Source: Theionarchaea archaeon
GTDB taxonomy: Archaea > Methanobacteriota_B > Thermococci > Methanofastidiosales > SZ-28-30
Assembly: GCA_018992685.1 (NCBI GenBank)
Contig: JACVGT010000008.1
Coordinates: 3,257-67,256 of the forward strand
Direction of reading: 5' to 3'
DNA: 64,000 nucleotides
Shown here piece by piece: positions 1 through 64,000 of the stretch; within the stretch, counting starts at the first letter, position 1; the number at the start of each line of letters is the position of its first letter. The position numbers were made by a program, and so were the translations under genes. The notes under the pieces were generated by a model. The model was not told the origin of the DNA and ran no database searches. It was given only the letters and a program-made list of their open reading frames with translations.

Positions 1-2
1 TG

Positions 3-497
3 GAACGAGAATCTCTCGTCACCGGAGAAACTGTAAAAGAGGGTATTGGAAGACCAAAGGTCATCTACTCCATCACAGAAGAAGCTGAGAAGCTCTTCCC
101 CAAACATTATGGTTGGCTCATGGGACAGGTCATCAGTCACCTCCTGGAACAACTGGGAGAAGGACAGGTGCATACCATGTTCAAGCACATCGGCACCAGG
201 CTCTCAAAACCGTATTCTAAAAGAGTGGAAGGAAAACCGCTGGAAGAACGGGCCACAGAAGTTGCCAAGATACTCAATGAATGGGGAGCCTATGCCGCAC
301 TGGAGAATGACGGAAACGGCCTGATCCTCAAGAACTACAACTGTGCCTTTTATGAAGTTGCCCAGGAACATCCCCAGGTGTGTGATGTTCATGCAGCTTT
401 CCTGGAGCAGCTCCTGGAAAAGAAGCCGGAGCGGACAGCCTCCATGGCTGAAGGGAATGACTACTGTGCGTACCAGATCATGGAACGGAGAGAATGA
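3..497 (+). CDS. Winged-helix transcriptional regulator, 5'-truncated at window edge (track shows internal Met at 120)
   Basis: Reading frame open from nt 3. Contains a wHTH-like '...GRPKVIYSITEEAEKLF...' segment and a C-terminal Cys/His-rich segment (NYNCAFYEVAQEHPQVCDVH). Confidence 0.4.
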   Translation, partial: ERESLVTGETVKEGIGRPKVIYSITEEAEKLFPKHYGWLMGQVISHLLEQLGEGQVHTMFKHIGTRLSKPYSKRVEGKPLEERATEVAKILNEWGAYAALENDGNGLILKNYNCAFYEVAQEHPQVCDVHAAFLEQLLEKKPERTASMAEGNDYCAYQIMERRE

Positions 498-523
498 ACA
501 CAGCAAGAATAAAAAAAGGGAAA

Positions 524-742
524 TCAGGTTTTTAATTCTCCCTTGGGAATATTCAGTATGATGCTGTCGCCAATACGATCCACCTCATGTGGTGTGATGT
601 GGTGCCCAGTCATCATGCCAGATTTTATGTAGATCTTCTGTATAGTGAAAGACGATACATCGATTTCAAGATCGCTGACCTTTCCGATCTCAATGGCATC
701 TTTATCATAGACTTTCCTTCCCATCAAATCTTTTGCTTTCAT
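524..742 (-). CDS. PRC-barrel domain protein. Probable start is MKAKDLMGRKVYD; the track ORF extends to 829.
   Basis: 'KDLMGRKVYDKDAIEIGKVSDLEIDVSSFTIQKIYIK' matches the PRC-barrel pattern. Size (~72 aa) is typical for archaeal PRC-barrel proteins. Confidence 0.6.
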   Translation of the reverse strand: MKAKDLMGRKVYDKDAIEIGKVSDLEIDVSSFTIQKIYIKSGMMTGHHITPHEVDRIGDSIILNIPKGELKT

Positions 743-1065
743 ACTTTCTGTATTCTGCCCGAACATTATAAAGGTTGTTTTTCTCTCAGGATTCAAGCGC
801 CCTTCCGGTTCCTGTCTTCTTTTCCTCATGGTGAGAGCTTCAGATCTGAAGTCTCAGGGTCACCCACACTCCAGAGGATCTGTCAAATTTATGAGCCAGG
901 TGCTGACCCTCACATTCCTGTCTCTTTCGACCCTGAGTGTCTCTCCTCAAAATACATCAGACCTTCCCTCCTGAGATTGGGGCCTGCACCTCACAGTCCA
1001 CTCTGGAACACACATCCAGAGGAGTGCCAGCATCAAGAAGTGCAGTACTGCGCAGCGAGGAAAAC

Positions 1066-1073
1066 CTTTAAAA
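1066..1073 (+). promoter_or_regulatory. Putative archaeal TATA box (TTTAAAAT) about 25 nt upstream of the sucC start
   Basis: AT-rich TATA-like octamer preceded by a purine-rich BRE-like stretch. The spacing fits a leaderless or short-leader archaeal transcript. Confidence 0.35.
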
Positions 1074-1094
1074 TCCCCACCAGAAGGGTAACCC

Positions 1095-2192
1095 ATGAAA
1101 CTGTACGAGTATGAAGCCAAGGAAATATTTGGCCAGAACGGCATTCCCATACCTCAGAGCAAGGTGATCACACAGCCATCAGAACTTGAAGCTGATTCTT
1201 TCCCCATAATGCTGAAAGCCCAGGTGCTCGTGGGAGGAAGAGGGAAGGCAGGAGGAGTCAAACTGGCCAAGACTGAAGCGGAAGCCAGAGAAGCTGCTGA
1301 AAGAATCTTATCCATGGAGATAAAGGGTATACCTGTTAAGAAACTTCTTGTATATCCTGCAGTGGACATCAAGAAGGAATACTATCTTGGATTCGTTGTG
1401 GATAGAAGTGCACGAAGTCTGGTGGCGATTGCTTCTTCAGAAGGTGGTATGGATATCGAAGAAGTGGCACAGAAGTCGCCCGAAAAGATTGCCAAGCTGC
1501 AGATCGATCCCATTCTCGGGTTGCAGTCATATGAAGCCAACGAGCTGGGAAGAAAAATCGGGTTAGAAGGAAAACCCCTGCTGCAGTTTTCCAAGATCGC
1601 CCTGAACCTGTACAAGATCTGCAAGAAATATGATGCTGAGCTCATTGAGATTAATCCTCTCGCTTGGTCTGAAGAGGGATTCTGTGCTGTGGATGCCAAG
1701 TTAAATGTGGATGATAACGCCCTGTACAGACAGAAATTCCAACCCAAAGCAGAGGAGTACACAGAACTGGAACGAATGGCAAAGGATGCGGGACTTTCAT
1801 ACGTGTCACTGGATGGGAATATTGCCATCATCGGGTGTGGTGCAGGACTGGTCATGGCCTCACTTGACATTATTCAGAAATATGGTGGAAGCCCAGCCAA
1901 TTTCCTGGATGTGGGTGGGGGAGCAAATGCAGAGAACATGAGACAGGCTCTTGATATTGTCACCCGACAGGAAGGGCTGAAGTCCATTTTCATCAACATC
2001 TTTGGCGGAATTACCAGATGCGATCAGATTGCGGAAGGGATTGTGGAGTTCTCTCCGAAAATTCCCATCTCAGTGAGGATGATGGGGACGAATGAGGAGC
2101 AGGGGAAGCAGATCCTGGATGAACACGGCTATCACGCCTTTGACAGTATGGCTGAAGCTGCGCAAAAGGCGGTAGAACTGTCTCAGGCATGA
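1095..2192 (+). CDS. sucC: Succinyl-CoA synthetase (ADP-forming) beta subunit
   Basis: 365 aa. The N-terminus '[20 protein letters not shown]' and the ATP-grasp plus CoA-ligase domains align along the full length with SucC. Confidence 0.9.
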
Positions 2193-2914
2193 GTATCAGC
2201 TCACGTTCACAAATCTGATTAGAAGAGTGAGAAGCTGAGGTGACCCCTATCTTCTGATTGTGGAGAAGACCACAGGGAACAGACAGCAAGAGGCAAGACT
2301 CGATCGTACGCTCGTTCCTGGTCTGACTCCGCTTCTTCCAGGTCTTTGATCACATCTGGAATATAAGACTTCTTGAGCTCCACTCTTCAGTGCATTGCGG
2401 ATTTTCTTCAAGAAATGCAATTTCCATAGAAGAACCTCGTGATGGTCGTCTTGTGCAGTGTTGCCCCGATACCGTACATACTCTAAAATGTCTTTCAATT
2501 GTTCTGTTCCCTCATCGTCGAAAGCGAGAATGAAGACTCCTATTCAGGTTGCTCACCTGGTGAAAGAGGCAGCTTTGTCGTACAGATGCCACCTTCACGC
2601 ATTTCACTTCTTACAGTCATCTTTGCTGGTCGTGCTGTATTCGTTCGCTGAATGCCCTTATAAACTTTCTTGATGTGTCAGTATGAGAAAGATCGCAAAT
2701 TCAGGTATTTTTTGATTTGAAGTCTGTTTCTCTCTCTATTGGAGAGGGAACCTAATACAATATATCTCAAGAGCCAATCTCCTTACAAAGGACTTCACGT
2801 CCATCATTGCATTCTGGCAAACGATGGGTTGGTTCTGATTTTGTTCTCGTCGGAAACCTTTGTTTTACGATATCATACGGCAATCTTTTTAAGAATGTAT
2901 AGTCATCACAGACC

Positions 2915-4405
2915 ATGCAAAGACAGAAAGCAATCCTCCTGGCAGTGCTTCTGATCACGCCACCTCTGCTGGCAGCTGAAGGACCCCGGGGTCCACTGTG
3001 TGATCCCTTCCGTCCTGAAGTGGAAAACCACATTTGGTTCTGGTGGCCAGAAGGCATTGCTGGGTTTGAATTTGATGATTCTGGAACCTTATTATATATT
3101 GTGGATGGAATTCCTGCCCAATCTGGAGAACTCATTTCTTCCAGTGTGCAGAAAGAATTCCGGAAGTTACCATTAACTGGAGAATTTACCTTCTGGCGGC
3201 CCATAAAGAAGGATGGACTGGGTGGATTCTGGCTGAAGCATTTTGCAGTAAAGACCCTGAATCAGCCCTGGGGCACGGTCAGCCCGGGTGTAGATTACAA
3301 TTATCATCTCAACCTTGGGAAGAAGATAACAGAAATCAAGAGAGAAGATTTCAAATCGTTCAAAGAGCACCCCTTTGCGCAGGGCATGGGAGCCTACATA
3401 TGGAAAAAGGAAAGCTCTGAACTGTATGGTATAGAATTCGACACGAAAGGAGTTGCCAGGTACCTGGTCCATGGCATTCCGGGGGAATATTCCCTGGACG
3501 ATGTACCTCCCGACGGGTACATGACGTGGCAGCCTGTGGATTCAAAGAGTAAGGAGGGATACTGGCTGAAGCATGTTGCAGTGAGAGAACTGAGAATGCC
3601 TTGGGGAACGGTGTACCCTGGCATAGATTACCGGTTTCAATCAGAACATACTTTAGGGGAATTGACCCGAAGGCAGGCCGCAGAGTTCACTGACAACCCC
3701 TTCACTCCCGAATTGGCCAACCATATCTGGAAAAAGGAAGGGGACACGTTGCGTGGATTCAGATTCGATGAAAAAGGACATTTGCGGTACATGGTGGAGG
3801 GAATCAAGGGCTCATACACATTGGACGATGTGCCCTTTTCAGGAGAGTACACTGTGTGGGTTCCCGTCAGTCCCACCAGTTCCTCTGGATACTGGTTGAA
3901 CTATGCTGCAGTGGCTGAGTTCGAGATGCCCTGGGGAACGGTGCATCCTGGAATCGATTATAGATATGAAGATGGAAAATCTACCAAGGACCTGCCGAAG
4001 AGCAGTAAATTCACGTTCGAACCGTTTCCAGAGGGAGATTTGGAGAACCACATCTGGAGCCAGGAAATAGACTGTTTATACGGTGCGGAGTTCGACACTC
4101 AGGGGAATCTTCTGTACCTGGTTCATGGTGTGCCCGGCACCTACTCGCTCAATGATGTTCCCTTGTCAGGTGAGTATGTGGTATGGTACCCGCTCGAAGG
4201 AGGGGAACAGGAAGGGGTCTGGCTGAAGTATGTCGCAGTGAGGGAGGTTGACATGGAATGGGGTCCAGTGACCTATGGTATTGACCTCTCATACAATCAG
4301 CAGGAAGGCCACGGAATATCATTTCTGACCAGAGAGGACTACCACGAAAACTGGGACTTACTAAAGCTCTTGAAGTACTTCTGGGACGTTTTGATGGAAG
4401 ACTGA
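2915..4405 (+). CDS. Secreted protein with four tandem ~100-aa repeats of an uncharacterised domain
   Basis: N-terminal signal peptide MQRQKAILLAVLLITPPLLAAEG. There are four repeats, each with (E/A)NHIW...G(F/I)EFD...Y(L/I)V.GIPG.Y(S/T)LDDVP.(S/D)GEY..W.P...GYWL(K/N)(H/Y)(V/F)AV.E..MPWGTV.PGIDY. Confidence 0.7.
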   Translation: MQRQKAILLAVLLITPPLLAAEGPRGPLCDPFRPEVENHIWFWWPEGIAGFEFDDSGTLLYIVDGIPAQSGELISSSVQKEFRKLPLTGEFTFWRPIKKDGLGGFWLKHFAVKTLNQPWGTVSPGVDYNYHLNLGKKITEIKREDFKSFKEHPFAQGMGAYIWKKESSELYGIEFDTKGVARYLVHGIPGEYSLDDVPPDGYMTWQPVDSKSKEGYWLKHVAVRELRMPWGTVYPGIDYRFQSEHTLGELTRRQAAEFTDNPFTPELANHIWKKEGDTLRGFRFDEKGHLRYMVEGIKGSYTLDDVPFSGEYTVWVPVSPTSSSGYWLNYAAVAEFEMPWGTVHPGIDYRYEDGKSTKDLPKSSKFTFEPFPEGDLENHIWSQEIDCLYGAEFDTQGNLLYLVHGVPGTYSLNDVPLSGEYVVWYPLEGGEQEGVWLKYVAVREVDMEWGPVTYGIDLSYNQQEGHGISFLTREDYHENWDLLKLLKYFWDVLMED

Positions 4406-4463
4406 TGTGTCATTAGTAGTATCACCTGCTAGCTGCAGCTGCAGGAAACCTTGATAAGCACTG

Positions 4464-5222
4464 GTGAGTATCAGAATCATGGGAGGACCTGAAGCAAGTA
4501 TAGTGGAAGAAGCAGCACGCATTATTGATGCTGCCCATGACAATGACGTGACACTGAGGCTCCTGGGAGGGCTGGCCACCAGAATACACTGTGAACATGT
4601 GGACTTTTGCGACCGGGAGTACTCTGACATTGACATGGTGGGGCTCGGCAGAGAAAAGAGCAGGATCAGTATGTTGTTCTCAGCCCTGGGATACCTGCCC
4701 GATGAACGGTTCAATGCACTCCACGGCCACAAACGGCTGAAATTTGAAGAGACTGTGTACCACAGGCATGTGGATGTGTTTCTGGATCATTTTGACATGG
4801 ATCACGACTGGGACCTGTCCAGCAGACTGGATATTGAAAAGTACACGCTTCCTCTCAGTGATCTGCTTTTGACAAAACTCCAGATTTGCAAGATAAATGA
4901 AAAGGACATCCGGGACATACTCACCCTCCTGAAAGACTGCGCTATCGGTGAGGAAGACCTCCCTCACACCATAAACGTGGGATACATTGCAGAAAAATGC
5001 TCCGAAGACTGGGGATTATATGAAGCGGTGCTTGATAACCTGGAACATGTGGGTACATTTCTGGATACGTATGAATTGAGTGAAGAGGATAGGAATCTGG
5101 TGGAAAGGCGACTTAAACTCCTCACCAGGAACCTCATTTCACATCAGAAGACTGCCAGATGGAAGATGCGCTCTGCAGTGGGAAGACATCTGGCATGGTG
5201 CGAACAGGTAGAAGAAGAATAG
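4464..5222 (+). CDS. Hypothetical protein, possibly a nucleotidyltransferase-fold (NTP_transf_5-like) protein
   Basis: 252 aa. 'LLGGLATRIHC...EYSDIDMVG' resembles the G[GS]...D.D minimal NTase motif. The C-terminal half is helical. The assignment is weak. Confidence 0.3.
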   Translation: MSIRIMGGPEASIVEEAARIIDAAHDNDVTLRLLGGLATRIHCEHVDFCDREYSDIDMVGLGREKSRISMLFSALGYLPDERFNALHGHKRLKFEETVYHRHVDVFLDHFDMDHDWDLSSRLDIEKYTLPLSDLLLTKLQICKINEKDIRDILTLLKDCAIGEEDLPHTINVGYIAEKCSEDWGLYEAVLDNLEHVGTFLDTYELSEEDRNLVERRLKLLTRNLISHQKTARWKMRSAVGRHLAWCEQVEEE

Positions 5223-5267
5223 CTCTACTGTAACCTCACCTTTATATCTGCCATCAGAAGGTAGAGT

Positions 5268-6020
5268 ATGGAATCTCTCAAGGGAAAAACCGCTGTGATC
5301 ACGGGCAGCTCACGCGGCATTGGAAGAGGATGTGCTCTAGTACTTGCCAGATATGGCTGTAATATTGTGATAAATTACGTTGAATCTTCAGAAAAGGCAC
5401 AGGAAGTGGCAGAAGAGATCACGGGGCTGGGTGTGGAATCTCTCGTGGTAAGAGCGGATGTCTCCCGGGAGCAGGATGTCAAATCGATGATAGGGAGCGC
5501 AATCAGCACGTTTGGCGGAATAGATATCCTTGTCAATAATGCAGGCATTCACCAGCACCTCAAGACATGGGAACTCTCACTGGAGGATTGGAATAGAGTT
5601 ATTGCCACGAATCTGACGGGTGTATTCCTGTGTTCACGAGAAGCAGTTTCCCATATGAAGAAGGTAGGATCAGGATCAATCATTAACATTTCGTCGTGTG
5701 TGGCATTCACGGGTACGGATCATGAAATACACTACGCATCCACCAAGGCAGGTATTCTGGGATTTACCAAGAGTCTAGCTCTGGAGGTTGCCTCTTACAA
5801 CATACGAGTGAATGCCGTATCCCCCGGATTCTTTGCCACAGACATGGTTCTGCCTCTGATTACCAGCGAAGAAATGAAATCTTTGGAAACCAAAATCCCT
5901 CTGGGGAGATTGGGAGCTCCCGAGGATATTGGCAATGCCGTTGCTTTTCTGGCATCTGACAGGGCACAGTACATAACAGGGGAAGTACTGCACGTGAATG
6001 GCGGGCTGATAATGTACTAG
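5268..6020 (+). CDS. Short-chain dehydrogenase/reductase (FabG-like 3-oxoacyl reductase family)
   Basis: TGSSRGIGRG Rossmann motif, NNAG, and catalytic S...YxxxK (YASTKAG). 250 aa. Confidence 0.85.
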   Translation: MESLKGKTAVITGSSRGIGRGCALVLARYGCNIVINYVESSEKAQEVAEEITGLGVESLVVRADVSREQDVKSMIGSAISTFGGIDILVNNAGIHQHLKTWELSLEDWNRVIATNLTGVFLCSREAVSHMKKVGSGSIINISSCVAFTGTDHEIHYASTKAGILGFTKSLALEVASYNIRVNAVSPGFFATDMVLPLITSEEMKSLETKIPLGRLGAPEDIGNAVAFLASDRAQYITGEVLHVNGGLIMY

Positions 6021-6211
6021 GTGTGAACGTGTAAAGGTCGACTTCTCCCGGGCATAGCTGTCCCTCCCTGCAAAGACGTGGATAAAAACGCATGATAGAA
6101 TTCTGATTCTGGAACTACAGGAATCTCCATGAAAACATTTATATTGGAGACCAGCTTCTACACAGGGGATGCCCCAGATCCAGCATCACGCACCAGGAAA
6201 TGCGTACCTGA

Positions 6212-7606
6212 GTGCGATATTGCAGCCAGACTGTGCAGGAGACCGTAAGAATGACCCTGAGAAAACGTGAGTCAGAAGAGAACAGGACCAAGAGAAGAGG
6301 TCCCTCCGGAATGGTCGGATTCACCGTAGTGTGGGCTGGGCAGCTGGTTTCGCTCATGGGGAGCTCTATGACAGGATTTGCCATCATGATCTGGCTCTGG
6401 CAGACCACAGGGAAAGCCACTCCCTTTGCACTCTATAGATTCTTCTCCTCTGTTCCCCTGATCATTGCAAGTCCTTTGGCTGGTGCCCTGGTGGATCGAT
6501 GGGACAGGAAATTGACCATGATGCTCAGCGACTTGGCTGCAGGAATGTCCTCTGTCATTATCTTGATTTTGTATTCCATGGGGGGCCTGGAGGTGTGGCA
6601 CCTCTACGCGACGGGTGCACTGGCCGGGTTTTTTGGGGCTTTTCAGTTTCCTGCATTTTCTGCGGCAATTACCATGATGGTGTCCAAGACCCACTATGCC
6701 CGGGCAAGTGGCATGAGATCAGTGGCTGAATCAGCCTCAGGTATCTTCGGACCTCTGGCTGGTGCCGGACTCCTGGGGATCATTGGAATAGAAGGCATAC
6801 TCATAATTGACATCATCACCTTCTCTCTTGCCATTGGAACACTGCTCTTCATCTTTATACCAAAACCTCCCACTACTGCAGAAGGATCAGAAGGAGCTGG
6901 AAGCATTTGGAAAGAGTCAGTATACGGGTTCCGCTACATTTACCGGCGTACTGCCCTGCTAGGACTGTTGCTGGTCTTTCTCATTATCAACCTGACCACA
7001 ACATTTGGGTTCTCGGTGTGGGCACCCATGATACTGGCACGCACGAATAACAACGAAGTGGTGCTGGGTGGAGCTCAATCTGCTCTTGCTGTGGGGGGGC
7101 TGGTGAGTGGAGTGCTGATGTCTGTGTGGGGAGGTCCCCGGCGCAGAATCAGAGGAGTCTTTGTCACCATGGCAGGAATGGGGGTTGTCCTGTCTGTCAT
7201 GGGTATGGGCCAGGGATTATATGTGTGGGCCGTTGCAGGGTTCTGGTTCACCTTTTTTGGAGTGATTGCTTCTGCGTGCAGTAACGCCTTTTGGCAGTCC
7301 AAGGTTGCACCTGACGTCCAGGGGCGCGTGTTTGCAGCCAGGGCTATGATGGCCTGGGCAGCACGTCCTCTCTCCATGGTGCTGGCAGGTCCTCTTGCAG
7401 ACAGGTTCTTTGAACCTGCAATGAGAGAAGGAGGAATGTTGACAGGTATTTTCGGACAGGTGGTGGGCACAGGTTCAGGGGCAGGCATGGGGCTAATGTT
7501 TGTGTTGACTGGGATACTCTGTGCACTGGCTGCTGGAGTGGGGTACACCTTCCGATCAATTCGGGACGCAGAAGAGATATTGCCAGATCATGAGGCGGCG
7601 GGCTGA
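6212..7606 (+). CDS. MFS transporter (EntS / macrolide-efflux-like)
   Basis: 12 predicted TM helices, an 'LAGALVDRWDRK' MFS motif, and an N-terminal basic leader. The true start is probably an internal Met. Confidence 0.75.
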   Translation: MRYCSQTVQETVRMTLRKRESEENRTKRRGPSGMVGFTVVWAGQLVSLMGSSMTGFAIMIWLWQTTGKATPFALYRFFSSVPLIIASPLAGALVDRWDRKLTMMLSDLAAGMSSVIILILYSMGGLEVWHLYATGALAGFFGAFQFPAFSAAITMMVSKTHYARASGMRSVAESASGIFGPLAGAGLLGIIGIEGILIIDIITFSLAIGTLLFIFIPKPPTTAEGSEGAGSIWKESVYGFRYIYRRTALLGLLLVFLIINLTTTFGFSVWAPMILARTNNNEVVLGGAQSALAVGGLVSGVLMSVWGGPRRRIRGVFVTMAGMGVVLSVMGMGQGLYVWAVAGFWFTFFGVIASACSNAFWQSKVAPDVQGRVFAARAMMAWAARPLSMVLAGPLADRFFEPAMREGGMLTGIFGQVVGTGSGAGMGLMFVLTGILCALAAGVGYTFRSIRDAEEILPDHEAAG

Positions 7607-7774
7607 TCGAAATGACATGCAACAACTTCTCTTTTCAAGAAAAAAGTATACATACATTTTCAGATTGGCTTTTCCTAGAAAAAACGTCCTCGATAGAATC
7701 TTTTGAAGCATATGTGGAAATCTTTATATGCTTTCAACTGCAAAAGAAAAAAAACCTCATCAGGAGGAATATAG

Positions 7775-9031
7775 ATGAAAGCAGTAAGACTCTTTATTGC
7801 AGGGATGCTCTTGGTTTCGTTCTTTACAGTTATTTCTGAGCCATCGCAGGCAGCTTCTGCCTCGTTGAACATTAACAAAGGATGTGGAGCCACCTACTAC
7901 CCCGGAGAAGTGGTGACCATCAGCTATAAGGTGACAGCAAATGCCTCAGCAACGGTAGTGGCTTCACTCAGAGTGCAACTGCCTGATTCATCGTGGTCAA
8001 CATTTTTCATCAACAGAAGCATTCTGCCCAATGTCACGTACTATGCATCTGGAGTAGCTGGTTCGAATCTGGGAGGGAGAACAGTAGTCTTCGAGTGGGA
8101 AGCCACCTACATGGGGACTGATGCTGGGTCAACATCATGTACGTATGTAGTCTCTTCAGGTGGAGGAACTTTCGGAACCACTTTACAGATCAATAGCAAT
8201 GTTTCGGGATTCCAGGTGTGGTGGGATGGCGTGTACAGCCATACAACACCCTATAACTACGCTCTTCTGTATAATGTGCCCTCGGGAACCCATGTGGTGA
8301 CCTTGAAGAAGTCAGGATGCACCGATGCAAGCAAGACAGTTTCCATTGTTCCAGCAACCGCAAACCAGGTGACCATCAACATGAGCTGCGGCTCGAGCGG
8401 TGGTACAGAAGAAGAAGCTGACATTGATGGTGATGGTGTTCCAGACGATGAAGACGGGTGCTACAATCCTGACTGCAATGTAGTAGATAGAAATGGCTGC
8501 CCCAAGGATTCAGACAGAGACGGTGTAAATGAATGTGATGATGACTGCCCCACAGAGGCGGGAAGTCCTTCCAACGAGGGATGTCCCGCAGGTGACAAAG
8601 ACAGCGACGGTGTGACTGATGATGAAGATGCCTGCTACAATCCTGAATGCTCAATAGTTGATTCCCAGGGATGTCCAAAGGATTCCGATGGTGATGGACT
8701 GAATGATTGTGCAGATGACTGTCCCGATGAAGAAGGGGACCGGAGGAATAGAGGATGTCCTGCTGAAGATTCTGACAGCGATGGTATAACTGATGACCAG
8801 GACAACTGCTACAACCCAGGATGCACGCTGGTGGATCCCCGAGGATGCCCACGAGACTCTGACAATGATGGAATGAATGACTGTGAGGACTATTGCCCCA
8901 ACCAAGCAGGTTCCCGGAGCAACAATGGGTGCCCAGAGCAACAGCAAGCTCCCCAGTTCTGTTTGGGATCGGGACTGCTGGCACTGCTGGTCTGTCTTGG
9001 AAGTGTGGGAAAAGTCTTGAAACGGAAATAG
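7775..9031 (+). CDS. Secreted surface protein. It has an N-terminal beta-rich domain, three thrombospondin type-3-like Ca-binding Cys repeats, and a C-terminal 'PQF' + TM + KRK anchor.
   Basis: Signal peptide MKAVRLFIAGMLLVSFFTVISEPSQA. Three ~54-aa repeats (D.D.DG..D..D.CYNP.C..VD..GCP.DSD.DG.N.C.D.CP). C-terminus 'QQQAPQFCLGSGLLALLVCLGSVGKVLKRK'. An AGGAGG Shine-Dalgarno lies 8 nt upstream. Confidence 0.75.
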   Translation: MKAVRLFIAGMLLVSFFTVISEPSQAASASLNINKGCGATYYPGEVVTISYKVTANASATVVASLRVQLPDSSWSTFFINRSILPNVTYYASGVAGSNLGGRTVVFEWEATYMGTDAGSTSCTYVVSSGGGTFGTTLQINSNVSGFQVWWDGVYSHTTPYNYALLYNVPSGTHVVTLKKSGCTDASKTVSIVPATANQVTINMSCGSSGGTEEEADIDGDGVPDDEDGCYNPDCNVVDRNGCPKDSDRDGVNECDDDCPTEAGSPSNEGCPAGDKDSDGVTDDEDACYNPECSIVDSQGCPKDSDGDGLNDCADDCPDEEGDRRNRGCPAEDSDSDGITDDQDNCYNPGCTLVDPRGCPRDSDNDGMNDCEDYCPNQAGSRSNNGCPEQQQAPQFCLGSGLLALLVCLGSVGKVLKRK

Positions 9032-9066
9032 CTTTCTATTTTTACTTTATTATTCACCTTTTTTTT
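9032..9066 (+). terminator. Oligo-T archaeal terminator after the surface-protein gene
   Basis: ctttctatttttactttattattcacctttttttt immediately 3' of the stop codon. Confidence 0.4.
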
Positions 9067-9162
9067 GCTGGGGTTCAACCTTAAAGATTCCCAGACCACC
9101 TCGCTAGGATAGACACACAGTGACCATGCAAATCTATAAGAATATAAGATCAACTCTGTATT

Positions 9163-9945
9163 ATGAACTTGTTTTCCGTGGAGTTCCCCGTCATTGGCAT
9201 GATCCACTTACTTCCTCTTCCCGGTTCACCTCGGTTCACAGACATTCAATCGGTCATCCATCAGGCTTCTCACGATTATCAGGCCTTGAGAGATGGAGGG
9301 GTGGATGGTGTACTCATTGAAAACTTTGGAGATATTCCTTTTCCGAAAGAACGAGTCAGTCCTCACGTCGTGGCCTGGATGATGAGGATTGTCCTGTCTT
9401 TGGGAATTGATGTGCCTTTTGGGATAAATGTGTTGAGGAATGATGCAATTTCTGCCTTAGCTGTCGCTCATGCCACGGGAGCTCATTTCATCAGGTGCAA
9501 CATCTTGACGGGTGCCATGGTAACTGACCAAGGGATGATTGAGGGAAAATCTGCAGAAGTCTTGCGCTACCGCTCTCTCCTGAAATGTGATGTCAGAATT
9601 TTCGCGGACGTTCATGTGAAACATGCAGTTCCCCTTGTGGTCCAGCCCATTGAACGCGTGGCCAGAGATACTGCCTACCGGGGGTTGGCTGATGGATTGA
9701 TTGTAACAGGTGCAGAAACAGGAGATCCACCCACCAGCACAGATATGAGGGCAGTGAAGGGGGCAGTTCCAGACAAACCCCTCTTTGCGGGAAGTGGTAC
9801 CACCCATCAAACCGTGCCATCCATCATCGGGCTTGCTGATGGTTGCATTGTGGGGAAAGCTTTCAAGAAAGAAGGCATGATAGAGAATCCTGTGGACAGG
9901 GCACGGGTAGAATCATTCATGCAGCAGGTGAAAGACCTGCGGTAG
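9163..9945 (+). CDS. BtpA/SgcQ-family TIM-barrel protein
   Basis: 'FPVIGMIHLLPLPGSPRF...GVDGVLIENFGDIPF' is characteristic of the BtpA family (PF03437). 260 aa. Confidence 0.75.
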   Translation: MNLFSVEFPVIGMIHLLPLPGSPRFTDIQSVIHQASHDYQALRDGGVDGVLIENFGDIPFPKERVSPHVVAWMMRIVLSLGIDVPFGINVLRNDAISALAVAHATGAHFIRCNILTGAMVTDQGMIEGKSAEVLRYRSLLKCDVRIFADVHVKHAVPLVVQPIERVARDTAYRGLADGLIVTGAETGDPPTSTDMRAVKGAVPDKPLFAGSGTTHQTVPSIIGLADGCIVGKAFKKEGMIENPVDRARVESFMQQVKDLR

Positions 9946-10030
9946 CAGCTGCACGATGTATCCGTGTATCCCCTGAAATCTATTATTCACGTATTGAGCA
10001 GTTCCAGTGGTAGGTGAGCGTATAAACAAA

Positions 10031-10166
10031 CGGACCTGGGGGGATTCGAACCCCCGACCTACAGCTTTCTTCGCCTCTGCTAACTCTCTTTAGATCATTG
10101 AATCATCGAGCGGATATTCATCATCGGCATAGGAGGCTGTTGCCCTATCCTCTAGGCTACAGGTCC
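10031..10166 (-). tRNA. tRNA-Arg(CCU): tRNA-Arg (anticodon CCU) with a ~63-nt intron in the anticodon loop (canonical 37/38 position)
   Basis: The reverse complement folds as a cloverleaf: acceptor GGACCUG/CAGGUCC, D-arm GCCU-AGAGGAUA-GGGC, anticodon stem ACAGC/GCUGU with loop CU-CCU-A[intron]A, T-arm GGGGG-UUCGAAU-CCCCC, discriminator G. No CCA is encoded. Confidence 0.8.
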
Positions 10167-10321
10167 TATTCTATACTTCTGGACAGAATATATAACTCTT
10201 TCGAATCCTCTCTCTTCAGAGAGGCTGGCCTTTCCTCCCCTGTATCCTTCATCATAGACTACATCAGGTGGCAATCCTCTAAGAGGAACAGATTCAGACA
10301 TCGGAGTCCTTCCACCGGATC

Positions 10322-10807
10322 CTAGGGAAATATATACTCCAGGAGCCTTTTTCCCAGTTCCACAACCTCCCAGAAATGGTCAGTTCCTACGAGGTACCCT
10401 GCAGAGAACAAGAGAGCAACCAAACATCCCACAGGAAAGGAACCAATGCTGTCATTGGACACTCCCCAACCCCCAATGCCTATCTGATTCCCCCTGTGAG
10501 GCACTGGCCACAGAACGTACACGGGAGAACTGCTGAACATGTCCATCGCAATATGGAGACACATCCCCATGAGCCAGTACATTAGAAAAGGAACCCAGTA
10601 AGACAGCACTCCCACCGCTCCAGCTACAAATACATTATGGAGAAGTCTCCGGTGAACTCCCTGGGAGCTCACAGGAATATCCACAATATCCAGGTCACAG
10701 AACAGTCCGCCGAATACAATGAGGGACGCTGTCAGAGGAGGACAGCCTGCCAGCATTGCTGCTGTAGCCAGTATCAATCCACCTACCAAGTGGGCCTTTT
10801 GGTTCAT
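10322..10807 (-). CDS. Membrane-bound metal-dependent hydrolase (YdjM/DUF457-like)
   Basis: 161 aa and polytopic. His/Asp-rich motifs (HLVGG, DLDIVD, HRRLLHN, HIAMD) are typical of the LexA-regulated YdjM family. Confidence 0.45.
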   Translation of the reverse strand: MNQKAHLVGGLILATAAMLAGCPPLTASLIVFGGLFCDLDIVDIPVSSQGVHRRLLHNVFVAGAVGVLSYWVPFLMYWLMGMCLHIAMDMFSSSPVYVLWPVPHRGNQIGIGGWGVSNDSIGSFPVGCLVALLFSAGYLVGTDHFWEVVELGKRLLEYIFP

Positions 10808-10994
10808 GGAGATACCTGTCCCAACCAGTTATAAGGCTGTTCATTTCAGGTTGTGTAGAGAGGTTTCCGGGTGTTTCACATGATATGTTCCTTCCAGACC
10901 ATGAAATGTCAAACCAGAAAAAACTGAAAGAACCATCCTCCCTCAGCCACCTGACCATGTGAACCCTTAAAAACATCAGCCCGAATTTCATCAC

Positions 10995-12731
10995 ATGAAG
11001 ATTGTTCCTGATACCAGTATTGTCATTGACGGACGGTTGAAACGGTTTCTTGAACGCACCACGGTGGACGAAATCGTCCTCCCTGAGCTCGTCATTGCAG
11101 AAATAGAACATAATGCCAACAAAGGAACACGGATAGGCATCTCTGGGCTAGAGGAACTGGCTGAAGTCAGACAGTACTGTCTCATTAACCAGATAACGTT
11201 AACGTACTATGGGGGAAGGACGCAGGATTATCGAGATATGGATGAAAAAATCAGAAAAGTTGCAGAAGAAACAGATTCCATCCTGGTCACAGGGGATTTC
11301 GTCCAGGGAAAGATTGCAGAAGCCAAAGGGATTCCCTGCTTCATTCTGGAGAAAGACGTGGAAACTGAAATGAAAATTGAAGATTTCTTTGATCCCCAGA
11401 CACTTTCTGTTCACCTAAAAGAAGATCTACCCGTCCTCCTGAAGACAGGAAAACCAGGGGATATCGACCTGGTGAGAACCCAGCGAACACTGAACAAAGA
11501 AGAACTGGAGGCAATTGCACTGGACATTGTTGAAAGGGCCCGCCAATCTCAGGATTCTTTCATCGAACTGGATGAAAAAGGAGCGACTGTGGTCCAGCTA
11601 CGAGAGTACCGTATTGCCATCACCCAGCCACCATTCTCTGACCGCATGGAGATCACTGCAGTGAAACCATTGAAAAAATTGGGTCTACCAGAGTATTCCG
11701 TTTCAGACAGGCTGCTGAAGAGGCTGGAAAAAGCAGAGGGAATCCTGGTATCCGGATCTCCTGGTGCTGGGAAATCTACCTTTGTGCAGAGTCTGGCTGA
11801 ATTCTACAAAGACAAGGGTAAAATCGTCAAGACCATGGAGAGACCCAGAGATCTTCAAGTTTCTGAAGAGATCACTCAGTACACTGCTTTGAAGGGGTCT
11901 ATGGCCAAGACAGCAGACATTTTGCTGTTGACCAGGCCGGATTTCACCGTTTTTGATGAAATGCGCAGGACGGAGGACTTCCAGGTATTTGCTGACATGC
12001 GACTGGCTGGAGTGGGCATGGTGGGGGTGGTGCATGCGACAAATGCTATTGACGCAGTGCAGCGGTTTATTGGACGGATTGAACTGGGGATGATCCCACA
12101 GGTCATCGACACCATTATCCACATAGAGAATGGAGATATTGGCACAGTGCTAAACCTGACATTCTCAGTGAAAGTACCCGTCGGCATGAGTGAACCTGAC
12201 CTGGCCCGTCCTGTTATTGAGGCCAAGGACTTTGAATCAGGGGTGTGTGAATTCGAGATCTATTCATATGGAGAACAGATCGTGGTTATGCCCGTGAAAA
12301 AGCACAAACCCTCTCCCCCAAAGAAGATACTCAAGAATATAGACAAGTTCGTGGGAGTGGACTACCGGCTGGAACAGGTGGCACCCAACAGGGGTGTCCT
12401 GTACGTTCCAAAAGATGCCATGGCTGAGATTATCGGGAAAAAGGGAAGGACCATCTCTCAGATCGAAAAAGAAGTGAACATGAAACTGGACGTGAAGCCC
12501 ATGGAAGAGCAAATCCCGGCAACTCTTGATTTTACACGAAGGGGGGGACGTCTTTCTGTGAGCAGACGATACAGGAATATCCCTCTGACCTTTTACTGCC
12601 AGGGAGAGCCTCTCTTTTCTGCTACCGTGGGGAAAAAAGGAGTGATAAAGATCGATATGCAAAACAAGCTTGCACAGACGCTCCATGACATCTGGAGCAG
12701 GGGCGACACTGTTTATGCTAAGGAGGAATAG
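10995..12731 (+). CDS. PIN-domain / PhoH-PilT-like ATPase / KH-domain protein (COG1855 family)
   Basis: N-terminal PIN (MKIVPDTSIVIDG...), Walker A 'SGSPGAGKST', and a C-terminal KH motif 'IIGKKGRTISQIEKE'. 578 aa. Confidence 0.8.
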   Translation: MKIVPDTSIVIDGRLKRFLERTTVDEIVLPELVIAEIEHNANKGTRIGISGLEELAEVRQYCLINQITLTYYGGRTQDYRDMDEKIRKVAEETDSILVTGDFVQGKIAEAKGIPCFILEKDVETEMKIEDFFDPQTLSVHLKEDLPVLLKTGKPGDIDLVRTQRTLNKEELEAIALDIVERARQSQDSFIELDEKGATVVQLREYRIAITQPPFSDRMEITAVKPLKKLGLPEYSVSDRLLKRLEKAEGILVSGSPGAGKSTFVQSLAEFYKDKGKIVKTMERPRDLQVSEEITQYTALKGSMAKTADILLLTRPDFTVFDEMRRTEDFQVFADMRLAGVGMVGVVHATNAIDAVQRFIGRIELGMIPQVIDTIIHIENGDIGTVLNLTFSVKVPVGMSEPDLARPVIEAKDFESGVCEFEIYSYGEQIVVMPVKKHKPSPPKKILKNIDKFVGVDYRLEQVAPNRGVLYVPKDAMAEIIGKKGRTISQIEKEVNMKLDVKPMEEQIPATLDFTRRGGRLSVSRRYRNIPLTFYCQGEPLFSATVGKKGVIKIDMQNKLAQTLHDIWSRGDTVYAKEE

Positions 12732-12806
12732 TGCAGCTCTCTTGATTCCGGGGCACAGGTCGCATTCTACAACTATCTTTTTATACTTGCTACCGGATTA
12801 CAATCC

Positions 12807-13073
12807 ATGAAGCTGGTTAAAGAAGGTAAAGCTGGAACTAATGATGATTCTGACATTCTCATAGAAGTACAGCCTGCTGACACTGTCACGATTGAACTGG
12901 AAAGCAGAGTTAACACGTTGTATGGAAAGAAAATCCGGGAAGTCATTATGGAGACAGTGGAAACCCTCCAGGTAGAAGGGTGTGCCATTTCTGCCCATGA
13001 TAATGGAGCACTTGACTATACGATCCGTGCGCGCGTTGAAGCTGCAATACGACTGGCGGGAGGGATTGAATGA
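12807..13073 (+). CDS. citD: Citrate lyase acyl carrier protein (gamma subunit)
   Basis: 88 aa. 'MKLVKEGKAGTNDDSDILIEV...HDNGALDYTIRARVEAAIRLAG' aligns with E. coli CitD, including the prosthetic-group Ser14. Confidence 0.85.
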   Translation: MKLVKEGKAGTNDDSDILIEVQPADTVTIELESRVNTLYGKKIREVIMETVETLQVEGCAISAHDNGALDYTIRARVEAAIRLAGGIE

Positions 13074-13912
13074 TACGCAGATCTCGACTGTACATTCCTG
13101 GAAACAATCCCAAGATGATGCAGAGTGGCAAAGCATTGAACCCTGATGTCATTCTGCTGGACTTAGAGGACTCAGTCCCTCTACACGATAAATTGGCTGC
13201 ACGTCTCCTGGTGAGAGAGGCCATCACATTCCTGCAATTTAGAAAAGAAGTCATGGTGAGGATAAATCACTTCCCCATGGGAAAAGAGGATCTGAAAGAG
13301 GTTGTATGCGAGCAGGTGGATTCTGTTCTCTACCCAAAGTCGGAATCGTCTCAGGATATCGAAGAAGTTGCTGAACTGCTGGATGAATTGGAGAGCGCCA
13401 GATCACTCTCCAAGAGAATTGACATCGTGCCGGTAATTGAAACTGCCCGAGGGTGCCTGCGCTGTGAAGAAATCGCACTCTCGCCCAGGGTCTCTGCTAT
13501 CACTTTTGGAGCGGAGGACTTTGTGGCAGATATTGGAGGCACCAGAACCAGGGAAAGTCTGTTCCATGTGAAATCAACCCTTGCTGTTGCTGCTGCAGCA
13601 GCAGGGATCCAGGCCCTGGACACGGTATATCCTTTTATTGATGATGAGAAAGGGCTGAAAAAAGAAGCAGAAGAGAGCAAAGCCATGGGATTCTGCGGTA
13701 AGGGCGCCATCCACCCTCTGCAGCTGGCTGTAATCCATGAGGTATTCTCCCCGTCTGCAGAAGAGATAGCGTGGGCACAGAAGGTCATTGAAGCACTGAA
13801 AGATGCAGAAGAAAAGGGGAGAGCAGCTGCACAGCTTGAAGGACGGATGATTGATACGCCCACCTTGAAGAAAGCTCATCGCATCATGGAAACATACAAG
13901 GTGATGACGTGA
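13070..13912 (+). CDS. citE: Citrate lyase beta subunit (citryl-CoA lyase, HpcH/CitE family)
   Basis: 'RSRLYIPGNNPKMMQSG...DVILLDLEDSV' and 'GAEDFVADIGG' are CitE signatures. There is a 4-bp overlap with citD. Confidence 0.85.
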   Translation: MIRRSRLYIPGNNPKMMQSGKALNPDVILLDLEDSVPLHDKLAARLLVREAITFLQFRKEVMVRINHFPMGKEDLKEVVCEQVDSVLYPKSESSQDIEEVAELLDELESARSLSKRIDIVPVIETARGCLRCEEIALSPRVSAITFGAEDFVADIGGTRTRESLFHVKSTLAVAAAAAGIQALDTVYPFIDDEKGLKKEAEESKAMGFCGKGAIHPLQLAVIHEVFSPSAEEIAWAQKVIEALKDAEEKGRAAAQLEGRMIDTPTLKKAHRIMETYKVMT

Positions 13913-15441
13913 TTGTAAACGCTGCAGGCAGAACGCTCCCCGAGCAGATTGGAGGCCAGAAGGTTGAACCCTTCAGAGGAGCATTTGCCACACCTCCCCG
14001 GAAGAAGAGACTGTCTCCTAAGCTCTCGTACGTGAAACCCAGCGAGGACAAACTCATTTCTCTGGAAGATGCTGTCAAGAACTACGTGAAAGATGGCATG
14101 ACCATTTCGTTCCATCACCATCTGCGGGATGGGGACTACCTGGTGAACCAAGTGCTGGAGATGGTTTCCGACCTGGGGATCAAGGATATTGTCCTGGCAT
14201 CCACAGCACTCTTCCCCGTTCACGAACCTGTGGTGCAGCACCTGATGGAAGGCACCGTGCGCCGGATTGAAGGTAGTATGAATGGGCCGGTGGGAAGGGC
14301 GTGCTCTTTCGGACGCATGAAGGAAATAGCCACTCTCAGAGACCATGGGGGGAGAGCAGCTGCTGTTGAAATGGGAGACCTTCCCATTGATGTGGCCTTC
14401 ATTGCTGCTCCTACTGCAGACACCTACGGCAACTGCAATGGCGTCCACGGAAAATCAGCCTGTGGTCCCCTGGGTTATTCCTACCCAGACTCGCTCTACG
14501 CCAAGAAAGTCATTGCAGTCACTGACAACCTGGTAGAATATCCCGCAACCCCCATGAGCATCCATCAGACTCATGTGGATCACGTGGCTGAGATTGAAAC
14601 CATTGGGAATCCGGAACGAATAGTTTCAGGCACCACACAGGTCACCAGAAGTCCCACTAATTTGCAGATAGCAGATTTCGTGATAGAGACCATGGATGCT
14701 CTGGGAATTATCAGCAAAGGAGCTTCGATCCAGGCAGGCGCTGGAGGGATTTCCCTTTCTGTTACTTCTCAGATGGGAGATCTGATGGAAGACCGCCACG
14801 TGGTGGGCGGGTTTGGATTGGGGGGTGTTACCCAGTATCTGGTGGACATGCTGCACAGGGGGGTCATCCGAAAGATTCTGGATGCCCAGTGCTTTGATCT
14901 CACTGCAGTCCAGTCACTGCGGGAAGATCCCGATCATGTAGAAATCAACATGATCTACAGCAGCCCATACAACAAAGGGTCTGTATACAACCAGCTGGAC
15001 GCAGCGTTCCTGGGTGCTACAGAAGTGGATGTGGATTTCAATGTCAATGTCAACACCCATTCTGACGGACTGCTGCTTCATGGCATTGGGGGTCACCAGG
15101 GGCCTGCAGCCTGTGCCAAGGTCACCTTTATTACGGTACCCCTGTACAGAAAGAGAATTCCTGTGGTTCGGGACAGAGTAACAACAATTACCACTCCCGG
15201 AGAGGTCATTGATGTCATTGCCACAGAATACGGTATTGCTGTAAATCCCAGGCGAAAAGATATCCTGAAACAGGTTGAAAAAGCCAAGATACCAGTGCTG
15301 ACAATTGAAGAATTGAAAAAAGAAGCATATGACCTGTGTGGGGAGCCCGAACTTCCTGAAACCACAGATGACATTGTGGCTGCAATCCAGTGGAGAGACG
15401 GAACTGTCCTGGATACGGTAAAAAGAGTCGTGGAGACATAG
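13909..15441 (+). CDS. citF: Citrate lyase alpha subunit (citrate CoA-transferase)
   Basis: 510 aa with full-length similarity to CitF (PF04223). There is a 4-bp overlap with citE. Confidence 0.8.
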   Translation: MIVNAAGRTLPEQIGGQKVEPFRGAFATPPRKKRLSPKLSYVKPSEDKLISLEDAVKNYVKDGMTISFHHHLRDGDYLVNQVLEMVSDLGIKDIVLASTALFPVHEPVVQHLMEGTVRRIEGSMNGPVGRACSFGRMKEIATLRDHGGRAAAVEMGDLPIDVAFIAAPTADTYGNCNGVHGKSACGPLGYSYPDSLYAKKVIAVTDNLVEYPATPMSIHQTHVDHVAEIETIGNPERIVSGTTQVTRSPTNLQIADFVIETMDALGIISKGASIQAGAGGISLSVTSQMGDLMEDRHVVGGFGLGGVTQYLVDMLHRGVIRKILDAQCFDLTAVQSLREDPDHVEINMIYSSPYNKGSVYNQLDAAFLGATEVDVDFNVNVNTHSDGLLLHGIGGHQGPAACAKVTFITVPLYRKRIPVVRDRVTTITTPGEVIDVIATEYGIAVNPRRKDILKQVEKAKIPVLTIEELKKEAYDLCGEPELPETTDDIVAAIQWRDGTVLDTVKRVVET

Positions 15442-15482
15442 CGTGTCCCTTGCCCCCTCGCAACCCCAAGAGCCTGGAACCC

Positions 15483-16019
15483 ATGTTGATGGAGGACATC
15501 GAGCATTTTGCTGAATCCTGTTGCCAGCAGGATCCTGAAGACCCGCATCTTTTTGCTCACGTGCAGCTGGTAAGACAGTTTGCTGTGGAACTTGCCCGTT
15601 CCGAAACCGCAGACAGTGACGTGTGCGAGATAGCAGCCCTGCTCCATGATATTGGGAAGTGCACGGGAAGAAAAGATCATCACATAACTGGACGAGAGAT
15701 GGCAGAACACGTTCTGGAGACAGTCACCCTCCAACAGGAAAGGAAAGACCTGATTCTGAAGTGTATTGTGAACCGCAGAGCCATCCCTTCAGAGGATGAC
15801 GAGATTGAAGTCAGGATCGTGCAATCTGCTGACTGCCTGGGAGCACTCTTCCATGATGAATGGCAGGAGCACTGCAGGAAGACAATGTCTCGGGACGTAC
15901 TCATGCAGTTTTATAATGAAGGCTGCTTTCAAAGGCTCAGTATTGAATCTGCAAGAGCAATTGCCCTGCCCCGGCTGGAAATCCTGAAGGAACGGCTTAT
16001 CACAGAATCCTTCCACTGA
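15483..16019 (+). CDS. HD-domain phosphohydrolase. Probable start is MLMEDIEHF; the track ORF starts at 15390, overlapping citF.
   Basis: 'IAALLHDIGK...H' is an HD motif. The product is ~178 aa. Confidence 0.65.
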   Translation: MLMEDIEHFAESCCQQDPEDPHLFAHVQLVRQFAVELARSETADSDVCEIAALLHDIGKCTGRKDHHITGREMAEHVLETVTLQQERKDLILKCIVNRRAIPSEDDEIEVRIVQSADCLGALFHDEWQEHCRKTMSRDVLMQFYNEGCFQRLSIESARAIALPRLEILKERLITESFH

Positions 16020-16064
16020 CCCAGACCAGATGTATTCTCTCCGGGACACGGAATAGGACATGGG

Positions 16065-16658
16065 CTACCTGTGTTCTACAACATGCATGGCGAGATCTGC
16101 TAGGGTCTTCAGTATCAGAAACACCACCAGGGGAAGTGTCCCTGGCGAAATCACTCCAAAAACAATGATGACCAGATGCATGGGAAGGATACGAACGTAG
16201 GGAAAGAACATCACCCTGCCGATATTCGGTATCTTTTTCCTGTCCTGCCCCCTATTGTACCTGAATGAGAAGAAGTGATTAACTAGGAACACGAGAGATC
16301 CCAGTGCCACATACGGTATTTCAACGTGACCGCTCTGGGTAACCAGAAATGTCCCATAAATGAAGTGAAAGAACCCATAGTGGAGAGAGAAGAAAGTGGC
16401 CACCTGGCGTCTGGTCTTTGCAGTGGGAGGAACAGACTGATGGTTCATTGTGAACCCTTCTGTTGAGAACTTCTGCAGTGATAGAATGCGCGCGACATTG
16501 AACCCTCCAAGAATGACACTCTGGACCCAGTATACCGTCATGAGGGTACGCAGAGACCATGGTTCAACGAGAGCACAAACAATGGTGACGCCGTTGGAGA
16601 AAAGGAGCACCCAGAAGGATACGTCTTTATAGAAGTGTACAGGTCCTGGGTTGTTCAT
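16065..16658 (-). CDS. Hypothetical polytopic membrane protein
   Basis: 197 aa with 5-6 predicted TM helices. No recognisable motif. Confidence 0.5.
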   Translation of the reverse strand: MNNPGPVHFYKDVSFWVLLFSNGVTIVCALVEPWSLRTLMTVYWVQSVILGGFNVARILSLQKFSTEGFTMNHQSVPPTAKTRRQVATFFSLHYGFFHFIYGTFLVTQSGHVEIPYVALGSLVFLVNHFFSFRYNRGQDRKKIPNIGRVMFFPYVRILPMHLVIIVFGVISPGTLPLVVFLILKTLADLAMHVVEHR

Positions 16659-16737
16659 GCATGCACTCTAAGAGCAGCTATAAAAGGATTTCTTTCCTAT
16701 TTCTGGCTGTAACCCCCTCTGCTGTAAACCTTTAAAT

Positions 16738-17319
16738 ATGTCAACTGCCCAGACATACAAATGGATCCAGTTCGTGCAGCACGGATCGACAGGAGGGACT
16801 ACCATGAATGAAGAATATCTCAGAAAGACATTTCCTCAAATAGATCTCATAAAAGACCCTGATCTCAGAAAAAAAGTCATTTCTACATTCTTAAAGACTG
16901 CTCAGAGTGGAGGCTGGGATACGCTTGAAGGAATACCTTTCACCCTGCTCACCGATACATCAGTTACCTTTGCGGACCATACCAAGGCAGTGACTGACAT
17001 GGCTGTCCACTGTGCAGATGTCATGCAGAAGTTCGTTCCCATCAACCGGGACTATGTGGTGGCAGGTGGGCTCTTACACGACGTGGGAAAGCTGCTGGAA
17101 TATCAGAAGAAAGAAGGGAAGGTCACCCAGAGCAGGTATGGTGCCTTGCTGCGGCATCCCGTGTCCGGTGCAGTCATTGCTGGTGAAGTCGGTCTTCCCC
17201 CGGAGATCATCCACATTATTAGTGCCCACTCCAAAGAAGGTGATGCTGTCAAGAGAATTCCTGAAGCCATCATCATCCATCACTGCGATTTCGTACACTT
17301 TGAGAGTTTGAAGAAATAG
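16738..17319 (+). CDS. HD-domain phosphohydrolase
   Basis: 'VAGGLLHDVGKLLEY...IISAHSKEGD...IIHHCDF' gives HD-domain metal ligands. 193 aa. Confidence 0.7.
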   Translation: MSTAQTYKWIQFVQHGSTGGTTMNEEYLRKTFPQIDLIKDPDLRKKVISTFLKTAQSGGWDTLEGIPFTLLTDTSVTFADHTKAVTDMAVHCADVMQKFVPINRDYVVAGGLLHDVGKLLEYQKKEGKVTQSRYGALLRHPVSGAVIAGEVGLPPEIIHIISAHSKEGDAVKRIPEAIIIHHCDFVHFESLKK

Positions 17320-17404
17320 ACTGTTGCAGGTACCCCGTGAGACCTTCATACTCGAGTCAGGAGAACCAGGCTGCCCCGGGAATCTGCAATATTTATATTG
17401 ATAT

Positions 17405-18808
17405 ATGAGAATGCGTGCTGGAGGTTTTCTCATGGAATCTATCAGTCAAAAAATGGCACAATTCGCCCTCCGCCTGGAGTATAAGGACATCCCTCCAGAG
17501 GCGGTGAAGGAGGCTAAACGATTCCTCCTGGACAGCATCGGATGTGCCCTGGCTGCCTGTCATAATGAGGACATGGATAATGCAGTGCAGTATATTACAA
17601 ATTTAGGCGGGCACCCACAATCCACCATCATTGGATATGGACACAAAACCAACATGCCAAATGCAGCCCTGATGAACTCTCTTCTCATACGAGCTCTTGA
17701 TTACAATGACATCTACTGGAAGCAGGACCCGTCTCACCCTTCAGATATTATTCCCGCTGCCCTATGTCCTGGTGAATACCGACACTGCTCTGGAAAAGAG
17801 CTGATCACCAGTATTGTCATTGCGTATGAACTTGAGATGCGCCTGTGTCTGGCAGCTCATCCCGGTGTGCGGGAAGTCGGGTGGCACCATGCTACCCTGA
17901 CCCAGTTCGTCAGCCCCATCGTGGCAGGCGTCTCCCTGGGATTGACAGAGGAACAGATAGTGGCTGCTGTGGGCATCTCTGGATCTTCTCACTCCACCTT
18001 CGGTGGCGTGGTGGCAGGAGCTCTCACCAACATGAAGAACACGGCAGATCCCATGGCGACAGAAGCGGGTGTGCGGGCAGCCATGCTCGCTCAAACGGGA
18101 TATACAGGACCTGTCCACGTGTATGAAGGAAAAGAGGGGTTGTTCCAGGTCATCAACAATGTCAAGTGGGATGAATCCATACTTACTGAGCATCTGGGCA
18201 CGGACTTTCTGATTACCCAGTGTGAGTACAAGGCCTTCCCCACTGAAGCCTTGACCCATCAGCCAATAACTGCTGTCTTAACCCTCATGGAGGAGAACAC
18301 CGTTGACCCACACCAGGTCACAGAAATCCTCGTTGAAACTACCACACGGGGAGCTGACATTCTGTCTGATCCCTCAAAGTACAACCCCACCACCAAGGAG
18401 ACAGCTGATCACTCCCTTCCCTACTGTATTGCGGTAGCTGCAGCCAAGGGGAACGTACTGCCCAGTGACTTTGAGGAACAAGCACTCTTTGACCCTCTGG
18501 TGCGGGAGTTGATCAAAAAGGTGAAAGTGGTCGCCAATCCGGAAATTGATTCCCTCTTCCCCAAGATCAAGCGTGCCGTCTGTTCCATAACCACCAAAGA
18601 GGGAAAGACGTACACGAGACAGGAAGATTTCGCCAGGGGAAGCACAGGATATCCCATGACAGACCAAGAGCTCGTCAGCAAGTTCAAAGCGAACTCAGGT
18701 ACTCAGATGTCAGAATCACGTCTTGAAAAGATTACGGATGCCACCTTCAACTGCGAAAAGTTCACAGATATCACCGATTACATGGAAATCCTTGTTAGCG
18801 ACCTGTAA
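17405..18808 (+). CDS. MmgE/PrpD-family protein (2-methylcitrate dehydratase / cis-aconitate decarboxylase superfamily)
   Basis: 467 aa with full-length PrpD-like architecture ('RFLLDSIGCALAA...ALMNSLLIRALDYNDIY'). The probable start is MESISQK at 17432. Confidence 0.8.
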   Translation: MRMRAGGFLMESISQKMAQFALRLEYKDIPPEAVKEAKRFLLDSIGCALAACHNEDMDNAVQYITNLGGHPQSTIIGYGHKTNMPNAALMNSLLIRALDYNDIYWKQDPSHPSDIIPAALCPGEYRHCSGKELITSIVIAYELEMRLCLAAHPGVREVGWHHATLTQFVSPIVAGVSLGLTEEQIVAAVGISGSSHSTFGGVVAGALTNMKNTADPMATEAGVRAAMLAQTGYTGPVHVYEGKEGLFQVINNVKWDESILTEHLGTDFLITQCEYKAFPTEALTHQPITAVLTLMEENTVDPHQVTEILVETTTRGADILSDPSKYNPTTKETADHSLPYCIAVAAAKGNVLPSDFEEQALFDPLVRELIKKVKVVANPEIDSLFPKIKRAVCSITTKEGKTYTRQEDFARGSTGYPMTDQELVSKFKANSGTQMSESRLEKITDATFNCEKFTDITDYMEILVSDL

Positions 18809-18855
18809 TTTCCTTTTCTTTCTTTCTTGAATGTTTTCATTTTCTATCTTCTTGA
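18809..18855 (+). terminator. Oligo-T terminator after the PrpD-like gene
   Basis: tttccttttctttctttcttgaatgttttcattttc, with T-runs directly after the stop. Confidence 0.4.
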
Positions 18856-19087
18856 AATGACCTGTGTTATTGAACCAGAACTCTGGGGAATGTCCTCTGG
18901 TCATTTTCAAATGCTCAGTACGGCACGTGCAGTTCAAACCTCCTCATAGTGCCTCTTACACGGGTAGTTCTTCATCTACTTTACATAAGTAAATATAACT
19001 GAATTCCAGGACTGGAATCAAAGCACGGTACCGTATTTGTTCCACAACATTTAAAAGGTAGATGCAGAATAACGAGCAGGTGTTACT

Positions 19088-20053
19088 ATGCCCGAGAAAA
19101 AGGAGTATGATGTTGTCATTGTTGGAGGAGGACCTGGAGGACTCACTACTGGCATCATGTGCGCGGACAGAAAGCTTGACGTTCTGGTGCTGGAAGGTGG
19201 AACGTGGGGAGGGCTGCTGGCCACACTCTATCCTAACAAGGTGATCCCGAATTATCCAGGATTTCCTGACGGAATTGTCGCCATTGAGCTGGTGAGACGT
19301 TGGCTGAAGCAGGCCAAAGCATCAGGTATCGACATGAAAAACGAACGAGTCGTGGAGATAACCCCTGATAGAAAGGTCATAGTCCAAGATGGAAAAGAAT
19401 ACCGTGGCAAAGTGATCATTATTGCAGTCGGGATCAGACCTCGAGAGCTGGGAATTGCCGGTGAATCAAAGTTCAATAAGAAAGACAAAGGTGTCTTCTA
19501 CTATGTAACCCACCCAGAAGACTTCATTAGCAAGCACGTGCTGGTGATAGGAGGGGGAGACACTGCTATTGATGCCACTCTTGATCTGGTAGACCTGGCT
19601 CAGGAAATTACGATTGCTCATCGTAAGGAAGCCTTCAGAGGAGTTGATGAAAACGTTGAAAAGATGAAGAAGAGCGAAAAGATCAATATCCTCATGAACA
19701 CTGAACTGGAAAAGATTGAAGGAGACGACACGGTGAAAAAGGTAACCCTGTGGAACAACCGAGAAGACAGGAGTTACCAGATGGATATGGACGCAGTTAT
19801 TCTCAGTGTCGGAATGGTACCCAACAGTGAAATCTTCGACAAGGTTGGCATCAAGGCAGACAAGAGAGGATACATTGTCACCGACACATCACAGAGAACG
19901 AATGTTGAAGGAATCTTCGCTGTGGGGGACATTGTGGAAGGCGCGTTCAAACTGATCATTGTGGGAGCAGCACATGGTGCAGTGGCGGCTCACCACGCTT
20001 ATGCATATATCAACAAGCCATACTGGGCGGCTGAAGAACAGTGGAAGGGATAG
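19088..20053 (+). CDS. Thioredoxin-reductase-like FAD/NAD(P) flavoprotein lacking the CxxC redox centre (ferredoxin-NADP reductase type-2-like)
   Basis: 'DVVIVGGGPGG', 'VLVIGGGDTAIDA' and 'GIFAVGD' are TrxR-fold motifs. The protein has only one Cys and no CxxC. 321 aa. Confidence 0.7.
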   Translation: MPEKKEYDVVIVGGGPGGLTTGIMCADRKLDVLVLEGGTWGGLLATLYPNKVIPNYPGFPDGIVAIELVRRWLKQAKASGIDMKNERVVEITPDRKVIVQDGKEYRGKVIIIAVGIRPRELGIAGESKFNKKDKGVFYYVTHPEDFISKHVLVIGGGDTAIDATLDLVDLAQEITIAHRKEAFRGVDENVEKMKKSEKINILMNTELEKIEGDDTVKKVTLWNNREDRSYQMDMDAVILSVGMVPNSEIFDKVGIKADKRGYIVTDTSQRTNVEGIFAVGDIVEGAFKLIIVGAAHGAVAAHHAYAYINKPYWAAEEQWKG

Positions 20054-20245
20054 TCCTTCCTTTCTTTTCCATTCATGATGGACGGCGACGTGAAGAGTTA
20101 CGTTGAAGAAGATTTGTGGACACGGGATTCTTCTGCCCTGTGCTCGATATGTGGAATTGCCTGTACCCCGGGCCTGCTGGTTTTGGATGTCTAGATTCTC
20201 AGAATTTGCATAAAACCCCCACTCAAACCCGCATGGTTCAACACA

Positions 20246-21466
20246 ATGTTTTTAAGACAACTGATTGCAGGGGACAAAGTGAAAAAAGCCCCTGTGTATA
20301 TTACCGTTGCAGGGTATTCCATTGGACTGTATGCCCTCACGTACGTGGACTATTTTGCGGTGGCACTGGGGACAACTCCCTTGCTGCAGTCTGTTTTGGT
20401 CAGTGTGAGAAACCTGGGTGGGAACATGCTGCAGCTCTTCTGGGGGGCTCTGTCAGATAAGAGAGGTAGGAAAACCTTTCTGTTGTATGGATTTTTAGTG
20501 TATGGAGTAACCTCTGTGAGTTTTCTGGCAATATCCTCCCCTATCACTCTCATTCTGCTGGTCATCATACAGTCATTGCTGGGTTCGACTATCGTACCGG
20601 CGTGGAATGCACTGCTTGGTGACTATAGTGTGAGAAAAACCAGGGGCGCATTCATTGGAGAGGTTACTGCATTTGGAACTGTTGCTGCTGTCTTTGCCAT
20701 TTTACTCATAGGATATGTCTCTGATTTGGTCCCGGGGGAAATCAACCAGTACTTTGTGCCCTTTGCCGTGGCTGCCTTCTGTTTCTTCCTGGCTGCTGTG
20801 TCCTCCCGGAGGATTACGGAACACATGAAGCCCGTGACCGCCACGGCGACACTGCGAGAAGCAGTCCTCAAGGACAGGCGGTTCACCAAGTTCCTGTGGA
20901 TCAATGGGATCTACCGGGCGATGATGGCTCTGGCCTGGCCTCTTTTCGCCTTCGTAACGGTGGATGTCGTCGGGGCAACCAAGTTTCAAATATCAATTAT
21001 CTGGGCTATCCACATGTTCATAGGGGCACTCAGCCAGAAATATGGAGGGATGCTTTCCGATAGAATCGGCAGGAGAAAATCTCTTTTCTGGTTTCATCTC
21101 CCCTTTTTCATGGTGTCCTTGTTGTATGCAATCGCAGACAACTGGTTGTATCTGGTGGCAGCCTCGTTTCTTGGTGGATTCGGTATGGGGGCAGGAACTG
21201 TCGCCCTCAATTCATACATATTGGATTGTGCACATGAGGAGAAACGCGCTTCATATACTGCCCTGAACAATGTGGTGTTCGGGATAACATCTTTTTGTGC
21301 CAGCATGGCATCAGGCGCTGCCGCTGAATACGTTACTGGAACACTTGGATTGGTTCCTGCTCTTCATGCGATGCTCCTGTCAATTTCGGTGCTTCGGTTC
21401 TGCTCGGTGTTTCTGTACTTGAAGACAGATGAAACCCTGTATGCAGTAGGTGTAGAATCTACTTGA
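20246..21466 (+). CDS. MFS transporter
   Basis: 406 aa, 12 TM helices, 'LSDKRGRK' loop motif. Confidence 0.75.
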   Translation: MFLRQLIAGDKVKKAPVYITVAGYSIGLYALTYVDYFAVALGTTPLLQSVLVSVRNLGGNMLQLFWGALSDKRGRKTFLLYGFLVYGVTSVSFLAISSPITLILLVIIQSLLGSTIVPAWNALLGDYSVRKTRGAFIGEVTAFGTVAAVFAILLIGYVSDLVPGEINQYFVPFAVAAFCFFLAAVSSRRITEHMKPVTATATLREAVLKDRRFTKFLWINGIYRAMMALAWPLFAFVTVDVVGATKFQISIIWAIHMFIGALSQKYGGMLSDRIGRRKSLFWFHLPFFMVSLLYAIADNWLYLVAASFLGGFGMGAGTVALNSYILDCAHEEKRASYTALNNVVFGITSFCASMASGAAAEYVTGTLGLVPALHAMLLSISVLRFCSVFLYLKTDETLYAVGVEST

Positions 21467-21926
21467 TAGATAACCGGATATCTTCTTTTGTGGTATGGAT
21501 GCAGATGAGCAGGTTGAGGTCACGAACGCTCCCAATGGCCGCAACCTTTTCAATGAGAAATGCCCTCAAGGCAGTGGTATCCGGAACCTTGACTTTGATC
21601 AATATGTCCTGCTCCCCCGAGATTTCATGGACTTCCAGGACCTCGTCCACCTGTGCCAGCTTCTGTGCAGTTTCCTCAACAGCAGAAATTGGATGGACAG
21701 ACACGCCAATATATGCAGTCGTTGAAATTCCTATCATCTCCCCATCCAGTAGAGGTACAACTGCTTTGATCACTTTCTGATCTTTCAATCGTTTCGTTCT
21801 ATCGTAGATTGTAGATTCGGGAGCACCTATTTCCGAAGCAAGGATTTTATACGATGTGGTGGCATCCTCCTGCAATTTCCTGAGAATTCTCTTGTCAAGC
21901 TCGTCCAGTTTCGGCTCCCTCTTCAT
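21459..21926 (-). CDS. Lrp/AsnC-family transcriptional regulator
   Basis: N-terminal HTH 'LDELDKRILRKLQEDATTSYKILASEIGAPESTIYDRTKRL' plus a C-terminal RAM domain. 155 aa. Confidence 0.85.
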   Translation of the reverse strand: MKREPKLDELDKRILRKLQEDATTSYKILASEIGAPESTIYDRTKRLKDQKVIKAVVPLLDGEMIGISTTAYIGVSVHPISAVEETAQKLAQVDEVLEVHEISGEQDILIKVKVPDTTALRAFLIEKVAAIGSVRDLNLLICIHTTKEDIRLSIK

Positions 21927-22410
21927 GAGTAGGATTCACGGTGGATATATTTATTCTTTGTGGTAGGGTTGCATTTTTGAGTAATCAGTCCTCAGTTATC
22001 AGGTTTGAGTACTTCCAGACTATGGGAATCGTGCGAATTACAGACAGAAAAGGCTGTCTTATACCTGTGGTCTCGGGCATCATCACCCGATCCTTTTCTG
22101 ACAATAACAGGGGCAATCCACGAACCTCCACCAATTCCCTGTTCAGATATGCCTTTTACCTTTATCCACCGTCAACCGAACAAAAAGCAGATGACGGCGT
22201 GCGCCAGAATACCTTGGAACAATCTCACCGCGGACCCGAACAATCAACATCAAGATATCCTGAATTCGAAACTCGATGGATAATCAAGAAACCACCTCTC
22301 GGAGTTGACCTGATTCCCGAGGTTGATGGGGCTCAGGATGATTCTTTCAGGGTTCCAGTGGAGTCTGGACGCTGCATAAGGTTTAAATACAACGTTGAAA
22401 GGTCATAGTA

Positions 22411-23460
22411 ATGAGTGTCCCTGATCTCATCGTGGTGCTTTTCCTCTTGATTGTTGTATATGACTGCTACTACTTTATCATCTTTCTTTACCAGAGTTTC
22501 AAGGCACCTGCCATTGAGTACTCCCCTCGCAGTTCTGTGATCATACCTGTGTACAACAATGAGTCCACCATCGGTCTGTGTGTACAGGCCGTTCTGGATT
22601 CTGATTACCTTCTTGAAGAGGTCATTGTGGTGAACGATGGATCTACTGACCGTACACACGATATTCTCCAGAACCTGACAGGCATAACAGTGTACAGCAT
22701 ACCACATTCAGGGAAAGCCGCTGCCCTCAACTACGGGATCGCTCACTCAAGAGGGGATGTTGTCACTCTTGATGCCGATACTACAGTCAGAAAAGACACA
22801 ATCAGAATGCTGGTCCGCAATTTGCAGCTCTATGATGCAGTGGCGGGTAACCTCCAGGTCTTCAATGCAAGAACATTCTTGGGGAGGTGCCAGGCTATTG
22901 AACACGTCAGGGTGGCCATGTTCAGAAAAGTGGCCCAGTACTTTGACGATGTTGATATTGTCCCAGGACCCATTGGAGCATTCAAACGAGAAGTGTTTTC
23001 GAAGGTCATCTACGGATCATCCATGGTGGAAGATATGGAGTTAACCCGTAACCTGAAACGGGAGGGGTTTACTGTGGGGTATGAACAGGAAGCAAAAGCC
23101 TACACCCAGATGCCTGACAAATGGATACCCTTTGTGAGGCAGCGCTTCAGATGGGCAAAGGGAAATCTGCATCTGTTGCTTGAGGGGAATGCACCCGTAA
23201 GGAAGTTCCTGATGGGGTATGGGCTATCCTCAGCAGATATAGTGCTGGTGATTCTGTGTTTCCTGTACGGGCAATATCTGGTCTTGGCCCTTTTTCTGGG
23301 GTTTGAATCTGTCACCATGATCATTGGAACTTACAGGGAAAAGGCCACCCTGTTTGTTGAATCACTGTTCTTCCCGGTGTTCATGCTTTTTCTGGACAGT
23401 ATATTCCTTTTATCTCATTTTGTGGGATTTTTTTCCATTCTTTGCCTACATCGATCTTAG
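22411..23460 (+). CDS. Family-2 glycosyltransferase with flanking TM segments
   Basis: 'SVIIPVYNNESTIGLCVQAVLDS...VIVVNDGSTDRT' (GT-A DxD region). N-terminal TM helix and C-terminal TM helices. Confidence 0.8.
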   Translation: MSVPDLIVVLFLLIVVYDCYYFIIFLYQSFKAPAIEYSPRSSVIIPVYNNESTIGLCVQAVLDSDYLLEEVIVVNDGSTDRTHDILQNLTGITVYSIPHSGKAAALNYGIAHSRGDVVTLDADTTVRKDTIRMLVRNLQLYDAVAGNLQVFNARTFLGRCQAIEHVRVAMFRKVAQYFDDVDIVPGPIGAFKREVFSKVIYGSSMVEDMELTRNLKREGFTVGYEQEAKAYTQMPDKWIPFVRQRFRWAKGNLHLLLEGNAPVRKFLMGYGLSSADIVLVILCFLYGQYLVLALFLGFESVTMIIGTYREKATLFVESLFFPVFMLFLDSIFLLSHFVGFFSILCLHRS

Positions 23461-24531
23461 ATATTCTTTTACAGAAGAACAGGCACCACATCTGACGCAG
23501 CCTGCCTTATTCTTGAAGGGATCTATTCCTGCTTCCATCATTTTTTTGGCTGCCCAAACAGAATACATCTGAACAACATCAAGAGATGGCAGGGGGTGAG
23601 ATTCCAGAACAGTTCCCGGGAGAGGTCTGAATGGAACAACAAAGGGGATCACACCGTGCTGTACCATGTTTTCAATGCCTGTCTTGGTTTTCCTTTCATC
23701 TTCTCCCAATCCCACCAGGATATAGGAACTGACCTGATTTTCGCCGAAAATATCTACAGCATCCTCCCATGCACGGCTGAATTCTGAAAAATTCTTTGAC
23801 GGACAGATTTTCTCAAACAATGTCTCATCCACAGTTTCAATGTGGATGCCAATGGTGTCTGCCCCCTGGTCTCTCAATAGTTCCTGATACGTCCTGGGTA
23901 CTGGCTCGAGCTGAGAATGAACAGGCAATCCTGTCCGCTTGAGAGCAGCAGCACACTCAGCCAGCATGAATGCTCCCCTGTCACTGGTATTGACAGTACC
24001 TGTGGTCAGGGTAACGTGAGAGGCACCTTCTTTCTTTGCTGCCTCTGCCACTTCCTCAAGTTGCTGAGGGGTTTTTTGCTGGATCGTTCCTCCATACTCC
24101 AGTGACCGTTCAATCCCGCAGAACCAGCAGGGCGCAGTCCTCCACCTGACGCATCTCTGGTATACCGTGGTGGCCAGACAATCCACACCATGCAGGAGTG
24201 CGATTTTCTTGTAGGGAACACCCTCTCGTGTGGTGAGATCATAGAAGTATGGATCTTTCACTACGTGAACTGGCAGCCTGTCCCGGAAAGTGCTTTCGGG
24301 ATTTCTGTCCACCAGAACACAGAGTTCATCTTCCTCTTCCAACCAGATATCAGAATCCATGGCAGCCCCATACACGAAACAGTTCACCACCATCTTCTCC
24401 ACCACCACATATCTTCCGCCTGCAGGGCCTGCCCCTCCCCTCCTTGCTGTTCTCATTAATTCTGGCACCCGCACTCCCTGACAGAGTAACCTGGTCTTCA
24501 AATCCGCACTATTCATGACACCACCTCTCAT
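23446..24531 (-). CDS. Fe-S enzyme, radical-SAM-like, with an atypical Cys motif
   Basis: 361 aa. 'RCVRWRTAPCWFCG' gives CX7CX2C spacing instead of CX3CX2C. A TIM-barrel-like 'ASHVTLTTG' follows, and 'GCVRCGAC' sits at the extreme C-terminus. Overlaps the upstream GNAT gene by 23 nt. Confidence 0.45.
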   Translation of the reverse strand: MRGGVMNSADLKTRLLCQGVRVPELMRTARRGGAGPAGGRYVVVEKMVVNCFVYGAAMDSDIWLEEEDELCVLVDRNPESTFRDRLPVHVVKDPYFYDLTTREGVPYKKIALLHGVDCLATTVYQRCVRWRTAPCWFCGIERSLEYGGTIQQKTPQQLEEVAEAAKKEGASHVTLTTGTVNTSDRGAFMLAECAAALKRTGLPVHSQLEPVPRTYQELLRDQGADTIGIHIETVDETLFEKICPSKNFSEFSRAWEDAVDIFGENQVSSYILVGLGEDERKTKTGIENMVQHGVIPFVVPFRPLPGTVLESHPLPSLDVVQMYSVWAAKKMMEAGIDPFKNKAGCVRCGACSSVKEYLRSM

Positions 24532-24979
24532 ACTTTTGAACCGTCATTCCCGGAGCCTGCTCAAAGACAGGCCCCTTCTTGGAGAAGCCATACTTCTCAA
24601 CCAGGCGGAGGCATCCCCTGTGACTGGTCAGGATATTGACGTAGTTTTTCCTACAGTGTTGATCATGAGCAAACTGTATAAACTGGCTGTACATGGCAGA
24701 AGCAATCCCTTGTCCCACATAGTCCGGGAGGATTGATTGATGCTCCCCGAAACACCCCTCCTCAGTTATCAGCAGCTTGTAGCAACCGACAATCTTCCCC
24801 CTATCTCTGGCCCCGAAGAACCGGAACCCTGATTGCATCTCCTGTTTGACTTTCTGACTGCTGATCTTACGCCTCTCTCTCCACGCTTCAGGATACTCAT
24901 GAGCACATGACCATACCTTCGTGAACAGGTCTTCCAGTTCTTCTGCATCTTCTTCTGTGAATTCTTCAATATTCTGCAC
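24509..24979 (-). CDS. GNAT-family N-acetyltransferase
   Basis: 156 aa. 'DYVGQGIASAMYSQFIQFA' is an acetyl-CoA-binding motif A-like segment. Confidence 0.75.
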   Translation of the reverse strand: MQNIEEFTEEDAEELEDLFTKVWSCAHEYPEAWRERRKISSQKVKQEMQSGFRFFGARDRGKIVGCYKLLITEEGCFGEHQSILPDYVGQGIASAMYSQFIQFAHDQHCRKNYVNILTSHRGCLRLVEKYGFSKKGPVFEQAPGMTVQKYERWCHE

Positions 24980-25054
24980 AGAGAAACATCATTCACCTCA
25001 TTTAAATAGGTGTGGATTCTGTACTCAGGGGATAGTAAAACGTGAGAAAACGGA

Positions 25055-25261
25055 GTGTTGAACGTGAGTAACCTTTATAAACAGCCTCTAGGAACACAGA
25101 GTATGGACATGAAACTCAGAGACATCGTACAGTGCCCAAAGTGTGGATTCCGATTCAGTAAATCATATTCCAGAATAACCAGTTGCAAAGGCTGTCCTCA
25201 ATCTGCGGGTCAATGTGGTCTGATCCGGTGCCCCAAATGCAGCAATGAATTCACCGGTTAG
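25055..25261 (+). CDS. Small zinc-ribbon protein. Probable start MDMKLRD (~52 aa).
   Basis: Three Cys pairs: CPKCG, CKGCP, CGLIRCPKC. Confidence 0.4.
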   Translation: MLNVSNLYKQPLGTQSMDMKLRDIVQCPKCGFRFSKSYSRITSCKGCPQSAGQCGLIRCPKCSNEFTG

Positions 25262-25394
25262 GTTGCCAGAATTCTCAGCAGAGTAAATCCTGCAGGTTCC
25301 TTCTGATCTTACAGTCATTTTCTCAATCGTGTTTATGAGATACTGAAAGGTTGCTATCCAAAACCCTTATAAAGGATTTTGCCGTTCAAAACTT

Positions 25395-25898
25395 ATGGAA
25401 ATGGAGAATGAACTGCGCGAAGTAGGCGAAGGGTTACTCATCGCGGTTGTCATCTACCTTATCATTCAAGCCTCCTTGATGGTCACCCTGGGGGTGGAGA
25501 GACCCCTGTATGTCGTGATATCAGGAAGTATGGAACCCACCTTTTATGAGGGGGACATTCTGGTCGTCAAGAGGGCAGATCCTTACACGCTGGAAGAAGG
25601 GGACATTATCGTGTTTGAATCTCCTTCCGGAGGAATACCCATCGTTCACCGGGTGTTTGAAGTTGAAACTAAAGACGGGGTGCCATATTACATTACCAAG
25701 GGAGATCATAACAATAGCCTGGATATATATTATCAGTTCAGCTATCCCGGCGTTCCTCCTGAGCGTGTCATCGGAAAACCTGTTTTCAGGATACCCAAAC
25801 TGGGCTGGGCACAGATCAAGCTGCGGGAACTATTCGTGTTTTTGAGAACAAGATTCAGAGAGCTGGGTGAAGTGATACGATGTCCTCAGATAGTATGA
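25395..25898 (+). CDS. Signal peptidase I, archaeal/eukaryotic Sec11 type (S26B)
   Basis: N-terminal TM then 'VVISGSMEPTFYEGDILVV' (catalytic Ser region) and 'IVHRV'. 167 aa. Confidence 0.8.
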   Translation: MEMENELREVGEGLLIAVVIYLIIQASLMVTLGVERPLYVVISGSMEPTFYEGDILVVKRADPYTLEEGDIIVFESPSGGIPIVHRVFEVETKDGVPYYITKGDHNNSLDIYYQFSYPGVPPERVIGKPVFRIPKLGWAQIKLRELFVFLRTRFRELGEVIRCPQIV

Positions 25899-26317
25899 AG
25901 AAAAACCTTACAGACGTGGCCGTAGCGTTGTGCATTTTCCTGGTGATCCAGGGAGCGCTCTATGGAGTGCTGGGGGTGTTCCCTCCGTACAGGGTGGTGA
26001 GCTCGGGAAGTATGGAACCCACCTATTACGAGGGAGACATCGTGTTTATCAAGCATGTTGACCCTCACGAGCTGCAAGTAGGAGACATCATTGTCTTCAA
26101 TCCGAAAGGGGGAGGAATTCCCATTGTACACAGGGTCGCCGAGGTGGTAGAAGAAAATCAGACACGTTATTTTGTGACTCAGGGAGATCATAACGCGTTT
26201 CCTGATTCTTTTTATGCCCCACTTCCCGGTGTCCCAGAATCAGAAGTCGTTGGCACTCCGGTGCTGAAGATTCCCAAGATCGGGTACATCTCAGTGTTTT
26301 TCAGGAGACTGCTATGA
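25880..26317 (+). CDS. Signal peptidase I paralog (Sec11 type)
   Basis: 'VVSSGSMEPTYYEGDIVFIKH...IVHRV'. Tandem duplicate of the preceding gene with a 19-nt overlap. Confidence 0.8.
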   Translation: MSSDSMKKNLTDVAVALCIFLVIQGALYGVLGVFPPYRVVSSGSMEPTYYEGDIVFIKHVDPHELQVGDIIVFNPKGGGIPIVHRVAEVVEENQTRYFVTQGDHNAFPDSFYAPLPGVPESEVVGTPVLKIPKIGYISVFFRRLL

Positions 26318-26721
26318 GAGAGAAAAGGATAGCAGTGGCAGTCGATGGAGTTGTCATTGAGGGTGGACGCATTCTGCTCATCAGGAGAGGGAAGGATCCA
26401 TTCAGGGGATTCTGGGCCTTGCCTGGTGGGTTCGTGGAATATGGGGAATCCACAGAACATGCAGTAGTCAGGGAAGTGGAGGAGGAGACTGGACTTCTCT
26501 GCAGAATCGAGAGATTGCTGGGAGTCTATTCAGCCCCTGATCGGGATCCTCGGGGACACGTCATTTCTGTTGCCTATGTCTTGAGCGTCAAAGAGGAAAA
26601 GCCAACCCCAGGAGATGATTCAGCTGCTGCTACCTGGTTCAGTGCTGCTGAAGTGCCTGATAACATTGCTTTTGATCATCTGAATATCATTCGAGATGCT
26701 CTGACACTCAGGTCACTGTGA
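26314..26721 (+). CDS. Nudix hydrolase
   Basis: Nudix box 'GGFVEYGESTEHAVVREVEEETG'. 135 aa. ATGA overlap with the upstream gene. Confidence 0.85.
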   Translation: MREKRIAVAVDGVVIEGGRILLIRRGKDPFRGFWALPGGFVEYGESTEHAVVREVEEETGLLCRIERLLGVYSAPDRDPRGHVISVAYVLSVKEEKPTPGDDSAAATWFSAAEVPDNIAFDHLNIIRDALTLRSL

Positions 26722-27222
26722 GCTTTTTACAGCAGAAATCACCTGTTTTGGCCTGTATGCCGTATCCACGAGAATGGTGGTTACAGGGTTGAAATTCTGT
26801 TGACGCAGAATCGGAACCAGTTCCCTGGCAGACAGGGGGAAAGGATCCCATGAGGTGGGAGTTTTCTGGCAGTATTCGATGACAATGAGATGCCCCGTGG
26901 AATTGAGCACTCTGTAGGATTCCCTGACAAACGTGACGATCCTGGGATAGTAATGAAGCACATTTACGTAGAGAATTCCAGAAACTGCTTCATCTTTGAA
27001 AGGCAGGCACTGACAATCCCCCTGCACAGCACGTATGTCCGGGGGAAGAGTTTTCAGTACATGAAAGGCATTGTCAATCCCTATGACCGGGGCTGCTCCG
27101 AGAAAGGCCAGTGCCTCACTGTACACACCGTGTCCACATCCACAGTCGACCCACGCCCCTCTCACCGTGATGTCTGACGCTCTCAGGAAGGAGACTGCCT
27201 TCTTTATATAGTGCATTCTCAT
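26713..27222 (-). CDS. Class I SAM-dependent methyltransferase
   Basis: 'VDCGCGHGVYSEALA...GIDNA' is motif I. 169 aa. Confidence 0.75.
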   Translation of the reverse strand: MRMHYIKKAVSFLRASDITVRGAWVDCGCGHGVYSEALAFLGAAPVIGIDNAFHVLKTLPPDIRAVQGDCQCLPFKDEAVSGILYVNVLHYYPRIVTFVRESYRVLNSTGHLIVIEYCQKTPTSWDPFPLSARELVPILRQQNFNPVTTILVDTAYRPKQVISAVKSSQ

Positions 27223-27246
27223 GGTCTGACCTTGTTCAACAATGAA

Positions 27247-28212
27247 TTACTGGCGAATTCTTACGTGACGCAGAAGATAGAACCAAAGAAATCCTGCAGG
27301 GATGATACAGAACATCAGTTTAACCTCATTACTGATTGATTCCACAAATGAGAAATATCCTTCAATGATGCCAGCAATGATCAGTAGGATGATAGCTCCT
27401 GCCACCAGTTGAGTTGCCTCTTTGCCTGCTGTACTGATTGATTCTGAACGGGACAACTGTCCGGGGTTCAAAACAGCATTTCCTAGTTTTAACCCGGCTC
27501 CTCCACAAATGAAGATTGCAGTCAGCTCGAGAATTCCATGAGGAAGGATATTGGCTGCCAGCGAGATGCCCAGTCCGTGCTCCACAAAGAACGCCGTGAC
27601 AACTCCCATCATCAGCCCATTGATGACCAGATAAAAGATGGTCCCCAGCCCCAGGAGTATTCCACTTCCATAGGTTGCTATGCCTACCTGAGTATTGTTG
27701 GCAAAAATGGAGGAGGTGGCAATGGGAGCCACGAACATATTCATGTTAGGGCCCGCACTTCCCCGGGAGGCTCGCTCCTCAAGAATATCCAGGGGGATAG
27801 GAGAAAGACCTGCGAAGAACTGCTTGTCAACTTGCCACCCCACATACGTTAATGCCATGGTGGCCATGAACACCAGGAATGCGAGCCCTACAAATTTCGC
27901 ATTACTGGCAAACAGCCCGGGGAAGGTTGTGGTGAAAAACTGCTTTATTCTTATGGAAGAAGCCTGACGGGTCCTGGCAAATTGAGAGTGAGACCTAGCC
28001 ACCAGATTGTTCAGATACTCCTCAGCTCGGCTGTGTGGATAATACGTGCGCACATATGCCAGATCTGCGCATCCCTGCCGATATAATCTCAAGAATGAAT
28101 CCAGATCGTCACGGGACAGGGAGGAATAGCCCTTGCGTTTGATGTGCGATGAGAGCTGGTCAAGTTCTTCCCAGCGACCCTCACGGGAAGAAATGAATTC
28201 CTCATAATTCAT
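27247..28212 (-). CDS. SpoIIM/DUF95-family integral membrane protein
   Basis: Cytoplasmic N-domain 'WEELDQL...LSRDDLDSFLRLYRQGCADLAYVRT' followed by 6 TM helices. 321 aa. Confidence 0.65.
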   Translation of the reverse strand: MNYEEFISSREGRWEELDQLSSHIKRKGYSSLSRDDLDSFLRLYRQGCADLAYVRTYYPHSRAEEYLNNLVARSHSQFARTRQASSIRIKQFFTTTFPGLFASNAKFVGLAFLVFMATMALTYVGWQVDKQFFAGLSPIPLDILEERASRGSAGPNMNMFVAPIATSSIFANNTQVGIATYGSGILLGLGTIFYLVINGLMMGVVTAFFVEHGLGISLAANILPHGILELTAIFICGGAGLKLGNAVLNPGQLSRSESISTAGKEATQLVAGAIILLIIAGIIEGYFSFVESISNEVKLMFCIIPAGFLWFYLLRHVRIRQ

Positions 28213-28448
28213 GGGGGCCCTATGGCACGATAGTATAAATGGTTTATTGAATCGCGAGGTATGGTGCTCACAAGTCCTTCACTCTACCAGGAAGGGTTCA
28301 TTGACAGGACTGGTGACAGGAGGCCGCAGAAGCTTTCGGGCTCCACGCAGGTACGTATCGGGCAAGAAGGCAGTATCCACCCCTGCCAGTGCCTCTGGAT
28401 CGTTCTTCATATTCTTTCTCACCCCTGCCCCCTCCATTCACGCCCCGT

Positions 28449-28907
28449 TCAAGGAAAATCATATACTGCAATCACCACTACACAGCCATATTCATCACAT
28501 TCGCCCTCTATCACTTTAAAATCAGGCTGAGAATTCCAGGTCCAGTCGCGGGCAGCAGCCATTTCCTTCAGTCCTGAAGCCAGGTTCGCCGTCACATCCT
28601 CCATGGTTTCTCCCCACCCCTCCAGGAGTATGCCCCCCTCCACGGACTGCATCCAGGCGAGACCGGCAGAAATCCGGGACGGGCCCTTGATGATCTTCCG
28701 CGCCATCACAACATATACAATGTCTCCGGGAATCCTGTTGCATCGATTGATGTACTCATGGGTTTTTTCAATCACAGCTCCCGGTGGAATCACAGAGGTC
28801 AAAGGGATCAAATTGAAGTTGTTTACTCCTGCTTCAGCCAGGGCAAGATCAAAACTACCTAAGGGAGTTGTTCCCTTCCCTGTACCCCAGACAATCTGTA
28901 TGTTCAT
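28449..28907 (-). CDS. pdaD: Pyruvoyl-dependent arginine decarboxylase. Probable start MNIQIVWG; the track ORF extends to 28961.
   Basis: 'GTTPLGSFDLALAEAGVNNFNLIPLTSVIPPGA' aligns with the PdaD self-cleavage region (NLIRISSIMPP in M. jannaschii). Confidence 0.8.
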   Translation of the reverse strand: MNIQIVWGTGKGTTPLGSFDLALAEAGVNNFNLIPLTSVIPPGAVIEKTHEYINRCNRIPGDIVYVVMARKIIKGPSRISAGLAWMQSVEGGILLEGWGETMEDVTANLASGLKEMAAARDWTWNSQPDFKVIEGECDEYGCVVVIAVYDFP

Positions 28908-29011
28908 AGTAGAGCAAGATGACTGAATCCTATAAGTATCTTTCTCACATATTGGAATCAATACCTTGAAACCAGGAAAACCTTTTTCAACAGCCCCCTC
29001 GTAACAGCCTC

Positions 29012-29761
29012 ATGGAAGACCATACCTTGTCTACAGCAGAGAATGTCCCCGTATATTATGACATTGCTACGGCGGGTTCACGAGCCGTGGCCTTTCTCGT
29101 TGACTACAGTATCATCGTACTGGCCTCTCTCGCATTGATTTTGGTCACGGATGCCCTCGACCATTTCGGGCTCAGGGGGTTCTCTTCCTATGCTGTTGCA
29201 CTGATCTACGTCGTGGTGGGAACATTGACCTGGGGATATTTTGTTGTCAGTGAGCTGGCACTGAACGGCAGCTCTATTGGAAAGAACATAATGGGGTTGC
29301 GAGTCATAAAAGAAGATGCAACTCCCATAGATGTTGTTGACTCTCTCACACGGAATTTTGTCAGATACATTGATTTATGGCCCGGTACATGCCTCGTGGG
29401 ATTCACCGTGATGATGCTCAATGCGAAATCAAAGAGATTGGGGGATTTTGCTGCAGGCACGATTGTAGTAAGAACGAGGTCAGTTGGTCTGGACAAGCTG
29501 GAACTTGGAGAATCATCCTACGACTACACAGTCAGCAGGAGTCCATACCTCAGCCAGATCACCCCCGACGAATATCAGCTGATGAGAGAGTTTCTTGTGA
29601 GATATGAAAAGATCCCCATTCATAAGGCGTACATGATTGCAGCAAAAATCGCCTCTGAGATGGCAGAGAAGCTTCATCTAGAAGCTCCCAGAGGAATGGA
29701 GAATTGCATATTGTTCCTGAAAAGTTGCGCCAAGTACTACAGACACAAACCAAAAGTTTAA
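29012..29761 (+). CDS. RDD-family membrane protein with a C-terminal cytoplasmic domain
   Basis: RDD segment 'RAVAFLVDYSIIVLASL...' with 3 TM helices. 249 aa. It is the first gene of a co-directional six-gene cluster. Confidence 0.6.
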   Translation: MEDHTLSTAENVPVYYDIATAGSRAVAFLVDYSIIVLASLALILVTDALDHFGLRGFSSYAVALIYVVVGTLTWGYFVVSELALNGSSIGKNIMGLRVIKEDATPIDVVDSLTRNFVRYIDLWPGTCLVGFTVMMLNAKSKRLGDFAAGTIVVRTRSVGLDKLELGESSYDYTVSRSPYLSQITPDEYQLMREFLVRYEKIPIHKAYMIAAKIASEMAEKLHLEAPRGMENCILFLKSCAKYYRHKPKV

Positions 29762-30733
29762 ATGGGATCGACGGTTTCCCTCTGTATGGACCGCAATCAG
29801 TTTCTAAGACCCATGGGATTGGGTGAACTCCTTGATTCCTCTGTCAGATTGTACAGAAAGAACTTTCTCTTGCTGGTAATAGCCCAGCTTCCTTTGGCGG
29901 TGTTTTACCTCTTGCAGAATGCTTACAATTATTACACTGGTGCTGGAGGAAGTGGACTTTTGGAGATTTATGAGATATTCAATGATCCCCTTGGCTACAC
30001 AGCTCCTCAGCAGGCTGCTCCCATATCAGCTTTTTGGAATTTTCTGATTGTCATGCTGTTCACCCTTTTTCAGATAGGGTTAATATACCCTCTGACTCTC
30101 TCTGCAGTTACCAAGGTCGCTTCTGACACCATCCTGGAGGGTGAAGCATCAGTGAAGAACGCTTACAGATACTCCTTGAAGAACTGGCTCAAACTAGGTG
30201 TAACCAATGTCATCTACACCATAGCTCTTATCGTCGTCCTGGCAGTGGCCGTGAGCATACCTGCAGTTGTAGTCATTTCAATTGTTGCATACGCAGCACT
30301 GTCTGGGGGCGCAGGATTCATGTCGGGATTAATTGTAGGCATCATTGTAATACTAACGGGTTTTTTCATTGCTGGAATCGTGTGGGTCCGTCTGTCAGTG
30401 ATGTATCCAATCATGGTCAATGAGAAGGTCTTCATTTTTGAAGCAATGAGCCGCAGCTGGAAATTGGTGGGAGGACACACCTTCCGTCTGTATGCAGCCT
30501 TGATAATAGTTTTCTTGATTCCTACTGTGCTACAGTCCTCCTCACTTATCCTGGAAGGTCTGTTTAGCAGGTCGATGTATATGGTAATCATGGCGCTGGG
30601 CCTGCTAACTCAGGGAATACTGATTCCACTGGCAGACTGCACCCGAGTGTTGGCTTACTTCGACTTGCGAACGAGAAAAGAAGGATTCGATCTGGAGATG
30701 AGAACGCAGAACCTGTCACTGCCAGCAGAGTGA
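29762..30733 (+). CDS. Polytopic membrane protein (GPDPase-membrane-domain-like / DUF)
   Basis: 323 aa with 6-7 TM helices. Its start codon abuts the upstream stop (TAAATG). Confidence 0.5.
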   Translation: MGSTVSLCMDRNQFLRPMGLGELLDSSVRLYRKNFLLLVIAQLPLAVFYLLQNAYNYYTGAGGSGLLEIYEIFNDPLGYTAPQQAAPISAFWNFLIVMLFTLFQIGLIYPLTLSAVTKVASDTILEGEASVKNAYRYSLKNWLKLGVTNVIYTIALIVVLAVAVSIPAVVVISIVAYAALSGGAGFMSGLIVGIIVILTGFFIAGIVWVRLSVMYPIMVNEKVFIFEAMSRSWKLVGGHTFRLYAALIIVFLIPTVLQSSSLILEGLFSRSMYMVIMALGLLTQGILIPLADCTRVLAYFDLRTRKEGFDLEMRTQNLSLPAE

Positions 30734-30748
30734 TGAACTGCCCATCAA

Positions 30749-31327
30749 ATGAGAACCCTGGAGGGGATACCCATGATAGTGTACAGTAGCCCGAGCCCAG
30801 AAGAGATTGAGGAAGACCTTGAGGAGATTCTGAGAGAACTTGGGTACATTAGGTCAGAGTACCCACCTACCGTTCCTCTCCCTGTATCCAAGGCAGTGCT
30901 GATCATTTTTGTTCTTGTTCTCATGCTTCTCCTGACGTATCTGGTGGTAACCTGGATTTCACGTCCCTCGGGAAAAGTCACTATCCCCCGGAAAAGAGAA
31001 GAAGAAATTCTGGTGAAAAAAAAGGATTACTATGGACTGTACAAGACAGCCCTGACCCTGGGATCTAGAAAGGAGTATGCAGAAGCAGTACGCATTCTAT
31101 ACATGGCACTCCTTGTGCTCCTAGACACTCAGAATGTAATTTCATATCATCCATCTTTAACAAACTATGAGTACAGGCAGAAAGTTCATGCCTACGCTTT
31201 CAGTGGCCTCTTCAACAGGATGACCAGCATCTTTGACGTTGTATACTACGGTGGTACTCCTGCAACAGGACATGACTTTTCCCAGTGCGTGGAAGCTTTC
31301 ACGCACATTCAGGAGGCGCTATCATGA
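30749..31327 (+). CDS. DUF4129-domain membrane-anchored protein
   Basis: One TM then 'DYYGLYKTALTLGSRKEYAEAVRILYMALLVLLDTQNVISYHPSLTNYEYRQ', typical of DUF4129. 192 aa. Confidence 0.6.
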   Translation: MRTLEGIPMIVYSSPSPEEIEEDLEEILRELGYIRSEYPPTVPLPVSKAVLIIFVLVLMLLLTYLVVTWISRPSGKVTIPRKREEEILVKKKDYYGLYKTALTLGSRKEYAEAVRILYMALLVLLDTQNVISYHPSLTNYEYRQKVHAYAFSGLFNRMTSIFDVVYYGGTPATGHDFSQCVEAFTHIQEALS

Positions 31328-32250
31328 AGTGGGCACATGTTCTCACACTCGTGGTGTTCGTGGTGGGAGTGGTGTCAGTGGCTGTCATTGCAGAACAAGT
31401 CAATCTCCCGCCTGCTCATTCTTCAAAAGACGCTGAAGAAATGGGAACCCTGGCCTTTTACCTGCTGATGGAAAAGTACACGGAAGTGGAACGAATTAAA
31501 GACACCATAGAAGCGTTGGATCCCGGAAGCCTCCTTCTGATCTATCCTGTTCGACCCCTGGCTCCAGAAGAAAAGGAACATGTACTCACCTGGGTGAAGG
31601 AGGGGAACAGACTGATCATATTCACTGAATCGCCTGAAATAGCAGAGGATTTTGGAGTGAACATCACCCCAGCCGAGGACGGACTGGCCTCAATAACCCC
31701 CAATGATCACTGGTCAACCAGAGATGTCCACATGGTCAGGGTTCGCTATCAGCAGTCCATCGACACCGATGTCAATATCATCCTGGCTGATGCTGAGAAT
31801 GTCCTGGCAGCAGAAATCCCATATGGATTGGGAGAAATCGTCGTCATCACTTGTACCTCACTGGTTGAAAATTATTCTATTGACCGGGCTGATAATGAGA
31901 TATTCCTGGTCCGGCTATCCCTCTCTGAGAAAGTGTATTTTGACGAGTACCACCTCTACCTGATTGATCAGTCAACGGGGATGACTCTCAGCAAGATCAA
32001 GACTGCATTTTCCTCCAGGTACAGCTCGTTTTTCATTCAATTGATCATTACAATTACCATATTCATGGTGAGCTATGGTAAGCGATTTGGGAAGGCAAGA
32101 CCATCTGTTACCAGGGGCGTACAGTCCTCGCAACTGGTGACTTCTGCAGCAGAACTGTACTACAGGGCACGGAAAAAGGAAATTCTGGATCTGATTGAAG
32201 CCCATTCCCCGCTTATTCACAGCAATAAAAACTCTGATATAAAGCCCTGA
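31324..32250 (+). CDS. DUF4350-like protein with N- and C-terminal TM anchors. Probable start is MKWAHVL (ATGA overlap); the track ORF starts at 31285.
   Basis: N-terminal TM, a large extracytoplasmic domain and a C-terminal TM. Position and topology match DUF4350 partners of MoxR/DUF58. Confidence 0.5.
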   Translation: MKWAHVLTLVVFVVGVVSVAVIAEQVNLPPAHSSKDAEEMGTLAFYLLMEKYTEVERIKDTIEALDPGSLLLIYPVRPLAPEEKEHVLTWVKEGNRLIIFTESPEIAEDFGVNITPAEDGLASITPNDHWSTRDVHMVRVRYQQSIDTDVNIILADAENVLAAEIPYGLGEIVVITCTSLVENYSIDRADNEIFLVRLSLSEKVYFDEYHLYLIDQSTGMTLSKIKTAFSSRYSSFFIQLIITITIFMVSYGKRFGKARPSVTRGVQSSQLVTSAAELYYRARKKEILDLIEAHSPLIHSNKNSDIKP

Positions 32251-32263
32251 GAGGTGAAAAAAA

Positions 32264-33205
32264 GTGTTTAATGATGTGGTAACCCAGATGAAAACGGAAC
32301 TCCACAAAGTCATTGTGGGGTATGATTCACTTCTGGAATTGCTGTTGGTTTCCTTCTTCTCTTCTGGACACTGTCTCCTGGAAGGAGTGCCGGGGACAGC
32401 CAAGACCTTGATGGTGAGAGCGTTGTCCAAGATACTGAGTCTTGATTTCTGTAGAATTCAGTTCACTCCGGATTTGATGCCTTCAGACATTATTGGAACC
32501 AATGTCTTTGACTTGGACACGGGGACATTCCACCTGAAGAAAGGTCCCATCTTCACCAATCTGCTCCTTGCCGATGAAATCAACAGGGCCCCTCCCAAGA
32601 CACAGGCTGCTTTGCTGGAAGCCATGGAAGAACGACAGGTGACCATAGATGGAGTGACGCATCCTCTTTGTGAGTTCATGGTATGTGCCACTCAGAACCC
32701 CATTGAGTACGAAGGAACCTATCCTCTACCTGAGGCGCAGCTGGACCGGTTCATGATGAAATTGGCGGTCCCCTATCCTGACATCAAGGAAGAGGTTGAC
32801 ATACTCCAGCTCTATCAGACGGGGTTTGATGCACATAACTTGGATGCCATCCACTTTGACTACCGTGTGGACCAGGAACAGATTGAGGCTATCAGGAAGG
32901 AGATCTTCCAGGTGAGAATTCAGCCTGAGGTCATGGAGTACATCACCAGGATTGTCAGAGCCACCAGAGAGTCACCTCACGTTGTCCTGGGTGCCAGCCC
33001 TCGAGCATCTGTGGTGCTCTTCCAGACGGCAAAGAGTTTTACAGCCATGCAGGACGAACAATTCGTTACTCCTGATACTGTGAAACGGATGGCTTTTCCT
33101 GTGATGCGCCACCGGATTATTCTGAAACCTGAAGCTGAAATTGAAGGGTTGACAGCAGACCAAGTGATTGCAGAGTGCCTGGAAAAGGTGGAGGTGCCCC
33201 GGTAG
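32264..33205 (+). CDS. MoxR-family AAA+ ATPase
   Basis: 'LLEGVPGTAKT' Walker A, 'LLADEINRAPPKTQAALLEAMEE' Walker B/sensor. 313 aa. Confidence 0.9.
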   Translation: MFNDVVTQMKTELHKVIVGYDSLLELLLVSFFSSGHCLLEGVPGTAKTLMVRALSKILSLDFCRIQFTPDLMPSDIIGTNVFDLDTGTFHLKKGPIFTNLLLADEINRAPPKTQAALLEAMEERQVTIDGVTHPLCEFMVCATQNPIEYEGTYPLPEAQLDRFMMKLAVPYPDIKEEVDILQLYQTGFDAHNLDAIHFDYRVDQEQIEAIRKEIFQVRIQPEVMEYITRIVRATRESPHVVLGASPRASVVLFQTAKSFTAMQDEQFVTPDTVKRMAFPVMRHRIILKPEAEIEGLTADQVIAECLEKVEVPR

Positions 33206-34488
33206 TGGTTCCTTCTTCTCGATGTGTAATCCTTTTTGCTCTGGGCTGTCTCGTGGCTGTACTAGGGAAGGCTCCATACTACAATGCTGTGGTCCTTGCC
33301 GTAATCATTACTGATTTTCTGATTTCATATAGACAGTCTTTCGTTCTAACGCGAGATTTTGACCCTGTCCTTTCCATTGGGGTGGAGAATCCAGTCTCCA
33401 TAGGAGTGGAAAACAATTCACCAGCCCCCCTCCGTCTCCTCATAAAGGATGAGTACCCTACAGGATTTTCCAGCAGCTGTCCTGAACTCTCAACCACGAT
33501 CCCTGCCTTTGAATCTGAGACTCTCAGGTATACGGTCACCCCCTATAAACGAGGAGAATACCTGTTTGGAACCTGCTTTGTCCGGAGAAGAAGCAGGCTG
33601 GGACTGTGGCTTTTTGACGAGGCTGTTCCGATGAAAGAAGATGCCCGGGTCTATCCCAATGTCCAGATGGTAAGAAAGTATGATCTTCTGTCAAGAAAAC
33701 AGATGTTGAACCTGGCCGGGATAAAGCCTTCCAGAATCTTTGGGCAGGGTACAGAATTTGAAATGCTCAGAGATTACCAGGTGGATGATGAGTACAGGGC
33801 GATAGACTGGAAGGCCACATCCAAGAAAGGAACACCTGTTTCCAGAGTGTACCAGGTGGAAAGAACTAAGAGAGTAGTGCTGATGCTGGACACGGGAAGA
33901 ATCATGGGGGTCAATGTGGGGGATTTGACCAAACTGGAGCATGCTGTCAATTCTGCCCTGCTGGTCTCTTTTGTTGCCCTGCGACTGGGTGAACGGGTGG
34001 GGTTATGTACTTTCTCTTCAGAGATAAAAGAGTACATACCTCCGCAGGGAAGACAGATCCAGTTCCCAATCATCTTGAAAACACTATACAATGTTAAGGG
34101 TGATTCTTTTGAATCTGACTACAAGAAAGCCTTTGAGTTCGTGGCCTCTCAAAACAAGAAGAGGACCTTGGTGATTGTGTACACTGATTTGATTGAAAGC
34201 CATATTTCCAGAGGATTGATTCAGTACTCAGCAGCTCTTCAAAGAGCTCACCTTCCCATGGTGGTTGCAGTCAAGGATACAAACATAGCCCACATTGCCA
34301 ATAGCATTCCCGGGTCGGAACGAGAACTGTACCAAAAGGCAGTGGCTCTGAGTCTGCTAAAAGAGAGGAAGAAGGCCATAGCCGAATTGACGAGAAGAGG
34401 AATGCGAGTGGTGGATGAACTCCCCGAGAATCTGACCATTTCCACCTTAAACAAATACCTGGAGTTGAAACACACATACAGAATCTAA
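33175..34488 (+). CDS. DUF58 protein (vWA-like partner of MoxR)
   Basis: 'FEMLRDYQVDDEYRAIDWKATSKKGTPVSRVYQVERTKRVVLMLDTG' is the DUF58 hallmark. N-terminal TM helices. 437 aa. Confidence 0.8.
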   Translation: MPGKGGGAPVVVPSSRCVILFALGCLVAVLGKAPYYNAVVLAVIITDFLISYRQSFVLTRDFDPVLSIGVENPVSIGVENNSPAPLRLLIKDEYPTGFSSSCPELSTTIPAFESETLRYTVTPYKRGEYLFGTCFVRRRSRLGLWLFDEAVPMKEDARVYPNVQMVRKYDLLSRKQMLNLAGIKPSRIFGQGTEFEMLRDYQVDDEYRAIDWKATSKKGTPVSRVYQVERTKRVVLMLDTGRIMGVNVGDLTKLEHAVNSALLVSFVALRLGERVGLCTFSSEIKEYIPPQGRQIQFPIILKTLYNVKGDSFESDYKKAFEFVASQNKKRTLVIVYTDLIESHISRGLIQYSAALQRAHLPMVVAVKDTNIAHIANSIPGSERELYQKAVALSLLKERKKAIAELTRRGMRVVDELPENLTISTLNKYLELKHTYRI

Positions 34489-34721
34489 TTTTGTGCCCTT
34501 TGCAGAAGACGCTTGTGACAAAATCCAGGAGAGAGGGATTGACATTCGACCTTCCTCGGACTTCGGAATTCTGTTCCTGTTAAGAGCAGATGTAACTGCT
34601 TCACATGCTTCAGCCTGCTTCCTTAAACGTGCCGGGCGCTCACAGAATTCGGGGGAACCACTCTGTCACGTGTGGATTCACTGTGAAGCTCTTTGAAGAT
34701 TCATCTAGCATTGCACCTACA

Positions 34722-34729
34722 GTAATCTA
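34722..34729 (+). promoter_or_regulatory. Putative TATA box (TATTTAAG) ~27 nt upstream of gltX
   Basis: AT-rich octamer in the 267-bp intergenic region. Confidence 0.3.
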
Positions 34730-34755
34730 TTTAAGATTTAGTTAGAAGAATTCCT

Positions 34756-36435
34756 ATGGAAGCCCTTACCATTATCAAAAAATACACCTTAATGAATGCT
34801 TTAGAATACCAGGGGACAGCGTCTGCAAAAGCTGTCATGGGAAAAGTCATGGGGGAGAGCGAAGAACTCCGAAGAGACCCCAAGAGGACCATGCAATTAA
34901 TCCAGGAGGAAGTCATAAAAATCAATCAACTGAATAAAGAAGAACAGGAGTCAGAATTAAAAAAGATCTACCCAGAATATTTTCAGGAGAAAGAAGTCAA
35001 AGAAAAAAAGGAATTGCCCCCTTTGCCAGATGTCGATCACGTCGTTACCAGATTACCACCAGAACCCAATGGCCTCCCCCATATTGGGCACGGGCTATCT
35101 TTCTACTTCAACTACTACTATGCCCGAAGGTATAATGGCACCGTCATTTTGCGCTTTGATGACACAAACCCTGAAAAAGAAGAGCTTCTCTACTACGAAA
35201 AGATGAAGGAAGGAATTACCTGGCTGAAAATCGACTGGGACAAAGAACACTACGAATCTGGTGATCTTCCACTATTCTATGACTATGCTGAAAAAATGAT
35301 TACCAGTGGGGATGCGTACATTTGTTTCTGCCCCCAGTCTAGGATCAAGACCGACAGGTATCACATGAGAGAATGCGGGTGCAGAAAGCGAAATGTTTCA
35401 GAGAATGTACAATTGTGGAAGGAAATGCTTTCTGGTACGAAGTACATCCTCCGATTAAAAGGAGACATGAAAGCTCCTGATTCACAAATGAGAGATCCCA
35501 CCCTGTTTCGAGTGGTCACTGCTCCCCATCCCATCCAAAAGGAGAAATACTGTGTGTGGCCCACCTATGATTTCGCCTGCGCTATTGAAGATTCAGTACT
35601 GGGTATCACACACGTCCTGCGGTCCAACGAGTTCCACACACGTCTGCAGAACTACATCAGGGACGCCTTGGGGATGCGACACCCTGTTATCATCCAGTAC
35701 TCCCGGTTCAACGTCAGAGGTTCACCCGCTTCCAAGAGACAACTGAGACCCTTGATTGCCCAGGGACTGGTTGAAGGCTGGGATGATATTCGATTGACGA
35801 CCTTGGTTGCCCTGAAAAGACGCGGCATCGTTCCTGAGACAATTCACGCTCTGGCCAAAGAGATGGGACTCTCGACGTCAGAGCCGGAGATTGACTGGTC
35901 GATTATCGAAGCACTAAACAGGAAAATCATTGATCCCACTGCTAGAAGGTACTTCTTTGTTCCGAATCCTATCAAGATCACAGTTGAAGGTGCTCCTTCA
36001 ATAACGGTGAAGCTCAAGCTGCATCCAGACATAGACTACGGAAACAGAGAGATAACCACTGGTGGAGTATTCTTCGTGCCCAGATCAGATATTGCAGCTA
36101 TCAAAGATGAATTCAGGCTCAAGGACCTGTTCAATGTACGTGTTACTGGAAAAGGAGAAGAGATCCAGGGAGAGTTTGCAGGAAAGGAAGTCAAGAAAGA
36201 CCTCGAGAAGATACAGTGGGTCACTGACGATCATGTCAAGGTGCGAGTCCTTGTCCCTCACGAGCTGTTCAAAGAGGGAGAGTTCAATCCTGATAGTCTT
36301 GAGGTGATTGAAGGACTGGCTGAAAAAGCAGCGGGGGAGCTTCCCGTGGGTGAGATTGTGCAGTTTGAACGGTTTGGATTCTGCCGGATTGATAGGACTG
36401 GAGAAGAGATTACTGCATGTTTTGCTCATCGATAG
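34756..36435 (+). CDS. gltX: Glutamyl-tRNA synthetase, archaeal/eukaryotic type
   Basis: 'LPPEPNGLPHIGHG' HIGH motif, class I catalytic core and C-terminal anticodon-binding domain. 559 aa. Confidence 0.9.
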   Translation: MEALTIIKKYTLMNALEYQGTASAKAVMGKVMGESEELRRDPKRTMQLIQEEVIKINQLNKEEQESELKKIYPEYFQEKEVKEKKELPPLPDVDHVVTRLPPEPNGLPHIGHGLSFYFNYYYARRYNGTVILRFDDTNPEKEELLYYEKMKEGITWLKIDWDKEHYESGDLPLFYDYAEKMITSGDAYICFCPQSRIKTDRYHMRECGCRKRNVSENVQLWKEMLSGTKYILRLKGDMKAPDSQMRDPTLFRVVTAPHPIQKEKYCVWPTYDFACAIEDSVLGITHVLRSNEFHTRLQNYIRDALGMRHPVIIQYSRFNVRGSPASKRQLRPLIAQGLVEGWDDIRLTTLVALKRRGIVPETIHALAKEMGLSTSEPEIDWSIIEALNRKIIDPTARRYFFVPNPIKITVEGAPSITVKLKLHPDIDYGNREITTGGVFFVPRSDIAAIKDEFRLKDLFNVRVTGKGEEIQGEFAGKEVKKDLEKIQWVTDDHVKVRVLVPHELFKEGEFNPDSLEVIEGLAEKAAGELPVGEIVQFERFGFCRIDRTGEEITACFAHR

Positions 36436-36447
36436 TGCCAGGCGAAT

Positions 36448-37479
36448 CTAGCTGTCATGGGTTTGTTTTCTCAGGAACTGATCTCTTTCTTTTTTCAACT
36501 GCTGAAGATACAGTCTCAATTGTTCAGAAAATATCTCTCTGTCTTTGGGATTTCGCGCATTCTCTATCGTGTTTATCAGTTCCTCCAGGTACGTGACCCT
36601 CCGAACCGGTATCTCAAAGTTCCCAAAATCCTTCCCCAGCTCTTCTTCAAAAATCTGTCCCATGGTGACAACTCCCATCCTTGGTGGTTTGTCAGTAGAA
36701 ATGGAGAAAATATGCCTTATTCGATTGAAAAATCGCTTTGATGCTGCAGAATGACGCAATTCGTAATCAAGAATGTCAGATCTCTCATGTTCCATGCGAC
36801 TTCTGCGCGGAACAGTGGTGTCTCCAGACATCCTTTGGTCCTGATGGTCCATGACGTGGTTAAATGCATCCAGCCATTTCCTGGACAGAGATTTCCCCTT
36901 TATTTCCTTTATCGTCTCCCCCGATATTTCTCCTGCTGTGCTTCCTGCCTTCCCCCCAATGACGTCACCTATCACCTCACCGACCTTACCAGAAAGAGAT
37001 TCTCCAATTCTCTCTCCTATCTCACCACCCAGTAGTCCCACGCCCAGTCCCGCTATTATGTCGAGATACAGAGTTTTTTGCGGCTTCAACAGGAACTTTC
37101 TGGTTCGGGCCACTTCATCATAGGTCACCACAATCGTGTTCTCTAATCGCTTCTTCTTGACCTTTCTCACTGCAGAAGTACGTATCTCGAAATGTTTTCT
37201 GCTCCTTCCTGCTGCTACTGAAATAAGATGAAACAATGTCCTAATTTCGACCCTGCCAACAAAGACAAAGCGTTTGTTGGTAAGGAAGGCATCACCTGTG
37301 TTAAAATGGCCAAAGATCTTGGATTCAGAAAATTTGGCATGCGATGAGAGTATCAGTTGCTCATCTGATTCAAGTAAAAGCTCAGCCATATGCTTTCCCT
37401 CACCATATGTTAAACTGTGGAGAATAAAAACATTTCCTTTCTTTATGTCAGAGCCGAGAATATGTGGCAAAGCTATCAA
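36448..37479 (-). CDS. Hypothetical protein with an N-terminal bacterial-type PH/GRAM domain, a central Gly-rich repeat, and a C-terminal domain of unknown function
   Basis: 'SDEQLILSSHAKF...GDAFLTNKRFVFVG' fits bPH_2. 'GLLGGEIGERIGESLSGKVGEVIGDVIGGKAGSTAGEISGE' is a G-x-x-x-G repeat. Confidence 0.5.
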   Translation of the reverse strand: MIALPHILGSDIKKGNVFILHSLTYGEGKHMAELLLESDEQLILSSHAKFSESKIFGHFNTGDAFLTNKRFVFVGRVEIRTLFHLISVAAGRSRKHFEIRTSAVRKVKKKRLENTIVVTYDEVARTRKFLLKPQKTLYLDIIAGLGVGLLGGEIGERIGESLSGKVGEVIGDVIGGKAGSTAGEISGETIKEIKGKSLSRKWLDAFNHVMDHQDQRMSGDTTVPRRSRMEHERSDILDYELRHSAASKRFFNRIRHIFSISTDKPPRMGVVTMGQIFEEELGKDFGNFEIPVRRVTYLEELINTIENARNPKDREIFSEQLRLYLQQLKKERDQFLRKQTHDS

Positions 37480-37535
37480 CTAGAGTGTAGTAGTACTCTG
37501 GTATCTCAAAAGAACAGACATTCGCCACCAGTTCC

Positions 37536-37778
37536 CTAGAGTCCCTTGAGTTTCTCCATCACTTTCTCCTTTCCGTCCTGATCCTGGAGCAATCGCTTGA
37601 GCTCTTTCCACGTTGAGCTGCAGTCTTTATACTCCACACCCACCAGGGAATGAAGTGCCCTGTCAATATCCTTCTTGTTTTCCTTGGTGACTGTGACCCC
37701 TGCCCTTTGAAAGACATCCGACATATGCCTGAAGTAACACGACATAAACCGTTCTTGGGATTGCAGATTTAAATACAT
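37536..37778 (-). CDS. Small hypothetical protein (~70-80 aa), the C-terminal part of a longer track ORF
   Basis: 'MSCYFRHMSDVFQRAGVTVTKENKKDIDRALHSLVGVEYKD...' has protein-like composition. The upstream part of the track ORF overlaps a divergent promoter region and is unlikely to be coding. Confidence 0.3.
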   Translation of the reverse strand: MYLNLQSQERFMSCYFRHMSDVFQRAGVTVTKENKKDIDRALHSLVGVEYKDCSSTWKELKRLLQDQDGKEKVMEKLKGL

Positions 37779-37911
37779 TTTGAGGAGCAATTGAATAGAT
37801 TTTGTCCACCGTTCTCTTACCGTTACTGTGCAGCCTGAAATTGGGCTGAATAAGTGGTCTTCTCTAACCCGGTCAGCCAAAACCCTAATAGGCATCAGTG
37901 AAACCCACACC

Positions 37912-39003
37912 ATGAAGAGAATATTCGTTTCCATTACTCTGATTACTCTCGTTATCACGCTTGGCTGTGAAGAACAGCAGCCCACAGGGCAGCCAGTGAA
38001 CGTGACTTCCGGAAAGCTTGGAATATGGATAAATCCCAAAGAGGGCGACATGGACCATTACGATGAAGCCCTGGGCGTGGCTAGAGAGGCACAGGTTCAG
38101 CTTGCACATGTATACGTCCAATGGGGACTCGTAGAAAAGGCAAGAAACGAATATGACTGGAGGATACCCGACTACGTTCTGGGCAAGTTCGAAACGTATT
38201 GGTTTGAAGCGGTGGTGGTTATCCCCATCATTTTTACTACCAAGCTGGATGTCATGCCCTCAGACATTACGTTCACAGGATTTCAGGATCCAGAAATCGT
38301 CAGCAGGTTTGTCACGTTCACAGAACTTTTGCTGAAACGATATGGATCAACTGTGAAATACCTGATTATTGGAAATGAAGTAGACCTGTATTTATCGATG
38401 CACCCTGAGTACATCACTGATTTTAGGGCACTGGTGGAGGCTATGGCCAGAACAAGCGATGTCCCTGTAGGGACAGAACTTGCCATTCACTCAGTAATCA
38501 AGTCCAGGACCGAAGACATTGCCCGAGACATCATAGCTGGCGATATGATCTTCTATACCCTCTACCCCACTGGTGAAAACTTCTCTTTCAGCCGACGTGT
38601 GGAAGAGAAAGCCGGCTACTTTAATGCCATGTTTTCCCTAGCGGGGAACAGAAAAATAGCGGTGGTAGAAACTAGTTGGAGCTCCTCTCCCAGCCTGGAA
38701 AGCTCAGAAGAGACCCAAGCCCAGTACATCAAGGAACTCTTCCAGATTCTAACGCAGAACAGAGATAGAATTGAGTTTCTCATGTGGATTACCCTCTACG
38801 ACTCAATCCCACAGACCTGCGAAGAAAGTGCACGATTCTTTGTTGAAGGAGTGGATGATGAGAAGCTCACGGACACTGTGACAATGGGGAGGTTTGCAGA
38901 GTTCATATGCCACCTTGGGTTGAGGAGAGCTGACGGGACTCCAAAACCTGCCTGGTATCAGTGGTTGGCCGAAGTGGAAACATACTACGCTTCCCACCGG
39001 TAG
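37912..39003 (+). CDS. Secreted glycoside hydrolase, TIM-barrel clan GH-A-like (GH5/GH113-type). Probable start MKRIFVS; the track ORF starts at 37828.
   Basis: Signal peptide MKRIFVSITLITLVITLGC. 'YLIIGNEVDLY' (candidate acid/base Glu) and 'AVVETSWSS' (candidate nucleophile Glu). Confidence 0.55.
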   Translation: MKRIFVSITLITLVITLGCEEQQPTGQPVNVTSGKLGIWINPKEGDMDHYDEALGVAREAQVQLAHVYVQWGLVEKARNEYDWRIPDYVLGKFETYWFEAVVVIPIIFTTKLDVMPSDITFTGFQDPEIVSRFVTFTELLLKRYGSTVKYLIIGNEVDLYLSMHPEYITDFRALVEAMARTSDVPVGTELAIHSVIKSRTEDIARDIIAGDMIFYTLYPTGENFSFSRRVEEKAGYFNAMFSLAGNRKIAVVETSWSSSPSLESSEETQAQYIKELFQILTQNRDRIEFLMWITLYDSIPQTCEESARFFVEGVDDEKLTDTVTMGRFAEFICHLGLRRADGTPKPAWYQWLAEVETYYASHR

Positions 39004-39131
39004 GACATATCTTCATACAGTAACCCTGGAAAGATCAATAGTTCAAACCCGCGTTTCCGACTCTACCTATCAAACAAAATCGAAAAGTATATATACTATT
39101 TCTACAGTAAATACATTGGAAATAGCAATAA

Positions 39132-40661
39132 GTGATATTCATGATGGAACTTGAAACCAGTGAGAAGCACATTAGAGTTTCAGACTTTCCACCCTTTGTC
39201 AGAGTGGCTCTGGATCAGAAAGCTCGGAGGAATATTTTCTCCAGAGCCATGAAGAGGGTAGGAGAAGTAAAGAGAACATATGAAAAGCCAGATAACTTTC
39301 CCGTTGAGTTATATGGAAAGAAAAAGGGAAAAATCATAAGACTACTTTCAGAAGGACCACAATCTGCCGCTCATCTGATTGAAGCCAGTGAATTGAGTCC
39401 CAGTGCAGTGTATCATTTTCTGGGAAACCTGAACCAACAGGGGATTCTAGAGAAGAGACAGCGCCAGTATTCTCTGAAAGAAGACGCTTTCAATGTTCTA
39501 TCATTGAGCAATTTGGTTAAACTCGAAGAAGATCCCCGTTTGCGGCGAAAGTATGGCATTTCAGTCAAAGAACTGGAACTGGCATTCTATTTGTGGGACC
39601 GATTTGAAGAAGTGGCTCCCAAGGAGAGGGGCTATGCCCAGACGTACAACAGCACATACACCCTGGCAGATGCAGTGCACCGATGGAGAACAGGCCGGAC
39701 AGATACGCCTATCTGGGCACTGAAAAAACTTATTGAGCTGGATGAATCTGATATATTGGATAACAGGAACAGTATCGTAAAATATCATCTTCCTCCTGGA
39801 ATCCCAGTCAATCCAATGTTCCAGGGAGAATATAAGCTTCCTGTTGCAGTGGATTCAACGCTGGACAGGATCTTGATTCAACTCCTCCAGAAACTTTCAA
39901 AGAATCATCTTTACACATTCCCCAAGAAAAGAAAATGGCTGTTTGAGAACCTTCATGAAAAATTCGGTGAATTCGACGATTCTACGTCACGCCTTCCCTC
40001 AGCCATTACTGTGATTCTTAAATCGTATTACGGATTGCATCGTCTGAAGCGATCTTCAGCACGGATTCCCTCCAAAATTCCGGATAGATGGTCCACGTTA
40101 AGTCCTGTGGATCAAATGCAGGAGAAGTCCCAGCTTCTCCTGCATATAATTTCCTTATCAAGCAAATCAAATGGCGGATTTGAAATCACATCACGTTCAG
40201 AGTCATTCCTTCAGGACATTTCCAATCTTTCCTCCGATCTAGGACTGGGGATGCTCACAGTGCGAAAAAAGCACAAGAGACCCCATTTCAGGGCATACCT
40301 TTCTGAGAACAAGACAGTGACTCTGCGAAGGTATGCCTCATTATCCCAAGTGTACCCGGAGTTGGATTTGTGGATGAGGATTCCTCTCAACCAGATTGCC
40401 CAGAAAATATTGGGTACCGATGGAAGTGCTCACGCCATTGAACGAGTATGCAGCGAAGAGCTTGTGCGGTTCGTGGAATCCATCATCTATTCACTGCAGA
40501 GAAAAAAGAAGTCATACACCTATCCTGCACCAGACTACATGCAGTACAAGGAGGACATCTCACACCACTTCTGGGAGAACAAAGCCCTCCCCACACCCAA
40601 GAAAGTGGAAGAGCTCCTGGAAATGCGTCAAGCTGAAGAGGAGAATCTCCTGTACGCTTGA
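39132..40661 (+). CDS. Large hypothetical protein (509 aa) with an N-proximal winged-helix DNA-binding domain
   Basis: 'KIIRLLSEGPQSAAHLIEASELSPSAVYHFLGNLNQQGILEK' is wHTH-like. The rest is basic and helical with no recognisable motif. Confidence 0.5.
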   Translation: MIFMMELETSEKHIRVSDFPPFVRVALDQKARRNIFSRAMKRVGEVKRTYEKPDNFPVELYGKKKGKIIRLLSEGPQSAAHLIEASELSPSAVYHFLGNLNQQGILEKRQRQYSLKEDAFNVLSLSNLVKLEEDPRLRRKYGISVKELELAFYLWDRFEEVAPKERGYAQTYNSTYTLADAVHRWRTGRTDTPIWALKKLIELDESDILDNRNSIVKYHLPPGIPVNPMFQGEYKLPVAVDSTLDRILIQLLQKLSKNHLYTFPKKRKWLFENLHEKFGEFDDSTSRLPSAITVILKSYYGLHRLKRSSARIPSKIPDRWSTLSPVDQMQEKSQLLLHIISLSSKSNGGFEITSRSESFLQDISNLSSDLGLGMLTVRKKHKRPHFRAYLSENKTVTLRRYASLSQVYPELDLWMRIPLNQIAQKILGTDGSAHAIERVCSEELVRFVESIIYSLQRKKKSYTYPAPDYMQYKEDISHHFWENKALPTPKKVEELLEMRQAEEENLLYA

Positions 40662-40662
40662 A

Positions 40663-42501
40663 CTACTCGCTTGTTGGAATGAGATTGGACACGCTTCTGA
40701 AGGAGGGGTTGGTTCTGGCAAGCCGCTCTCTCACCAGAGGGAACAATTCCAGGTTGGAGTGTGGAAAATACATCGCATCCACGAACTCCTGCTGAAAGTC
40801 CTTCCGAGATGAAAGCTCCACATAGTTGACAGATTCAGAAATTACCCGGGCCTTCTTCCTTTCTTTCACTGAAAGTAAACACAGCTTGGCCCCCACCCCC
40901 GCTGCGTTCCCTATACCCTTGATCTTCTCTGTAGGGATGTCAAAGATCAATCCGATGTCCTTTGCTGCCTCCTTGGGAATGTAGTTACCAAAGGCACCTG
41001 CCAATGCGATTTCTTCAACATCCTTCACTGTCACTCCGTACGTCTTCAGCAGAATCCTCTGGGCTGCAAAAATCGCTCCCTTGGCCAACTGGATCTCTCT
41101 CAGGTCTTTCTGAGTAACTGCAATTGCACCATTGATCACGAACGAATCGTTTTTCATCCTGGAGGCAAACCTCTCACTTGTCTGGAGCTTCCCAGCCGCA
41201 TTGATCAAACCATTTCTGAGCAGCTCTGCTGTTACACTGATCAACCCAGAGCCAGCAATTCCCTGGGGTGGCTCGTCATCAATCGTGTGGACTGTCACGT
41301 GGTCATTGATCTCCACCCGTTCGATAGCCCCGGGCGCTGCCCGCATCCCGTATCTGATATGGGTGCCTTCAAAAGCAGGGCCTGCAGCAGTAGAACAGGC
41401 CAAAACCCTGTCCTCCGTTCCCAGAACTACTTCACAGTTTGTTCCTATATCAATAAGGAGGCGCAAACGGTCATCAAGAGGATGCGCAATGATATCTGCC
41501 ACGGTATCTGCTCCCACAAATCCCGCTATCATTGGGAGCACATACATTCGCTTTCCATACAGTGTGGAAGGAACAGACAGGGGTTCTTTCACCACAGGAA
41601 TATAGGGGGAAACAGCCAGACTGCGGGGAGAAATACCCAGGAGCAGATGCTGCATGCAGGCATTTCCCGCCACTACCAGCTCATAGACTTCGCCTTTTCT
41701 TGTTCCAGCTGCATCTGCAAGTTCGGTGATAATGCCCATAAGGCAGTCTCGCAGTGATCTACGCAACCGGTCCAGATTCTCAGGATTCTGAGCAAAATTG
41801 ATCCTGGAAATGACGTCATCCCCATAACTGATCTGTGGATTCATCCTGGCCTTGACAGCGCATTGTTCTCCTGAATTTAAATCCATGAGGTAACCCACCA
41901 CAGTGGTCGTTCCGACATCAAAGGCCACTCCGAAACAACGATCACTGGTGTCACCTCTCTCGCATCCCACCAGTTCATCTCCCAGGAGAACCAGAGTGAC
42001 CTCGAATTTGGAATCCCTCATGGCCACGGGTATTTGGTTCAGAGCTTCCAGGCTGACAGACCTCATATCGTACTCCATCGAGTCCCTCAGCCTCTCTACA
42101 TCCGTCCTGTTGTCCTCCAGAGACGGTTCTGGGAGCTTGAGGAAGATCTTCTTGACATTGGGGGCTAATAGTATCTTTCTGGTGACCCCTTCCACCAGGA
42201 TACGCTGCTTTCTGGCCAGCGATTCCTCGGGTATGTAGACAGTAAGGTTTTTGTCAACAATAGCCTGACATGCCAATCTGAACCCTCGTCTCAACTCATT
42301 CTGGGAGAAGAATTCCATTTCCTCTTCAGTGTATCCTTCGTAGCCAGATACCTGCACCTTACACTTGCCACACAACCCTTTTCCTCCACATTCAGCGCGC
42401 AGCTGGATCCCTGCGGCGTGTGCGGCCTCCAGTACTGTGTGCCCTGGTTCCACCAGAAGGCGTTTTGCTGAGGGTTGAAAGGTTACCTGAAGGCTGACCA
42501 T
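40663..42501 (-). CDS. RACo-like ferredoxin-ASKHA ATPase (COG3894 / DUF4445; reductive activase family). Probable start MVSLQVTF; the track ORF extends to 42600.
   Basis: N-terminal plant-type 2Fe-2S ferredoxin 'CGGKGLCGKCKV...ACQ', followed by an ASKHA fold 'VAFDVGTTTVVGYL'. Confidence 0.75.
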   Translation of the reverse strand: MVSLQVTFQPSAKRLLVEPGHTVLEAAHAAGIQLRAECGGKGLCGKCKVQVSGYEGYTEEEMEFFSQNELRRGFRLACQAIVDKNLTVYIPEESLARKQRILVEGVTRKILLAPNVKKIFLKLPEPSLEDNRTDVERLRDSMEYDMRSVSLEALNQIPVAMRDSKFEVTLVLLGDELVGCERGDTSDRCFGVAFDVGTTTVVGYLMDLNSGEQCAVKARMNPQISYGDDVISRINFAQNPENLDRLRRSLRDCLMGIITELADAAGTRKGEVYELVVAGNACMQHLLLGISPRSLAVSPYIPVVKEPLSVPSTLYGKRMYVLPMIAGFVGADTVADIIAHPLDDRLRLLIDIGTNCEVVLGTEDRVLACSTAAGPAFEGTHIRYGMRAAPGAIERVEINDHVTVHTIDDEPPQGIAGSGLISVTAELLRNGLINAAGKLQTSERFASRMKNDSFVINGAIAVTQKDLREIQLAKGAIFAAQRILLKTYGVTVKDVEEIALAGAFGNYIPKEAAKDIGLIFDIPTEKIKGIGNAAGVGAKLCLLSVKERKKARVISESVNYVELSSRKDFQQEFVDAMYFPHSNLELFPLVRERLARTNPSFRSVSNLIPTSE

Positions 42502-42927
42502 GAAGGTACATGCTTGAGAACAGATAAAAAGCTTTGCTATCAAATGAAGGAGGTCTATTCTGTGATATGTCCAGCAGAGAGCGTACTTTACATATATCAA
42601 GGTTCAGAGGTACCTATCATCTTCATATACCCTGAGACCTCATACTCTACATATACCAAGGCCCCAAAGTGATATTCAGGTAGAATTTATGTCACATTAT
42701 GCTTCTCATGGAGCAGAAGGAGCATACATTCCTGTTAACAGTATTCGGTGAGCGGTGGATAATTCTCAAGGAATGTCTCCCTGGGACGCAAGGGTGAGGA
42801 CTCTGAATTCGGGAAGGTCCTGGGTTCTCTATCCACCTCACCCGGTCAACCACAGGTCTGGAGACTACTCCACGATGAGCTTCAAGCTGCAAAACCTTTA
42901 ATAAAGAGCTGCAACAAGAGAGAACAA

Positions 42928-43578
42928 ATGCTCGTGGGAATCGATGAATCTGGGAGAGGGCCTGTCATAGGCCCACTGGTGGTGTGTGCTGTGGCAGTAT
43001 CACCTGGCACTGTTGAAGAGCTAGAAGCATTAGACCTCCATGATTCCAAGAAATATACGCGAAAGAAGAGGGAAGCACTTGAGCCACTCATTCTGCCCCT
43101 GGTGGACACTGAAATTGCTGAGATTTCTGCACATGAGATCGACGTCCAGAGGATGTGCAGGACCTTGAATGATATTGAAGCAGAGATGTTCGCCCAGGTG
43201 CTGACGAGGTTCTCTGATGCCCGCACCATCATTGTTGATGCCTGTGATGTAAATCCTCGACGATTTGGCGAGAAAGTGTGCCGCCATTCAGGAGTGCACA
43301 AAATCATCTCAGAACATAGAGCAGATGATACATATCCTGTTGTTTCTGCTGCTTCGATCCTTGCAAAAGTGCAGAGAGATAGAAGAATTGACGAGCTGAA
43401 AGACACGTATGGTGACTTCGGGTCTGGGTACTGTTCCGACACCAGGACTACAACATTCCTCAGAGAGTATCTTCACAGGGAGGGTACATTACCCCCCATT
43501 ACTCGCTCTTCGTGGGACACAGCCAGAAGAATGCTGGAAGAGTACTCTCAGTGTACACTTGATGAGTTCTCCCACTGA
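42928..43578 (+). CDS. rnhB: Ribonuclease HII
   Basis: 'MLVGIDESGRGPVIGPLVVCAV' includes the catalytic DESGRG. 216 aa. Confidence 0.9.
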   Translation: MLVGIDESGRGPVIGPLVVCAVAVSPGTVEELEALDLHDSKKYTRKKREALEPLILPLVDTEIAEISAHEIDVQRMCRTLNDIEAEMFAQVLTRFSDARTIIVDACDVNPRRFGEKVCRHSGVHKIISEHRADDTYPVVSAASILAKVQRDRRIDELKDTYGDFGSGYCSDTRTTTFLREYLHREGTLPPITRSSWDTARRMLEEYSQCTLDEFSH

Positions 43579-43622
43579 AAAATGACTGAGATACACGTGG
43601 TAATTTCACTAGAACCTGAGAA

Positions 43623-43778
43623 TTATTCCTTCTCCTTCACCTTCTTTATGGCATTCTCCAGAAGATCGTCTGTGTCTCGTTCCCCCTTGGTCAATGCTGA
43701 GAGGGGGTCCTGAGGGGGGATCATGTCCTTCAAAGCTTCTCTGATGTAATGGTCTCTTGCCTTTTTTCTGGAAGACAT
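43623..43778 (-). CDS. Possible small basic protein (51 aa) not in the ORF track
   Basis: Hand translation gives MSSRKKARDHYIREALKDMIPPQDPLSALTKGERDTDDLLENAIKKVKEKE, ATG to TAA. No homology assignable. Coordinates are ±2 nt. Confidence 0.2.
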   Translation of the reverse strand: MSSRKKARDHYIREALKDMIPPQDPLSALTKGERDTDDLLENAIKKVKEKE

Positions 43779-44076
43779 ACTCTAATATTCGTTCAGAACT
43801 TTAAGAATGTTTTGATGCTGTGATTACTGTGATCTCGTCATTGGTGGACGTCTTCTTATACTCCCTGCTGGCAAAAGGGAAAAAAGAAGAATTGCAGACT
43901 GTGCCCAAATAGCAGGCGACCTTCAGAGCCAGCTGTCCATTGATGGCTTTTCTATCCTATCTTTTCAAGAATACCTCTGATATACCCTGGGGAATGATGC
44001 AGGGAAAAAATAGGCCAAGAGAGACACGACACCCCGATTCAGAGCTGTCCTGTCTCACCTCAAAATGAAAGAGTGG

Positions 44077-44997
44077 TTATTGTCTCTTGAAAACCTTCTT
44101 GTATGTCATCATCCCTGCAAAGGCCAATGCTGTCAGGAACACGGCCAGCGGAACAAAGTATCCCAGAAATATGATGATACCTCTGATAGCTCCCAGGAAC
44201 CCTTCAATTGCCTGGTCCAAAGCTCTTCTCATTCCTGACTCATGAACGACTTCCTCTGGTTCTGCCATCTGGATATAGATTGCAGAATAGCGTATCTGGG
44301 TTTCCATGTAGTTGAGAGTCCCCTGCAGGCTCTCGATTTCCCCCCGTATCCTTTCAAGCTGGGTTTCCACCCTCAACACTTCTTCCACCGTGGTGGCCAT
44401 GTCCAGGATTTCCAGGTACCGCTGTTCCTGGTGTTCCAGGTTGTCAAGGCGAGCTTTCAGATCGATGTACTGCTCTGTCACGTCTTCCAGTGTAAGATTC
44501 TCCTCTTTCAGATCCCCCACAGTCTCAATGTCTTTGACTGCTTCCTCAAACCGATCCTCTGGAACCCTGATGGCGACATGACCAACTTCTCTGTCACCAT
44601 ACTGCTGAACTGCTGAGTCAGCAACATACCCGCCATATGTTGCAGCTATCTCCTCAACAGCTTTGAGAGCCTGGGAGTAGGAATCAACCTCCAGAGAGAG
44701 AAATGCGGTCTTGATGAGCAGCGGCTCTGAAGGAACTGAATACTGCCCACCAGTGGAAGGAAGAGGCACAGCCTCAGATTCCTTGAACAACGATGGAAAA
44801 CTGAAAAAATCTCTGGAGAAAGCAGCCTCGCGGGCAACGTATACCTCTTCAGGTGGACTTCCTGCATACCTATCTTCCTCAAGATACGAAGACTGACCAA
44901 TCTGGACGACAGCCAGGAAGGCTGCCAGTACACAGCTGACAGCAATGACACCAATCAACAATGTCTTTTCTCTCATAATTCTACTGGATTCCTCCAC
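44077..44997 (-). CDS. DUF4349-like membrane protein (N- and C-terminal TM, central coiled-coil)
   Basis: N-terminal TM 'TLLIGVIAVSCVLAAFLAVV'. Central 'EENLTLEDVTEQYIDLKARLDNLEHQEQRYLEIL...' coiled-coil. C-terminal TM. 306 aa. Confidence 0.55.
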   Translation of the reverse strand: MEESSRIMREKTLLIGVIAVSCVLAAFLAVVQIGQSSYLEEDRYAGSPPEEVYVAREAAFSRDFFSFPSLFKESEAVPLPSTGGQYSVPSEPLLIKTAFLSLEVDSYSQALKAVEEIAATYGGYVADSAVQQYGDREVGHVAIRVPEDRFEEAVKDIETVGDLKEENLTLEDVTEQYIDLKARLDNLEHQEQRYLEILDMATTVEEVLRVETQLERIRGEIESLQGTLNYMETQIRYSAIYIQMAEPEEVVHESGMRRALDQAIEGFLGAIRGIIIFLGYFVPLAVFLTALAFAGMMTYKKVFKRQ

Positions 44998-45035
44998 TAT
45001 TTATAGATTTCCCTATACTTCAACTTCTATTGAAC

Positions 45036-45893
45036 TCATTCTTTAAGAAAAATAAGATTTGTGCGCTTATACTTCTCTTTTTTGACTACATTTCTGCTTT
45101 CAAGGTCTGAAATTATCTTTGAAATCTTTGATTTAGAAAATCCCGTATTTCTCACCAGGTCTTTCTGAACAATCCTCCCCCCTGCCTTTCGTATTTCCTC
45201 CAGGACTTTCTGTTCATCAGCAACAACGTACTCGGGCTGGGGCTTGCGCCTTCTCCCCAGGTAGAACCCCACGGCAAGTCCGGCAACCAGTGCCGCAGCA
45301 AGGTAGTACAGCAGGAATTCGTCAGAGTTGGGAGAACTCACAGGCTTATACCCCAGTAATACCATGAACTCTTCTCCTTCCGACAGAACGTCTCTTTTCC
45401 ATTTCACCACTAGGGTTTCCCGATACGAATAGAAGGAGGTGGGTACAGGGTAAATGGGAGATACCACAGCCATTTCTGACGGAACGGTAATCTCAATCTG
45501 AAAATTCTTTACCGGAACAGAAAACTGGAATATGGGTGAGAATACCCACTTTCCCTCCTTCACGGGGCTGATATAGCCAGAGGTATCAAATTCAACGGTA
45601 AAGGTATAGGGTCTCGACCCTATGATGTCAAGGTAGCACAGCAGCAGATCATTCTTGATCTCATGGTTAACCCTACCCTGGCTGTCATATACCTGCAGGT
45701 TCTCCAATGGATACAGAAAACTGTATTCAAGAATCGGCAGTGAATCATAATTCTCCACAGTAATGGTAATCTCTTCATGGACCTTTCCCTCTGAAATATT
45801 GATGGTCACACTGTACTCAGTTATTTCATACGGGTAGTCCGTGGGTAAGGGCTGCAGCAACAGCATCACAGCAACCAATGCGCTGAGAACCAT
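45036..45893 (-). CDS. Membrane-tethered winged-helix regulator with an extracytoplasmic beta-rich sensor domain
   Basis: Signal/TM at the N-terminus, ~190-aa beta-rich ectodomain, TM 'FLLYYLAAALVAGLAVGFYLG', then a C-terminal MarR-like HTH 'KDLVRNTGFSKSKISKIISDLESRNVVKK'. Confidence 0.55.
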   Translation of the reverse strand: MVLSALVAVMLLLQPLPTDYPYEITEYSVTINISEGKVHEEITITVENYDSLPILEYSFLYPLENLQVYDSQGRVNHEIKNDLLLCYLDIIGSRPYTFTVEFDTSGYISPVKEGKWVFSPIFQFSVPVKNFQIEITVPSEMAVVSPIYPVPTSFYSYRETLVVKWKRDVLSEGEEFMVLLGYKPVSSPNSDEFLLYYLAAALVAGLAVGFYLGRRRKPQPEYVVADEQKVLEEIRKAGGRIVQKDLVRNTGFSKSKISKIISDLESRNVVKKEKYKRTNLIFLKE

Positions 45894-45947
45894 GCAGTCA
45901 CATACTGTACCTGCTTTAAAAAAGGTTCGTATTCTTCAAGACAACAA

Positions 45948-46691
45948 TCAGACGAACCTGGTCTTCTCTATGCGCACTTTGTCTGGAAAGACTGTAGGTT
46001 CAGGAACCAGAAAGGGAATCAAAAGTTCAAAATCAGGCTGTTCAATAATCACGTCCACACTTCTACTGAACTCAATAAACTCCTTCTTGAATCCCTTCTC
46101 TGCCTCTTCAAGGCACTGCTTCAATCGCTGTGTGAGGTTTGACGACGGGTTAAACAAGATTGAGAATCCAACCTCTTGGAACATAGCCCAGTCATTCTCA
46201 TCATTTCCCACTGCCACACTTTCCTTCTTGGACGATTTCTGGGCCACAATCTTCCGCACGAGGTCTCCTTTCGACTGCAGGGTGATGAGTGTCTCTGAAA
46301 CAAGGGATCCCGTGATCTTTCCCTCTCGGATTTCGAGAGTGTTCCCATAGCACTCTGTAATTCCCAACCTCTCGGCAAAAGCGGCCGCTATCTGCTGCAC
46401 TCCATTGGTGATGAGAATTGGCTGATACTCTGCTCTCTTCAGCGCTTCAATGGTTCTTTCAGCTCCTTTCACTACAGGCAGAGTGTCTCCCACTTCCTTC
46501 AGTATTGATTCAGGTATATCGCAGAACAGGCTCACTCCTTTCCGAATTACCCATTCCAGTCCAATCTTCTTGTTTGTCGTCCCAGAAAATATCTTCTTGA
46601 GCTCAGCTTCTCTGCCCACCTTTTCTGCAAAGTGAAGAGCGTGTGCTGTGGGGGTGAGTACCCCATCCATATCAAAGAAAACAAGCTTCAT
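45948..46691 (-). CDS. HAD-superfamily phosphatase (phosphoserine-phosphatase SerB-like, subfamily IB)
   Basis: 'MKLVFFDMDGVL' motif I, 'ILITNG', and a 'GDGENDWAM'-type motif IV (VGNDENDWAM). 247 aa. Confidence 0.7.
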   Translation of the reverse strand: MKLVFFDMDGVLTPTAHALHFAEKVGREAELKKIFSGTTNKKIGLEWVIRKGVSLFCDIPESILKEVGDTLPVVKGAERTIEALKRAEYQPILITNGVQQIAAAFAERLGITECYGNTLEIREGKITGSLVSETLITLQSKGDLVRKIVAQKSSKKESVAVGNDENDWAMFQEVGFSILFNPSSNLTQRLKQCLEEAEKGFKKEFIEFSRSVDVIIEQPDFELLIPFLVPEPTVFPDKVRIEKTRFV

Positions 46692-46693
46692 GG

Positions 46694-46927
46694 TTACAAC
46701 TCGACAACTACCAATGTCATGGATTCAGTGACACCGTCAATCCTCTCAATACGGTGAAGGATGATGTCTGTCAACTGGGTCAACCCTTCCACAGCCAAGT
46801 AGATCACCATGTCGTACGGGCCTGTAATGGCCTCAGCCTCTATCACTTCATCCAGTTCTCTAACTCTCTCCAGTGCCGTCTTCAACATGCCAATACGCAC
46901 TGTCAGGAGGAGATACGCGTACAGCAT
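46694..46927 (-). CDS. Stand-alone RAM (Lrp/AsnC C-terminal ligand-binding) domain protein
   Basis: 77 aa. 'AEAITGPYDMVIYLAVEGLTQLTDIILHRIERIDGVTESMTLVVV' matches the RAM domain. Confidence 0.65.
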   Translation of the reverse strand: MLYAYLLLTVRIGMLKTALERVRELDEVIEAEAITGPYDMVIYLAVEGLTQLTDIILHRIERIDGVTESMTLVVVEL

Positions 46928-47224
46928 ACTCTTTCTTTCGTTAGGAGTTTATAAAGTCTTTGATTCGCCGCAAGTACTGGATTTTGTAGAAATGAAAGCA
47001 GTCTGCAGAACCACCACGACATCCCTGATGCACTCAGACCCGGATGAGCATGTCACTTCTGTTGAATTCGATTCTCGGTGGATAATTATAATGGGAGAGG
47101 GGCTCTGTGACGGGGAACTCATGGATTCCAAGAGTCTCATGGTGGAAAAGAGGATGTGATACAGGGAGTTGCTCTTCTTGACTGGAAGCACAAAGGTTTT
47201 TAACAGCTGATCGAAGTTTCTCTC

Positions 47225-47383
47225 ATGATGGTGGAAAAAGATTTATGTATGTACTGTGGCTGTTGCGCCAGCGTCTGTCCATTCAGCGGTGTTATTGTTA
47301 CAGATTATGATGTTCAGGTCACAGATACCTGTACAGACTGCAAGACCTGCGTCAGAGCTTGCCCCATGGGGGCGATCCAATGA
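47225..47383 (+). CDS. 2x[4Fe-4S] ferredoxin (52 aa), absent from the ORF track, translationally coupled to the geranylgeranyl reductase
   Basis: Hand translation gives MMVEKDLCMYCGCCASVCPFSGVIVTDYDVQVTDTCTDCKTCVRACPMGAIQ, i.e. two CxxCxxCxxxCP motifs. Its TGA overlaps the GGR ATG (MRECDVL...) as ATGA. Coordinates are ±1 nt. Confidence 0.65.
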   Translation: MMVEKDLCMYCGCCASVCPFSGVIVTDYDVQVTDTCTDCKTCVRACPMGAIQ

Positions 47384-48555
47384 GAGAATGTGATGTCCTT
47401 GTGGTGGGAGCAGGCCCGGCAGGAAGTATTGCAGCCCTAACTGCAGCCCCTCACTGCGACGTAGTGGTACTTGAGAAGAGAGCCCACATTGGGGTACCGA
47501 AGCAGTGTGCAGAAGGAACCAGTGAAGCGATTTTTGAGAAACTGGGCATACCACTGAGCCCCAAATGGGTATCCCGAAAGATCGAGTTTGCCCGGTTGAT
47601 ATCGCCTTCCAGAATCGCGGTTGATCTTAAAGATGAAAGAGTTAAACAACTCAAGTTTGGGTATGTTCTTGAAAGAAAGAAATTTGACAAAGCTCTTGCA
47701 GAGTTGGCGGCCAAGAAGGGAGCCGAGTTCTATCTGCGGACGCAGTATCAGGGACTGAAGCGAGAGGACAACCATGTTGTGATAAAAGCACGACAGTTTG
47801 ATAAGGACCTGACCTTCAAAGCTCGGATTGTCATCGCTGCAGATGGGTTAATGTCACGGGTTGCTAAAGATTTCGGCATTGATTCCACCACCAAGTTGAG
47901 ACATCTTGAGTCATGCTGCCAGTACGAGATGACAGGAATGGAACGAGAAAGCTGTATAGAACTGTATTTTGGAAATGAAATTGCTCCTAAAGGGTATGCA
48001 TGGGTATTTCCCAAAGAGGGTGATGTGGCAAATGTGGGAATTGGCATTCTGCCCACCAAAGCCGAATACCCGGCAAAATACTATCTGGATAAATTCGTCA
48101 GCTGGTTGGGGCTTTCTGGAACGGTTGTAGAAGTAAATGCAGGGGGAGTTCCTGTGGGTGGTCCACTGGATCAGACCTATGACGATAACCTACTCATAGC
48201 AGGAGACGCGGCACATATGGCAAATCCCATCTCAGGAGGAGGTATTCATACTGCCATGCTGTCGGGGAAGTTTGCAGGTGAGACTGCAACAAGAGCCCTG
48301 GAGTCGCAGAGTACTGATAAGGAGACTCTCTCTGAATATGAAACACGGTGGAAAGCAGACTTCGGCAGAGAACTTGACCTGTCACTGAAGGGACGGTTCA
48401 TCTTGGAGGAGTTCACTGATGAAGACTTTGACGCCACAGCGAAATGGATGAACGAGAAGGGGGTTGGTCAACTGGGTGCTCTGGACCTGGTAAAATTCGC
48501 TTTAAAGAGGCATCCCAAGTTTGCCATCAAGTTTGCGTCATTCCTTACTTCCTAA
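47359..48555 (+). CDS. Geranylgeranyl reductase (digeranylgeranylglycerophospholipid reductase family). Probable start is MRECDVL at ~47380.
   Basis: 'CDVLVVGAGPAGS' FAD motif. 'GDAAHMANPISGGGI' is typical of GGR/ChlP-family flavoproteins. 398 aa. Confidence 0.85.
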   Translation: MPHGGDPMRECDVLVVGAGPAGSIAALTAAPHCDVVVLEKRAHIGVPKQCAEGTSEAIFEKLGIPLSPKWVSRKIEFARLISPSRIAVDLKDERVKQLKFGYVLERKKFDKALAELAAKKGAEFYLRTQYQGLKREDNHVVIKARQFDKDLTFKARIVIAADGLMSRVAKDFGIDSTTKLRHLESCCQYEMTGMERESCIELYFGNEIAPKGYAWVFPKEGDVANVGIGILPTKAEYPAKYYLDKFVSWLGLSGTVVEVNAGGVPVGGPLDQTYDDNLLIAGDAAHMANPISGGGIHTAMLSGKFAGETATRALESQSTDKETLSEYETRWKADFGRELDLSLKGRFILEEFTDEDFDATAKWMNEKGVGQLGALDLVKFALKRHPKFAIKFASFLTS

Positions 48556-48892
48556 TTTCTTCTTTCTCATGCCCAGCATCAGGACTACGAGCTAATTCCA
48601 GACAGCTAAGATGTGGTACTAGTGCTTCATGAAAATGCGATAGCTGCAACACATCGAGGACTTAAAAAGGAAGGTTCTGGTACTGCAAATGGCACATGGA
48701 TACATGGAGCTAAACAATGTTACTGGGCGGAATATGCGATTATTGTGATGTGCACAAGAATGATCTCTGCAAGAATATGCTGCTATTGCCGCAGCTGCCT
48801 ACACCAGGGTGTTGCAACTTCATAATCGCTTCCTGAGAACTGGAACACGCTGTGAGGAAGACCAAAACCTCATAAAGGGATACTGACCACAG

Positions 48893-49732
48893 GTGACCAT
48901 GGATATCAAGACACTGCTCGAATTGACCCGTCCCATAAACGACATCATGTCCGGATTTGCTGTCTTCATTGCAGGAGCAATATCAGTGGGATGGCATATG
49001 CCACTCATGAGTCTGGCGGCTGCCTCCCTGGGTACTTTTTTTGCATCTGCAGGGGGAATGGTAATCAATGATTATTTTGACATTGACATAGACAGCGTCA
49101 ATCGTCCTCATAGACCCATACCTAGCAACAGAATAACTCGTCGGGGAGCATTACAATTCTCGCTGTTCTTATTTATGGGAGCTGGAGTATGCGTGCTGTT
49201 CACCAATGTGTGGTGCATCGTGGTGGGGCTCCCTGCGCTATTCTTGATCATTCTGTATTCCTGGAAGTTGAAGAGACGGCTGTTTGTGGGAAATCTGGCA
49301 GTAGCCCTGCTTTCTGCCCTGGCCCTACTGTATGGGGGGATTGCCGCGGGTAATATCCAGCTGGTATCCATCCTGGCCCTGATTGCCTTCTTTGCCACTG
49401 TTTCCAGAGAACTGGCAAAAGACATTGAGGATATTAAGGGCGATCGAATAGGAGGATCTCAATCTGTGCCTGTCCTCCTTGGAGAGAATCTGAGTGCCCA
49501 GATTGCAGGTGGGTTTCTTGCCCTGGCCATTTGTACATCACTGCTCCCATATGTGCTTGGGATCTTCGGCAACCTGTATCTGGTGCTGATAGTACCCGTA
49601 AACCTGGTCATGGGGTTTGTTATGGTGCAGATGTTCCTGAAGAACATTGAGAGAATACCAGTGTGGCAGAAAATGCTCAAAGTAGGAATGTACGTTACTC
49701 TGGGAATCTTCCTGGCAGCACGATTCATTTGA
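48893..49732 (+). CDS. UbiA-family prenyltransferase, digeranylgeranylglyceryl phosphate (DGGGP) synthase-like
   Basis: 'VINDYFDIDIDSVNRPHRPIPS' (first Asp-rich motif) and 'KDIEDIKGDR' (second). 8-9 TM helices. 279 aa. Confidence 0.8.
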   Translation: MTMDIKTLLELTRPINDIMSGFAVFIAGAISVGWHMPLMSLAAASLGTFFASAGGMVINDYFDIDIDSVNRPHRPIPSNRITRRGALQFSLFLFMGAGVCVLFTNVWCIVVGLPALFLIILYSWKLKRRLFVGNLAVALLSALALLYGGIAAGNIQLVSILALIAFFATVSRELAKDIEDIKGDRIGGSQSVPVLLGENLSAQIAGGFLALAICTSLLPYVLGIFGNLYLVLIVPVNLVMGFVMVQMFLKNIERIPVWQKMLKVGMYVTLGIFLAARFI

Positions 49733-50606
49733 GGGGTGGTACACTAAACTTGAGGGCCTTTTCATACATGTGAAAGGTTGCGGGTGTGTCTCCAATGTAT
49801 TCCCCTTCCACGTGAATCGAAAGAGGCTGATGGGAGTGCAGTTCCACATGACGCCCCCTGAAAGCTCCCACTTTTGGATTGTTCAGATGCGTTCCGCGGT
49901 ATAATGTAGGTAATTTCACCAGTGATTCAAGTCTGCTGAGATCTCCAATGACAATGATGTCGAATAACCCGTCATCTACTTCCGCATGTGGTGCGATATT
50001 CATGCCTGCTCCCACATATTTTCCGTTAGCTACATCCACAAACATGACCTTCTGATCAATGTGCACATCATCAACAGTCAGAGAAACGTCGATGCTCCGG
50101 TAATCTGCCAGATGCTTCAGAATTCCCATGACGTACGGGACAGTTCCCATTTTAGGTTTTGTGACCTGGCTAGTAGTCTTGGAAACCAACCCGTCGAATC
50201 CCATGCCCGCCACGCCAATGAAATACCTCTTTCCACCACTGAACGTCACGCATCCTGCATCCACGCTGCGAACCACATCCTGGGAGATGGAACGGGATGC
50301 AGCAATGCAATCAGACACCAGTCCTGCAGACTTCACAAAGTCGTTTCCTGTTCCTGTTGGAATGACTGAGAGTACAATATCCCTCCCCATGATACCATTG
50401 ATAATCTCGTTTAGAGTGCCGTCTCCCCCCACTGAAGCAATAACATCAAAGCCATTGTTCTCTGCAGCAATAGCAGTAGCGTGACCCCTCTCTTCCGTGT
50501 GCTGCACTTCAAAATCGTACTCCATGTCACGAAATACGCTCTTTATGGCAGGCCAGTACTTACAGGTCCTTCCTGCCACCGGATTCACTATAGCGAGAAT
50601 TCGCAC
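49725..50606 (-). CDS. Diacylglycerol-kinase-catalytic-domain lipid kinase (YegS/BmrU/LCB5 family)
   Basis: 'ILAIVNPVAGR...VIASVGGDGTLNEIINGI' is DAGK_cat. 293 aa. Convergent with the DGGGP synthase gene with an 8-nt overlap. Confidence 0.7.
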   Translation of the reverse strand: MRILAIVNPVAGRTCKYWPAIKSVFRDMEYDFEVQHTEERGHATAIAAENNGFDVIASVGGDGTLNEIINGIMGRDIVLSVIPTGTGNDFVKSAGLVSDCIAASRSISQDVVRSVDAGCVTFSGGKRYFIGVAGMGFDGLVSKTTSQVTKPKMGTVPYVMGILKHLADYRSIDVSLTVDDVHIDQKVMFVDVANGKYVGAGMNIAPHAEVDDGLFDIIVIGDLSRLESLVKLPTLYRGTHLNNPKVGAFRGRHVELHSHQPLSIHVEGEYIGDTPATFHMYEKALKFSVPPLK

Positions 50607-51017
50607 TGTCCTCCCTCAGGTTACAGTTTTCTGATGAGAGGGTAGAACTTGATGTTTTTAAGACTTTCGGTAGTTGCTGATGAGATTGTATGAAAGGCAG
50701 AAGAAAAGCTGAAGTGAGAGTATCTATTGGTGAAAATATTGTGCAAGAACAGTACACCGCTCCTCAGGAGTATCGACTCAGCATTTCCTGACTCTTTCAT
50801 CCCGATACGGAGGTTAAGGAAGATTGTCTGATTTTTTTGGACTCTCGCTTCGAGGAAATTGAGGAAAGTGGCAAATGAGTGCACTGTAGAGTATAGACGA
50901 CTCCGCCATGCTGAATCTGCTTTCCCACCATAAGACTTATATACATCTTTCTAGAAATGTCTCATTACTATAGTGTCCGGCAACTCTTACAGCACCTGAA
51001 TACATTAGTGGTGAGAA

Positions 51018-51623
51018 GTGTCCAGAACGTTGTGCAGGCAGGATGATGGAATGCAGCTCCCCAAACAAAAAAAACTCTACAGCGATCTTGAAACGAGATT
51101 CACAGATTTGGAATCTCTCATCAGAGAGCTGAAAAAAAGGAAGCTTACAGGAGTGCTAAAACTGACGTTCGATGCGTGTGAGGGAGTGAGCATCTTTGAT
51201 GAAGGAAGAATTATTGACGGATACGAGATATATGGGGAAGAAATGCCTGTCAAGGATCGGAAAGGACATAATATTATGGAACGTTCCCAGATCGAACCAG
51301 GAAAGATCGACGTATATGAACTGCCACGGGAGATTCTTCAGATATTCATCATGACACTCAGAGAGCGGCCCACTCAGACTCTCCACACCATGTATGCAGA
51401 TTTCAAGAAGCTGCTCAACTTCTATGTTCAGAGGAAACTCTATGGCACACTGGAAGTGAAAACATCTCAGGGGAAGGGATATGTCTTGCTGGACGCTGGA
51501 AAGCCTATTGATGTTTTTTTTGGCGATAGATGTGGCAGCGAAGCTCTGGATCAGCTGCTAGAATGTGTTGATAGGGAAGATGTAGAGATCAGCATCTACT
51601 CACGAGAGGGAGGTGTTCGATGA
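51018..51623 (+). CDS. Hypothetical protein with two tandem ~90-aa DUF4388-like domains
   Basis: Internal duplication: 'LTGVLKLTFDACEGVSIFDEGRIIDGYEIYGEE' and 'LYGTLEVKTSQGKGYVLLDAGKPIDVFFGDRCG'. Confidence 0.45.
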   Translation: MSRTLCRQDDGMQLPKQKKLYSDLETRFTDLESLIRELKKRKLTGVLKLTFDACEGVSIFDEGRIIDGYEIYGEEMPVKDRKGHNIMERSQIEPGKIDVYELPREILQIFIMTLRERPTQTLHTMYADFKKLLNFYVQRKLYGTLEVKTSQGKGYVLLDAGKPIDVFFGDRCGSEALDQLLECVDREDVEISIYSREGGVR

Positions 51624-52495
51624 AGCATGAAGGATACCATGACATAGGCAGTCGGATGAAGTACAAAGAGTGGTGGGATTTCTATTTCTTTTCCCGGAGA
51701 GAGAACCTTGTCTTTTCCTTTATCATGCTGAAGTCCAAGATCAGGGACCATCTCAGCAGCTGCATATGGAATTTCAAGAAGGACGAGAGGATCGAACTGA
51801 GCTTTGATTCAGGAATAGAAGCTTCACAGGAAGACTACACAGATTTACACGCTGAAGGAAAATGGGGAACTGCATCAGTGAAGGGGAAATACGAAGAAGG
51901 AGGATGGGAACTCAGAATCAAGAATCCAGAATTCTCTGCGGATCTCTTCTACTCTCCAGATTGTCCTCAGAAGATCATTGAGCGGTTCTGGGATGATCAG
52001 TTCAAGTGTGAGTTGTTCCCCAAGGTTACGGTTACCGGGACGCTTGACGCCTTCGGGAGAACATATGAGATCAACACGTACGGGTGCAGGGAGCATACGT
52101 TCTGCGACTTTCCCCGCAATGTTGCATGGAACTGGGTGATTGTACTCCACGATGATTATTCCGTTGTGGTTTCCCAGGGAGACTATTCAGGATTTGATTA
52201 CAAGTATGCCGTCATGTTCTGTGAGGGAAAGTGGGTTGATCTGGACGCAGACGTTGATTTTGTGGTGGATGAAGATCACCTTCTGAAAACCTGCAAGGTG
52301 ACCTCTGCTGACATGAACCTGGATATTTACCCTATCAGGCACCGGTACGAACATAAAAAGATACTGCTTGGTCTTCTTGTGGACTCTCACTACTGGGAAC
52401 TCCCCACACGAATTGCGGGAACTGTCACCTTCAAGGATAGGAAGGTGCCAGTAGAAACCTATGGAATCATGACTCGGTCTAGAATGAAGTGGTAG
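51620..52495 (+). CDS. Hypothetical protein, CrtC/AttH-like (lipocalin-like hydratase family) candidate, paralog A
   Basis: N-terminal 'KYKEWWDFYFF' resembles the aromatic 'WWY' motif of CrtC carotenoid 1,2-hydratases (e.g. GGYAWWYVDA). 291 aa. Paralogous to the next gene. Confidence 0.35.
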   Translation: MKHEGYHDIGSRMKYKEWWDFYFFSRRENLVFSFIMLKSKIRDHLSSCIWNFKKDERIELSFDSGIEASQEDYTDLHAEGKWGTASVKGKYEEGGWELRIKNPEFSADLFYSPDCPQKIIERFWDDQFKCELFPKVTVTGTLDAFGRTYEINTYGCREHTFCDFPRNVAWNWVIVLHDDYSVVVSQGDYSGFDYKYAVMFCEGKWVDLDADVDFVVDEDHLLKTCKVTSADMNLDIYPIRHRYEHKKILLGLLVDSHYWELPTRIAGTVTFKDRKVPVETYGIMTRSRMKW

Positions 52496-52566
52496 CTTCC
52501 ACCCTGTGCTCGAGGTGTACCACATCACATTGACAATAGTTATAAACTCATTCTCCTATAGCAATT

Positions 52567-53610
52567 ATGGAAGTAAAGGACGAGGACAAGAAACTCCATG
52601 ATGACGGCATCTTAGACAGTCTCATGGGCTACAAGGAATGGTTCCACTTTCTGGGCACCTTTTTTGTTGATGAAACTCCGTTGTCATTTATGCTGGGCTT
52701 TCCCAGGAGTTTTACTGGGATGGGTGCTTTTGGATGGATTGCTTTTCAGAAGAACCAATACTCCCTGGTAGGAAACCCGGATCAAGACAAAGATGGATTC
52801 TTCGATCTTCAGAGAATCCCTGTTAAGTTCCAGACTACAACGTCCGGATACGAGCTCTGGTACGTGGCAGAACCACAACCGCGCAACATATACCATGGTA
52901 TCATTGAGGGGAACTATCCTCACTATGCCCTGGAGATTGAAACACCTCAGGTAGACATCAAAATGACCATGGACATCGAGCTTGACCCGTGTTCAGTTAC
53001 CACCAAAGAGGTTTTCAGCTGGATGCCTTTTGAAAAAAGAATCGCCAGCTGGTTTCATTCAGGGGATATCACAATGTCGTTGAAGGGCACCGTAAGGGGC
53101 GAAGATGTGACAACAAGCAGCAGAAAAAATCGAGGATGGTATGAACGCATGTGGTCCAAGATCCCTGTGTGCTGGCCTTCTGAATGGTTGTGGATCATGT
53201 CACACCCGGAGACGGGAGCAGTCCTTGACCTGTATATTGCCACATCTCTGGGAATTAGAGTGCGGCCCCTGGATGAGTGCTGGCTGTACATCAATGGAAA
53301 ATTTCATCCTTTTCGTGAGTATACTGCCGAATTTCCCCGCACCCTGGAGACAGCTATCAGAGAAAAGAAGTATCCTGACATCATTGGGAAAGAAATCCAC
53401 TGTGAGGGACGTGATGGAGACAATTCTTTTGACCTTACCGCCGAGATTACCGATTTCCGGCAATATGAATACAAAGATTACAGTGCACGGGTTAAATACG
53501 TCAATTTCTTCTTTGATACCACAGGTGAAGCAGTCATCGACGGAACTGCCACAACCCTGAACGGGAAAGGAGCTGCAGAGCGCGCTCCTATGCTGTACTG
53601 GTGGATTTAG
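52567..53610 (+). CDS. Hypothetical protein, CrtC/AttH-like candidate, paralog B
   Basis: 'GYKEWFHFLGTFFVDE' is the same N-terminal motif as paralog A. 347 aa. Confidence 0.35.
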   Translation: MEVKDEDKKLHDDGILDSLMGYKEWFHFLGTFFVDETPLSFMLGFPRSFTGMGAFGWIAFQKNQYSLVGNPDQDKDGFFDLQRIPVKFQTTTSGYELWYVAEPQPRNIYHGIIEGNYPHYALEIETPQVDIKMTMDIELDPCSVTTKEVFSWMPFEKRIASWFHSGDITMSLKGTVRGEDVTTSSRKNRGWYERMWSKIPVCWPSEWLWIMSHPETGAVLDLYIATSLGIRVRPLDECWLYINGKFHPFREYTAEFPRTLETAIREKKYPDIIGKEIHCEGRDGDNSFDLTAEITDFRQYEYKDYSARVKYVNFFFDTTGEAVIDGTATTLNGKGAAERAPMLYWWI

Positions 53611-53619
53611 AGAGGGGCA

Positions 53620-55683
53620 TCAGTCTGCAGGGACCCTTACACACATGGGACGAGAAAGTGTGTCGTTCATGTCCCAGGCGACCTGCAGTATGCCCATTCG
53701 TTCTACGCCACGGGGCCCATCTAGATGAATTTCACCTGCTTCTCCGCAGTAGATACCCTGTCCCCTGTCATGGGCTTCACAGACGAGAATGGTGTGACCA
53801 TCAGTGCTGGCCAGAGAATGCTTCCAGCCCAGGGGAGTCTCAGTAACCTCCACCGGCGAGGTGCACCTCATCGTAATGACAATCCGGGTGAGTGTGCTTC
53901 CCTCCTTCAGATTTGTCACCCGCCACCTGTATGTCGTATGCAGCCCAAAGAAGTCGGCCACGCGATCTGATACTTCAAAGGTCTCTCTCAGCCCAATTTC
54001 CCCAAAAGAGCGCCTGGCAGATTCTCGCAGAGATACCAGCTCAGACTGATGGACCACAATTCTGATCCTGTCCCTGGTGTACACCCCATGGTACCCTGGA
54101 GGACTCAACTTGACAGCCTCTGCGCCCCCTTCCTCATTCTGTATTCCAATGGGACCAGACGATATGGCATTGCAGAAAACGGGCCCTCTCTTGAGGGCAT
54201 TCCCATCTCTCAGAATGACGTGAGGGCCTTCCACCTGGAATATGCCTGTCCTGTGAGCATGGCCCGTGAGTACGATGTCCACTCCCTTTTCAGGAATGGC
54301 TGTGTAGCCCATCCTCCCATAGAGGCTGCTTCCAAGGCACACCCTGATAAACTCATTCCGTTTCAACCGGAAGGTTCCATCCACCAGATCCTTCTGTGGC
54401 TCATAGTGATCTGTCAGCCCGCTGGTGTAGAAGATGTTGGTCTCAGGATTGGCAGCAACCTCCCGATCCCCTATCTCGGGGAAGGGGTTAAAGACTGAAC
54501 AGTGCATTGCCACCACCGAGACTACCGGGTTCCTCTTCCTGTGATTGATAACTTTCTTCCGCCACAGGGTCAGAGTCTTCCATTGTCTTGGAGAGAGGGC
54601 CTTCTCTGCCCAGGGGTTGCCCTCCTCATGATCTTCTCCCAGGTTCCAATCAAGCATCAGAAAGGCCATGTTCCCGTAAAAGAACTGATAGTCAAGAAGA
54701 GGGTTGAGAACAAGAGCATACCATCGCACAGCGTAGGGAGCTTTTAAAATGTGATTCTTGGTGATGTTGAGTGCGTGAGGGTCTTCATGGAGACCATTCA
54801 TCTCGGTGCGAGTCAGGTTGACGGTCGGCGCCATGTTGAAGAACTCGCGGATCCTCCTGGACAGGATCAAAGGATTGGGGGGATATGGATTAAGCCGGTA
54901 ATCATGGTTACCCAGCACAGAAAAGAAGGGTTTCTCATAGGTCCTGTACAGTATCTGGTAAAAGAGAGCCCAGTTTCTGTCCAGGTGATAATCTCTTGAC
55001 AGGTCGTTTTCCCCATCCGGGTTGTGATATCCTCTGTTGTAGTCGGTGATGTCTCCTGTGTGAATGATGATGTCCACATCCTTGTTCTGGGCTATCATGG
55101 TCAAAAGATGCTCAACCTGAGCATTGTAGTTTGAGAAATCACCTGGTTTTCCTTCCTCCAGACAGGATTGAGACCGCACATCATGGTAATTGGAATTCCA
55201 CCTGTCTTCCAGCAGGTAGAGCCTGTTTGCCATGTGACTGTCTGACATGTGGGCAATGTTCAGGTAGTCAGACTTCCCGATGTAGAAGGGGTGGTACAGC
55301 TTCACAGAGTCATCCAGGAAGGAGTCGGGAGACTCCCGCCTGAGAATGTGGGCAACCTGTTCATCCGAGGAATGGGCCAACTGGTACAACCCCTTTGACA
55401 CAGACAGCCTGATCCGTGCCCTCACCAGCCGGGTGAGCCCTTCTTTCTTGTATGCTGAGAGCACAAACTCTGATATGTGGCAATCTGATGGGACAAAATT
55501 TACCATTTCAATATCCTTTCTGTCAAGTGACTTTGATTTTCCTTTCTTCCATGGTGAATAGGACAGTTCACAGAGTTCGTCCTGATGAAATGATTTGGTC
55601 GTCAGAAGAAGAACATCCACTTCATCTCCCTTCTTGAAGAGACCGGGGCATGCGAGAGCCGGAGTAAGGACAACAAAGCTCAT
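53620..55683 (-). CDS. Large calcineurin-like metallophosphoesterase (687 aa) with extra N- and C-terminal domains
   Basis: 'DIIIHTGDITDYNRG', 'SVLGNHDY' and 'VLTGHAHRTG' give the GD / GNH(D/E) / GHxH metallophosphatase motifs. The start overlaps the upstream flavoprotein stop (ATGA). Confidence 0.7.
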   Translation of the reverse strand: MSFVVLTPALACPGLFKKGDEVDVLLLTTKSFHQDELCELSYSPWKKGKSKSLDRKDIEMVNFVPSDCHISEFVLSAYKKEGLTRLVRARIRLSVSKGLYQLAHSSDEQVAHILRRESPDSFLDDSVKLYHPFYIGKSDYLNIAHMSDSHMANRLYLLEDRWNSNYHDVRSQSCLEEGKPGDFSNYNAQVEHLLTMIAQNKDVDIIIHTGDITDYNRGYHNPDGENDLSRDYHLDRNWALFYQILYRTYEKPFFSVLGNHDYRLNPYPPNPLILSRRIREFFNMAPTVNLTRTEMNGLHEDPHALNITKNHILKAPYAVRWYALVLNPLLDYQFFYGNMAFLMLDWNLGEDHEEGNPWAEKALSPRQWKTLTLWRKKVINHRKRNPVVSVVAMHCSVFNPFPEIGDREVAANPETNIFYTSGLTDHYEPQKDLVDGTFRLKRNEFIRVCLGSSLYGRMGYTAIPEKGVDIVLTGHAHRTGIFQVEGPHVILRDGNALKRGPVFCNAISSGPIGIQNEEGGAEAVKLSPPGYHGVYTRDRIRIVVHQSELVSLRESARRSFGEIGLRETFEVSDRVADFFGLHTTYRWRVTNLKEGSTLTRIVITMRCTSPVEVTETPLGWKHSLASTDGHTILVCEAHDRGQGIYCGEAGEIHLDGPRGVERMGILQVAWDMNDTLSRPMCVRVPAD

Positions 55684-56990
55684 AATAAGGATTCACCTCT
55701 CAGAACGTTCAGGAGATCCACAACAGAATAAGAAGCACGGGTGATGCCCATGCTCTTCTTGACTGTATCAGTTCCCACAACATAGAGATCAGGGATAGGA
55801 GTTGTAATAGGGGGAAAGGGAACAGTGGTCCAGGCAGCCTTGTCTGGCTGCAGCACCTGGGTATGGATCATGTCGATAGAGATATCAGGAATCATCTCCT
55901 CAACGGCTTGTAAGGCCTTCTTTTCGATATTGTCCTCATAGGGGAAGGCAAATCCAAGAAGCTGATGTCCCTCAGGGGACAGACCCGGGTCATAGAGAGA
56001 TGTTGGGACCACCCAGCAGGGAGGGTCTGTATCTACCCAGATCTCAGACCCTGCTCTTTCAATAACGGTGTCAGGTGTTCCCACCCACACAGCGAATGCT
56101 GTGGTTGTCTCCAGCTGCGACACTGTGGCCCTGTATTCAGGGGGCACGTCTGTGATCCTGGGGAGGTCCTTCACCATACCGGAATACACTACAAGATCAT
56201 AAGGATATTCGTGTTCTTCAGTGGATACCACATGCTGGCCTACATCAATGTGGGTTGACTCCTCTCTGATAACTGTTCCCGTGAAGCTTTTCAGTACACA
56301 GTCGGTGAGAGATTGGATTCCCCCCACAGGATAGAACTGATCCTGCCTGGTGTTCTGTCCCAGCAGGCTCAGCGCTTTCTTCACCATGTTACCGTCACCA
56401 TCTTTGTACTTCTGGGAATCCCAGAACCGTGAAATTGGGACCTCCTGGGGAGATACACCAGCCAGAAAGTGACACAGTGCAGCCACCAACCTTCCAGTAC
56501 TGGGAGACAGATCATATCGATTGGTGAATTGTTCCACAGAGAGAGACTTGTCGGGGAGCAGAATGCCATCCACGATACATCGAATCAGAGTGATGCGCTC
56601 TCGTGGTGGGACGGTATCAAAAGTGAGGAAATCCTTGAGGGCCCATGGGAACCTGCCACGTGCTCCATTCATTCGCAGGGAATAGTCACCATGGGGGACA
56701 AATGTGGGTTCACAGGTGAAATATCTGTCCATCAAGGAGCGAAGAGGACCTGAGATGAGGCGAGTCAGAATATGGGGTCCTGTATCCACAATATACGTTC
56801 CTGAATCACCTTCCACGGGGTACGATCTCACCACATTACCTATTTCTCCTCTTTCCAGCACTGTAACCTTCTTTCCTTCTCTTTGAAGGGCAAGTCCCGT
56901 TAGAAGGCCGCTTATTCCTCCTCCAATGACAGTGACCCGGTTCACGTGAGTCTTGCTATCAAAAGACATATAAAAGGTTTGTGTGTTCAC
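55680..56990 (-). CDS. FAD-dependent oxidoreductase of the amine-oxidase/CrtI (phytoene-desaturase-like) superfamily
   Basis: 'RVTVIGGGISGLLTGLALQREGKKVTVLE' is a dinucleotide-binding fold. 436 aa. No TM segment. Confidence 0.7.
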   Translation of the reverse strand: MNTQTFYMSFDSKTHVNRVTVIGGGISGLLTGLALQREGKKVTVLERGEIGNVVRSYPVEGDSGTYIVDTGPHILTRLISGPLRSLMDRYFTCEPTFVPHGDYSLRMNGARGRFPWALKDFLTFDTVPPRERITLIRCIVDGILLPDKSLSVEQFTNRYDLSPSTGRLVAALCHFLAGVSPQEVPISRFWDSQKYKDGDGNMVKKALSLLGQNTRQDQFYPVGGIQSLTDCVLKSFTGTVIREESTHIDVGQHVVSTEEHEYPYDLVVYSGMVKDLPRITDVPPEYRATVSQLETTTAFAVWVGTPDTVIERAGSEIWVDTDPPCWVVPTSLYDPGLSPEGHQLLGFAFPYEDNIEKKALQAVEEMIPDISIDMIHTQVLQPDKAAWTTVPFPPITTPIPDLYVVGTDTVKKSMGITRASYSVVDLLNVLRGESLL

Positions 56991-57047
56991 TGATACCCAG
57001 CCAGAGGAGAGAGTAATGTATTTAAATGACGGAAATGTAGAGGATCG

Positions 57048-57230
57048 GTGATAAGAATGGAACCTATTGTAACGCTCGTCGGGATCTTCGTGATCATTCT
57101 AGGCATAGCTGCTCTTTTTCTTCCAGCAATTGCCAGATTCATTAACTTTCCTGGAAATGAGAAGGTCAAATCTATTGGAGTGATTGTCGTAGGAGTTATC
57201 ATGGTGCTCCTGGGATATTTCTATCTTTGA
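57048..57230 (+). CDS. Small two-TM membrane protein (60 aa)
   Basis: MIRMEPIVTLVGIFVIILGIAALFLPAIARFINFPGNEKVKSIGVIVVGVIMVLLGYFYL gives a two-hydrophobic-helix hairpin. Confidence 0.45.
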   Translation: MIRMEPIVTLVGIFVIILGIAALFLPAIARFINFPGNEKVKSIGVIVVGVIMVLLGYFYL

Positions 57231-57235
57231 TTCTT

Positions 57236-57880
57236 TCAGTTTCTTTTTTCAATATTGAGAGCCTTTCGAACCGCTTCTGCATGTATTTTTCCTGCTTCGT
57301 GAATGGAGCCCCTGGGACCTGACGATGATTGACAGTAGTACTGAGAGAGAAGTCCTGCTTTTTGGCACGCTTCTTCTGCAGGCACTCCCACCAGGTTCTT
57401 AGCAACAAAATCTGCATCCCCACATCGAGTATGGCACACGACAGTAACCTGAGTTATGACATCATCGTGGACGGTAATGGAGAAGGAAGGTGCTCCAAAC
57501 TCCTGCCGGAACTCCTGGATGACTGAATTCTTTGAAGGGGGGATCACACAGCAGGGCTTCAGAACCCCCACCAGGAGAGAGTTAATCTCATGGTAGCCCG
57601 GAGGCAGGGGTGCTTTGCTGTACGGCATCAGCAGGACGCTCCTTTTTGACTTCAGAAGATCAATGACAGCCAGGTTGATATCAGGGTGAAGGGCATACGA
57701 GAGGACGAGATCACAGTCACAGAACACTGGTAGCTCTACAGCATCGTTCTCCATCAAAGGAGGAAGGTTCTCACTGATATCCCAGGTTTGGGCGAGTAGG
57801 TTCTTCTTCCCATGCGTCACGAGCGTCTCCTTCACCACTTTACCAAGGTTCCCCCTGGTAATCAGGCATACCCTGTTCAT
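57236..57880 (-). CDS. Hypothetical Cys-rich protein, DUF166-like
   Basis: 214 aa. Conserved Cys positions (FCDCD, KPCCVIP, VVCHTRCGDADF, YYCQ). Resembles the archaeal DUF166 family. Confidence 0.35.
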   Translation of the reverse strand: MNRVCLITRGNLGKVVKETLVTHGKKNLLAQTWDISENLPPLMENDAVELPVFCDCDLVLSYALHPDINLAVIDLLKSKRSVLLMPYSKAPLPPGYHEINSLLVGVLKPCCVIPPSKNSVIQEFRQEFGAPSFSITVHDDVITQVTVVCHTRCGDADFVAKNLVGVPAEEACQKAGLLSQYYCQSSSGPRGSIHEAGKIHAEAVRKALNIEKRN

Positions 57881-58196
57881 TACCGATATATTCAGCCATC
57901 ACCTTAAATGACTTTCTGAAAAAATGGAAGAAAGCCGCATTGAAAATTCCGCCAACGATGCATTGCAAGTAAAATGTGTAAATCCTTAACAAACTCAAGC
58001 GAAAACTATATAAGGGGAAACATTTATGTAAGTCTGCCCAAGACAGTACCTCAGTCTCTCATCCGTATCGGGGTCGTGCCGGAAGGTGGAGGAAAGCCTT
58101 TATTACGACCCCCATTTCTTTTTTGTGATTGGTTTATAAGCGTGTGATCATGATGGTCAGCTACCTACAAGGGGACGTTCTTGTATGCCTCTGCAG

Positions 58197-59069
58197 TTAT
58201 TCTTGTAAACTTCTTCTGTTGAATATCCAGAATAGAATCACTGCTCCTGCCAGCAAGACCAGCACCACAATGAGGGGGGACATGGGGTACGTATTTTGTT
58301 TTTCTTCAGTAGGTGTTCCTTGATTTTCTGCTGCTTCTTCTGCTTTCCCTTCTACCGGTTCTCGGCCCCCTTCAACTTCTCCTTCCTGAGCAAATCCAGT
58401 CAAAGGGACGAAGCGCACATCGCTGATGTGACTGGTAAACATCTCACCATTTCGCTTTTCAACAAGGGTAAGAGCCTGGTAGTAGAGTGGGTTGCCCAGA
58501 GGGAGGATCAGCCTGCCCCCCTCCTTGAGCTGGCTCACCAGAGGAGGAGGAATGTGGTCCACAGCAGCCGTGATTATCACAGCATCATATGGGCCGTTTT
58601 CTTCCCATCCAAAGTATCCATCTGCATTCCTGACACTGACATTACGATACCCCAGCTCACTCAGAACAGTTTCAGCTCTCTGGGCCAGCTCAGGGATGAT
58701 TTCAATCGTGTACACGTGGTGGACGATTTCTGCAAGCACAGCGGCCTGGTACCCGGAACCCGTACCCACCTCCAGGACGGTCTCATCCCCTTTAAGCTGC
58801 AGAGAAGAGGTCATGAGAGCCACAATATAGGGCTGAGATATGGTCTGTCCATATCCGATAGGAAGTGGATAGTCGGCATACGCCTGACTTCGGAGATCTT
58901 CCGGCACAAACTGGTGACGGGGCACTGTTATCATGGCGCTGATCGTCCTGGAATCAGTGATTCCCCGAGAGAGGATCTGTCTCTCCACCATGTCATGTCT
59001 CTGCTCCGTATACCCATCTGCGGCCATCAATACTAAGAAAGTAAGTACGATCCCGAGAACGACTTTCAT
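58197..59069 (-). CDS. pcm: Protein-L-isoaspartate O-methyltransferase with an N-terminal signal/TM and a C-terminal acidic linker plus TM anchor. Probable start MKVVLGIV; the track ORF extends to 59174.
   Basis: '[15 protein letters not shown]...[16 protein letters not shown]...[12 protein letters not shown]' is PIMT. N-terminal '[19 protein letters not shown]'. C-terminal '[29 protein letters not shown]...[22 protein letters not shown]'. Confidence 0.8.
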
Positions 59070-59254
59070 GTATAGATATAGGAAGAGACGTCTAAAAAGG
59101 ATTTGGATAGTTGCCGGTGTGAGACCCTCTCCAGAACATGGATGGTGAAGGACATCGTACCAGTCATATCTCAAGGAGTGGAGATGACCACCTGTGGATG
59201 AGAAGGTAAAGAGCTCATGAGGTGTTTTCTCCTTCTGTCATCAACTGAGCCCTC

Positions 59255-60367
59255 CTAGGATTGCTTGATGGCCTCAACCACAGCATCTCCTACCTGTGAG
59301 CATCGAGCTTCTCCTCCCAGGTCGTACGTGAGTGGTTTTCCCCTTTGAAGAACAGAGCCCACAGCCTTCTCCACAGCCCCTGCAGCCTCTTTCGCCCTGT
59401 CATCAGACTTCTTCTCGCCCAAATAAGAGAGCATCATCTGAACTGAAAGAATACTGGCTATAGGGTTTGCTTTGTCTTGACCCGCATACTTGGGAGCAGA
59501 GCCATGAACAGGCTCAAACATGGCATGGCTGTCACCAATATTGGCAGAAGCAGCCATTCCCATTCCCCCCTGTAGTACTGATGCCAGATCTGTGGCAATG
59601 TCTCCCAGCATATTAGAAGTAACAGCGACATCATAAAATTCCGGGTTCCGAATAATCCACTGAGTGAAAGCGTCGATGTATGAATAATCCCTCTCTACAG
59701 GGTATGTAGGAGCGATCTCATCATAGACCTGTCTGAAGAGCTGACATCCATTCATGACATTGCTCTTGTCCACACAGGTCACCCGTCGCTTCCCATCTTT
59801 GGGCGCCCCTTTTCGGTTCATGCACAATTTAAATGCAAATCGGATAACTCTTTCACAGCCCTTTCTGGTGATAATCCTGGAATCCACCGCCAGCTCTGTT
59901 ATTCCTCCTCTCTTCAAGAATCCCCTGGTAGGAGTGTAGCAGCCCTCAGTGTTCTCTCTGACAATAACAAAGTCAACACTCTCTGGCTTCCAGACCTGCC
60001 TGAACTCGTTGCAGATTCTGTGCCTGACACCCGGATAGAGTTTCGTGGGCCTCACATTCGCATACAGATCCAGCCCGAACCGAAGACCAAAAACAACTCC
60101 AGCTCCCGCCAGGTTTCCATCAGGAAGGGTTGCACCAGGCCATCCGATGGCTCCCAGTACAACGGCATCAGCCTTTTTACAATCTTCAAAGGCCTCATCA
60201 GCGCATTCTTTCCCCGTCTCAAGATAGTATTGACCGCCACAAGAATATGATTCACAGTGAAAAGAAATCCCATAATGATCAGAAACTGCTTCCAGAACCT
60301 TCCTTCCTTCACGGGTGACCTCACGGCCCACGCCATCTCCTGGCAAAAAAATGATGCGGTAACTCAT
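59255..60367 (-). CDS. Isocitrate/3-isopropylmalate/tartrate dehydrogenase-family protein
   Basis: 370 aa. 'IIFLPGDGVGREV', 'NLAGAG', and an 'NLFGDILSD'-type 'NMLGDIATD' with a Gly-rich tail. Confidence 0.8.
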   Translation of the reverse strand: MSYRIIFLPGDGVGREVTREGRKVLEAVSDHYGISFHCESYSCGGQYYLETGKECADEAFEDCKKADAVVLGAIGWPGATLPDGNLAGAGVVFGLRFGLDLYANVRPTKLYPGVRHRICNEFRQVWKPESVDFVIVRENTEGCYTPTRGFLKRGGITELAVDSRIITRKGCERVIRFAFKLCMNRKGAPKDGKRRVTCVDKSNVMNGCQLFRQVYDEIAPTYPVERDYSYIDAFTQWIIRNPEFYDVAVTSNMLGDIATDLASVLQGGMGMAASANIGDSHAMFEPVHGSAPKYAGQDKANPIASILSVQMMLSYLGEKKSDDRAKEAAGAVEKAVGSVLQRGKPLTYDLGGEARCSQVGDAVVEAIKQS

Positions 60368-60514
60368 GGTTAATATATGGGAGATGCCTTTTTAATGTAT
60401 GCGGTCATGGCACCCTACCATCAGGATGTCTTTTCTCTTTTTCCCGCGGGCTGTGCTCTCCTCTGACAATCCATAACTCACTGTCCCTGCTGGCATTCCT
60501 GCTGACACACAGAG

Positions 60515-61099
60515 TTACTCAAAGAACCTGTTCAACCGATAGTCCACCTGCAGTATCTCCAATTCTCTCTCCAGCAGAGAGAGCTGTTTCTTGTCCAGAA
60601 CAGCGGGATTCAGAGGGATGATCAACGTTGCCCTGCTAAGGATGATCCGGTCATTCAATGATTGCAGAAATTTCAGAGTGCTCTCAAACGAGTTCTGGAG
60701 GGCTATGTACTCTATTCCATCAAGCAGAATCACTGCTTTCTCATTCTGAGAGACAAATTCTTGAACGAAATATTCCAGCTTTTCCAGATCAGAGGGATCA
60801 ATACTGCCTTCTGTCTTCTCACGGCTCAACCACAAAAAGATGTCTTTATCCATCTTGTATTTCTGACGGATTTTATCGGGGAACGTACGTGTAATTATCA
60901 TTCCCTTGGAGGACTGCTTTTCTCTTATCTTCTCGTAGGCTTCGAATCCCTTTTTTGTATCCTTTGTTTTCAGAATATAGGAAGCACCAAGATCATCAGT
61001 AAATCGGAGCGGTTCTCTCCTCCTCATGTGTTTCGCTACCCAAAAGGCTGCGATTCCCGCTGCGATAGCTATAACTGCAAGACCTACATAGGTTTTCAA
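60515..61099 (-). CDS. DUF835-domain protein with an N-terminal TM
   Basis: TM 'VGLAVIAIAAGIAAFWV'. 'AVILLDGIEYIALQNSFESTLKFLQSL...LIIPLNPAVLDKKQLSLLERE' is characteristic of archaeal DUF835. Confidence 0.6.
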   Translation of the reverse strand: MKTYVGLAVIAIAAGIAAFWVAKHMRRREPLRFTDDLGASYILKTKDTKKGFEAYEKIREKQSSKGMIITRTFPDKIRQKYKMDKDIFLWLSREKTEGSIDPSDLEKLEYFVQEFVSQNEKAVILLDGIEYIALQNSFESTLKFLQSLNDRIILSRATLIIPLNPAVLDKKQLSLLERELEILQVDYRLNRFFE

Positions 61100-61320
61100 G
61101 TACCGTCACCTGTGATTCCCTATGATCCAGTGATATTTAAATGCTACCAATAGAGCTTTCTCTGTTGTGGTTTTCGCAGTGAGACGGGTGTTGACCGAGA
61201 TTTCATTGTCACTATGCTTATCCTGCAGGAGAGAATCCAAGATAGAAGGGGTTTCCATCAGGTTTGACTGGGTGTAACCAAAACCTTTTTTATGAAGCGA
61301 AGTAAGTAAACCAAAAAGAG

Positions 61321-62619
61321 GTGAGAGCTATGAAAAAGTTGTACATTCAGGGTCTGAAAAACAAAATCGGACAGACGGTGGAGTTGACCGCCTGGGTGCA
61401 CCGGAAGAGGACTCATGGTAGTCTGCTGTTTCTGGTACTCAGAGACTCCTCAGGAACAGTCCAGGCATCAATAAAGAAAGACCAGTGCGGGGAGGAACCC
61501 TTCAATAACGCCTGCGCCGTCACCCTTGAATCGATAGTTACCGTCAAGGGAGTGGTGGTGGAGGACAGGAGAGCTCCTGCTGGCATAGAGATTCGGGTGA
61601 GCAACTTCAATAGCTTGAGCCTCTCCGAGGAATTCCCCCTGCAAGAGGATACAGGGCTGGAAGTCCTCCTGGACCACAGACATCTGCACCTGAGGAGCAT
61701 CAGACTGACCAACATCATGAAGGCGCGGCACTACCTTCTTCAATACCTGAGGGAATTTTTCATCAAAGACACGTTCTGGGAAGTCTATCCTCCCATTCTG
61801 ACGGTTGCTGGGTGTGAAGGTGGTTCTACTTTGTTTAGTCTGGATTACTATGGGGATACGGTGTACCTGTCCCAGTCCGCTCAGCTGTACCTTGAGGCGT
61901 TGATTCTTTCCCTCGAGAAGGTGTATGCCTTTACCCCCTCATTCAGGGCAGAGAAATCGAGGACTCCAAAGCACGTGACAGAATACTGGCACCTGGAACA
62001 GGAAGCCTCGTTCTATGACAATGAGGACAACATGACGTTTCAGGAGAACATGATCAGCTACGTGTGCCAGAGAATGGCTGACCAGCACGGAGACCTTGTC
62101 AGGGAACTGGGGAGAGACCCCGACTACTTGAAGAATGTGAAACCACCCTTCTATCGTGTGACCTATGATGAAGCACTTGAGAGGCTGGCAGATGCCGGCA
62201 TCGAGAAGGAGTGGGGAGATGACCTGGGAACTGAGGATGAATTCGCACTGACTGAGGAACTGGACAAGCCGCTGTTCGTGTGGAGATGGCCCAAGACTGC
62301 AAAGCCATTCTACATGAAGCTCGACCCCCAAAACGAGGAATACGTGCTGAACGATGATTTGCTGGCGCCAGAGGGTCACTCAGAGCTGATAGGAGGTTCT
62401 CAGAGAATACATGACTATGATGAACTGGTGCAGCGGATAGAAGAAGAGCATATGGACCCTGCGGCTTACCAGTGGTATATTGACCTGAGAAAATACGGGA
62501 GTGCTCCTCATTCGGGATTCGGGTTGGGGACAGAACGGCTGCTAAAGTGGATGCTCAACCTGGAACACATCAGAGATGTTATCCCCTTCCCCAGGACACC
62601 GCGGAGATACTACCCTTAA
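61321..62619 (+). CDS. asnS: Asparaginyl-tRNA synthetase (class IIb), chosen over AspRS
   Basis: 432 aa. 'YLSQSAQLYLEALI...TPSFRAEKSRTPKHVTEYWHLE' matches the AsnRS signature (SFRAEKS.T.RHL.E(F/Y)W) rather than AspRS (FRAEEH.T.RHL). A GAGGTGA Shine-Dalgarno lies 6 nt upstream. Confidence 0.75.
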   Translation: MRAMKKLYIQGLKNKIGQTVELTAWVHRKRTHGSLLFLVLRDSSGTVQASIKKDQCGEEPFNNACAVTLESIVTVKGVVVEDRRAPAGIEIRVSNFNSLSLSEEFPLQEDTGLEVLLDHRHLHLRSIRLTNIMKARHYLLQYLREFFIKDTFWEVYPPILTVAGCEGGSTLFSLDYYGDTVYLSQSAQLYLEALILSLEKVYAFTPSFRAEKSRTPKHVTEYWHLEQEASFYDNEDNMTFQENMISYVCQRMADQHGDLVRELGRDPDYLKNVKPPFYRVTYDEALERLADAGIEKEWGDDLGTEDEFALTEELDKPLFVWRWPKTAKPFYMKLDPQNEEYVLNDDLLAPEGHSELIGGSQRIHDYDELVQRIEEEHMDPAAYQWYIDLRKYGSAPHSGFGLGTERLLKWMLNLEHIRDVIPFPRTPRRYYP

Positions 62620-62640
62620 TTTCCTTTTTTTCTTGAGGTG
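62620..62640 (+). terminator. Oligo-T terminator after asnS
   Basis: taatttcctttttttcttgagg. Confidence 0.4.
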
Positions 62641-62790
62641 AAGTGACTCTTCCTGCTGCATCTTCTGAACCCAGTATTCCCGAGAAACCGGTTATAATCA
62701 GCATCAATTTGGAGTAGCGTGACCAGTCTCTCTGTATTCCTGACCACAAGAGAGAGCTTTGGGATTTCCTGCCATTCATTGCCTTCCAGG

Positions 62791-62883
62791 CAATCCTCCT
62801 TCCGGCAATCCTCCTTCATCCTCCTTCAGTCTGGATCTGGTTTCGTATCACCCATGCTTTTTCCTCCTTCAGTCTGGATCTGG
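62791..62883. repeat. Short direct-repeat cluster. A 20-bp perfect direct repeat (ctccttcagtctggatctgg) occurs twice, plus four copies of a cctccttc/caatcctccttc motif.
   Basis: Seen directly at 62821-62840 and 62864-62883. caatcctccttc occurs at 62791 and 62806. The cluster lies in a 700-bp non-coding gap. Confidence 0.5.
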
Positions 62884-63337
62884 CCTGGTATCCCCAAAAG
62901 GGCGCAACAGAAATCCAGACACCATGGACCTGGGTCCAACCATGTCCTCATCCAAAAGTAGTATCCCTCTGCCACCATCACTTCTTCTCAATGAAGTTTT
63001 TCTGATCATTGTTTTTTCCTCCTAAGCTCACGTTCTTCCAAATGGAAGATACATCATATGAATATCCTTAGAGGGACTATTTATATCTTTCAGTCTGAGT
63101 ATAACTGGGAGGAATGTACGATGAAGAATTACTCTTTCAGACTTTTTCTTCCAGCAGCCAGCGCGCAAACCGCAGAAGATCCTTCTCAATTACATCAACT
63201 TGCAGTTCGTTCTTCTGCAGCCAGTGGGGCATCCGTTCCTTCTGCATTGTGTCAATGGCGCCCATGATTTCTCCCATGGTTCGCATATCACCGTTGTTCG
63301 GGTAAAGGTTTAAAAGCCTTTCTAATTACCCACATGT

Positions 63338-64000
63338 ATGCTCTCACAGATCATTTTAACCCCCTGGGAAGCCAGGCGGCTGATTGCCAAGGCTGTGGTC
63401 CAGCTTCCCCCCGTAAAGCACGCATTACGCCAAGGTATCGTCTGCATTGCCAGAGGAACCACCACCTCATACATTGTGGAAGAGCTTTCAGGCCCAATCA
63501 AGAAGGAGGAGTATTGTATTGGGTGTATTGGCCCTGAAAGACTGTGTCTGGTTCCAGAAAAGAACAGACTACCAGAAATCGCATACATACATGGAACTCC
63601 TCAAGAAATTGCCTCAAAAGATATTGTCAAAGACATGGGATCAGGAGATGTCTTCATCAAAGGGGCAAATGCTGTTGACCCCGACTTTGAAGCGGGTATC
63701 CTGCTGGGAAGTGCTGTGGGCGGAACCATAGGAAGTGCTATTGGAGCACTATATGCCAAAGGAATTCATTTTGTCATCCCTGTAGGGCTGGAGAAACTGG
63801 TTCCTTTCTCAGTGCGGAAAGCCAAAACGTTCACTGGATTCACGCGAGTAGACTCCTCCATGGGGATGGCCGTGGGATTGTTCCCTGTGGTGGGCACTGT
63901 TGTGACAGAAATCCAGGCACTGGAGCAGATGGGTGTGACAGCGGTACCCATTGCAGCAGGTGGATGCAATGGAGCTGAAGGTGCTTCCATTCTGGCCATC
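63338..64000 (+). CDS. Hypothetical protein, 3'-truncated at the window end (not in the track because no stop is reached)
   Basis: The frame is open from ATG ~63338 to the window end. Hand translation gives 'MLSQIILTPWEARRLIAKAVVQLPPVKHALRQGIVCIARGTTTSYIVEEL...GILLGSAVGGTIGSAIGALYAKGIHFVIPVGLEKLVP...', a Gly-rich alpha/beta-type sequence with no family assigned. Confidence 0.45.
   Translation, partial: MLSQIILTPWEARRLIAKAVVQLPPVKHALRQGIVCIARGTTTSYIVEELSGPIKKEEYCIGCIGPERLCLVPEKNRLPEIAYIHGTPQEIASKDIVKDMGSGDVFIKGANAVDPDFEAGILLGSAVGGTIGSAIGALYAKGIHFVIPVGLEKLVPFSVRKAKTFTGFTRVDSSMGMAVGLFPVVGTVVTEIQALEQMGVTAVPIAAGGCNGAEGASILAI

Follow-up and report, generated by a model that had tools for sequence, protein, structure and literature searches.

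A 64,000-nucleotide stretch of a Theionarchaea MAG (hereafter the window) contains a cluster of seven genes, encoding a MoxR ATPase, a DUF58 protein and five membrane proteins. Linkage of these seven families recurs at further Theionarchaeal and bacterial loci, and the arrangement is far beyond chance. We favour, with about even confidence, the reading that one six-gene operon and a divergent SpoIIM gene constitute a conserved membrane-associated MoxR system, in which MoxR and DUF58 assemble or remodel a membrane complex.

Organization of the gene cluster

Reading of the sequence verified all the open reading frames at their coordinates (Table 1). The plus-strand genes between 29012 and 34488 are tightly packed and encode, in this order, the RDD, GPDPase_memb-like polytopic, DUF4129, DUF4350, MoxR (AAA_3) and DUF58 proteins. 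Searches with Pfam confirmed the domain assignments of an initial annotation of this DNA.

Table 1. Features of the gene cluster and its flanks, with positions in the window.
Feature	Coordinates	Strand	Evidence
SpoIIM/DUF95-family membrane protein, 321 aa	27247..28212	-	Pfam SpoIIM E=1e-31
Pyruvoyl-dependent arginine decarboxylase gene pdaD	28449..28907 (or 28961)	-	Pfam PvlArgDC E=3e-26
Putative archaeal promoter element	28975..28990	+	GGAAAACC (BRE-like) and TTTTTCAA (TATA-like), 22-37 nt upstream of RDD ATG
RDD-family membrane protein, 249 aa	29012..29761	+	Pfam RDD E=5e-19
Polytopic membrane protein, GPDPase_memb/DUF7847/UPF0259/DUF975 superfamily	29762..30733 (probable start 29786, 315 aa)	+	Weak Pfam match, homologues
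DUF4129 protein	30749..31327 (probable start 30773, 184 aa)	+	Pfam DUF4129 E=3e-10
DUF4350 protein, 308 aa	31324..32250 (or from 31285)	+	Pfam DUF4350 E=2e-18
MoxR-family AAA+ ATPase, 313 aa, GTG start	32264..33205	+	Pfam AAA_3 E=1e-63 and AAA_lid_2
DUF58 protein, 427 aa from GTG at 33205	33205..34488 (or from 33175)	+	Pfam DUF58 E=2e-26
TTTT run, possible archaeal oligo-T terminator	34489..34492	+	Sequence directly 3' of DUF58 stop codon

The operon-like packing described in the initial annotation holds. The ATGA overlap between the DUF4129 and DUF4350 genes is genuine, with AGGAGG upstream, and a 13-nt spacer containing GAGGTG precedes the GTG start of MoxR, but the 'TAAATG abutment' and the '15-nt spacer' hinge on longest-ORF starts. 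At the junction of MoxR and DUF58 (TAGTG) the two genes have one base in common, and GGTGGAGGTG lies upstream. The later starts of the polytopic and DUF4129 proteins are probably the true ones, as they are backed by NCBI and by orthologues; the DUF4129 start has GGAGGGG upstream, and the resulting protein matches that of locus L001 in length. With these starts the spacers measure 24 and 39 nt, and the packing remains tight.

The putative promoter lies so close to the RDD start codon that the first gene would be leaderless. In the junction sequences no Shine-Dalgarno site was found before RDD, whereas GGAGG-type sites precede the internal genes. The promoter element is also present in L001, and L087 and L003 have a TTTTAAA or TTTAAAT box at the same distance. 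The TTTT run at the other end is followed by a gap of 267 nt and a glutamyl-tRNA synthetase gene (Pfam tRNA-synt_1c).

A SpoIIM gene had been noted nearby on the other strand. Its distance of 799 nt from the RDD start stands, but an intervening gene, pdaD, which occupies this gap, had been missed. The pdaD gene is a lineage-specific insertion outside the cluster proper; it is found at this position in the window and L001/L002 only, and is absent from it in L003, L004 and L087. SpoIIM itself is part of the set, because three other Theionarchaeal loci and the bacterial loci have its gene directly divergent from RDD or from the cluster. An RDD gene is located near SpoIIM on the opposite strand in every SpoIIM-positive locus (12 counted loci and L087), and the two are immediate neighbours except in the window and L001/L002, where pdaD lies between them, and in L003/L004, where GPM genes do.

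Conservation in archaea and bacteria

Comparison of gene neighbourhoods supported the earlier claim that archaea and bacteria alike have this set. With the window and one duplicate locus not counted, five independent Theionarchaeal loci link all seven families. In bacteria, the linked set is complete at six loci and contig-truncated at two more (Actinobacteria, Deltaproteobacteria, Vulcanimicrobiota, Chloroflexota). Five of the seven occur in Kallotenue and in another Chloroflexi-type locus. The family labels were assigned with HMMs and then checked with Pfam. The gene order of the initial annotation, with the same set, is found in the other Theionarchaeal loci, but in bacteria RDD lies beyond DUF58, paired with SpoIIM. 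The bacterial order is GPM>DUF4129>DUF4350>MoxR>DUF58>SpoIIM<RDD> in Actinobacteria, a Deltaproteobacteria MAG, Vulcanimicrobiota and Thermoflexales, which places the divergent SpoIIM/RDD pair at the opposite end of the cluster compared with the window. Each window protein shows one-to-one, full-length similarity to its bacterial counterpart, with identities of 53-60% for MoxR, 28-37% for RDD (full-length collinear) and 28-34% over about 310-330 aa for SpoIIM.

We give almost no credence to the idea that these genes are mere syntenic neighbours with unrelated functions. The insertion of pdaD between SpoIIM and RDD and the many DUF4350 loci without MoxR or DUF58 would fit it, but linkage of the seven families spans two domains of life and no fewer than four bacterial phyla, their order is conserved, the reading frames overlap or nearly overlap, and the Pfam checks contradict an artefact of HMM labelling. 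Among 51 untruncated DUF4350 loci, a biased sample, MoxR was nearby in only 24, DUF58 in 11, and SpoIIM with RDD in 4. The cluster is modular, which counts against the favoured reading, and the membrane proteins are evidently able to work without an adjacent ATPase.

The housekeeping genes that flank the cluster keep a stable synteny in diverged Theionarchaea, and the GC content of the cluster equals that of its surroundings. Both observations argue against a biological-conflict or anti-phage system of the MoxR-vWA ternary type, a very improbable reading that draws on a match of the MoxR ATPase to Pfam bpMoxR (E=5e-12) and on the marginal similarity of RDD to the C-terminus of PD-T4-6 (PADLOC, E=6e-4). 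The bpMoxR match scores only 45.7 bits against 213 bits for AAA_3. Furthermore, the cluster has no effector domain, beta-propeller or other third component, and six of the seven proteins have no significant PADLOC family.

The MoxR ATPase and the DUF58 protein

The translated MoxR has intact Walker A (GVPGTAKT) and Walker B (LLADE) motifs and no TM helix, and it matches PDB 2r44 with E=5e-80. The DUF58 protein starts with a hairpin of two hydrophobic helices, which is kept in 23 orthologues, followed by a DUF58/vWA-fold domain with D-T-G-R-I at the MIDAS position. The absence of any vWA component, as initially proposed, is therefore incorrect, because the DUF58 protein is itself vWA-like (Pfam VWA_2, 28.0 bits versus a gathering cut-off of 27) and such proteins were counted as vWA proteins by Makarova et al. 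2015 (PMC5898192). In all 23 orthologues, D-x-[GS]-R-x-M (second position T, A, L or M) stands in place of DxSxS. Without the canonical MIDAS serines, the vWA domain may not bind its targets as CbbO or NorD do.

Maturation is the general behaviour of characterised MoxR-vWA pairs (e.g. NorQ-NorD, CoxD-CoxE). MoxR and DUF58 could likewise be a maturation factor that inserts a metal or cofactor into a client encoded elsewhere, with the membrane proteins only localising or regulating it, and a nearly invariant F-D-E-Y-H motif in the DUF4350 ectodomain could bind a metal or ligand. We consider this rather unlikely, given the replaced MIDAS serines and the lack of a linked conserved metalloenzyme gene among the compared archaeal and bacterial loci. 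Moreover, the five membrane-protein families are co-conserved and full-length collinear, which argues that they are clients instead of mere anchors.

The membrane proteins

RDD has about three TM helices and a C-terminal soluble region of about 100 aa. In SpoIIM, the hydropathy profile indicates a soluble N-terminal domain of about 100 aa, which is annotated as PF28475 (DUF8413) in orthologues with a DUF8413+SpoIIM architecture, and then five to six TM helices.

The Pfam GPDPase_memb match of the polytopic protein is sub-threshold (19.9 bits versus a cut-off of 29.6), and its homologues are annotated as PF10110, PF25231, PF06790 or PF06161. A confident AlphaFold model (pLDDT 89.5) and the hydropathy profile agree on about six TM helices, and not the seven first assigned. 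Charged motifs are nearly invariant at the N-terminus (G13 L16 D17 Y23 R24) and at the C-terminus (Y291 R295 R297 K298 E299 G300 D302). The model weakly resembles CTL1/PNS1 and CysZ transporters in Foldseek, and a Halobacillus RDD protein is reportedly a Na+(Li+,K+)/H+ antiporter; both would suit an ATP-regulated transporter of ions or small solutes formed by the RDD and GPDPase_memb-like proteins. This reading is improbable, as the Foldseek matches lack significance (E 0.04-0.5, TM-score 0.4), an NCBIfam search gave no transporter matches, and the need for a vWA adaptor, DUF4129 and a GIFT ectodomain would be left unexplained.

In the DUF4129 protein, a single TM helix separates an acidic N-terminal tail, about 40 aa long, from the C-terminal DUF4129 domain. 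This domain is predicted to be cytoplasmic, in line with K/R enrichment after the TM helix in archaeal and bacterial orthologues.

DUF4350 is predicted to be held in the membrane by an N-terminal TM helix or signal anchor and by a C-terminal TM helix. The acidic alpha/beta domain between them would be extracytoplasmic, and the tail beyond the C-terminal helix would be cytoplasmic; this tail is basic and carries a conserved RFGxPRP motif. As modelled by AlphaFold (pLDDT 81), the ectodomain has a GldG/IFT52 (GIFT)-like fold; Foldseek matched the IFT52 N-terminal domain and GH35/GH42-type domains with E from 3e-6 to 1e-3. A published HHpred result agrees with a GldG-type fold of DUF4350 (Makarova et al. 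2015; PMC5898192).

Proposed function

The initial view that the set has no established function agrees with the searchable literature, in which we found no experimental function for the cluster. Characterised MoxR ATPases (RavA-ViaA, CbbQ-CbbO, NorQ-NorD) have a vWA partner and mature or remodel a target complex. By our proposal, MoxR would be a cytoplasmic AAA+ hexamer with the DUF58 protein as its adaptor, the latter having a vWA fold and being tethered to the membrane via its N-terminal helical hairpin. With ATP as fuel, the pair would drive the assembly, activation or conformational remodelling of a complex that comprises RDD, the GPDPase_memb-like protein, SpoIIM, DUF4129 and DUF4350. 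Coupling may occur through cytoplasmic handles, namely the DUF4129 domain, the DUF4350 tail with its conserved RFGxPRP motif, the polytopic protein's charged termini and the SpoIIM N-terminal domain. In topologies derived from hydropathy and the positive-inside rule only, the GIFT domain of DUF4350 would be the sole large extracytoplasmic element, and most of the other soluble domains would lie in the cytoplasm. Therefore, the output is probably at the cell surface or envelope, as surface-structure or envelope remodelling or as handling of exported or membrane substrates.

A core of DUF4350, MoxR and vWA proteins was predicted to be a secretion or membrane-remodelling complex by Makarova et al. 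2015, who built on the link of GldG to gliding and type IX secretion (PMC5898192). The initial suggestion of a MoxR-driven assembly or insertion machine resembles this prediction and is a reasonable inference. A dedicated secretion system, with the polytopic proteins as channel and MoxR powering export of proteins or polymers, would also accord with the GIFT-like fold confirmed by Foldseek and with the occurrence of SpoIIM/DUF95 proteins in clusters for the export and maturation of circular bacteriocins. Such a system is nevertheless doubtful here. The compared archaeal and bacterial loci contain no conserved candidate substrate gene, none of the components looks like a known channel or secretin (for the polytopic protein, Foldseek gave weak matches with E>=0.04), most soluble mass is predicted to be cytoplasmic in the window variant, and the cluster lacks the Ig-like S-layer components that the 2015 model includes.

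Comparison with known systems

The system of Makarova et al. 2015 resembles the window cluster in its DUF4350 protein, which has an N-terminal signal or TM helix, a C-terminal TM helix and a GldG-like ectodomain, and in the adjoining genes for a COG0714 MoxR ATPase and an Ig+vWA (DUF58) protein. Its accessories, in contrast, are Ig-like S-layer-type proteins (arCOG02884, arCOG02487, arCOG03442) instead of RDD, GPDPase_memb-like, DUF4129 and SpoIIM proteins, and its vWA protein was described as 'likely secreted', whereas the hairpin and the positive-inside rule place the window DUF58 protein in the cytoplasm. The GIFT domain of GldG/IFT52 shares the ectodomain fold (IFT52 N-terminal domain, E=1.4e-5, target TM-score 0.60 in Foldseek), but sequence identity is just 11-16%, and the cluster has no linked ABC transporter (GldA/GldF).

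MRP-subfamily operons (MoxR-DUF58-vWA-vWA-TPR), such as the Bacteroides Bat aerotolerance operon and mycobacterial moxR1-Rv1480-Rv1481, likewise have an AAA_3 MoxR directly followed by DUF58 (PMC12067865). However, the window has four other membrane-protein families in place of separate BatA/BatB-type vWA or TPR proteins. The MoxR+DUF58 pair is also shared with MoxR-DUF58-transglutaminase (TgpA-type) operons and the bifidobacterial PFNA cluster. In the Pfam architectures of TgpA-type transglutaminases, a DUF4129 domain follows the last TM helix; in the window, DUF4129 stands alone on a single-pass protein and there is no transglutaminase domain. An Armatimonadota relative of the cluster does have a transglutaminase directly after MoxR.

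SpoIIM of Bacillus subtilis, the polytopic membrane scaffold in the SpoIID-SpoIIM-SpoIIP engulfment complex, belongs to the same Pfam family (PF01944), but members of the window subfamily carry an additional DUF8413 domain at the N-terminus and are paired with RDD. SpoIID and SpoIIP are absent from archaea (PMC5898192).

According to a published table, Rv3689-Rv3695 of M. tuberculosis (the moxR2 region) and MAB_0386c-MAB_0392c of M. chelonae are the same set, with a membrane protein, DUF4350, MoxR, DUF58, SpoIIM and RDD by table names (PMC8191103), and an actinobacterial MAG locus (L006) has all seven families by Pfam labels. In the mycobacterial locus, however, the SpoIIM/RDD pair follows DUF58, whereas in the window it precedes the first gene, and in bacteria the DUF4129 and DUF4350 proteins exceed those of the window by 80-150 aa. 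Six orthologues shift together in M. chelonae RNA-seq (PMC8191103). The contiguous co-regulated block spans at least 11 listed genes, including glpK and glpF (PMC8191103), and so a deletion or regional silencing could account for it instead of an operon. In M. tuberculosis, co-immunoprecipitation of the divisome-associated membrane protein Rv0954 recovered both Rv3694c (SpoIIM) and Rv3695 (RDD) (PMC8093794).

Gene content and organization of the cluster

The cluster found by the initial annotation is real and was largely described correctly. It represents, in an archaeon, a MoxR membrane system that is widespread and predicted by computation but experimentally uncharacterised. All the open reading frames named by the initial annotation were present in the window, and Pfam agreed with its family assignments for SpoIIM, RDD, DUF4129, DUF4350, MoxR and DUF58. 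NCBIfam returned nothing for six of the seven cluster proteins. The SpoIIM gene had been placed about 800 bp upstream of the other six, on the opposite strand. This position was correct, but the interval is filled by a gene that had been missed, pdaD, encoding a pyruvoyl arginine decarboxylase.

Genes of the cluster, with the intervening pdaD gene and the profile evidence for each assignment
Gene	Position	Strand	Evidence
SpoIIM/DUF95	27247-28212	-	Pfam PF01944, 110.6 bits
pdaD (pyruvoyl arginine decarboxylase)	28449-28907	-	Pfam
RDD	29012-29761	+	Pfam PF06271, 69.4 bits, full-length profile match
Polytopic GPDPase_memb-like	29762-30733	+	Pfam, sub-threshold (19.9 bits; cut-off 29.6)
DUF4129	30749-31327	+	Pfam
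DUF4350	31324-32250	+	Pfam
MoxR	32264-33205	+	Pfam AAA_3, 213 bits; AAA_lid_2, 69 bits
DUF58	33205-34488	+	Pfam PF01882, 93 bits; VWA_2, 28.0 bits (cut-off 27)

The junction sequences bore out the tight packing of the plus-strand genes. DUF4129 and DUF4350 are joined by an ATGA overlap with AGGAGG 5' of it, a 13-nt spacer with GAGGTG precedes MoxR, and the MoxR stop and DUF58 start overlap by 1 nt, with GGTGGAGGTG upstream. The length of the NCBI model, the lengths of the orthologues and a GGAGGGG site indicate that the second and third genes more likely start at 29786 and 30773, which would give spacers of 24 and 39 nt. In archaeal operons, a leaderless first gene is usually followed by internal genes led by Shine-Dalgarno sites. 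We found no Shine-Dalgarno site in the sequence upstream of RDD. An A/T-rich box is conserved 22-29 nt upstream of the RDD ATG, and the relatives carry TTTTAAA or TTTAAAT at the same distance. Together with the Shine-Dalgarno-led internal genes, this box would fit the usual archaeal pattern. A TTTT run lies directly 3' of the DUF58 stop codon, and the following gene encodes an archaeal-type glutamyl-tRNA synthetase (Pfam). HXS52_03495, a protein from a Theionarchaea archaeon MAG, matches the window's DUF4350 protein with 100% identity. The glutamyl-tRNA synthetase and pdaD genes, together with an intron-containing tRNA, are also consistent with an archaeal source. The GC content of the cluster region equals that of the rest of the window (about 0.48), so that nothing suggests recent import.

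Several other features were noted in the window. Downstream of SpoIIM, in the same orientation and after 24 nt, comes a small class I SAM methyltransferase gene (26713-27222, minus strand). All Theionarchaeal loci examined have a methyltransferase gene immediately after SpoIIM. The small methyltransferase gene of the window is adjoined by two tandem S26 signal-peptidase genes and a NUDIX gene (25395-26721, plus strand), whose identities in the window were assigned only by synteny and equal lengths with the locus of a close relative (L001). Rfam matched a tRNA at 10031-10166 (minus strand; 56.5 bits), and ARAGORN detected none in the whole window. Because the match spans 136 nt against a model of 71 positions, it implies an intron of about 60 nt.

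Conservation in Theionarchaea

The entire gene set is retained in Theionarchaeal relatives whose DUF4350 proteins share 71%, 46-48% and lower identity with that of the window. Only the window and its closest relatives (L001 and L002) have pdaD separating SpoIIM from RDD. In three Theionarchaeal loci that are more distant (L003, L004 and L087), SpoIIM diverges directly from the cluster. Hence, pdaD is a lineage-specific insertion, located in a divergent promoter region, and SpoIIM is an ancestral neighbour.

In two of these distant loci the gene for the polytopic protein is present as two paralogues, which flank RDD (L003:4271-6224, L004:4551-7280). Both loci also have gaps of 240-430 nt without a called gene before DUF4129 (L003:7023-7449, L004:7281-7602), where the window is tightly packed. 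The gene preceding the gap is RDD in L003 and the second polytopic copy in L004, and the gaps could harbour a missed small open reading frame or an internal promoter.

Conservation in bacteria and modularity

Bacterial loci were first reached from homologues of the polytopic protein rather than of MoxR. In Kallotenue (Chloroflexota) and another Chloroflexi-type contig, the order is polytopic-DUF4129-DUF4350-(second polytopic)-MoxR-DUF58. In an actinobacterial MAG, polytopic-DUF4129-DUF4350-MoxR-DUF58 is followed by divergent SpoIIM and RDD genes, with precomputed Pfam labels for all members. We then scanned genomes with the DUF4350 motif [VIL]xFDEYHHG and took 80 loci from at least 565 confirmed ones. 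Their open reading frames were labelled with HMMs built from the window and the earlier loci, and the labels were spot-checked with Pfam. The scan alignment consisted of nine DUF4350 sequences sharing FDEYHHG and the 80 loci are skewed towards relatives of one bacterial query, so that fractions from this census are not population estimates.

The seven-family order polytopic>DUF4129>DUF4350>MoxR>DUF58>SpoIIM<RDD> was found in two further Actinobacteria MAGs and in Deltaproteobacteria, Vulcanimicrobiota and Thermoflexales MAGs. It also recurs in two unclassified bacteria, where contig ends cut the locus short. The claim that the set recurs across bacteria and archaea therefore holds, for other Theionarchaeal loci and for several bacterial phyla. 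In the bacterial loci, RDD immediately adjoins SpoIIM on the opposite strand. In the archaeal loci the two are still divergent, with pdaD or polytopic genes sometimes intervening, and relocating the SpoIIM/RDD pair to the opposite end turns the bacterial layout into the archaeal one. Alignments of the window proteins with their respective bacterial counterparts were full-length throughout, including those of MoxR (53-60% identity), DUF58 (33-39%), SpoIIM (28-34%) and RDD (28-37%).

The gene family is modular. DUF4350 occurred without any partner in 16 of the 51 untruncated loci of this biased scan sample. In five loci (L007, L010, L017, L018 and L030), DUF4350 was not accompanied by MoxR, DUF58 or DUF4129; it lies in a housekeeping-gene setting, directly 3' of a gene for a TPR-containing protein of about 800 aa. 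These loci are from Blastocatellia MAGs and MAGs labelled Clostridia, the examples checked being Blastocatellia MAGs and a MAG labelled Clostridia, and they appear to represent a different context for the same ectodomain family. In a Capsulimonadaceae locus (Armatimonadota), polytopic-DUF4129-DUF4350-MoxR is followed by a cytoplasmic-type transglutaminase with Bact_transglu_N and Transglut_core domains (L045:12213-13085), which replaces DUF58. Other Armatimonadota loci likewise gave no DUF58 match after MoxR, and loci labelled Armatimonadota or Chthonomonadaceae share this layout; the transglutaminase was seen in the locus that was checked.

The second polytopic copy of the Chloroflexota, between DUF4350 and MoxR, was not recognised by Pfam (L005:12144-13070, L088:9002-9943). 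The polytopic gene has been duplicated independently in some Theionarchaea and in Chloroflexota, and these duplications may hint at a hetero- or homodimeric unit.

MoxR and DUF58 proteins

The MoxR protein matched the MoxR structure 2r44 with E=5e-80. The translation of its gene contains an intact Walker A motif (GVPGTAKT) and Walker B motif (LLADE), and hydropathy indicated no transmembrane segment. The protein combines an AAA_3 core with AAA_lid_2 and an adjoining DUF58 gene, as in MRP-type members.

The initial annotation stated that the cluster lacks any vWA component. However, the DUF58 protein matches VWA_2 above the gathering score, and a vWA-fold component is therefore present. Its N-terminus consists of two hydrophobic helices, kept in 23 of 23 orthologues. 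From the basic residues that follow the second helix, most of the protein is predicted to lie on the cytoplasmic side of the membrane, where MoxR is also located. Domains of the vWA type normally carry a metal-binding DxSxS motif (MIDAS). This canonical motif is absent from the DUF58 protein, which has D-T-G-R-I in the window, around 'VVLMLDTGRIMG'. All 23 cluster-linked DUF58 proteins have D-x-[GS]-R-x-M at the MIDAS position, with T, A, L or M as the second residue and an invariant arginine. The vWA-like domain thus probably contains a degenerate MIDAS marked by this arginine, a placement that leans on the VWA_2 profile starting at residue 234. Sequence searches against solved structures gave no match for DUF58, SpoIIM, RDD or DUF4129.

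Membrane proteins and DUF4350

Precomputed annotations of PF10110, PF25231, PF06790 or PF06161 are attached to homologues of the polytopic protein as distant as 24% identity, and the protein therefore probably belongs to the GPDPase_memb/DUF7847/UPF0259 membrane-domain superfamily. It had been described as a 7-TM protein; the structural model (pLDDT 89.5) and hydropathy instead gave about six transmembrane helices. Charged motifs are conserved at both termini. A Foldseek search of the model against the PDB yielded no significant neighbour. As the transporter-like matches in this search were non-significant, we did not adopt a transporter identity for the protein.

In the DUF4129 protein, a single transmembrane helix precedes the domain. 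The C-terminal flank of this helix is rich in K/R in archaeal and bacterial orthologues, which puts the domain, by prediction, in the cytoplasm. An additional N-terminal extracytoplasmic region of about 150 aa is present in the bacterial proteins and missing from the archaeal ones.

The DUF4350 model (pLDDT 81) consists of an N-terminal transmembrane helix, an alpha/beta ectodomain, a C-terminal transmembrane helix and a cytoplasmic helix. The ectodomain matches the N-terminal (GIFT) domain of IFT52 and the equivalent domain of GH35/GH42 enzymes, in agreement with the GldG link of Makarova et al. 2015 (PMC5898192). Near-invariant residues include F-D-E-Y-H, at the end of the final strand, and, immediately past the membrane on its inner side, R-F-G. 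The DUF4350 profile gave only weak matches to solved structures.

Proposed mechanism and significance

From the conserved linkage, the intact ATPase motifs and the domain identities, we infer a scheme for how the cluster could act. A cytoplasmic MoxR, predicted to be a hexamer, and a membrane-tethered DUF58 adaptor would act on the cluster's own membrane proteins. The points of action would be cytoplasmic handles, namely the DUF4129 domain, the DUF4350 tail, the termini of the polytopic protein and the N-terminal domain of SpoIIM. The DUF4350 ectodomain would provide the read-out of the effect at the cell surface. By analogy, the MoxR-DUF58 part would follow the pattern of the characterised MoxR-vWA pairs RavA-ViaA, CbbQ-CbbO and NorQ-NorD. 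With a degenerate MIDAS, the contact chemistry may differ from that of these pairs. In its widest form, the scheme would make the seven proteins one physical machine of Archaea and Bacteria, M. tuberculosis included, in which a cytoplasmic AAA+ ATPase, via a pseudo-MIDAS vWA adaptor, passes work through the membrane to a surface-exposed GIFT domain, as a previously uncharacterised apparatus for envelope biogenesis or export. We regard this widest form as possible but rather unlikely.

New here are the list of seven families and the finding that it is conserved in both Archaea and Bacteria, the repositioning of SpoIIM/RDD, the predicted cytoplasmic sidedness of most of the soluble domains, and the degenerate MIDAS. 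If the seven proteins act as a unit, they constitute a widely distributed membrane system without a known role, found in Theionarchaea, Actinobacteria (including M. tuberculosis Rv3689-Rv3695), Chloroflexota, Deltaproteobacteria and Vulcanimicrobiota, and five 'domain of unknown function' families would gain a context together. Knowing the conserved set and its order, and on which side of the membrane each domain is predicted to lie, makes concrete experiments possible in tractable relatives such as M. smegmatis. Our results extend a computationally predicted system by one archaeal member and clean up its parts list; they do not establish a new principle.

Comparison with known systems

Searches of the literature by DUF names and by the names Rv3689-Rv3695 returned only large-scale tables, and no study that addresses the function of any member, in line with the initial statement that the set has no established function. 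One published table lists the gene set of the window for M. tuberculosis Rv3689-Rv3695, and in M. chelonae RNA-seq six orthologues changed together (PMC8191103). The affected block also holds glpK and glpF, so the effect may be regional. Co-immunoprecipitation of Rv0954, a divisome-associated protein, recovered both Rv3694c (SpoIIM) and Rv3695 (RDD) (PMC8093794). The co-immunoprecipitation and the RNA-seq data are weak experimental hints in favour of the scheme proposed above.

A MoxR-DUF58 pair is shared with the Bat-type aerotolerance operon, which also encodes the vWA proteins BatA/BatB and the TPR proteins BatC/BatE. Pfam detected neither a second vWA protein nor a TPR protein among the cluster genes, the latter as the initial annotation had noted. 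The same pair is shared with the TgpA-type operon, and DUF4129 is common to TgpA-type proteins; unlike the window set, however, that operon carries a transglutaminase.

A reading as a defence system was also considered. Among the cluster proteins, Pfam found no defence effector domain, beta-propeller or other third component of MoxR-vWA ternary conflict systems, and PADLOC gave marginal matches only (E>=6e-4), none of them significant. The lack of effector domains and of a PADLOC match, the stable synteny with housekeeping genes and the native GC content make this reading unlikely.

One of the closest counterparts of the locus as a MoxR membrane system is the archaeal DUF4350-MoxR-vWA neighbourhood, for which Makarova et al. 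2015 proposed a secretion or membrane-remodelling complex (PMC5898192). They noted separately that SpoIIM lies beside vWA and COG0714 genes in some bacteria, and that archaea are without homologues of SpoIID or SpoIIP (PMC5898192), the autolysins that partner SpoIIM in the DMP complex. The accessories of their system are Ig-like S-layer proteins, whereas those of the window are RDD, the GPDPase_memb-like protein, DUF4129 and SpoIIM; Pfam matched no Ig-like S-layer-type protein (arCOG02884/pfam07760 and relatives) among the cluster proteins. As in their system, DUF4350 has an N-terminal signal or transmembrane segment, a large ectodomain and a C-terminal transmembrane segment, according to Pfam, hydropathy and the model, and it shares one operon with a COG0714 ATPase and a vWA protein.

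What the first reader, a model, noticed from the sequence alone, without database searches (positions are those of the whole stretch)
47225..49732. Unannotated 52-aa di-cluster ferredoxin translationally coupled (ATGA) to geranylgeranyl reductase, followed by DGGGP synthase
A 2x[4Fe-4S] ferredoxin ORF (two CxxCxxCxxxCP motifs) lies just upstream of the GGR gene and is absent from the six-frame track because it is under 60 aa. Its stop codon overlaps the most plausible GGR start (MRECDVLVVGAGPAG).

In M. acetivorans, GGR needs a dedicated ferredoxin encoded by the adjacent gene as its electron donor. The same arrangement here, with the DGGGP synthase 340 bp downstream, defines a compact archaeol-saturation module. 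It also implies that the annotated GGR start (TTG at 47359) is probably wrong.
Basis: partly seen in the sequence, partly recalled or inferred. Interest (0 to 1): 0.55.

Follow-up and report, generated by a model that had tools for sequence, protein, structure and literature searches.

The report
Ferredoxin–geranylgeranyl reductase operon, already annotated
A real 52-residue iron-sulfur ferredoxin gene sits directly in front of, and overlaps by four bases, the enzyme that saturates archaeal membrane lipids, but this gene pair is widespread in archaea, has been studied experimentally and is already annotated in GenBank for this very sequence, so it is ordinary.

Summary
ORF 47225-47383 (+) encodes a 52-aa protein with two CxxCxxCxxxCP motifs. 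Its TGA overlaps the ATG at 47380 of a geranylgeranyl reductase (GGR, 391 aa). A DGGGP-synthase-like UbiA gene follows at 48899.

The ORF is a real gene: dN/dS is 0.06 against the nearest relative. The GGR start is the overlapping ATG. It is ATG or GTG in all relatives, the upstream TTG is CTG in two of them, and a strong Shine-Dalgarno-like site lies 8 nt upstream.

GenBank already holds exactly this 52-aa protein (MBU7015191.1, Theionarchaea archaeon) and the 391-aa GGR (MBU7015192.1).

The arrangement is not new. 72 of 80 GGR loci from many archaeal phyla carry the same small ferredoxin immediately upstream. One is a natural fusion. The pair is characterised in Thermococcus kodakarensis and Methanosarcina acetivorans.

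The "module" is only partly supported. UbiA adjacency is confined to this lineage, and UbiA appears to have its own promoter.

Verdict: an orthologue of a known operon, of low interest.

The parts
47192..47205 (+). Conserved BRE/TATA-like block AAAGGTTTTTAACA, 19 nt upstream of the ferredoxin ATG. It is the inferred promoter of a leaderless fd-GGR transcript.
   Evidence: The block is perfectly conserved, at identical spacing from the ATG, in the window, L001, L003 and L087. The rest of the intergenic region is diverged and contains indels. The TATA centre lies about 25 nt before the ATG. The ferredoxin ATG has no Shine-Dalgarno-like site (-6.5 kcal/mol, background level). Transcription itself was not tested.
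47225..47383 (+). Ferredoxin gene: 52 aa with two CxxCxxCxxxCP motifs (2x[4Fe-4S] type). It is the inferred electron donor for GGR.
   Evidence: Pfam Fer4 2.8e-12. (PDB 1clf clostridial 2[4Fe-4S] ferredoxin, 2.8e-7). (dN/dS 0.06). (identical to NCBI MBU7015191.1, '4Fe-4S binding protein [Theionarchaea archaeon]'). (65 bits end-to-end against a profile of 72 GGR-linked ferredoxins).
47367..47377 (+). Shine-Dalgarno-like GGGGGCGATCC inside the 3' end of the ferredoxin gene. Its GGGGG core ends 8 nt before the GGR ATG.
   Evidence: Duplex energy with the assumed 16S 3' end GGAUCACCUCCU is -13.6 kcal/mol, in the top 0.6% of window positions. The value for the TTG at 47359 is -2.7. L001 and L003 have GGAGGCGATCC at the same place. 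The 16S rRNA of this organism is not in the window, so the anti-SD sequence is assumed from general knowledge.
47380..48555 (+). Geranylgeranyl reductase (digeranylgeranylglycerophospholipid reductase family), 391 aa. The start ATG overlaps the ferredoxin stop (ATGA).
   Evidence: TIGR02032 232 bits, above cut-off; GGR_cat. (PDB 3oz2, T. acidophilum DGGGPL reductase, 4.4e-54 over the full length). (invariant GxGxxG, C43, G205-Y-x-W-x-F-P211, GDA, GGG). Start evidence.
48862..48880 (+). Conserved block CAAAACCTCATAAAGGGA, 18 nt upstream of the UbiA ATG. It is the inferred separate promoter.
   Evidence: This is the only conserved stretch in a spacer that is 78 nt in L001, 138 nt in L087 and 340 nt here. 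Its spacing to the ATG is the same in every case. Its function was not tested.
48899..49732 (+). UbiA-family prenyltransferase, most likely DGGGP synthase (277 aa from ATG 48899; an alternative GTG lies at 48893).
   Evidence: Pfam UbiA 3.9e-44. The best NCBIfam match is PRK12882, the DGGGP synthase equivalog, at 244 bits, below its cut-off of 296. The best PDB match is 6m31, DGGGP synthase, at 2.9e-38 over the full length. The ATG aligns with the start in L001 and L087.

Best explanation
The region is the Theionarchaea orthologue of the known archaeal ferredoxin-GGR operon.

Mechanism proposed:
- A leaderless transcript probably starts at or next to ATG 47225.
- It encodes first a 52-aa 2x[4Fe-4S]-type ferredoxin and then the FAD enzyme geranylgeranyl reductase.
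- GGR translation starts at ATG 47380, which overlaps the ferredoxin stop (ATGA). A Shine-Dalgarno-like site lies 8 nt upstream, so the two proteins are made together. This could be by termination-reinitiation, by internal initiation, or by both.
- The ferredoxin is reduced by the cell's 2-oxoacid:ferredoxin oxidoreductases or similar enzymes. It then delivers low-potential electrons to the FAD of GGR.
- GGR hydrogenates the double bonds of the geranylgeranyl chains of DGGGP or its derivatives, giving saturated archaeol-type lipids.
- The neighbouring UbiA gene is the DGGGP synthase that makes the GGR substrate. It is a lineage-specific neighbour and is probably transcribed from its own promoter.

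Shown here: gene reality, start codon, family assignments and conservation of the pair.

Inferred: transcription start, coupling mechanism, electron transfer and lipid substrate.
For: Gene reality:
- The two Cys motifs are present.
- dN/dS is 0.06.
- The exact protein is in NCBI.

GGR start at 47380:
- Homologue N-termini begin 3-6 residues before the DVLVVGAGPAGS strand.
- The overlapping codon is ATG in the window and L001-L006, and GTG in L087.
- The upstream TTG is CTG in L087 and L003.
- The Shine-Dalgarno-like site scores -13.6 kcal/mol, top 0.6% of window positions.
- NCBI's own call is 391 aa.

Conserved pairing:
- 72 of 80 GTDB species-representative GGR loci have a co-oriented two-motif ferredoxin ORF of about 52-70 aa directly upstream. 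They come from Methanobacteriales, Hadarchaeota, Methanocellales, Archaeoglobus, Thermoplasmata, Methanomassiliicoccales, Altiarchaeota, Micrarchaeota and Methanoperedens.
- In 61 of 67 scorable loci the genes overlap or lie within 25 nt. Eleven have the same 4-nt overlap.
- L061 is a natural ferredoxin-GGR fusion protein.

Experimental precedent:
- T. kodakarensis Fd-2 (TK1087; 7.2 kDa, 8 Cys) lies immediately upstream of GGR (TK1088). It is co-transcribed with GGR, co-purifies with it and is essential (PMC6401487).
- M. acetivorans GGR saturates lipids in E. coli only when co-expressed with the adjacent ferredoxin (PMC4244643; PMC8941075; PMC10821996).
- Conservation of the synteny in Euryarchaeota has been noted in a review (PMC9385802).

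Family assignments.

Promoter blocks.
Against: - Nothing here demonstrates transcription, translation, cluster content or electron transfer.
- The ferredoxin is too short for sequence-based orthology.
- Sequences of TK1087 and MA1485 were not available for direct comparison.
- The GGR fails the equivalog-level NCBIfam models (212 bits against a cut-off of 780 for NF041160). Its exact substrate is therefore inferred from family and context.
- The AlphaFold model of the ferredoxin was of low confidence (pLDDT 55).
- 8 of 80 loci lack the upstream ferredoxin, so the partnership is not universal.
- The anti-SD sequence is assumed, not read from this genome.
Confidence: 0.85

Rival explanations
1. 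The small ferredoxin is a general-purpose or other-pathway electron carrier. Its position next to GGR reflects only co-expression or genomic happenstance, and GGR takes electrons from another donor such as NAD(P)H or F420H2.
For: - T. acidophilum GGR, the closest solved structure (3oz2), is reported to work with NADPH in vitro (PMC10821996).
- T. kodakarensis Fd-2 also interacts with other oxidoreductases.
- The ferredoxin sequence is barely distinguishable from generic clostridial ferredoxins.
- No other two-cluster ferredoxin ORF exists in the 64-kb window, but the rest of the genome is unseen.
Against: - The tight co-oriented pairing occurs in 72 of 80 loci across many phyla, mostly overlapping or within 25 nt.
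- A natural fusion protein exists.
- There is genetic and interaction evidence in two model archaea.
Confidence: 0.08
2. The reductase is a GGR paralogue acting on another polyprenyl substrate (dolichol/polyprenol, quinone side chain or free isoprenoid) rather than on membrane diether lipids. The ferredoxin serves that reaction.
For: - Archaea often have several GGR paralogues, some with adjacent ferredoxin-like genes (PMC10821996).
- Equivalog-level models for DGGGPL reductase are not reached.
- Only 64 kb of the genome is visible, so another GGR may exist elsewhere.
Against: - The best full-length matches are bona fide lipid GGRs (3oz2 at 4.4e-54, SaGGR 3atq).
- All GGR motifs, including the catalytic Cys and PxxYxWxFP, are present.
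- In this lineage the gene sits next to a DGGGP-synthase-like gene.
- IMG names the orthologues digeranylgeranylglycerophospholipid reductase.
Confidence: 0.06
3. The 52-aa ORF is spurious. GGR starts at the upstream TTG (47359) or further upstream, as in the 408-aa gene calls seen for relatives.
For: - ORF listing reports TTG 47359 as the first start after a stop.
- Logan and IMG gene callers extend the orthologue to 408 aa. On L087 and L088 they skip the ferredoxin.
Against: - dN/dS in the ferredoxin frame is 0.06 and all 8 Cys are conserved.
- The TTG is CTG in L087 and L003.
- There is no Shine-Dalgarno-like site before the TTG (-2.7 kcal/mol).
- The N-terminal extension has no counterpart in homologues.
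- The 398-aa form is absent from 15 billion proteins, whereas the 52-aa and 391-aa forms are present.
Confidence: 0.01

Closest known systems
Thermococcus kodakarensis Fd-2 (TK1087) - GGR (TK1088) operon
   Same: - A small ferredoxin with eight cysteines lies immediately upstream of, and co-oriented with, GGR.
- In T. kodakarensis the two are co-transcribed. Fd-2 co-purifies with GGR and is essential (PMC6401487).
- Theionarchaea and Methanofastidiosia are close relatives of Thermococci. L008, a 47%-identical GGR locus with the same ferredoxin, is labelled Thermococci.
   Different: - In T. kodakarensis the ferredoxin is the middle gene of a three-gene operon that begins with the redox regulator SurR. 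Here it is the first gene, behind its own TATA-like element, and the upstream neighbour is a divergently transcribed stand-alone RAM-domain protein.
- Fd-2 is 7.2 kDa, against about 5.6 kDa (52 aa) here.
- Direct sequence comparison was not possible.
Methanosarcina acetivorans ferredoxin MA1485 - GGR MA1484
   Same: An adjacent ferredoxin gene is required for GGR-dependent full saturation of archaeal lipids in E. coli (Isobe et al. 2014, as cited in PMC4244643, PMC8941075 and PMC10821996). Methanoperedens loci (L081-L083) show the same ATGA overlap.
   Different: - In M. acetivorans the tetraether synthase gene (MA1486) is the next neighbour. Here the neighbour is a DGGGP-synthase-like gene.
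- Reviews disagree on whether the ferredoxin is upstream or downstream of GGR in M. acetivorans.
- The primary paper could not be read.
Clostridial-type 2x[4Fe-4S] ferredoxins (e.g. PDB 1clf, 1fdn)
   Same: About 55 aa, with two CxxCxxCxxxCP motifs. Sequence matches are 2.8e-7 (1clf) and 2.3e-4 (1fdn).
   Different: Those are general metabolic electron carriers, not linked to a specific partner gene. Here the gene is locked to GGR by position and, in one lineage, by fusion.
Thermoplasma acidophilum digeranylgeranylglycerophospholipid reductase (PDB 3oz2)
   Same: It is the closest solved structure to the GGR: 4.4e-54 over residues 2-381, with the same FAD and catalytic motifs. A 4Fe-4S protein gene lies in its locus (PMC10821996).
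   Different: TaGGR is reported to use NADPH in vitro. The equivalog model built for Thermoplasmatales is not reached (212 bits against 780).

Membership tests
2x[4Fe-4S] (clostridial-type) ferredoxin | Two CxxCxxCxxxCP cluster-binding motifs in a polypeptide of about 55 residues | tested here: met
   C8-x2-C11-x2-C14-x3-C18-P19 and C36-x2-C39-x2-C42-x3-C46-P47 in 52 aa. Pfam Fer4 scores 46.3 bits against a cut-off of 21.1. All 8 Cys are invariant in relatives.
2x[4Fe-4S] (clostridial-type) ferredoxin | (beta-alpha-beta)2 ferredoxin fold | tested here: inconclusive
   The AlphaFold2 model from a 5-sequence alignment has mean pLDDT 55 and pTM 0.31. That is too poor for a fold search. Sequence similarity to 1clf (2.8e-7) and 1fdn is the only support.
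2x[4Fe-4S] (clostridial-type) ferredoxin | Actually binds two [4Fe-4S] clusters at low potential | not testable with these tools
   Needs purified protein, with UV-vis or EPR spectroscopy and redox titration.
GGR-partner ferredoxin (TK1087 / MA1485 type) | Gene immediately adjacent to and co-oriented with GGR | tested here: met
   The 4-nt ATGA overlap is seen in the sequence. The same arrangement occurs in 72 of 80 diverse archaeal GGR loci and in close relatives.
GGR-partner ferredoxin (TK1087 / MA1485 type) | Sequence orthology to the characterised partner ferredoxins | tested here: inconclusive
A profile of 72 GGR-linked ferredoxins gives 65 bits end-to-end, but a clostridial ferredoxin scores 52 bits. 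The profile therefore discriminates poorly.
GGR-partner ferredoxin (TK1087 / MA1485 type) | Co-transcription with GGR, physical interaction with it and electron transfer to it | not testable with these tools
   Indirect support only: a conserved promoter-like block before the ferredoxin and none between the genes, and the natural fusion in L061.
Geranylgeranyl reductase family (TIGR02032; archaeal DGGGPL reductase) | Family HMM above curated cut-off, plus the GGR catalytic domain | tested here: met
   TIGR02032 scores 232.2 bits against a cut-off of 158.8. Pfam GGR_cat scores 77 bits against 27.
Geranylgeranyl reductase family (TIGR02032; archaeal DGGGPL reductase) | FAD-binding GxGxxG, catalytic Cys, PxxYxWxFP cavity motif, and GD / GGG flavin-contact motifs | tested here: met
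   VGAGPAGS (G10-S16), C43 in PKQCAEG, PKGYAWVFP (203-211), G275-D276-A277 and G286-G288 are all present. All are invariant in an 18-sequence alignment. The motif definitions come from PMC10821996.
Geranylgeranyl reductase family (TIGR02032; archaeal DGGGPL reductase) | Equivalog-level match to a characterised DGGGPL reductase model | tested here: not met
   NF041160 scores 211.9 bits against a cut-off of 780. NF041080 scores 155.7 against 580. These models are lineage-specific (Thermoplasmatales and others). The lipid substrate is therefore inferred, not established.
DGGGP synthase (UbiA superfamily) | UbiA fold with NDxxDxxxD and a second Asp-rich motif | tested here: met
   Pfam UbiA scores 151 bits against a cut-off of 34. 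NDYFDIDID and DIEDIKGD are visible in the translation.
DGGGP synthase (UbiA superfamily) | Equivalog-level match to DGGGP synthase | tested here: inconclusive
   The best NCBIfam model is the DGGGP synthase equivalog PRK12882, but at 244 bits against a cut-off of 296. The best and only strong PDB match is DGGGP synthase 6m31, at 2.9e-38 over residues 3-273.

The most novel reading that the evidence does not exclude
The most novel reading not excluded concerns the block conserved in the Theionarchaea-like relatives examined here. That block is: stand-alone RAM-domain protein + HAD phosphatase (divergent), ferredoxin-GGR, DGGGP synthase, and a convergent YegS/DAGK-type lipid kinase. It could be a dedicated lipid-remodelling or salvage island. 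In that reading, the lipid kinase re-phosphorylates dephosphorylated diether lipids (DGGGOH or archaeol), an activity with no assigned archaeal enzyme. The RAM-domain protein would sense a metabolite to tune expression. The evidence here is only conserved synteny in three related genome lineages.
Probability: 0.07. Interest if true: 0.5.

Novelty: new member of a known kind. Interest (0 to 1): 0.12.

Why it matters
It matters little for discovery. It confirms that Theionarchaea use the same ferredoxin-dependent lipid saturation unit already characterised in Thermococcus and Methanosarcina.

The practical lessons concern annotation:
- A 60-aa ORF cutoff hides a conserved, functionally important 52-aa gene.
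- Some automatic gene callers extend GGR to 408 aa over the 3' end of the ferredoxin gene in relatives with a GTG start, and on L087 and L088 they drop the ferredoxin altogether.
- Public names for both proteins are generic ("4Fe-4S binding protein", "NAD(P)/FAD-dependent oxidoreductase") and could be made specific.

The survey here (72 of 80 species-level loci, mostly overlapping or within 25 nt, plus one natural fusion) puts numbers on a synteny that reviews had described only qualitatively.

Tried and rejected
1. AlphaFold2 of the ferredoxin with a 5-sequence alignment gave pLDDT 55. This is unusable, so no fold search was run.

2. The ~260 nt of extra spacer between GGR and UbiA (about 48575-48855) was examined as a possible mobile element, small RNA or small gene:
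- There is no copy elsewhere in the window or in 89 loci.
- Within the region there are only short repeats (a three-copy 16-nt direct repeat and one 11-nt inverted pair), nothing element-like.
- There is no Rfam hit even at E<=1.
- The fold z-score is -0.97.
- ORFs in it (70 aa, 39 aa) are absent from relatives.
It was rejected as a feature.

3. Reading Isobe et al. 2014 directly failed because the paper is not held. I relied on four citing papers instead.

4. The first ferredoxin protein search returned only 4 hits because of the word index. The exact-sequence lookup was far more informative.

5. I tested whether a profile of GGR-linked ferredoxins separates them from generic ferredoxins. It gives only a 13-bit margin, so it is not a usable membership test.

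6. I looked for a second GGR paralogue or another ferredoxin in the window. The other 391-aa ORF (37828-39003) has no Pfam hit. No other CxxCxxCxxxC ORF of 40 aa or more exists in the window.

7. The sigma-70 promoter and terminator scanner was not used, because the organism is an archaeon.
Full report
**1. What is in the sequence**

The + strand ORF 47225-47383 encodes MMVEKDLCMYCGCCASVCPFSGVIVTDYDVQVTDTCTDCKTCVRACPMGAIQ, 52 aa. It has two canonical CxxCxxCxxxCP motifs. It matches Pfam Fer4 (46.3 bits, cut-off 21.1) and a series of dicluster models.

Among solved structures, the best single-domain match is the 55-aa Clostridium 2[4Fe-4S] ferredoxin 1clf, at 2.8e-7. Repeats of polyferredoxins score higher.

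The TGA stop (47381-47383) overlaps ATG 47380 (ATGA). That ATG opens a 391-aa ORF ending at 48555.
- It passes the geranylgeranyl reductase family model TIGR02032 (232 bits, cut-off 158.8).
- It contains the Pfam GGR catalytic domain.
- It matches the Thermoplasma acidophilum digeranylgeranylglycerophospholipid reductase structure 3oz2 over its full length, at 4.4e-54.
- In an 18-sequence alignment, the GxGxxG, the catalytic Cys (C43), G205-Y-x-W-x-F-P211, GDA and GGG are all invariant.

A UbiA-family ORF follows at 48893/48899-49732.
- Its best NCBIfam model is the DGGGP synthase equivalog PRK12882, at 244 bits. That is below the cut-off of 296.
- Its only strong PDB match is DGGGP synthase 6m31, at 2.9e-38 over the full length.

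**2. The small ORF is a real gene**

Relatives keep a 52-aa ORF with all eight cysteines at 69-90% identity.
- Against the closest relative (L087) there are 14 synonymous and 5 non-synonymous differences, giving dN/dS of 0.06.
- Against L001, synonymous sites are saturated while pN is 0.16.
- The two alternative frames carry stops.

**3. The GGR start**

Five lines of evidence agree on ATG 47380.
- (a) Homologues from many lineages begin 3-6 residues before the first Rossmann strand.
- (b) The codon overlapping the ferredoxin stop is ATG in the window and in L001-L006, and GTG in L087. The upstream TTG (47359) is CTG in both L087 and L003.
- (c) GGGGGCGATCC (GGAGGCGATCC in L001 and L003) lies upstream, with its GGGGG core ending 8 nt before the ATG. 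Its duplex energy with the conserved 16S 3' end is -13.6 kcal/mol, in the top 0.6% of window positions. The value is -2.7 for the TTG. The anti-SD sequence is assumed from general knowledge, because the rRNA is not in the window.
- (d) The same tight junction is common elsewhere (section 5).
- (e) NCBI's annotation uses this start (section 4).

**4. "Unannotated" and "annotated TTG start" are artefacts**

An exact-sequence look-up gave these results.
- The 52-aa protein is NCBI MBU7015191.1 / MBU7036986.1, "4Fe-4S binding protein [Theionarchaea archaeon]".
- The 391-aa GGR is the next accession, MBU7015192.1 / MBU7036987.1.
- The 398-aa TTG form does not exist among about 15 billion proteins.

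The TTG start is simply the first start codon that a mechanical ORF lister reports.

There is a small real annotation problem in relatives whose GGR start is GTG. IMG and Logan gene callers extend GGR to 408 aa over the ferredoxin's 3' end. On L087 and L088 they omit the ferredoxin.

The window therefore comes from a Theionarchaea (Methanofastidiosia-related) MAG.

**5. The pair is widespread**

I fetched 80 GGR loci from GTDB species representatives. The lineages were Methanobacteriales, Hadarchaeota, Methanocellales, Archaeoglobus, Thermoplasmata, Methanomassiliicoccales, Altiarchaeota, Micrarchaeota, Methanoperedens and others.

- 72 of 80 have a co-oriented ORF with two CxxCxxCxxxC motifs directly upstream of GGR.
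- Among 67 scorable junctions, 24 overlap, 37 have gaps of 0-25 nt and only 6 are wider. Eleven of the overlaps have the same 4-nt NTGA overlap.
- One locus (L061) encodes a single 484-487-aa polypeptide with the ferredoxin domain fused to GGR through a linker of about 15 residues. This is a Rosetta-stone indication of a direct partnership.
- The consensus of the 72 ferredoxins is IKVDKEKCLYCGACVGVCPENAIELKETKIEVDEEKCKKCGICVKVCPVGALE. The window protein fits it end-to-end at 65 bits.

**6. What is known**

- In T. kodakarensis, Fd-2 (TK1087; 7.2 kDa, eight Cys) lies immediately upstream of GGR (TK1088). It is co-transcribed with GGR and is the only ferredoxin that co-purifies with it. It cannot be deleted (PMC6401487).
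- In M. acetivorans, the ferredoxin adjacent to GGR is needed for full lipid saturation in E. coli (Isobe et al. 2014, via PMC4244643, PMC8941075 and PMC10821996).
- A 2024 review lists 4Fe-4S genes next to GGR in A. fulgidus and T. acidophilum.

**7. Transcription units (inferred)**

Between the divergently transcribed RAM-domain gene (46694-46927, - strand) and the ferredoxin, the DNA is poorly conserved among relatives except for two blocks.
- TTTATAAA (46948-46955) lies about 25 nt from the minus-strand ATG.
- AAAGGTTTTTAACA (47192-47205) lies exactly 19 nt before the ferredoxin ATG in the window, L001, L003 and L087.

With no Shine-Dalgarno-like site before the ferredoxin ATG, this fits an archaeal BRE/TATA promoter giving a leaderless fd-GGR mRNA.

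The GGR-UbiA spacer is 78 nt in L001, 138 nt in L087 and 340 nt here. Its only conserved part is CAAAACCTCATAAAGGGA (48862-48880), always 18 nt before the UbiA ATG at 48899. UbiA therefore probably has its own promoter, although read-through is not excluded.

UbiA lies directly after GGR only in the Theionarchaea-like loci (window, L001-L006, L087-L088). Elsewhere it appears within 4 kb in only 2 of the 80 other loci (L061 and L062). The "compact module" is thus a lineage-specific juxtaposition of two pathway genes, not a conserved operon.

**8. Dead ends**

- The extra ~260 nt of spacer has no repeats, no Rfam match and no significant structure. Its small ORFs are absent from relatives.
- The AlphaFold model of the ferredoxin was too uncertain to use.

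**9. Verdict**

The functional interpretation is very probably correct but not new. The annotation claims are artefacts. The three-gene module is overstated.

Novelty: a new member of a known kind. Interest is low, at 0.12.

Noticed in passing
window 10031-10166 (-): Rfam tRNA hit (56.5 bits) spanning 136 nt that ARAGORN did not report. It is probably an intron-containing archaeal tRNA.
   Followed up: no
window 49725-50606 (-): A YegS/DAGK-type lipid kinase gene (TIGR00147 164 bits, above cut-off) is convergent with the DGGGP-synthase-like gene and overlaps its 3' end by 8 nt. The neighbourhood HAD - RAM <-> Fd - GGR - UbiA <- kinase is kept in L001 and L087. A role in diether-lipid phosphorylation or salvage is conceivable but untested.
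   Followed up: partly
window 46694-46927 (-) and 45948-46691 (-): A 77-aa stand-alone AsnC/Lrp ligand-binding (RAM) domain protein without an HTH, followed by a SerB-like HAD phosphatase. Both are transcribed divergently from the ferredoxin gene. A conserved TTTATAAA lies at 46948-46955, about 25 nt from the ATG.
   Followed up: partly
window 48575-48855: About 260 nt of non-coding DNA between GGR and UbiA that is absent from L001, L003 and L087. It has no copy elsewhere, no Rfam hit and a fold z-score of -0.97. Its origin is unexplained.
   Followed up: yes
L061 3743-5197 (+); L079 3777-5158 (+): Two MAGs labelled bacterial carry the archaeal-type unit. L061 (Eubacteriales) has a ferredoxin-GGR fusion protein of 484-487 aa, next to an ORF that I read, from its translation alone, as a membrane-fusion/efflux adaptor-like protein. 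L079 (Cloacimonadota) has a separate ferredoxin plus GGR. This could be horizontal transfer or mis-binning.
   Followed up: partly
L087 4897-6227; L088 3500-4726: Automatic gene calls in the closest relatives extend GGR to 408 aa from an upstream ATG and omit the intact 52-aa ferredoxin ORF. There the true GGR start appears to be GTG, overlapping the ferredoxin stop as GTGA.
   Followed up: yes
window 40663-42600 (-): A RACo-type reductive activator of corrinoid proteins, with a 2Fe-2S domain plus the RACo linker, middle and C-terminal domains. It hints at corrinoid-dependent methyl-transfer metabolism in this organism.
   Followed up: no
L036, L055, L056, L060, L065, L068, L069, L076: Eight of the 80 GGR loci lack the upstream two-cluster ferredoxin. 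They are from Aenigmatarchaeota, a Methanosarcinales MAG, Altiarchaeota, a Methanobacteriaceae MAG (L060), two Methanosphaera MAGs (L068, L076), ANME-1/Methanophagales and one unclassified archaeon. L065 keeps an ORF with only one motif. Where these GGRs get electrons is open.
   Followed up: no

Follow-up and report, generated by a model that had tools for sequence, protein, structure and literature searches.

A lineage-specific archaeal gene cluster beside ether-lipid genes is a plausible lipid-chain tailoring locus

Five genes at positions 51,018 to 56,990 of a 64,000-nucleotide stretch of DNA from a Theionarchaea archaeon (the window) lie close to genes of ether-lipid synthesis, which raises the question of what they do there. 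The initial annotation read them as two convergent operons that might modify isoprenoid chains, and the five open reading frames and their operon arrangement are all borne out in the sequence (Table 1). The ATGA overlap between FLAV and MPE is present as claimed (55680-55683), as is a second one between the DUF4388-like gene and the gene for protein A (51620-51623), and both are preceded by GGAGG-type ribosome-binding sites. The B and MPE genes converge on each other with a gap of 9 bp. The FLAV protein as deposited has 421 residues, so that its start is probably near 56945 rather than 56990. The proposed double DUF4388 domain scores above the PF14332 gathering cutoff in two weak stretches, but only marginally (27.3 vs. 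25 bits).

Table 1. Genes of the candidate locus and its lipid-gene context, with positions in the window.
Feature	Position	Strand	Domain evidence
2x[4Fe-4S] ferredoxin, 52 aa (context)	47225..47383	+	two Cys clusters: CxxCxxxC...CP, CxxCxxxCP
Geranylgeranyl reductase, GGR (context)	47359..48555	+	Pfam GGR_cat 1e-21; TIGR02032 232 bits vs. cutoff 158.8
UbiA-family DGGGP synthase, DGGGPS (context)	48893..49732	+	Pfam UbiA 3.9e-44
YegS/DAGK-type lipid kinase	49725..50606	-	Pfam DAGK_cat and YegS_C; TIGR00147 164 bits vs. 118.65
DUF4388 (PATAN-like) protein, 201 aa, two weak repeats	51018..51623	+	PF14332
Protein A, 291 aa, AttH/CrtC fold, clade-restricted family	51620..52495	+	
Protein B, 347 aa, AttH/CrtC fold, clade-restricted family	52567..53610	+	
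Metallophosphoesterase MPE, 687 aa, additional N- and C-terminal domains	53620..55683	-	Pfam Metallophos 3.5e-13
FAD flavoprotein FLAV	55680..56990	-	Pfam Amino_oxidase, NAD_binding_8

The ferredoxin-GGR-DGGGPS module lies upstream, DGGGPS being about 1.3 kb from the DUF4388-A-B operon as had been noted, and the identities of GGR, DGGGPS and the YegS-type kinase were confirmed by Pfam and NCBIfam. The best NCBIfam models for DGGGPS are geranylgeranylglycerol-phosphate geranylgeranyltransferases, with scores under their equivalog cutoffs. The ferredoxin reading frame overlaps the start of GGR and stands outside both operons, while the lipid kinase gene is convergent with DGGGPS and divergent from the DUF4388-A-B operon. 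A PADLOC scan returned nothing relevant to a defence-island reading and no defence-system signal. Scans for sigma-70 promoters and terminators, models that are not applicable to archaea, gave counts at or below shuffle expectation.

The isoprenoid-hydratase fold of A and B, taken together with the occurrence of FLAV relatives beside lipid genes, suggests that this candidate locus probably modifies membrane-lipid chains. Independent evidence for a role in lipid metabolism comes from the FLAV homologs of other lineages. Among 82 loci, nine have a gene for Tes, CarS or GGR immediately upstream, and on the same strand, of a full-length homolog (34-44% identity), where about 0.2 would be expected by chance. 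These nine loci represent at least six other lineages (Tes in three lineages, CarS at four loci and GGR at two), and all neighbour calls pass or far exceed curated cutoffs. The arrangement was seen in Altiarchaeota, DPANN, Methanocellales, a Methanosarcinales archaeon (Met12) and Thermoplasmatota; the FLAV of the window groups with three such loci, L034 (CarS-adjacent), L013 (Tes-adjacent) and L024 (GGR-adjacent). The proposed conservation of a lipid-gene neighbourhood thus extends, for FLAV, to other phyla, and its recurrence beside Tes, CarS and GGR points to the family as uncharacterised enzymes in the biogenesis of archaeal membranes.

By motif and domain content, FLAV belongs to the PF01593 superfamily of amine oxidases, CrtI and PPOX (residues 26-368; 41.8 bits vs. 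a cutoff of 19.8), with an invariant GxGxxG...E FAD-binding motif (G23, G25, G28 and E46). Compared to the PDB, its family profile matched 3KA7 (1.9e-22), the CrtD-like 4REP (1.3e-20) and PF1083 (5.8e-17), whereas true amine oxidases were matched only at the Rossmann N-terminus. The curated crtI_fam model TIGR02734 matched all 40 members of the family, with a best E-value of 1.9e-20, but FLAV itself falls far under its cutoff (30.7 vs. 238.1 bits), aligning in the N-terminal Rossmann region only. Judged from these profile comparisons, FLAV belongs to a distinct and widespread archaeal branch on the CrtI/PPOX side of the superfamily and is not an amine oxidase; the earlier description of a CrtI-type protein therefore holds at this level, but not in the sense of strict CrtI family membership. 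The family also occurs in Methanothrix soehngenii, ANME, DPANN archaea and CPR bacteria, with no Methanococcales among the relatives listed. It should be noted that CPR bacteria make no archaeal lipids, and their FLAV homologs count against a lipid-tailoring reading. The cluster containing the Methanosarcina homolog included neither an M. acetivorans member nor a protein identical to 3KA7.

Proteins A and B both have the two-barrel all-beta AttH fold. Neither gave an NCBIfam match, nor a Pfam match to CrtC (PF07143) or AttH even at E-values up to 10, so that the resemblance is visible in structure only; the CrtC/AttH-like label stands for the fold and fails for the sequence families. The same can be said of their description as paralogs, which applies at the fold level only: BLASTP detected no similarity between them (E 0.13) and hhalign found a weak one, collinear over 260 columns (E 0.0025, probability 12%). 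The aromatic motif 'EWW(D/H)F' had been attributed to both; B in fact reads EWFHF, and the motif common to the two is YKEW[WF]x[FY].

Aligned by sequence alone with the catalytic residues of CrtC (His239, Trp241, Tyr266 and Asp268 in R. gelatinosus numbering), B has an invariant H164 and W191-Y192-E193 with the same 27-residue spacing as His239...Tyr266-x-Asp268, but has no Trp at His+2 and a Glu in place of the Asp. In A, C156-R157-E158 aligns with this region and there is no equivalent of the His. Polar or charged barrel-motif residues are invariant in both families (C156-R157-E158-H159-T160 in A; H164, Y192, E193 and R194 in B), which suggests catalysis rather than passive binding. The family A profile gave only chance matches to endonuclease IV in the PDB. 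A metagenome scan with the B-family alignment recovered at least one fragment, and no ANME or Bathyarchaeota proteins were named among the A and B homologs listed.

MPE has the full set of calcineurin-like motifs (DxH, GD, GNH[DE], H and GHxH) and a Pfam Metallophos score of 50.9 bits. In an alignment of 19 homologs, D148, H150, G210-D211, G258-N259-H260 and H394 do not vary, and G474-H475-x-H477 is nearly invariant. Neither the family profile nor a single-sequence search found a relative in the PDB, and the family is rare, with 206 representatives among 1.84 billion. Its remote relatives are large envelope-type proteins with OmpA, Big_13 or C39 domains, an observation that counts against a lipid-tailoring reading.

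A, B and MPE were found only in Theionarchaea/Methanofastidiosia, in a single block that is syntenic throughout. The whole 20 kb from RNase HII to AsnRS, including PCMT and MgtC, is collinear at two further loci (L003 and L005), which also keep the position of the lipid kinase and the 4-bp overlap between the DUF4388-like gene and A; both ATGA couplings are kept in genomes with 49-75% protein identity to the window. As the block includes housekeeping genes, the adjacency of A, B and MPE to GGR and DGGGPS may be plain synteny and carries little independent weight, and their link to lipids stays inferential. A second B-family paralog adjoins an Mrp-Mbh hydrogenase, not lipid genes, and a more divergent Methanofastidiosia genome has FLAV without MPE, A or B. 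Co-occurrence with lipid genes is thus seen for FLAV in other lineages, but for the other three proteins it is confined to one class and to synteny of the whole block.

We propose, at a confidence a little short of even, that the locus is a lineage-specific module of the Theionarchaea/Methanofastidiosia for tailoring isoprenoid chains on intermediates of archaeal membrane lipids. The predicted substrates of FLAV are geranylgeranyl chains that are still unsaturated at the DGGGP or CDP-archaeol stage; it would hydrate them as MA0127/Has does, or carry out a related isomerisation or saturation. In A and B, putative cofactor-free enzymes of the AttH/CrtC fold, a conserved carboxylate (Glu193 in B, Glu158 in A) would protonate a trisubstituted double bond of the isoprenoid, and addition of water would yield a tertiary alcohol. 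Such a hydration is carried out by CrtC, by kievitone hydratase and by Hgs, a hydroxy-GDGT synthase; the reverse elimination might also occur. MPE, apparently co-translated with FLAV and with an intact predicted dinuclear metal site, may cleave a lipid head-group phosphoester or a polyprenyl (pyro)phosphate. On this proposal, both operons would act jointly with the kinase and the phosphoesterase in one pathway.

A doubtful but possible alternative is that FLAV alone is lipid-related, the DUF4388-A-B operon and MPE acting on hydrophobic or phosphorylated substrates of another kind (polyprenol/dolichol, quinones or a secondary metabolite, for example) and lying near lipid genes through synteny. 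The conservation of the full 20-kb block, AsnRS, PCMT, RNase HII and MgtC included, would fit this explanation, as would the B paralog beside Mrp-Mbh and the finding that FLAV is accompanied by A, B or MPE at none of the 82 other loci and not in L088. In addition, nine Altiarchaeota-type FLAV genes overlap a gene for a GT4 polyprenyl-phosphate glycosyltransferase, which makes carriers of the dolichol type another candidate substrate. This alternative accounts less well for the conserved translational coupling of FLAV to MPE, for the mostly isoprenoid chemistry known for the AttH/CrtC fold and for the divergent intergenic region that the lipid kinase shares with the A-B operon. We think it unlikely that A and B are non-catalytic barrels for lipid binding or transfer, like lipocalins or Svf1, with the DUF4388 protein serving as an adaptor for regulation or targeting. 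In favour of this, no activity is known for the founding AttH structure, the CrtC-tetrad His is missing from A, and the genes for the DUF4388 protein and A are closely coupled; against it, polar and charged barrel-motif residues of both proteins are invariant.

Flanked as it is by a lipid kinase and a phosphoesterase, the operon also recalls the pairing of 25-hydroxysteroid kinase with 25-phosphosteroid lyase. By this precedent, a tertiary hydroxy-isoprenoid would receive a phosphate from the kinase; A or B would then remove it by elimination, leaving an alkene, and MPE would recycle phospho-intermediates. We consider this very unlikely, as there is no sign of a YegS-type kinase acting on tertiary alcohols, other AttH-fold structures score equally well or higher and the kinase belongs to a separate transcription unit. 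A broader version is similarly improbable: A, B, the kinase and MPE would carry out an oxygen-independent interconversion of hydroxylated and unsaturated archaeal lipid chains via a phospho-tertiary-alcohol, by a logic likened to that of the same steroid enzymes, and FLAV would represent a new widespread lipid-chain family distinct from Has, alongside Tes, CarS and GGR. Finally, the superfamilies involved are those of CrtI and CrtC, but a relic, or a variant form, of the classical carotenoid pathway, with a CrtI desaturase and a CrtC hydratase, is barely conceivable and was rejected: FLAV scores far under the crtI_fam cutoff, A and B have no CrtC Pfam match, the FLAV family adjoins Tes, CarS and GGR rather than carotenoid genes, and, in agreement with the initial annotation, the window ORFs scanned included no phytoene synthase, nor any cyclase.

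Hydroxylated and unsaturated archaeal lipids such as OH-archaeol and OH-GDGTs are widely used as biomarkers and palaeothermometers. To our knowledge, only two enzymes are known to make such lipids, Has of the CrtI family and the AttH-like Hgs. Divergent members of both superfamilies adjoin GGR and DGGGPS here, in an uncultured sediment-dwelling class, and are thus concrete candidates for further lipid-tailoring reactions. MA1486 had been taken for the CrtI-type hydratase of Methanosarcina acetivorans; it is in fact the radical-SAM tetraether synthase Tes and not a CrtI homolog. The hydroxyarchaeol hydratase of this organism is MA0127 (Has), reportedly described as a hydroxyarchaeol synthase by Mori et al. 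in 2015, which has the homolog MMP0146 in Methanococcus; the claim that it is encoded next to GGR found no support in the sources consulted.

How, then, do these proteins compare with known systems? Three of the four known enzyme activities of the AttH/CrtC fold (CrtC, kievitone hydratase and 25-phosphosteroid lyase) target a terminal isoprene unit, and geranylgeraniol, a C20 compound, is a further substrate of CrtC. Against a lipid-tailoring reading, Diels-Alderases and proteins of no known function share this fold. A and B differ from CrtC (PF07143) and kievitone hydratase (PDB 7A0Q) by their low identity (10-14%) and lack of a CrtC match in Pfam, and from CrtC by the replacement of Asp by Glu and by C-R-E-H in place of the aromatic-x-Asp motif in A. 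The putative AttH NE1406 (PDB 2ICH, 14% identity) has no known function, and 25-phosphosteroid lyase (PDB 9FZN) is a bacterial catabolic enzyme of anaerobic sterol degradation, whereas nothing at the locus indicates a phospho-tertiary-alcohol substrate.

The direct precedent for A and B is Hgs, an AttH-like hydratase that makes hydroxy-GDGTs in archaea and has reported homologs in Methanofastidiosum, a relative of the source organism (Garcia et al., bioRxiv 10.1101/2025.10.20.683597). They resemble it as archaeal, putatively cofactor-free AttH-superfamily proteins that would hydrate a lipid-chain double bond. Going by its description, Hgs differs in being recognisable as AttH-like by sequence and in that its gene overlaps that of the B12-radical-SAM desaturase Ted; the one radical-SAM gene of the window (361 aa, 23446-24531) is more than 27 kb away from A and B.

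For FLAV, the best full-length matches to its profile, 3KA7 of Methanosarcina mazei and 3NRN (PF1083) of Pyrococcus furiosus, are remote (83 and 65 bits, respectively) and uncharacterised structural-genomics flavoproteins, and the Methanosarcina member of the FLAV family differs from the 3KA7 ortholog. Indirect signs of a relation between the family and Has are mixed: its low crtI_fam scores, the absence of Methanococcales from its listed relatives in spite of MMP0146, and its presence in DPANN archaea and CPR bacteria point to differences. Like Has, FLAV is a CrtI-superfamily flavoprotein that would act on unsaturated archaeal lipid intermediates, and its family is likewise represented in ANME and among hydroxyarchaeol producers, for example Methanothrix soehngenii; the family is associated with archaeal lipid-core genes at 9/82 loci.

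All five reading frames of the initial annotation are present in the window, which comes from a MAG of Theionarchaea, and the ATGA coupling it described between FLAV and MPE is there, preceded by a GGAGG-like ribosome-binding site. The DUF4388/A junction is likewise an ATGA overlap behind such a site. The Pfam match to DUF4388 is marginal (27.3 bits vs. a cutoff of 25), and the deposited FLAV protein has 421 aa, so its true start probably lies about 45 bases inside the ORF. Upstream of the operons, a 52-aa di-cluster ferredoxin overlaps the start of GGR, followed by a UbiA-type DGGGP synthase and a YegS-type lipid kinase.

Several other genes of the window were noted in passing. Immediately preceding the FLAV operon is a gene for DUF166 (DfsP-like), which occupies this place in the syntenic locus L003 as well. 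The isocitrate/isopropylmalate dehydrogenase gene between PCMT and DUF835 is missing from L003 and L005, both otherwise collinear, and is therefore a local insertion or loss. The 77-aa AsnC-type gene is the one called in syntenic loci, the 116-aa ORF being probably its shadow. At 27 kb from the locus, the genes of a GT2 glycosyltransferase and a radical-SAM protein converge; the latter has 361 aa, which is too small for Tes or Ted, and does not show the canonical CX3CX2C spacing. Upstream in the window (31285-34488 and 40663-42600) are a DUF4350/MoxR AAA+/DUF58-VWA cluster and a RACo-type corrinoid-protein reductive activase, both unrelated to lipids.

Features of the locus and of FLAV-family and B-family loci in other genomes (L handles)
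Feature	Position	Strand	Remark
GT2 and radical-SAM genes	22411-24531		convergent
AsnC-type ligand-binding domain, 77 aa	46694-46927	-
ORF, 116 aa	46809-47159	+
DUF4388-like, 201 aa	51018-51623	+	ORF confirmed
A, 291 aa	51620-52495	+	ORF confirmed
B, 347 aa	52567-53610	+	ORF confirmed
MPE, 687 aa	53620-55683	-	ORF confirmed
FLAV, 436 aa as ORF	55680-56990	-	ORF confirmed
DUF166 gene	57236-57880	-
Dehydrogenase gene	59255-60367	-
Tes upstream of FLAV	L007:6481-9344	same	Methanosarcinales Met12; NF045702
Tes upstream of FLAV	L013:2248-5161	same	Aenigmatarchaeota; NF045702
Tes upstream of FLAV	L048:194-3000	same	Methanocellales; NF045702
CarS upstream of FLAV	L034:35-1974	same	Thermoplasmatota; NF003114 above cutoff
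CarS upstream of FLAV	L055:2496-4370	same	Methanobacteriota MAG; NF003114 above cutoff
CarS upstream of FLAV	L066:2022-3970	same	Altiarchaeota; NF003114 above cutoff
CarS upstream of FLAV	L085:7472-9335	same	Altiarchaeota; NF003114 above cutoff
GGR upstream of FLAV	L024:5841-8481	same	Altiarchaeota; GG-red-SF above cutoff
GGR upstream of FLAV	L060:6750-9287	same	Nanohaloarchaea; GG-red-SF above cutoff
GT4-FLAV overlap	L006:7031-9320; L008, L009, L011, L012, L014, L021, L022, L029		Altiarchaeota-type
FLAV homologs, 35-38% identity	L051, L052, L054, L056, L058, L059, L061, L065, L068, L074		Patescibacteria/CPR, full length; spermidine-synthase-like neighbour in L052, L054, L056, L065, L074
Second B-family paralog	L001:2926-4008 (and L002)		Methanofastidiosia MAG

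FLAV carries an FAD fingerprint and a Pfam Amino_oxidase domain, and scores 30.7 bits against the curated CrtI family (cutoff 238). A profile of 40 family members, compared with the PDB, found its best matches, all full-length, in 3KA7, an uncharacterised Methanosarcina mazei oxidoreductase (1.9e-22), the CrtD-type carotene desaturase 4REP (1.3e-20), 3NRN, P. furiosus PF1083 (5.8e-17), and protoporphyrinogen oxidases. With amine oxidases proper, LSD1 and L-amino-acid oxidases, the match is confined to the first ~50-70 residues. Judged by these profiles, FLAV belongs to the CrtI/PPOX side of the superfamily, where it forms a separate branch; the name 'CrtI-type flavoprotein' was right about the side, but is not supported at the level of the curated CrtI family. 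FLAV has full-length homologs, 34-44% identical, in Altiarchaeota, Methanothrix (including cultured M. soehngenii), ANME-1, ANME-2, Methanoperedens, a few Methanosarcina, Methanocellales, Methanobacteriaceae, Hadesarchaea, Bathyarchaeota and several DPANN groups. Patescibacteria carry them too, a surprising place for what may be an archaeal-lipid enzyme. At roughly half of the CPR loci the gene is divergent from that of a membrane-anchored spermidine-synthase-like protein, a neighbour also seen in two Altiarchaeota loci (L010 and L084).

Protein B is 100% identical to HXS52_03600 and reads EWFHF where an EWW(D/H)F motif had been claimed for both proteins. No CrtC or AttH sequence model matched A or B, even at E up to 10, and the only hit of A, to DUF7065, is sub-threshold. 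BLASTP did not detect a relation between the two (E 0.13), and a profile-profile comparison was collinear over 260 columns, if weak (E 0.0025, probability 12%); they can be called paralogs only in so far as they share an ancient fold. Both families are small (26 clusters at 67-100% identity for A, 37 at 39-100% for B), with all named members from Theionarchaea or Methanofastidiosia. In fold comparisons, the two proteins scored 25.8 and 25.2 with AttH NE1406, 25.1 and 24.7 with the Diels-Alderase CghA, 25.1 and 24.4 with the Diels-Alderase Fsa2, 24.1 and 24.6 with kievitone hydratase, and 22.1 and 19.8 with 25-phosphosteroid lyase; all other structures scored <10, and the predicted CrtC/AttH-like fold is therefore confirmed. 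The second B-family paralog (L001), 42% identical to B, is on its own there, its neighbours being a cluster for an Mrp-Mbh membrane hydrogenase and an unannotated 314-aa protein.

All five metallophosphoesterase motifs are conserved in MPE (19 homologs), so the enzyme is probably active. Its family is a rare one: exhaustive searching of 1.84 billion representatives turned up 206 at E up to 0.001, with just one other full-length ortholog cluster among them. Profile searching detected no PDB relative, and OmpA, Big_13 or C39-peptidase domains are found in the remote relatives, which are large proteins; the sole functional clue is the conserved ATGA coupling to FLAV. The N-terminus, MSFVVLTPALAC, resembles a lipobox, but aligns with an internal conserved segment of homologs.

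Two further genomes of the class (L003/L004 and L005) keep the locus gene for gene, with proteins 49-75% identical to those of the window, but the whole RNase HII-to-AsnRS stretch is conserved there too, so that within-class synteny does not discriminate. Outside the class, Tes, CarS or GGR lies immediately upstream of FLAV, on the same strand, at 9 of 82 loci from at least six lineages; with ~4 such genes per ~2000 genes in a genome, ~0.2 neighbours would be expected by chance. The three Tes genes score 647-720 bits with NF045702 (cutoff 450). In nine Altiarchaeota-type loci the FLAV gene is instead overlapped by an upstream GT4 (WecA/AglH-type) polyprenyl-phosphate glycosyltransferase, a hint that the substrates of some family members may be carriers of the dolichol type and not membrane diethers. 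A neighbour-joining tree groups the window's FLAV with L034 (CarS), L013 (Tes), L024 (GGR), the GT4 set, Methanothrix and ANME-1. Neighbours and tree therefore give the family a connection to the synthesis of archaeal lipid cores that does not depend on this locus, and mark an uncharacterised CrtI-superfamily group as a probable archaeal lipid enzyme.

The reading with the best support, though a tentative one, makes the locus a lipid-chain tailoring module specific to this lineage. FLAV is fairly likely to be a lipid enzyme; at the DGGGP/CDP-archaeol stage it would convert unsaturated geranylgeranyl chains, by a hydration like that of Has or by a related redox or isomerisation reaction. MPE would cleave a phosphoester of a lipid or polyprenyl. 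The neighbourhood test proposed initially comes out in favour of FLAV, but A, B and MPE occur in 0 of the 82 outside loci, and L088, a more divergent Methanofastidiosia contig, has FLAV and lacks all three. According to the main rival, which we consider somewhat unlikely, the lipid role is limited to FLAV and the rest of the locus is there through synteny. A single pathway encompassing the whole locus is unlikely.

A and B may act on isoprenoid lipids, the reaction envisaged being acid-catalysed hydration or elimination at trisubstituted double bonds. The B-family profile matches kievitone hydratase at the motif WY[DE]RxW (E 0.003). Mutagenesis of CrtC identified His239, Trp241, Tyr266 and Asp268 as essential (PMC4717167); in B, an invariant His164 and W191-Y192-E193 stand the same 27 residues apart, whereas A aligns an invariant C156-R157-E158-H159 and the equivalent His is missing. 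We infer this mapping from sequence alignments, not superposed structures. Non-catalytic lipid-binding barrels are an improbable alternative for the pair. CrtC converts geranylgeraniol, and 25-phosphosteroid lyase acts downstream of a dedicated kinase, precedents that widen the range of plausible chemistry; a kinase/lyase phosphate-elimination system is very improbable here, and classical carotenogenesis hardly credible. A PADLOC scan gave no support for a defence island.

The concept is not categorically new, because each superfamily already has one characterised archaeal lipid hydratase. New are two divergent, clade-restricted AttH-fold families paired with a DUF4388 protein, the tying together of FLAV and MPE (a 'fusion of fates'), and the link of the FLAV family to Tes, CarS and GGR, which is widespread and apparently not described before. 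Archaeal-lipid biochemists thereby gain several directly testable candidates.

Among known systems, the CrtI homolog making hydroxyarchaeol in M. acetivorans is MA0127 (Has), not the 'MA1486-type' protein cited initially; MA1486 is Tes, the radical-SAM tetraether synthase, and a position of Has next to GGR was not found in the accessible literature. Hgs, an AttH-like hydratase, makes hydroxy-GDGTs: it adds water to the double bonds that Ted, a B12-radical-SAM desaturase, has put in, and homologs of Hgs are reported in ANME, Bathyarchaeota and Ca. Methanofastidiosum (Garcia, Chadwick, Nayak, Welander 2025 preprint, 10.1101/2025.10.20.683597). For AttH-fold enzymes that work on the lipid chains of archaea, Hgs sets a direct precedent. 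A and B are probably not its orthologs: their sequences do not reveal them as AttH-like, ANME and Bathyarchaeota are missing from the homologs listed for them, and no Ted-like gene is nearby.
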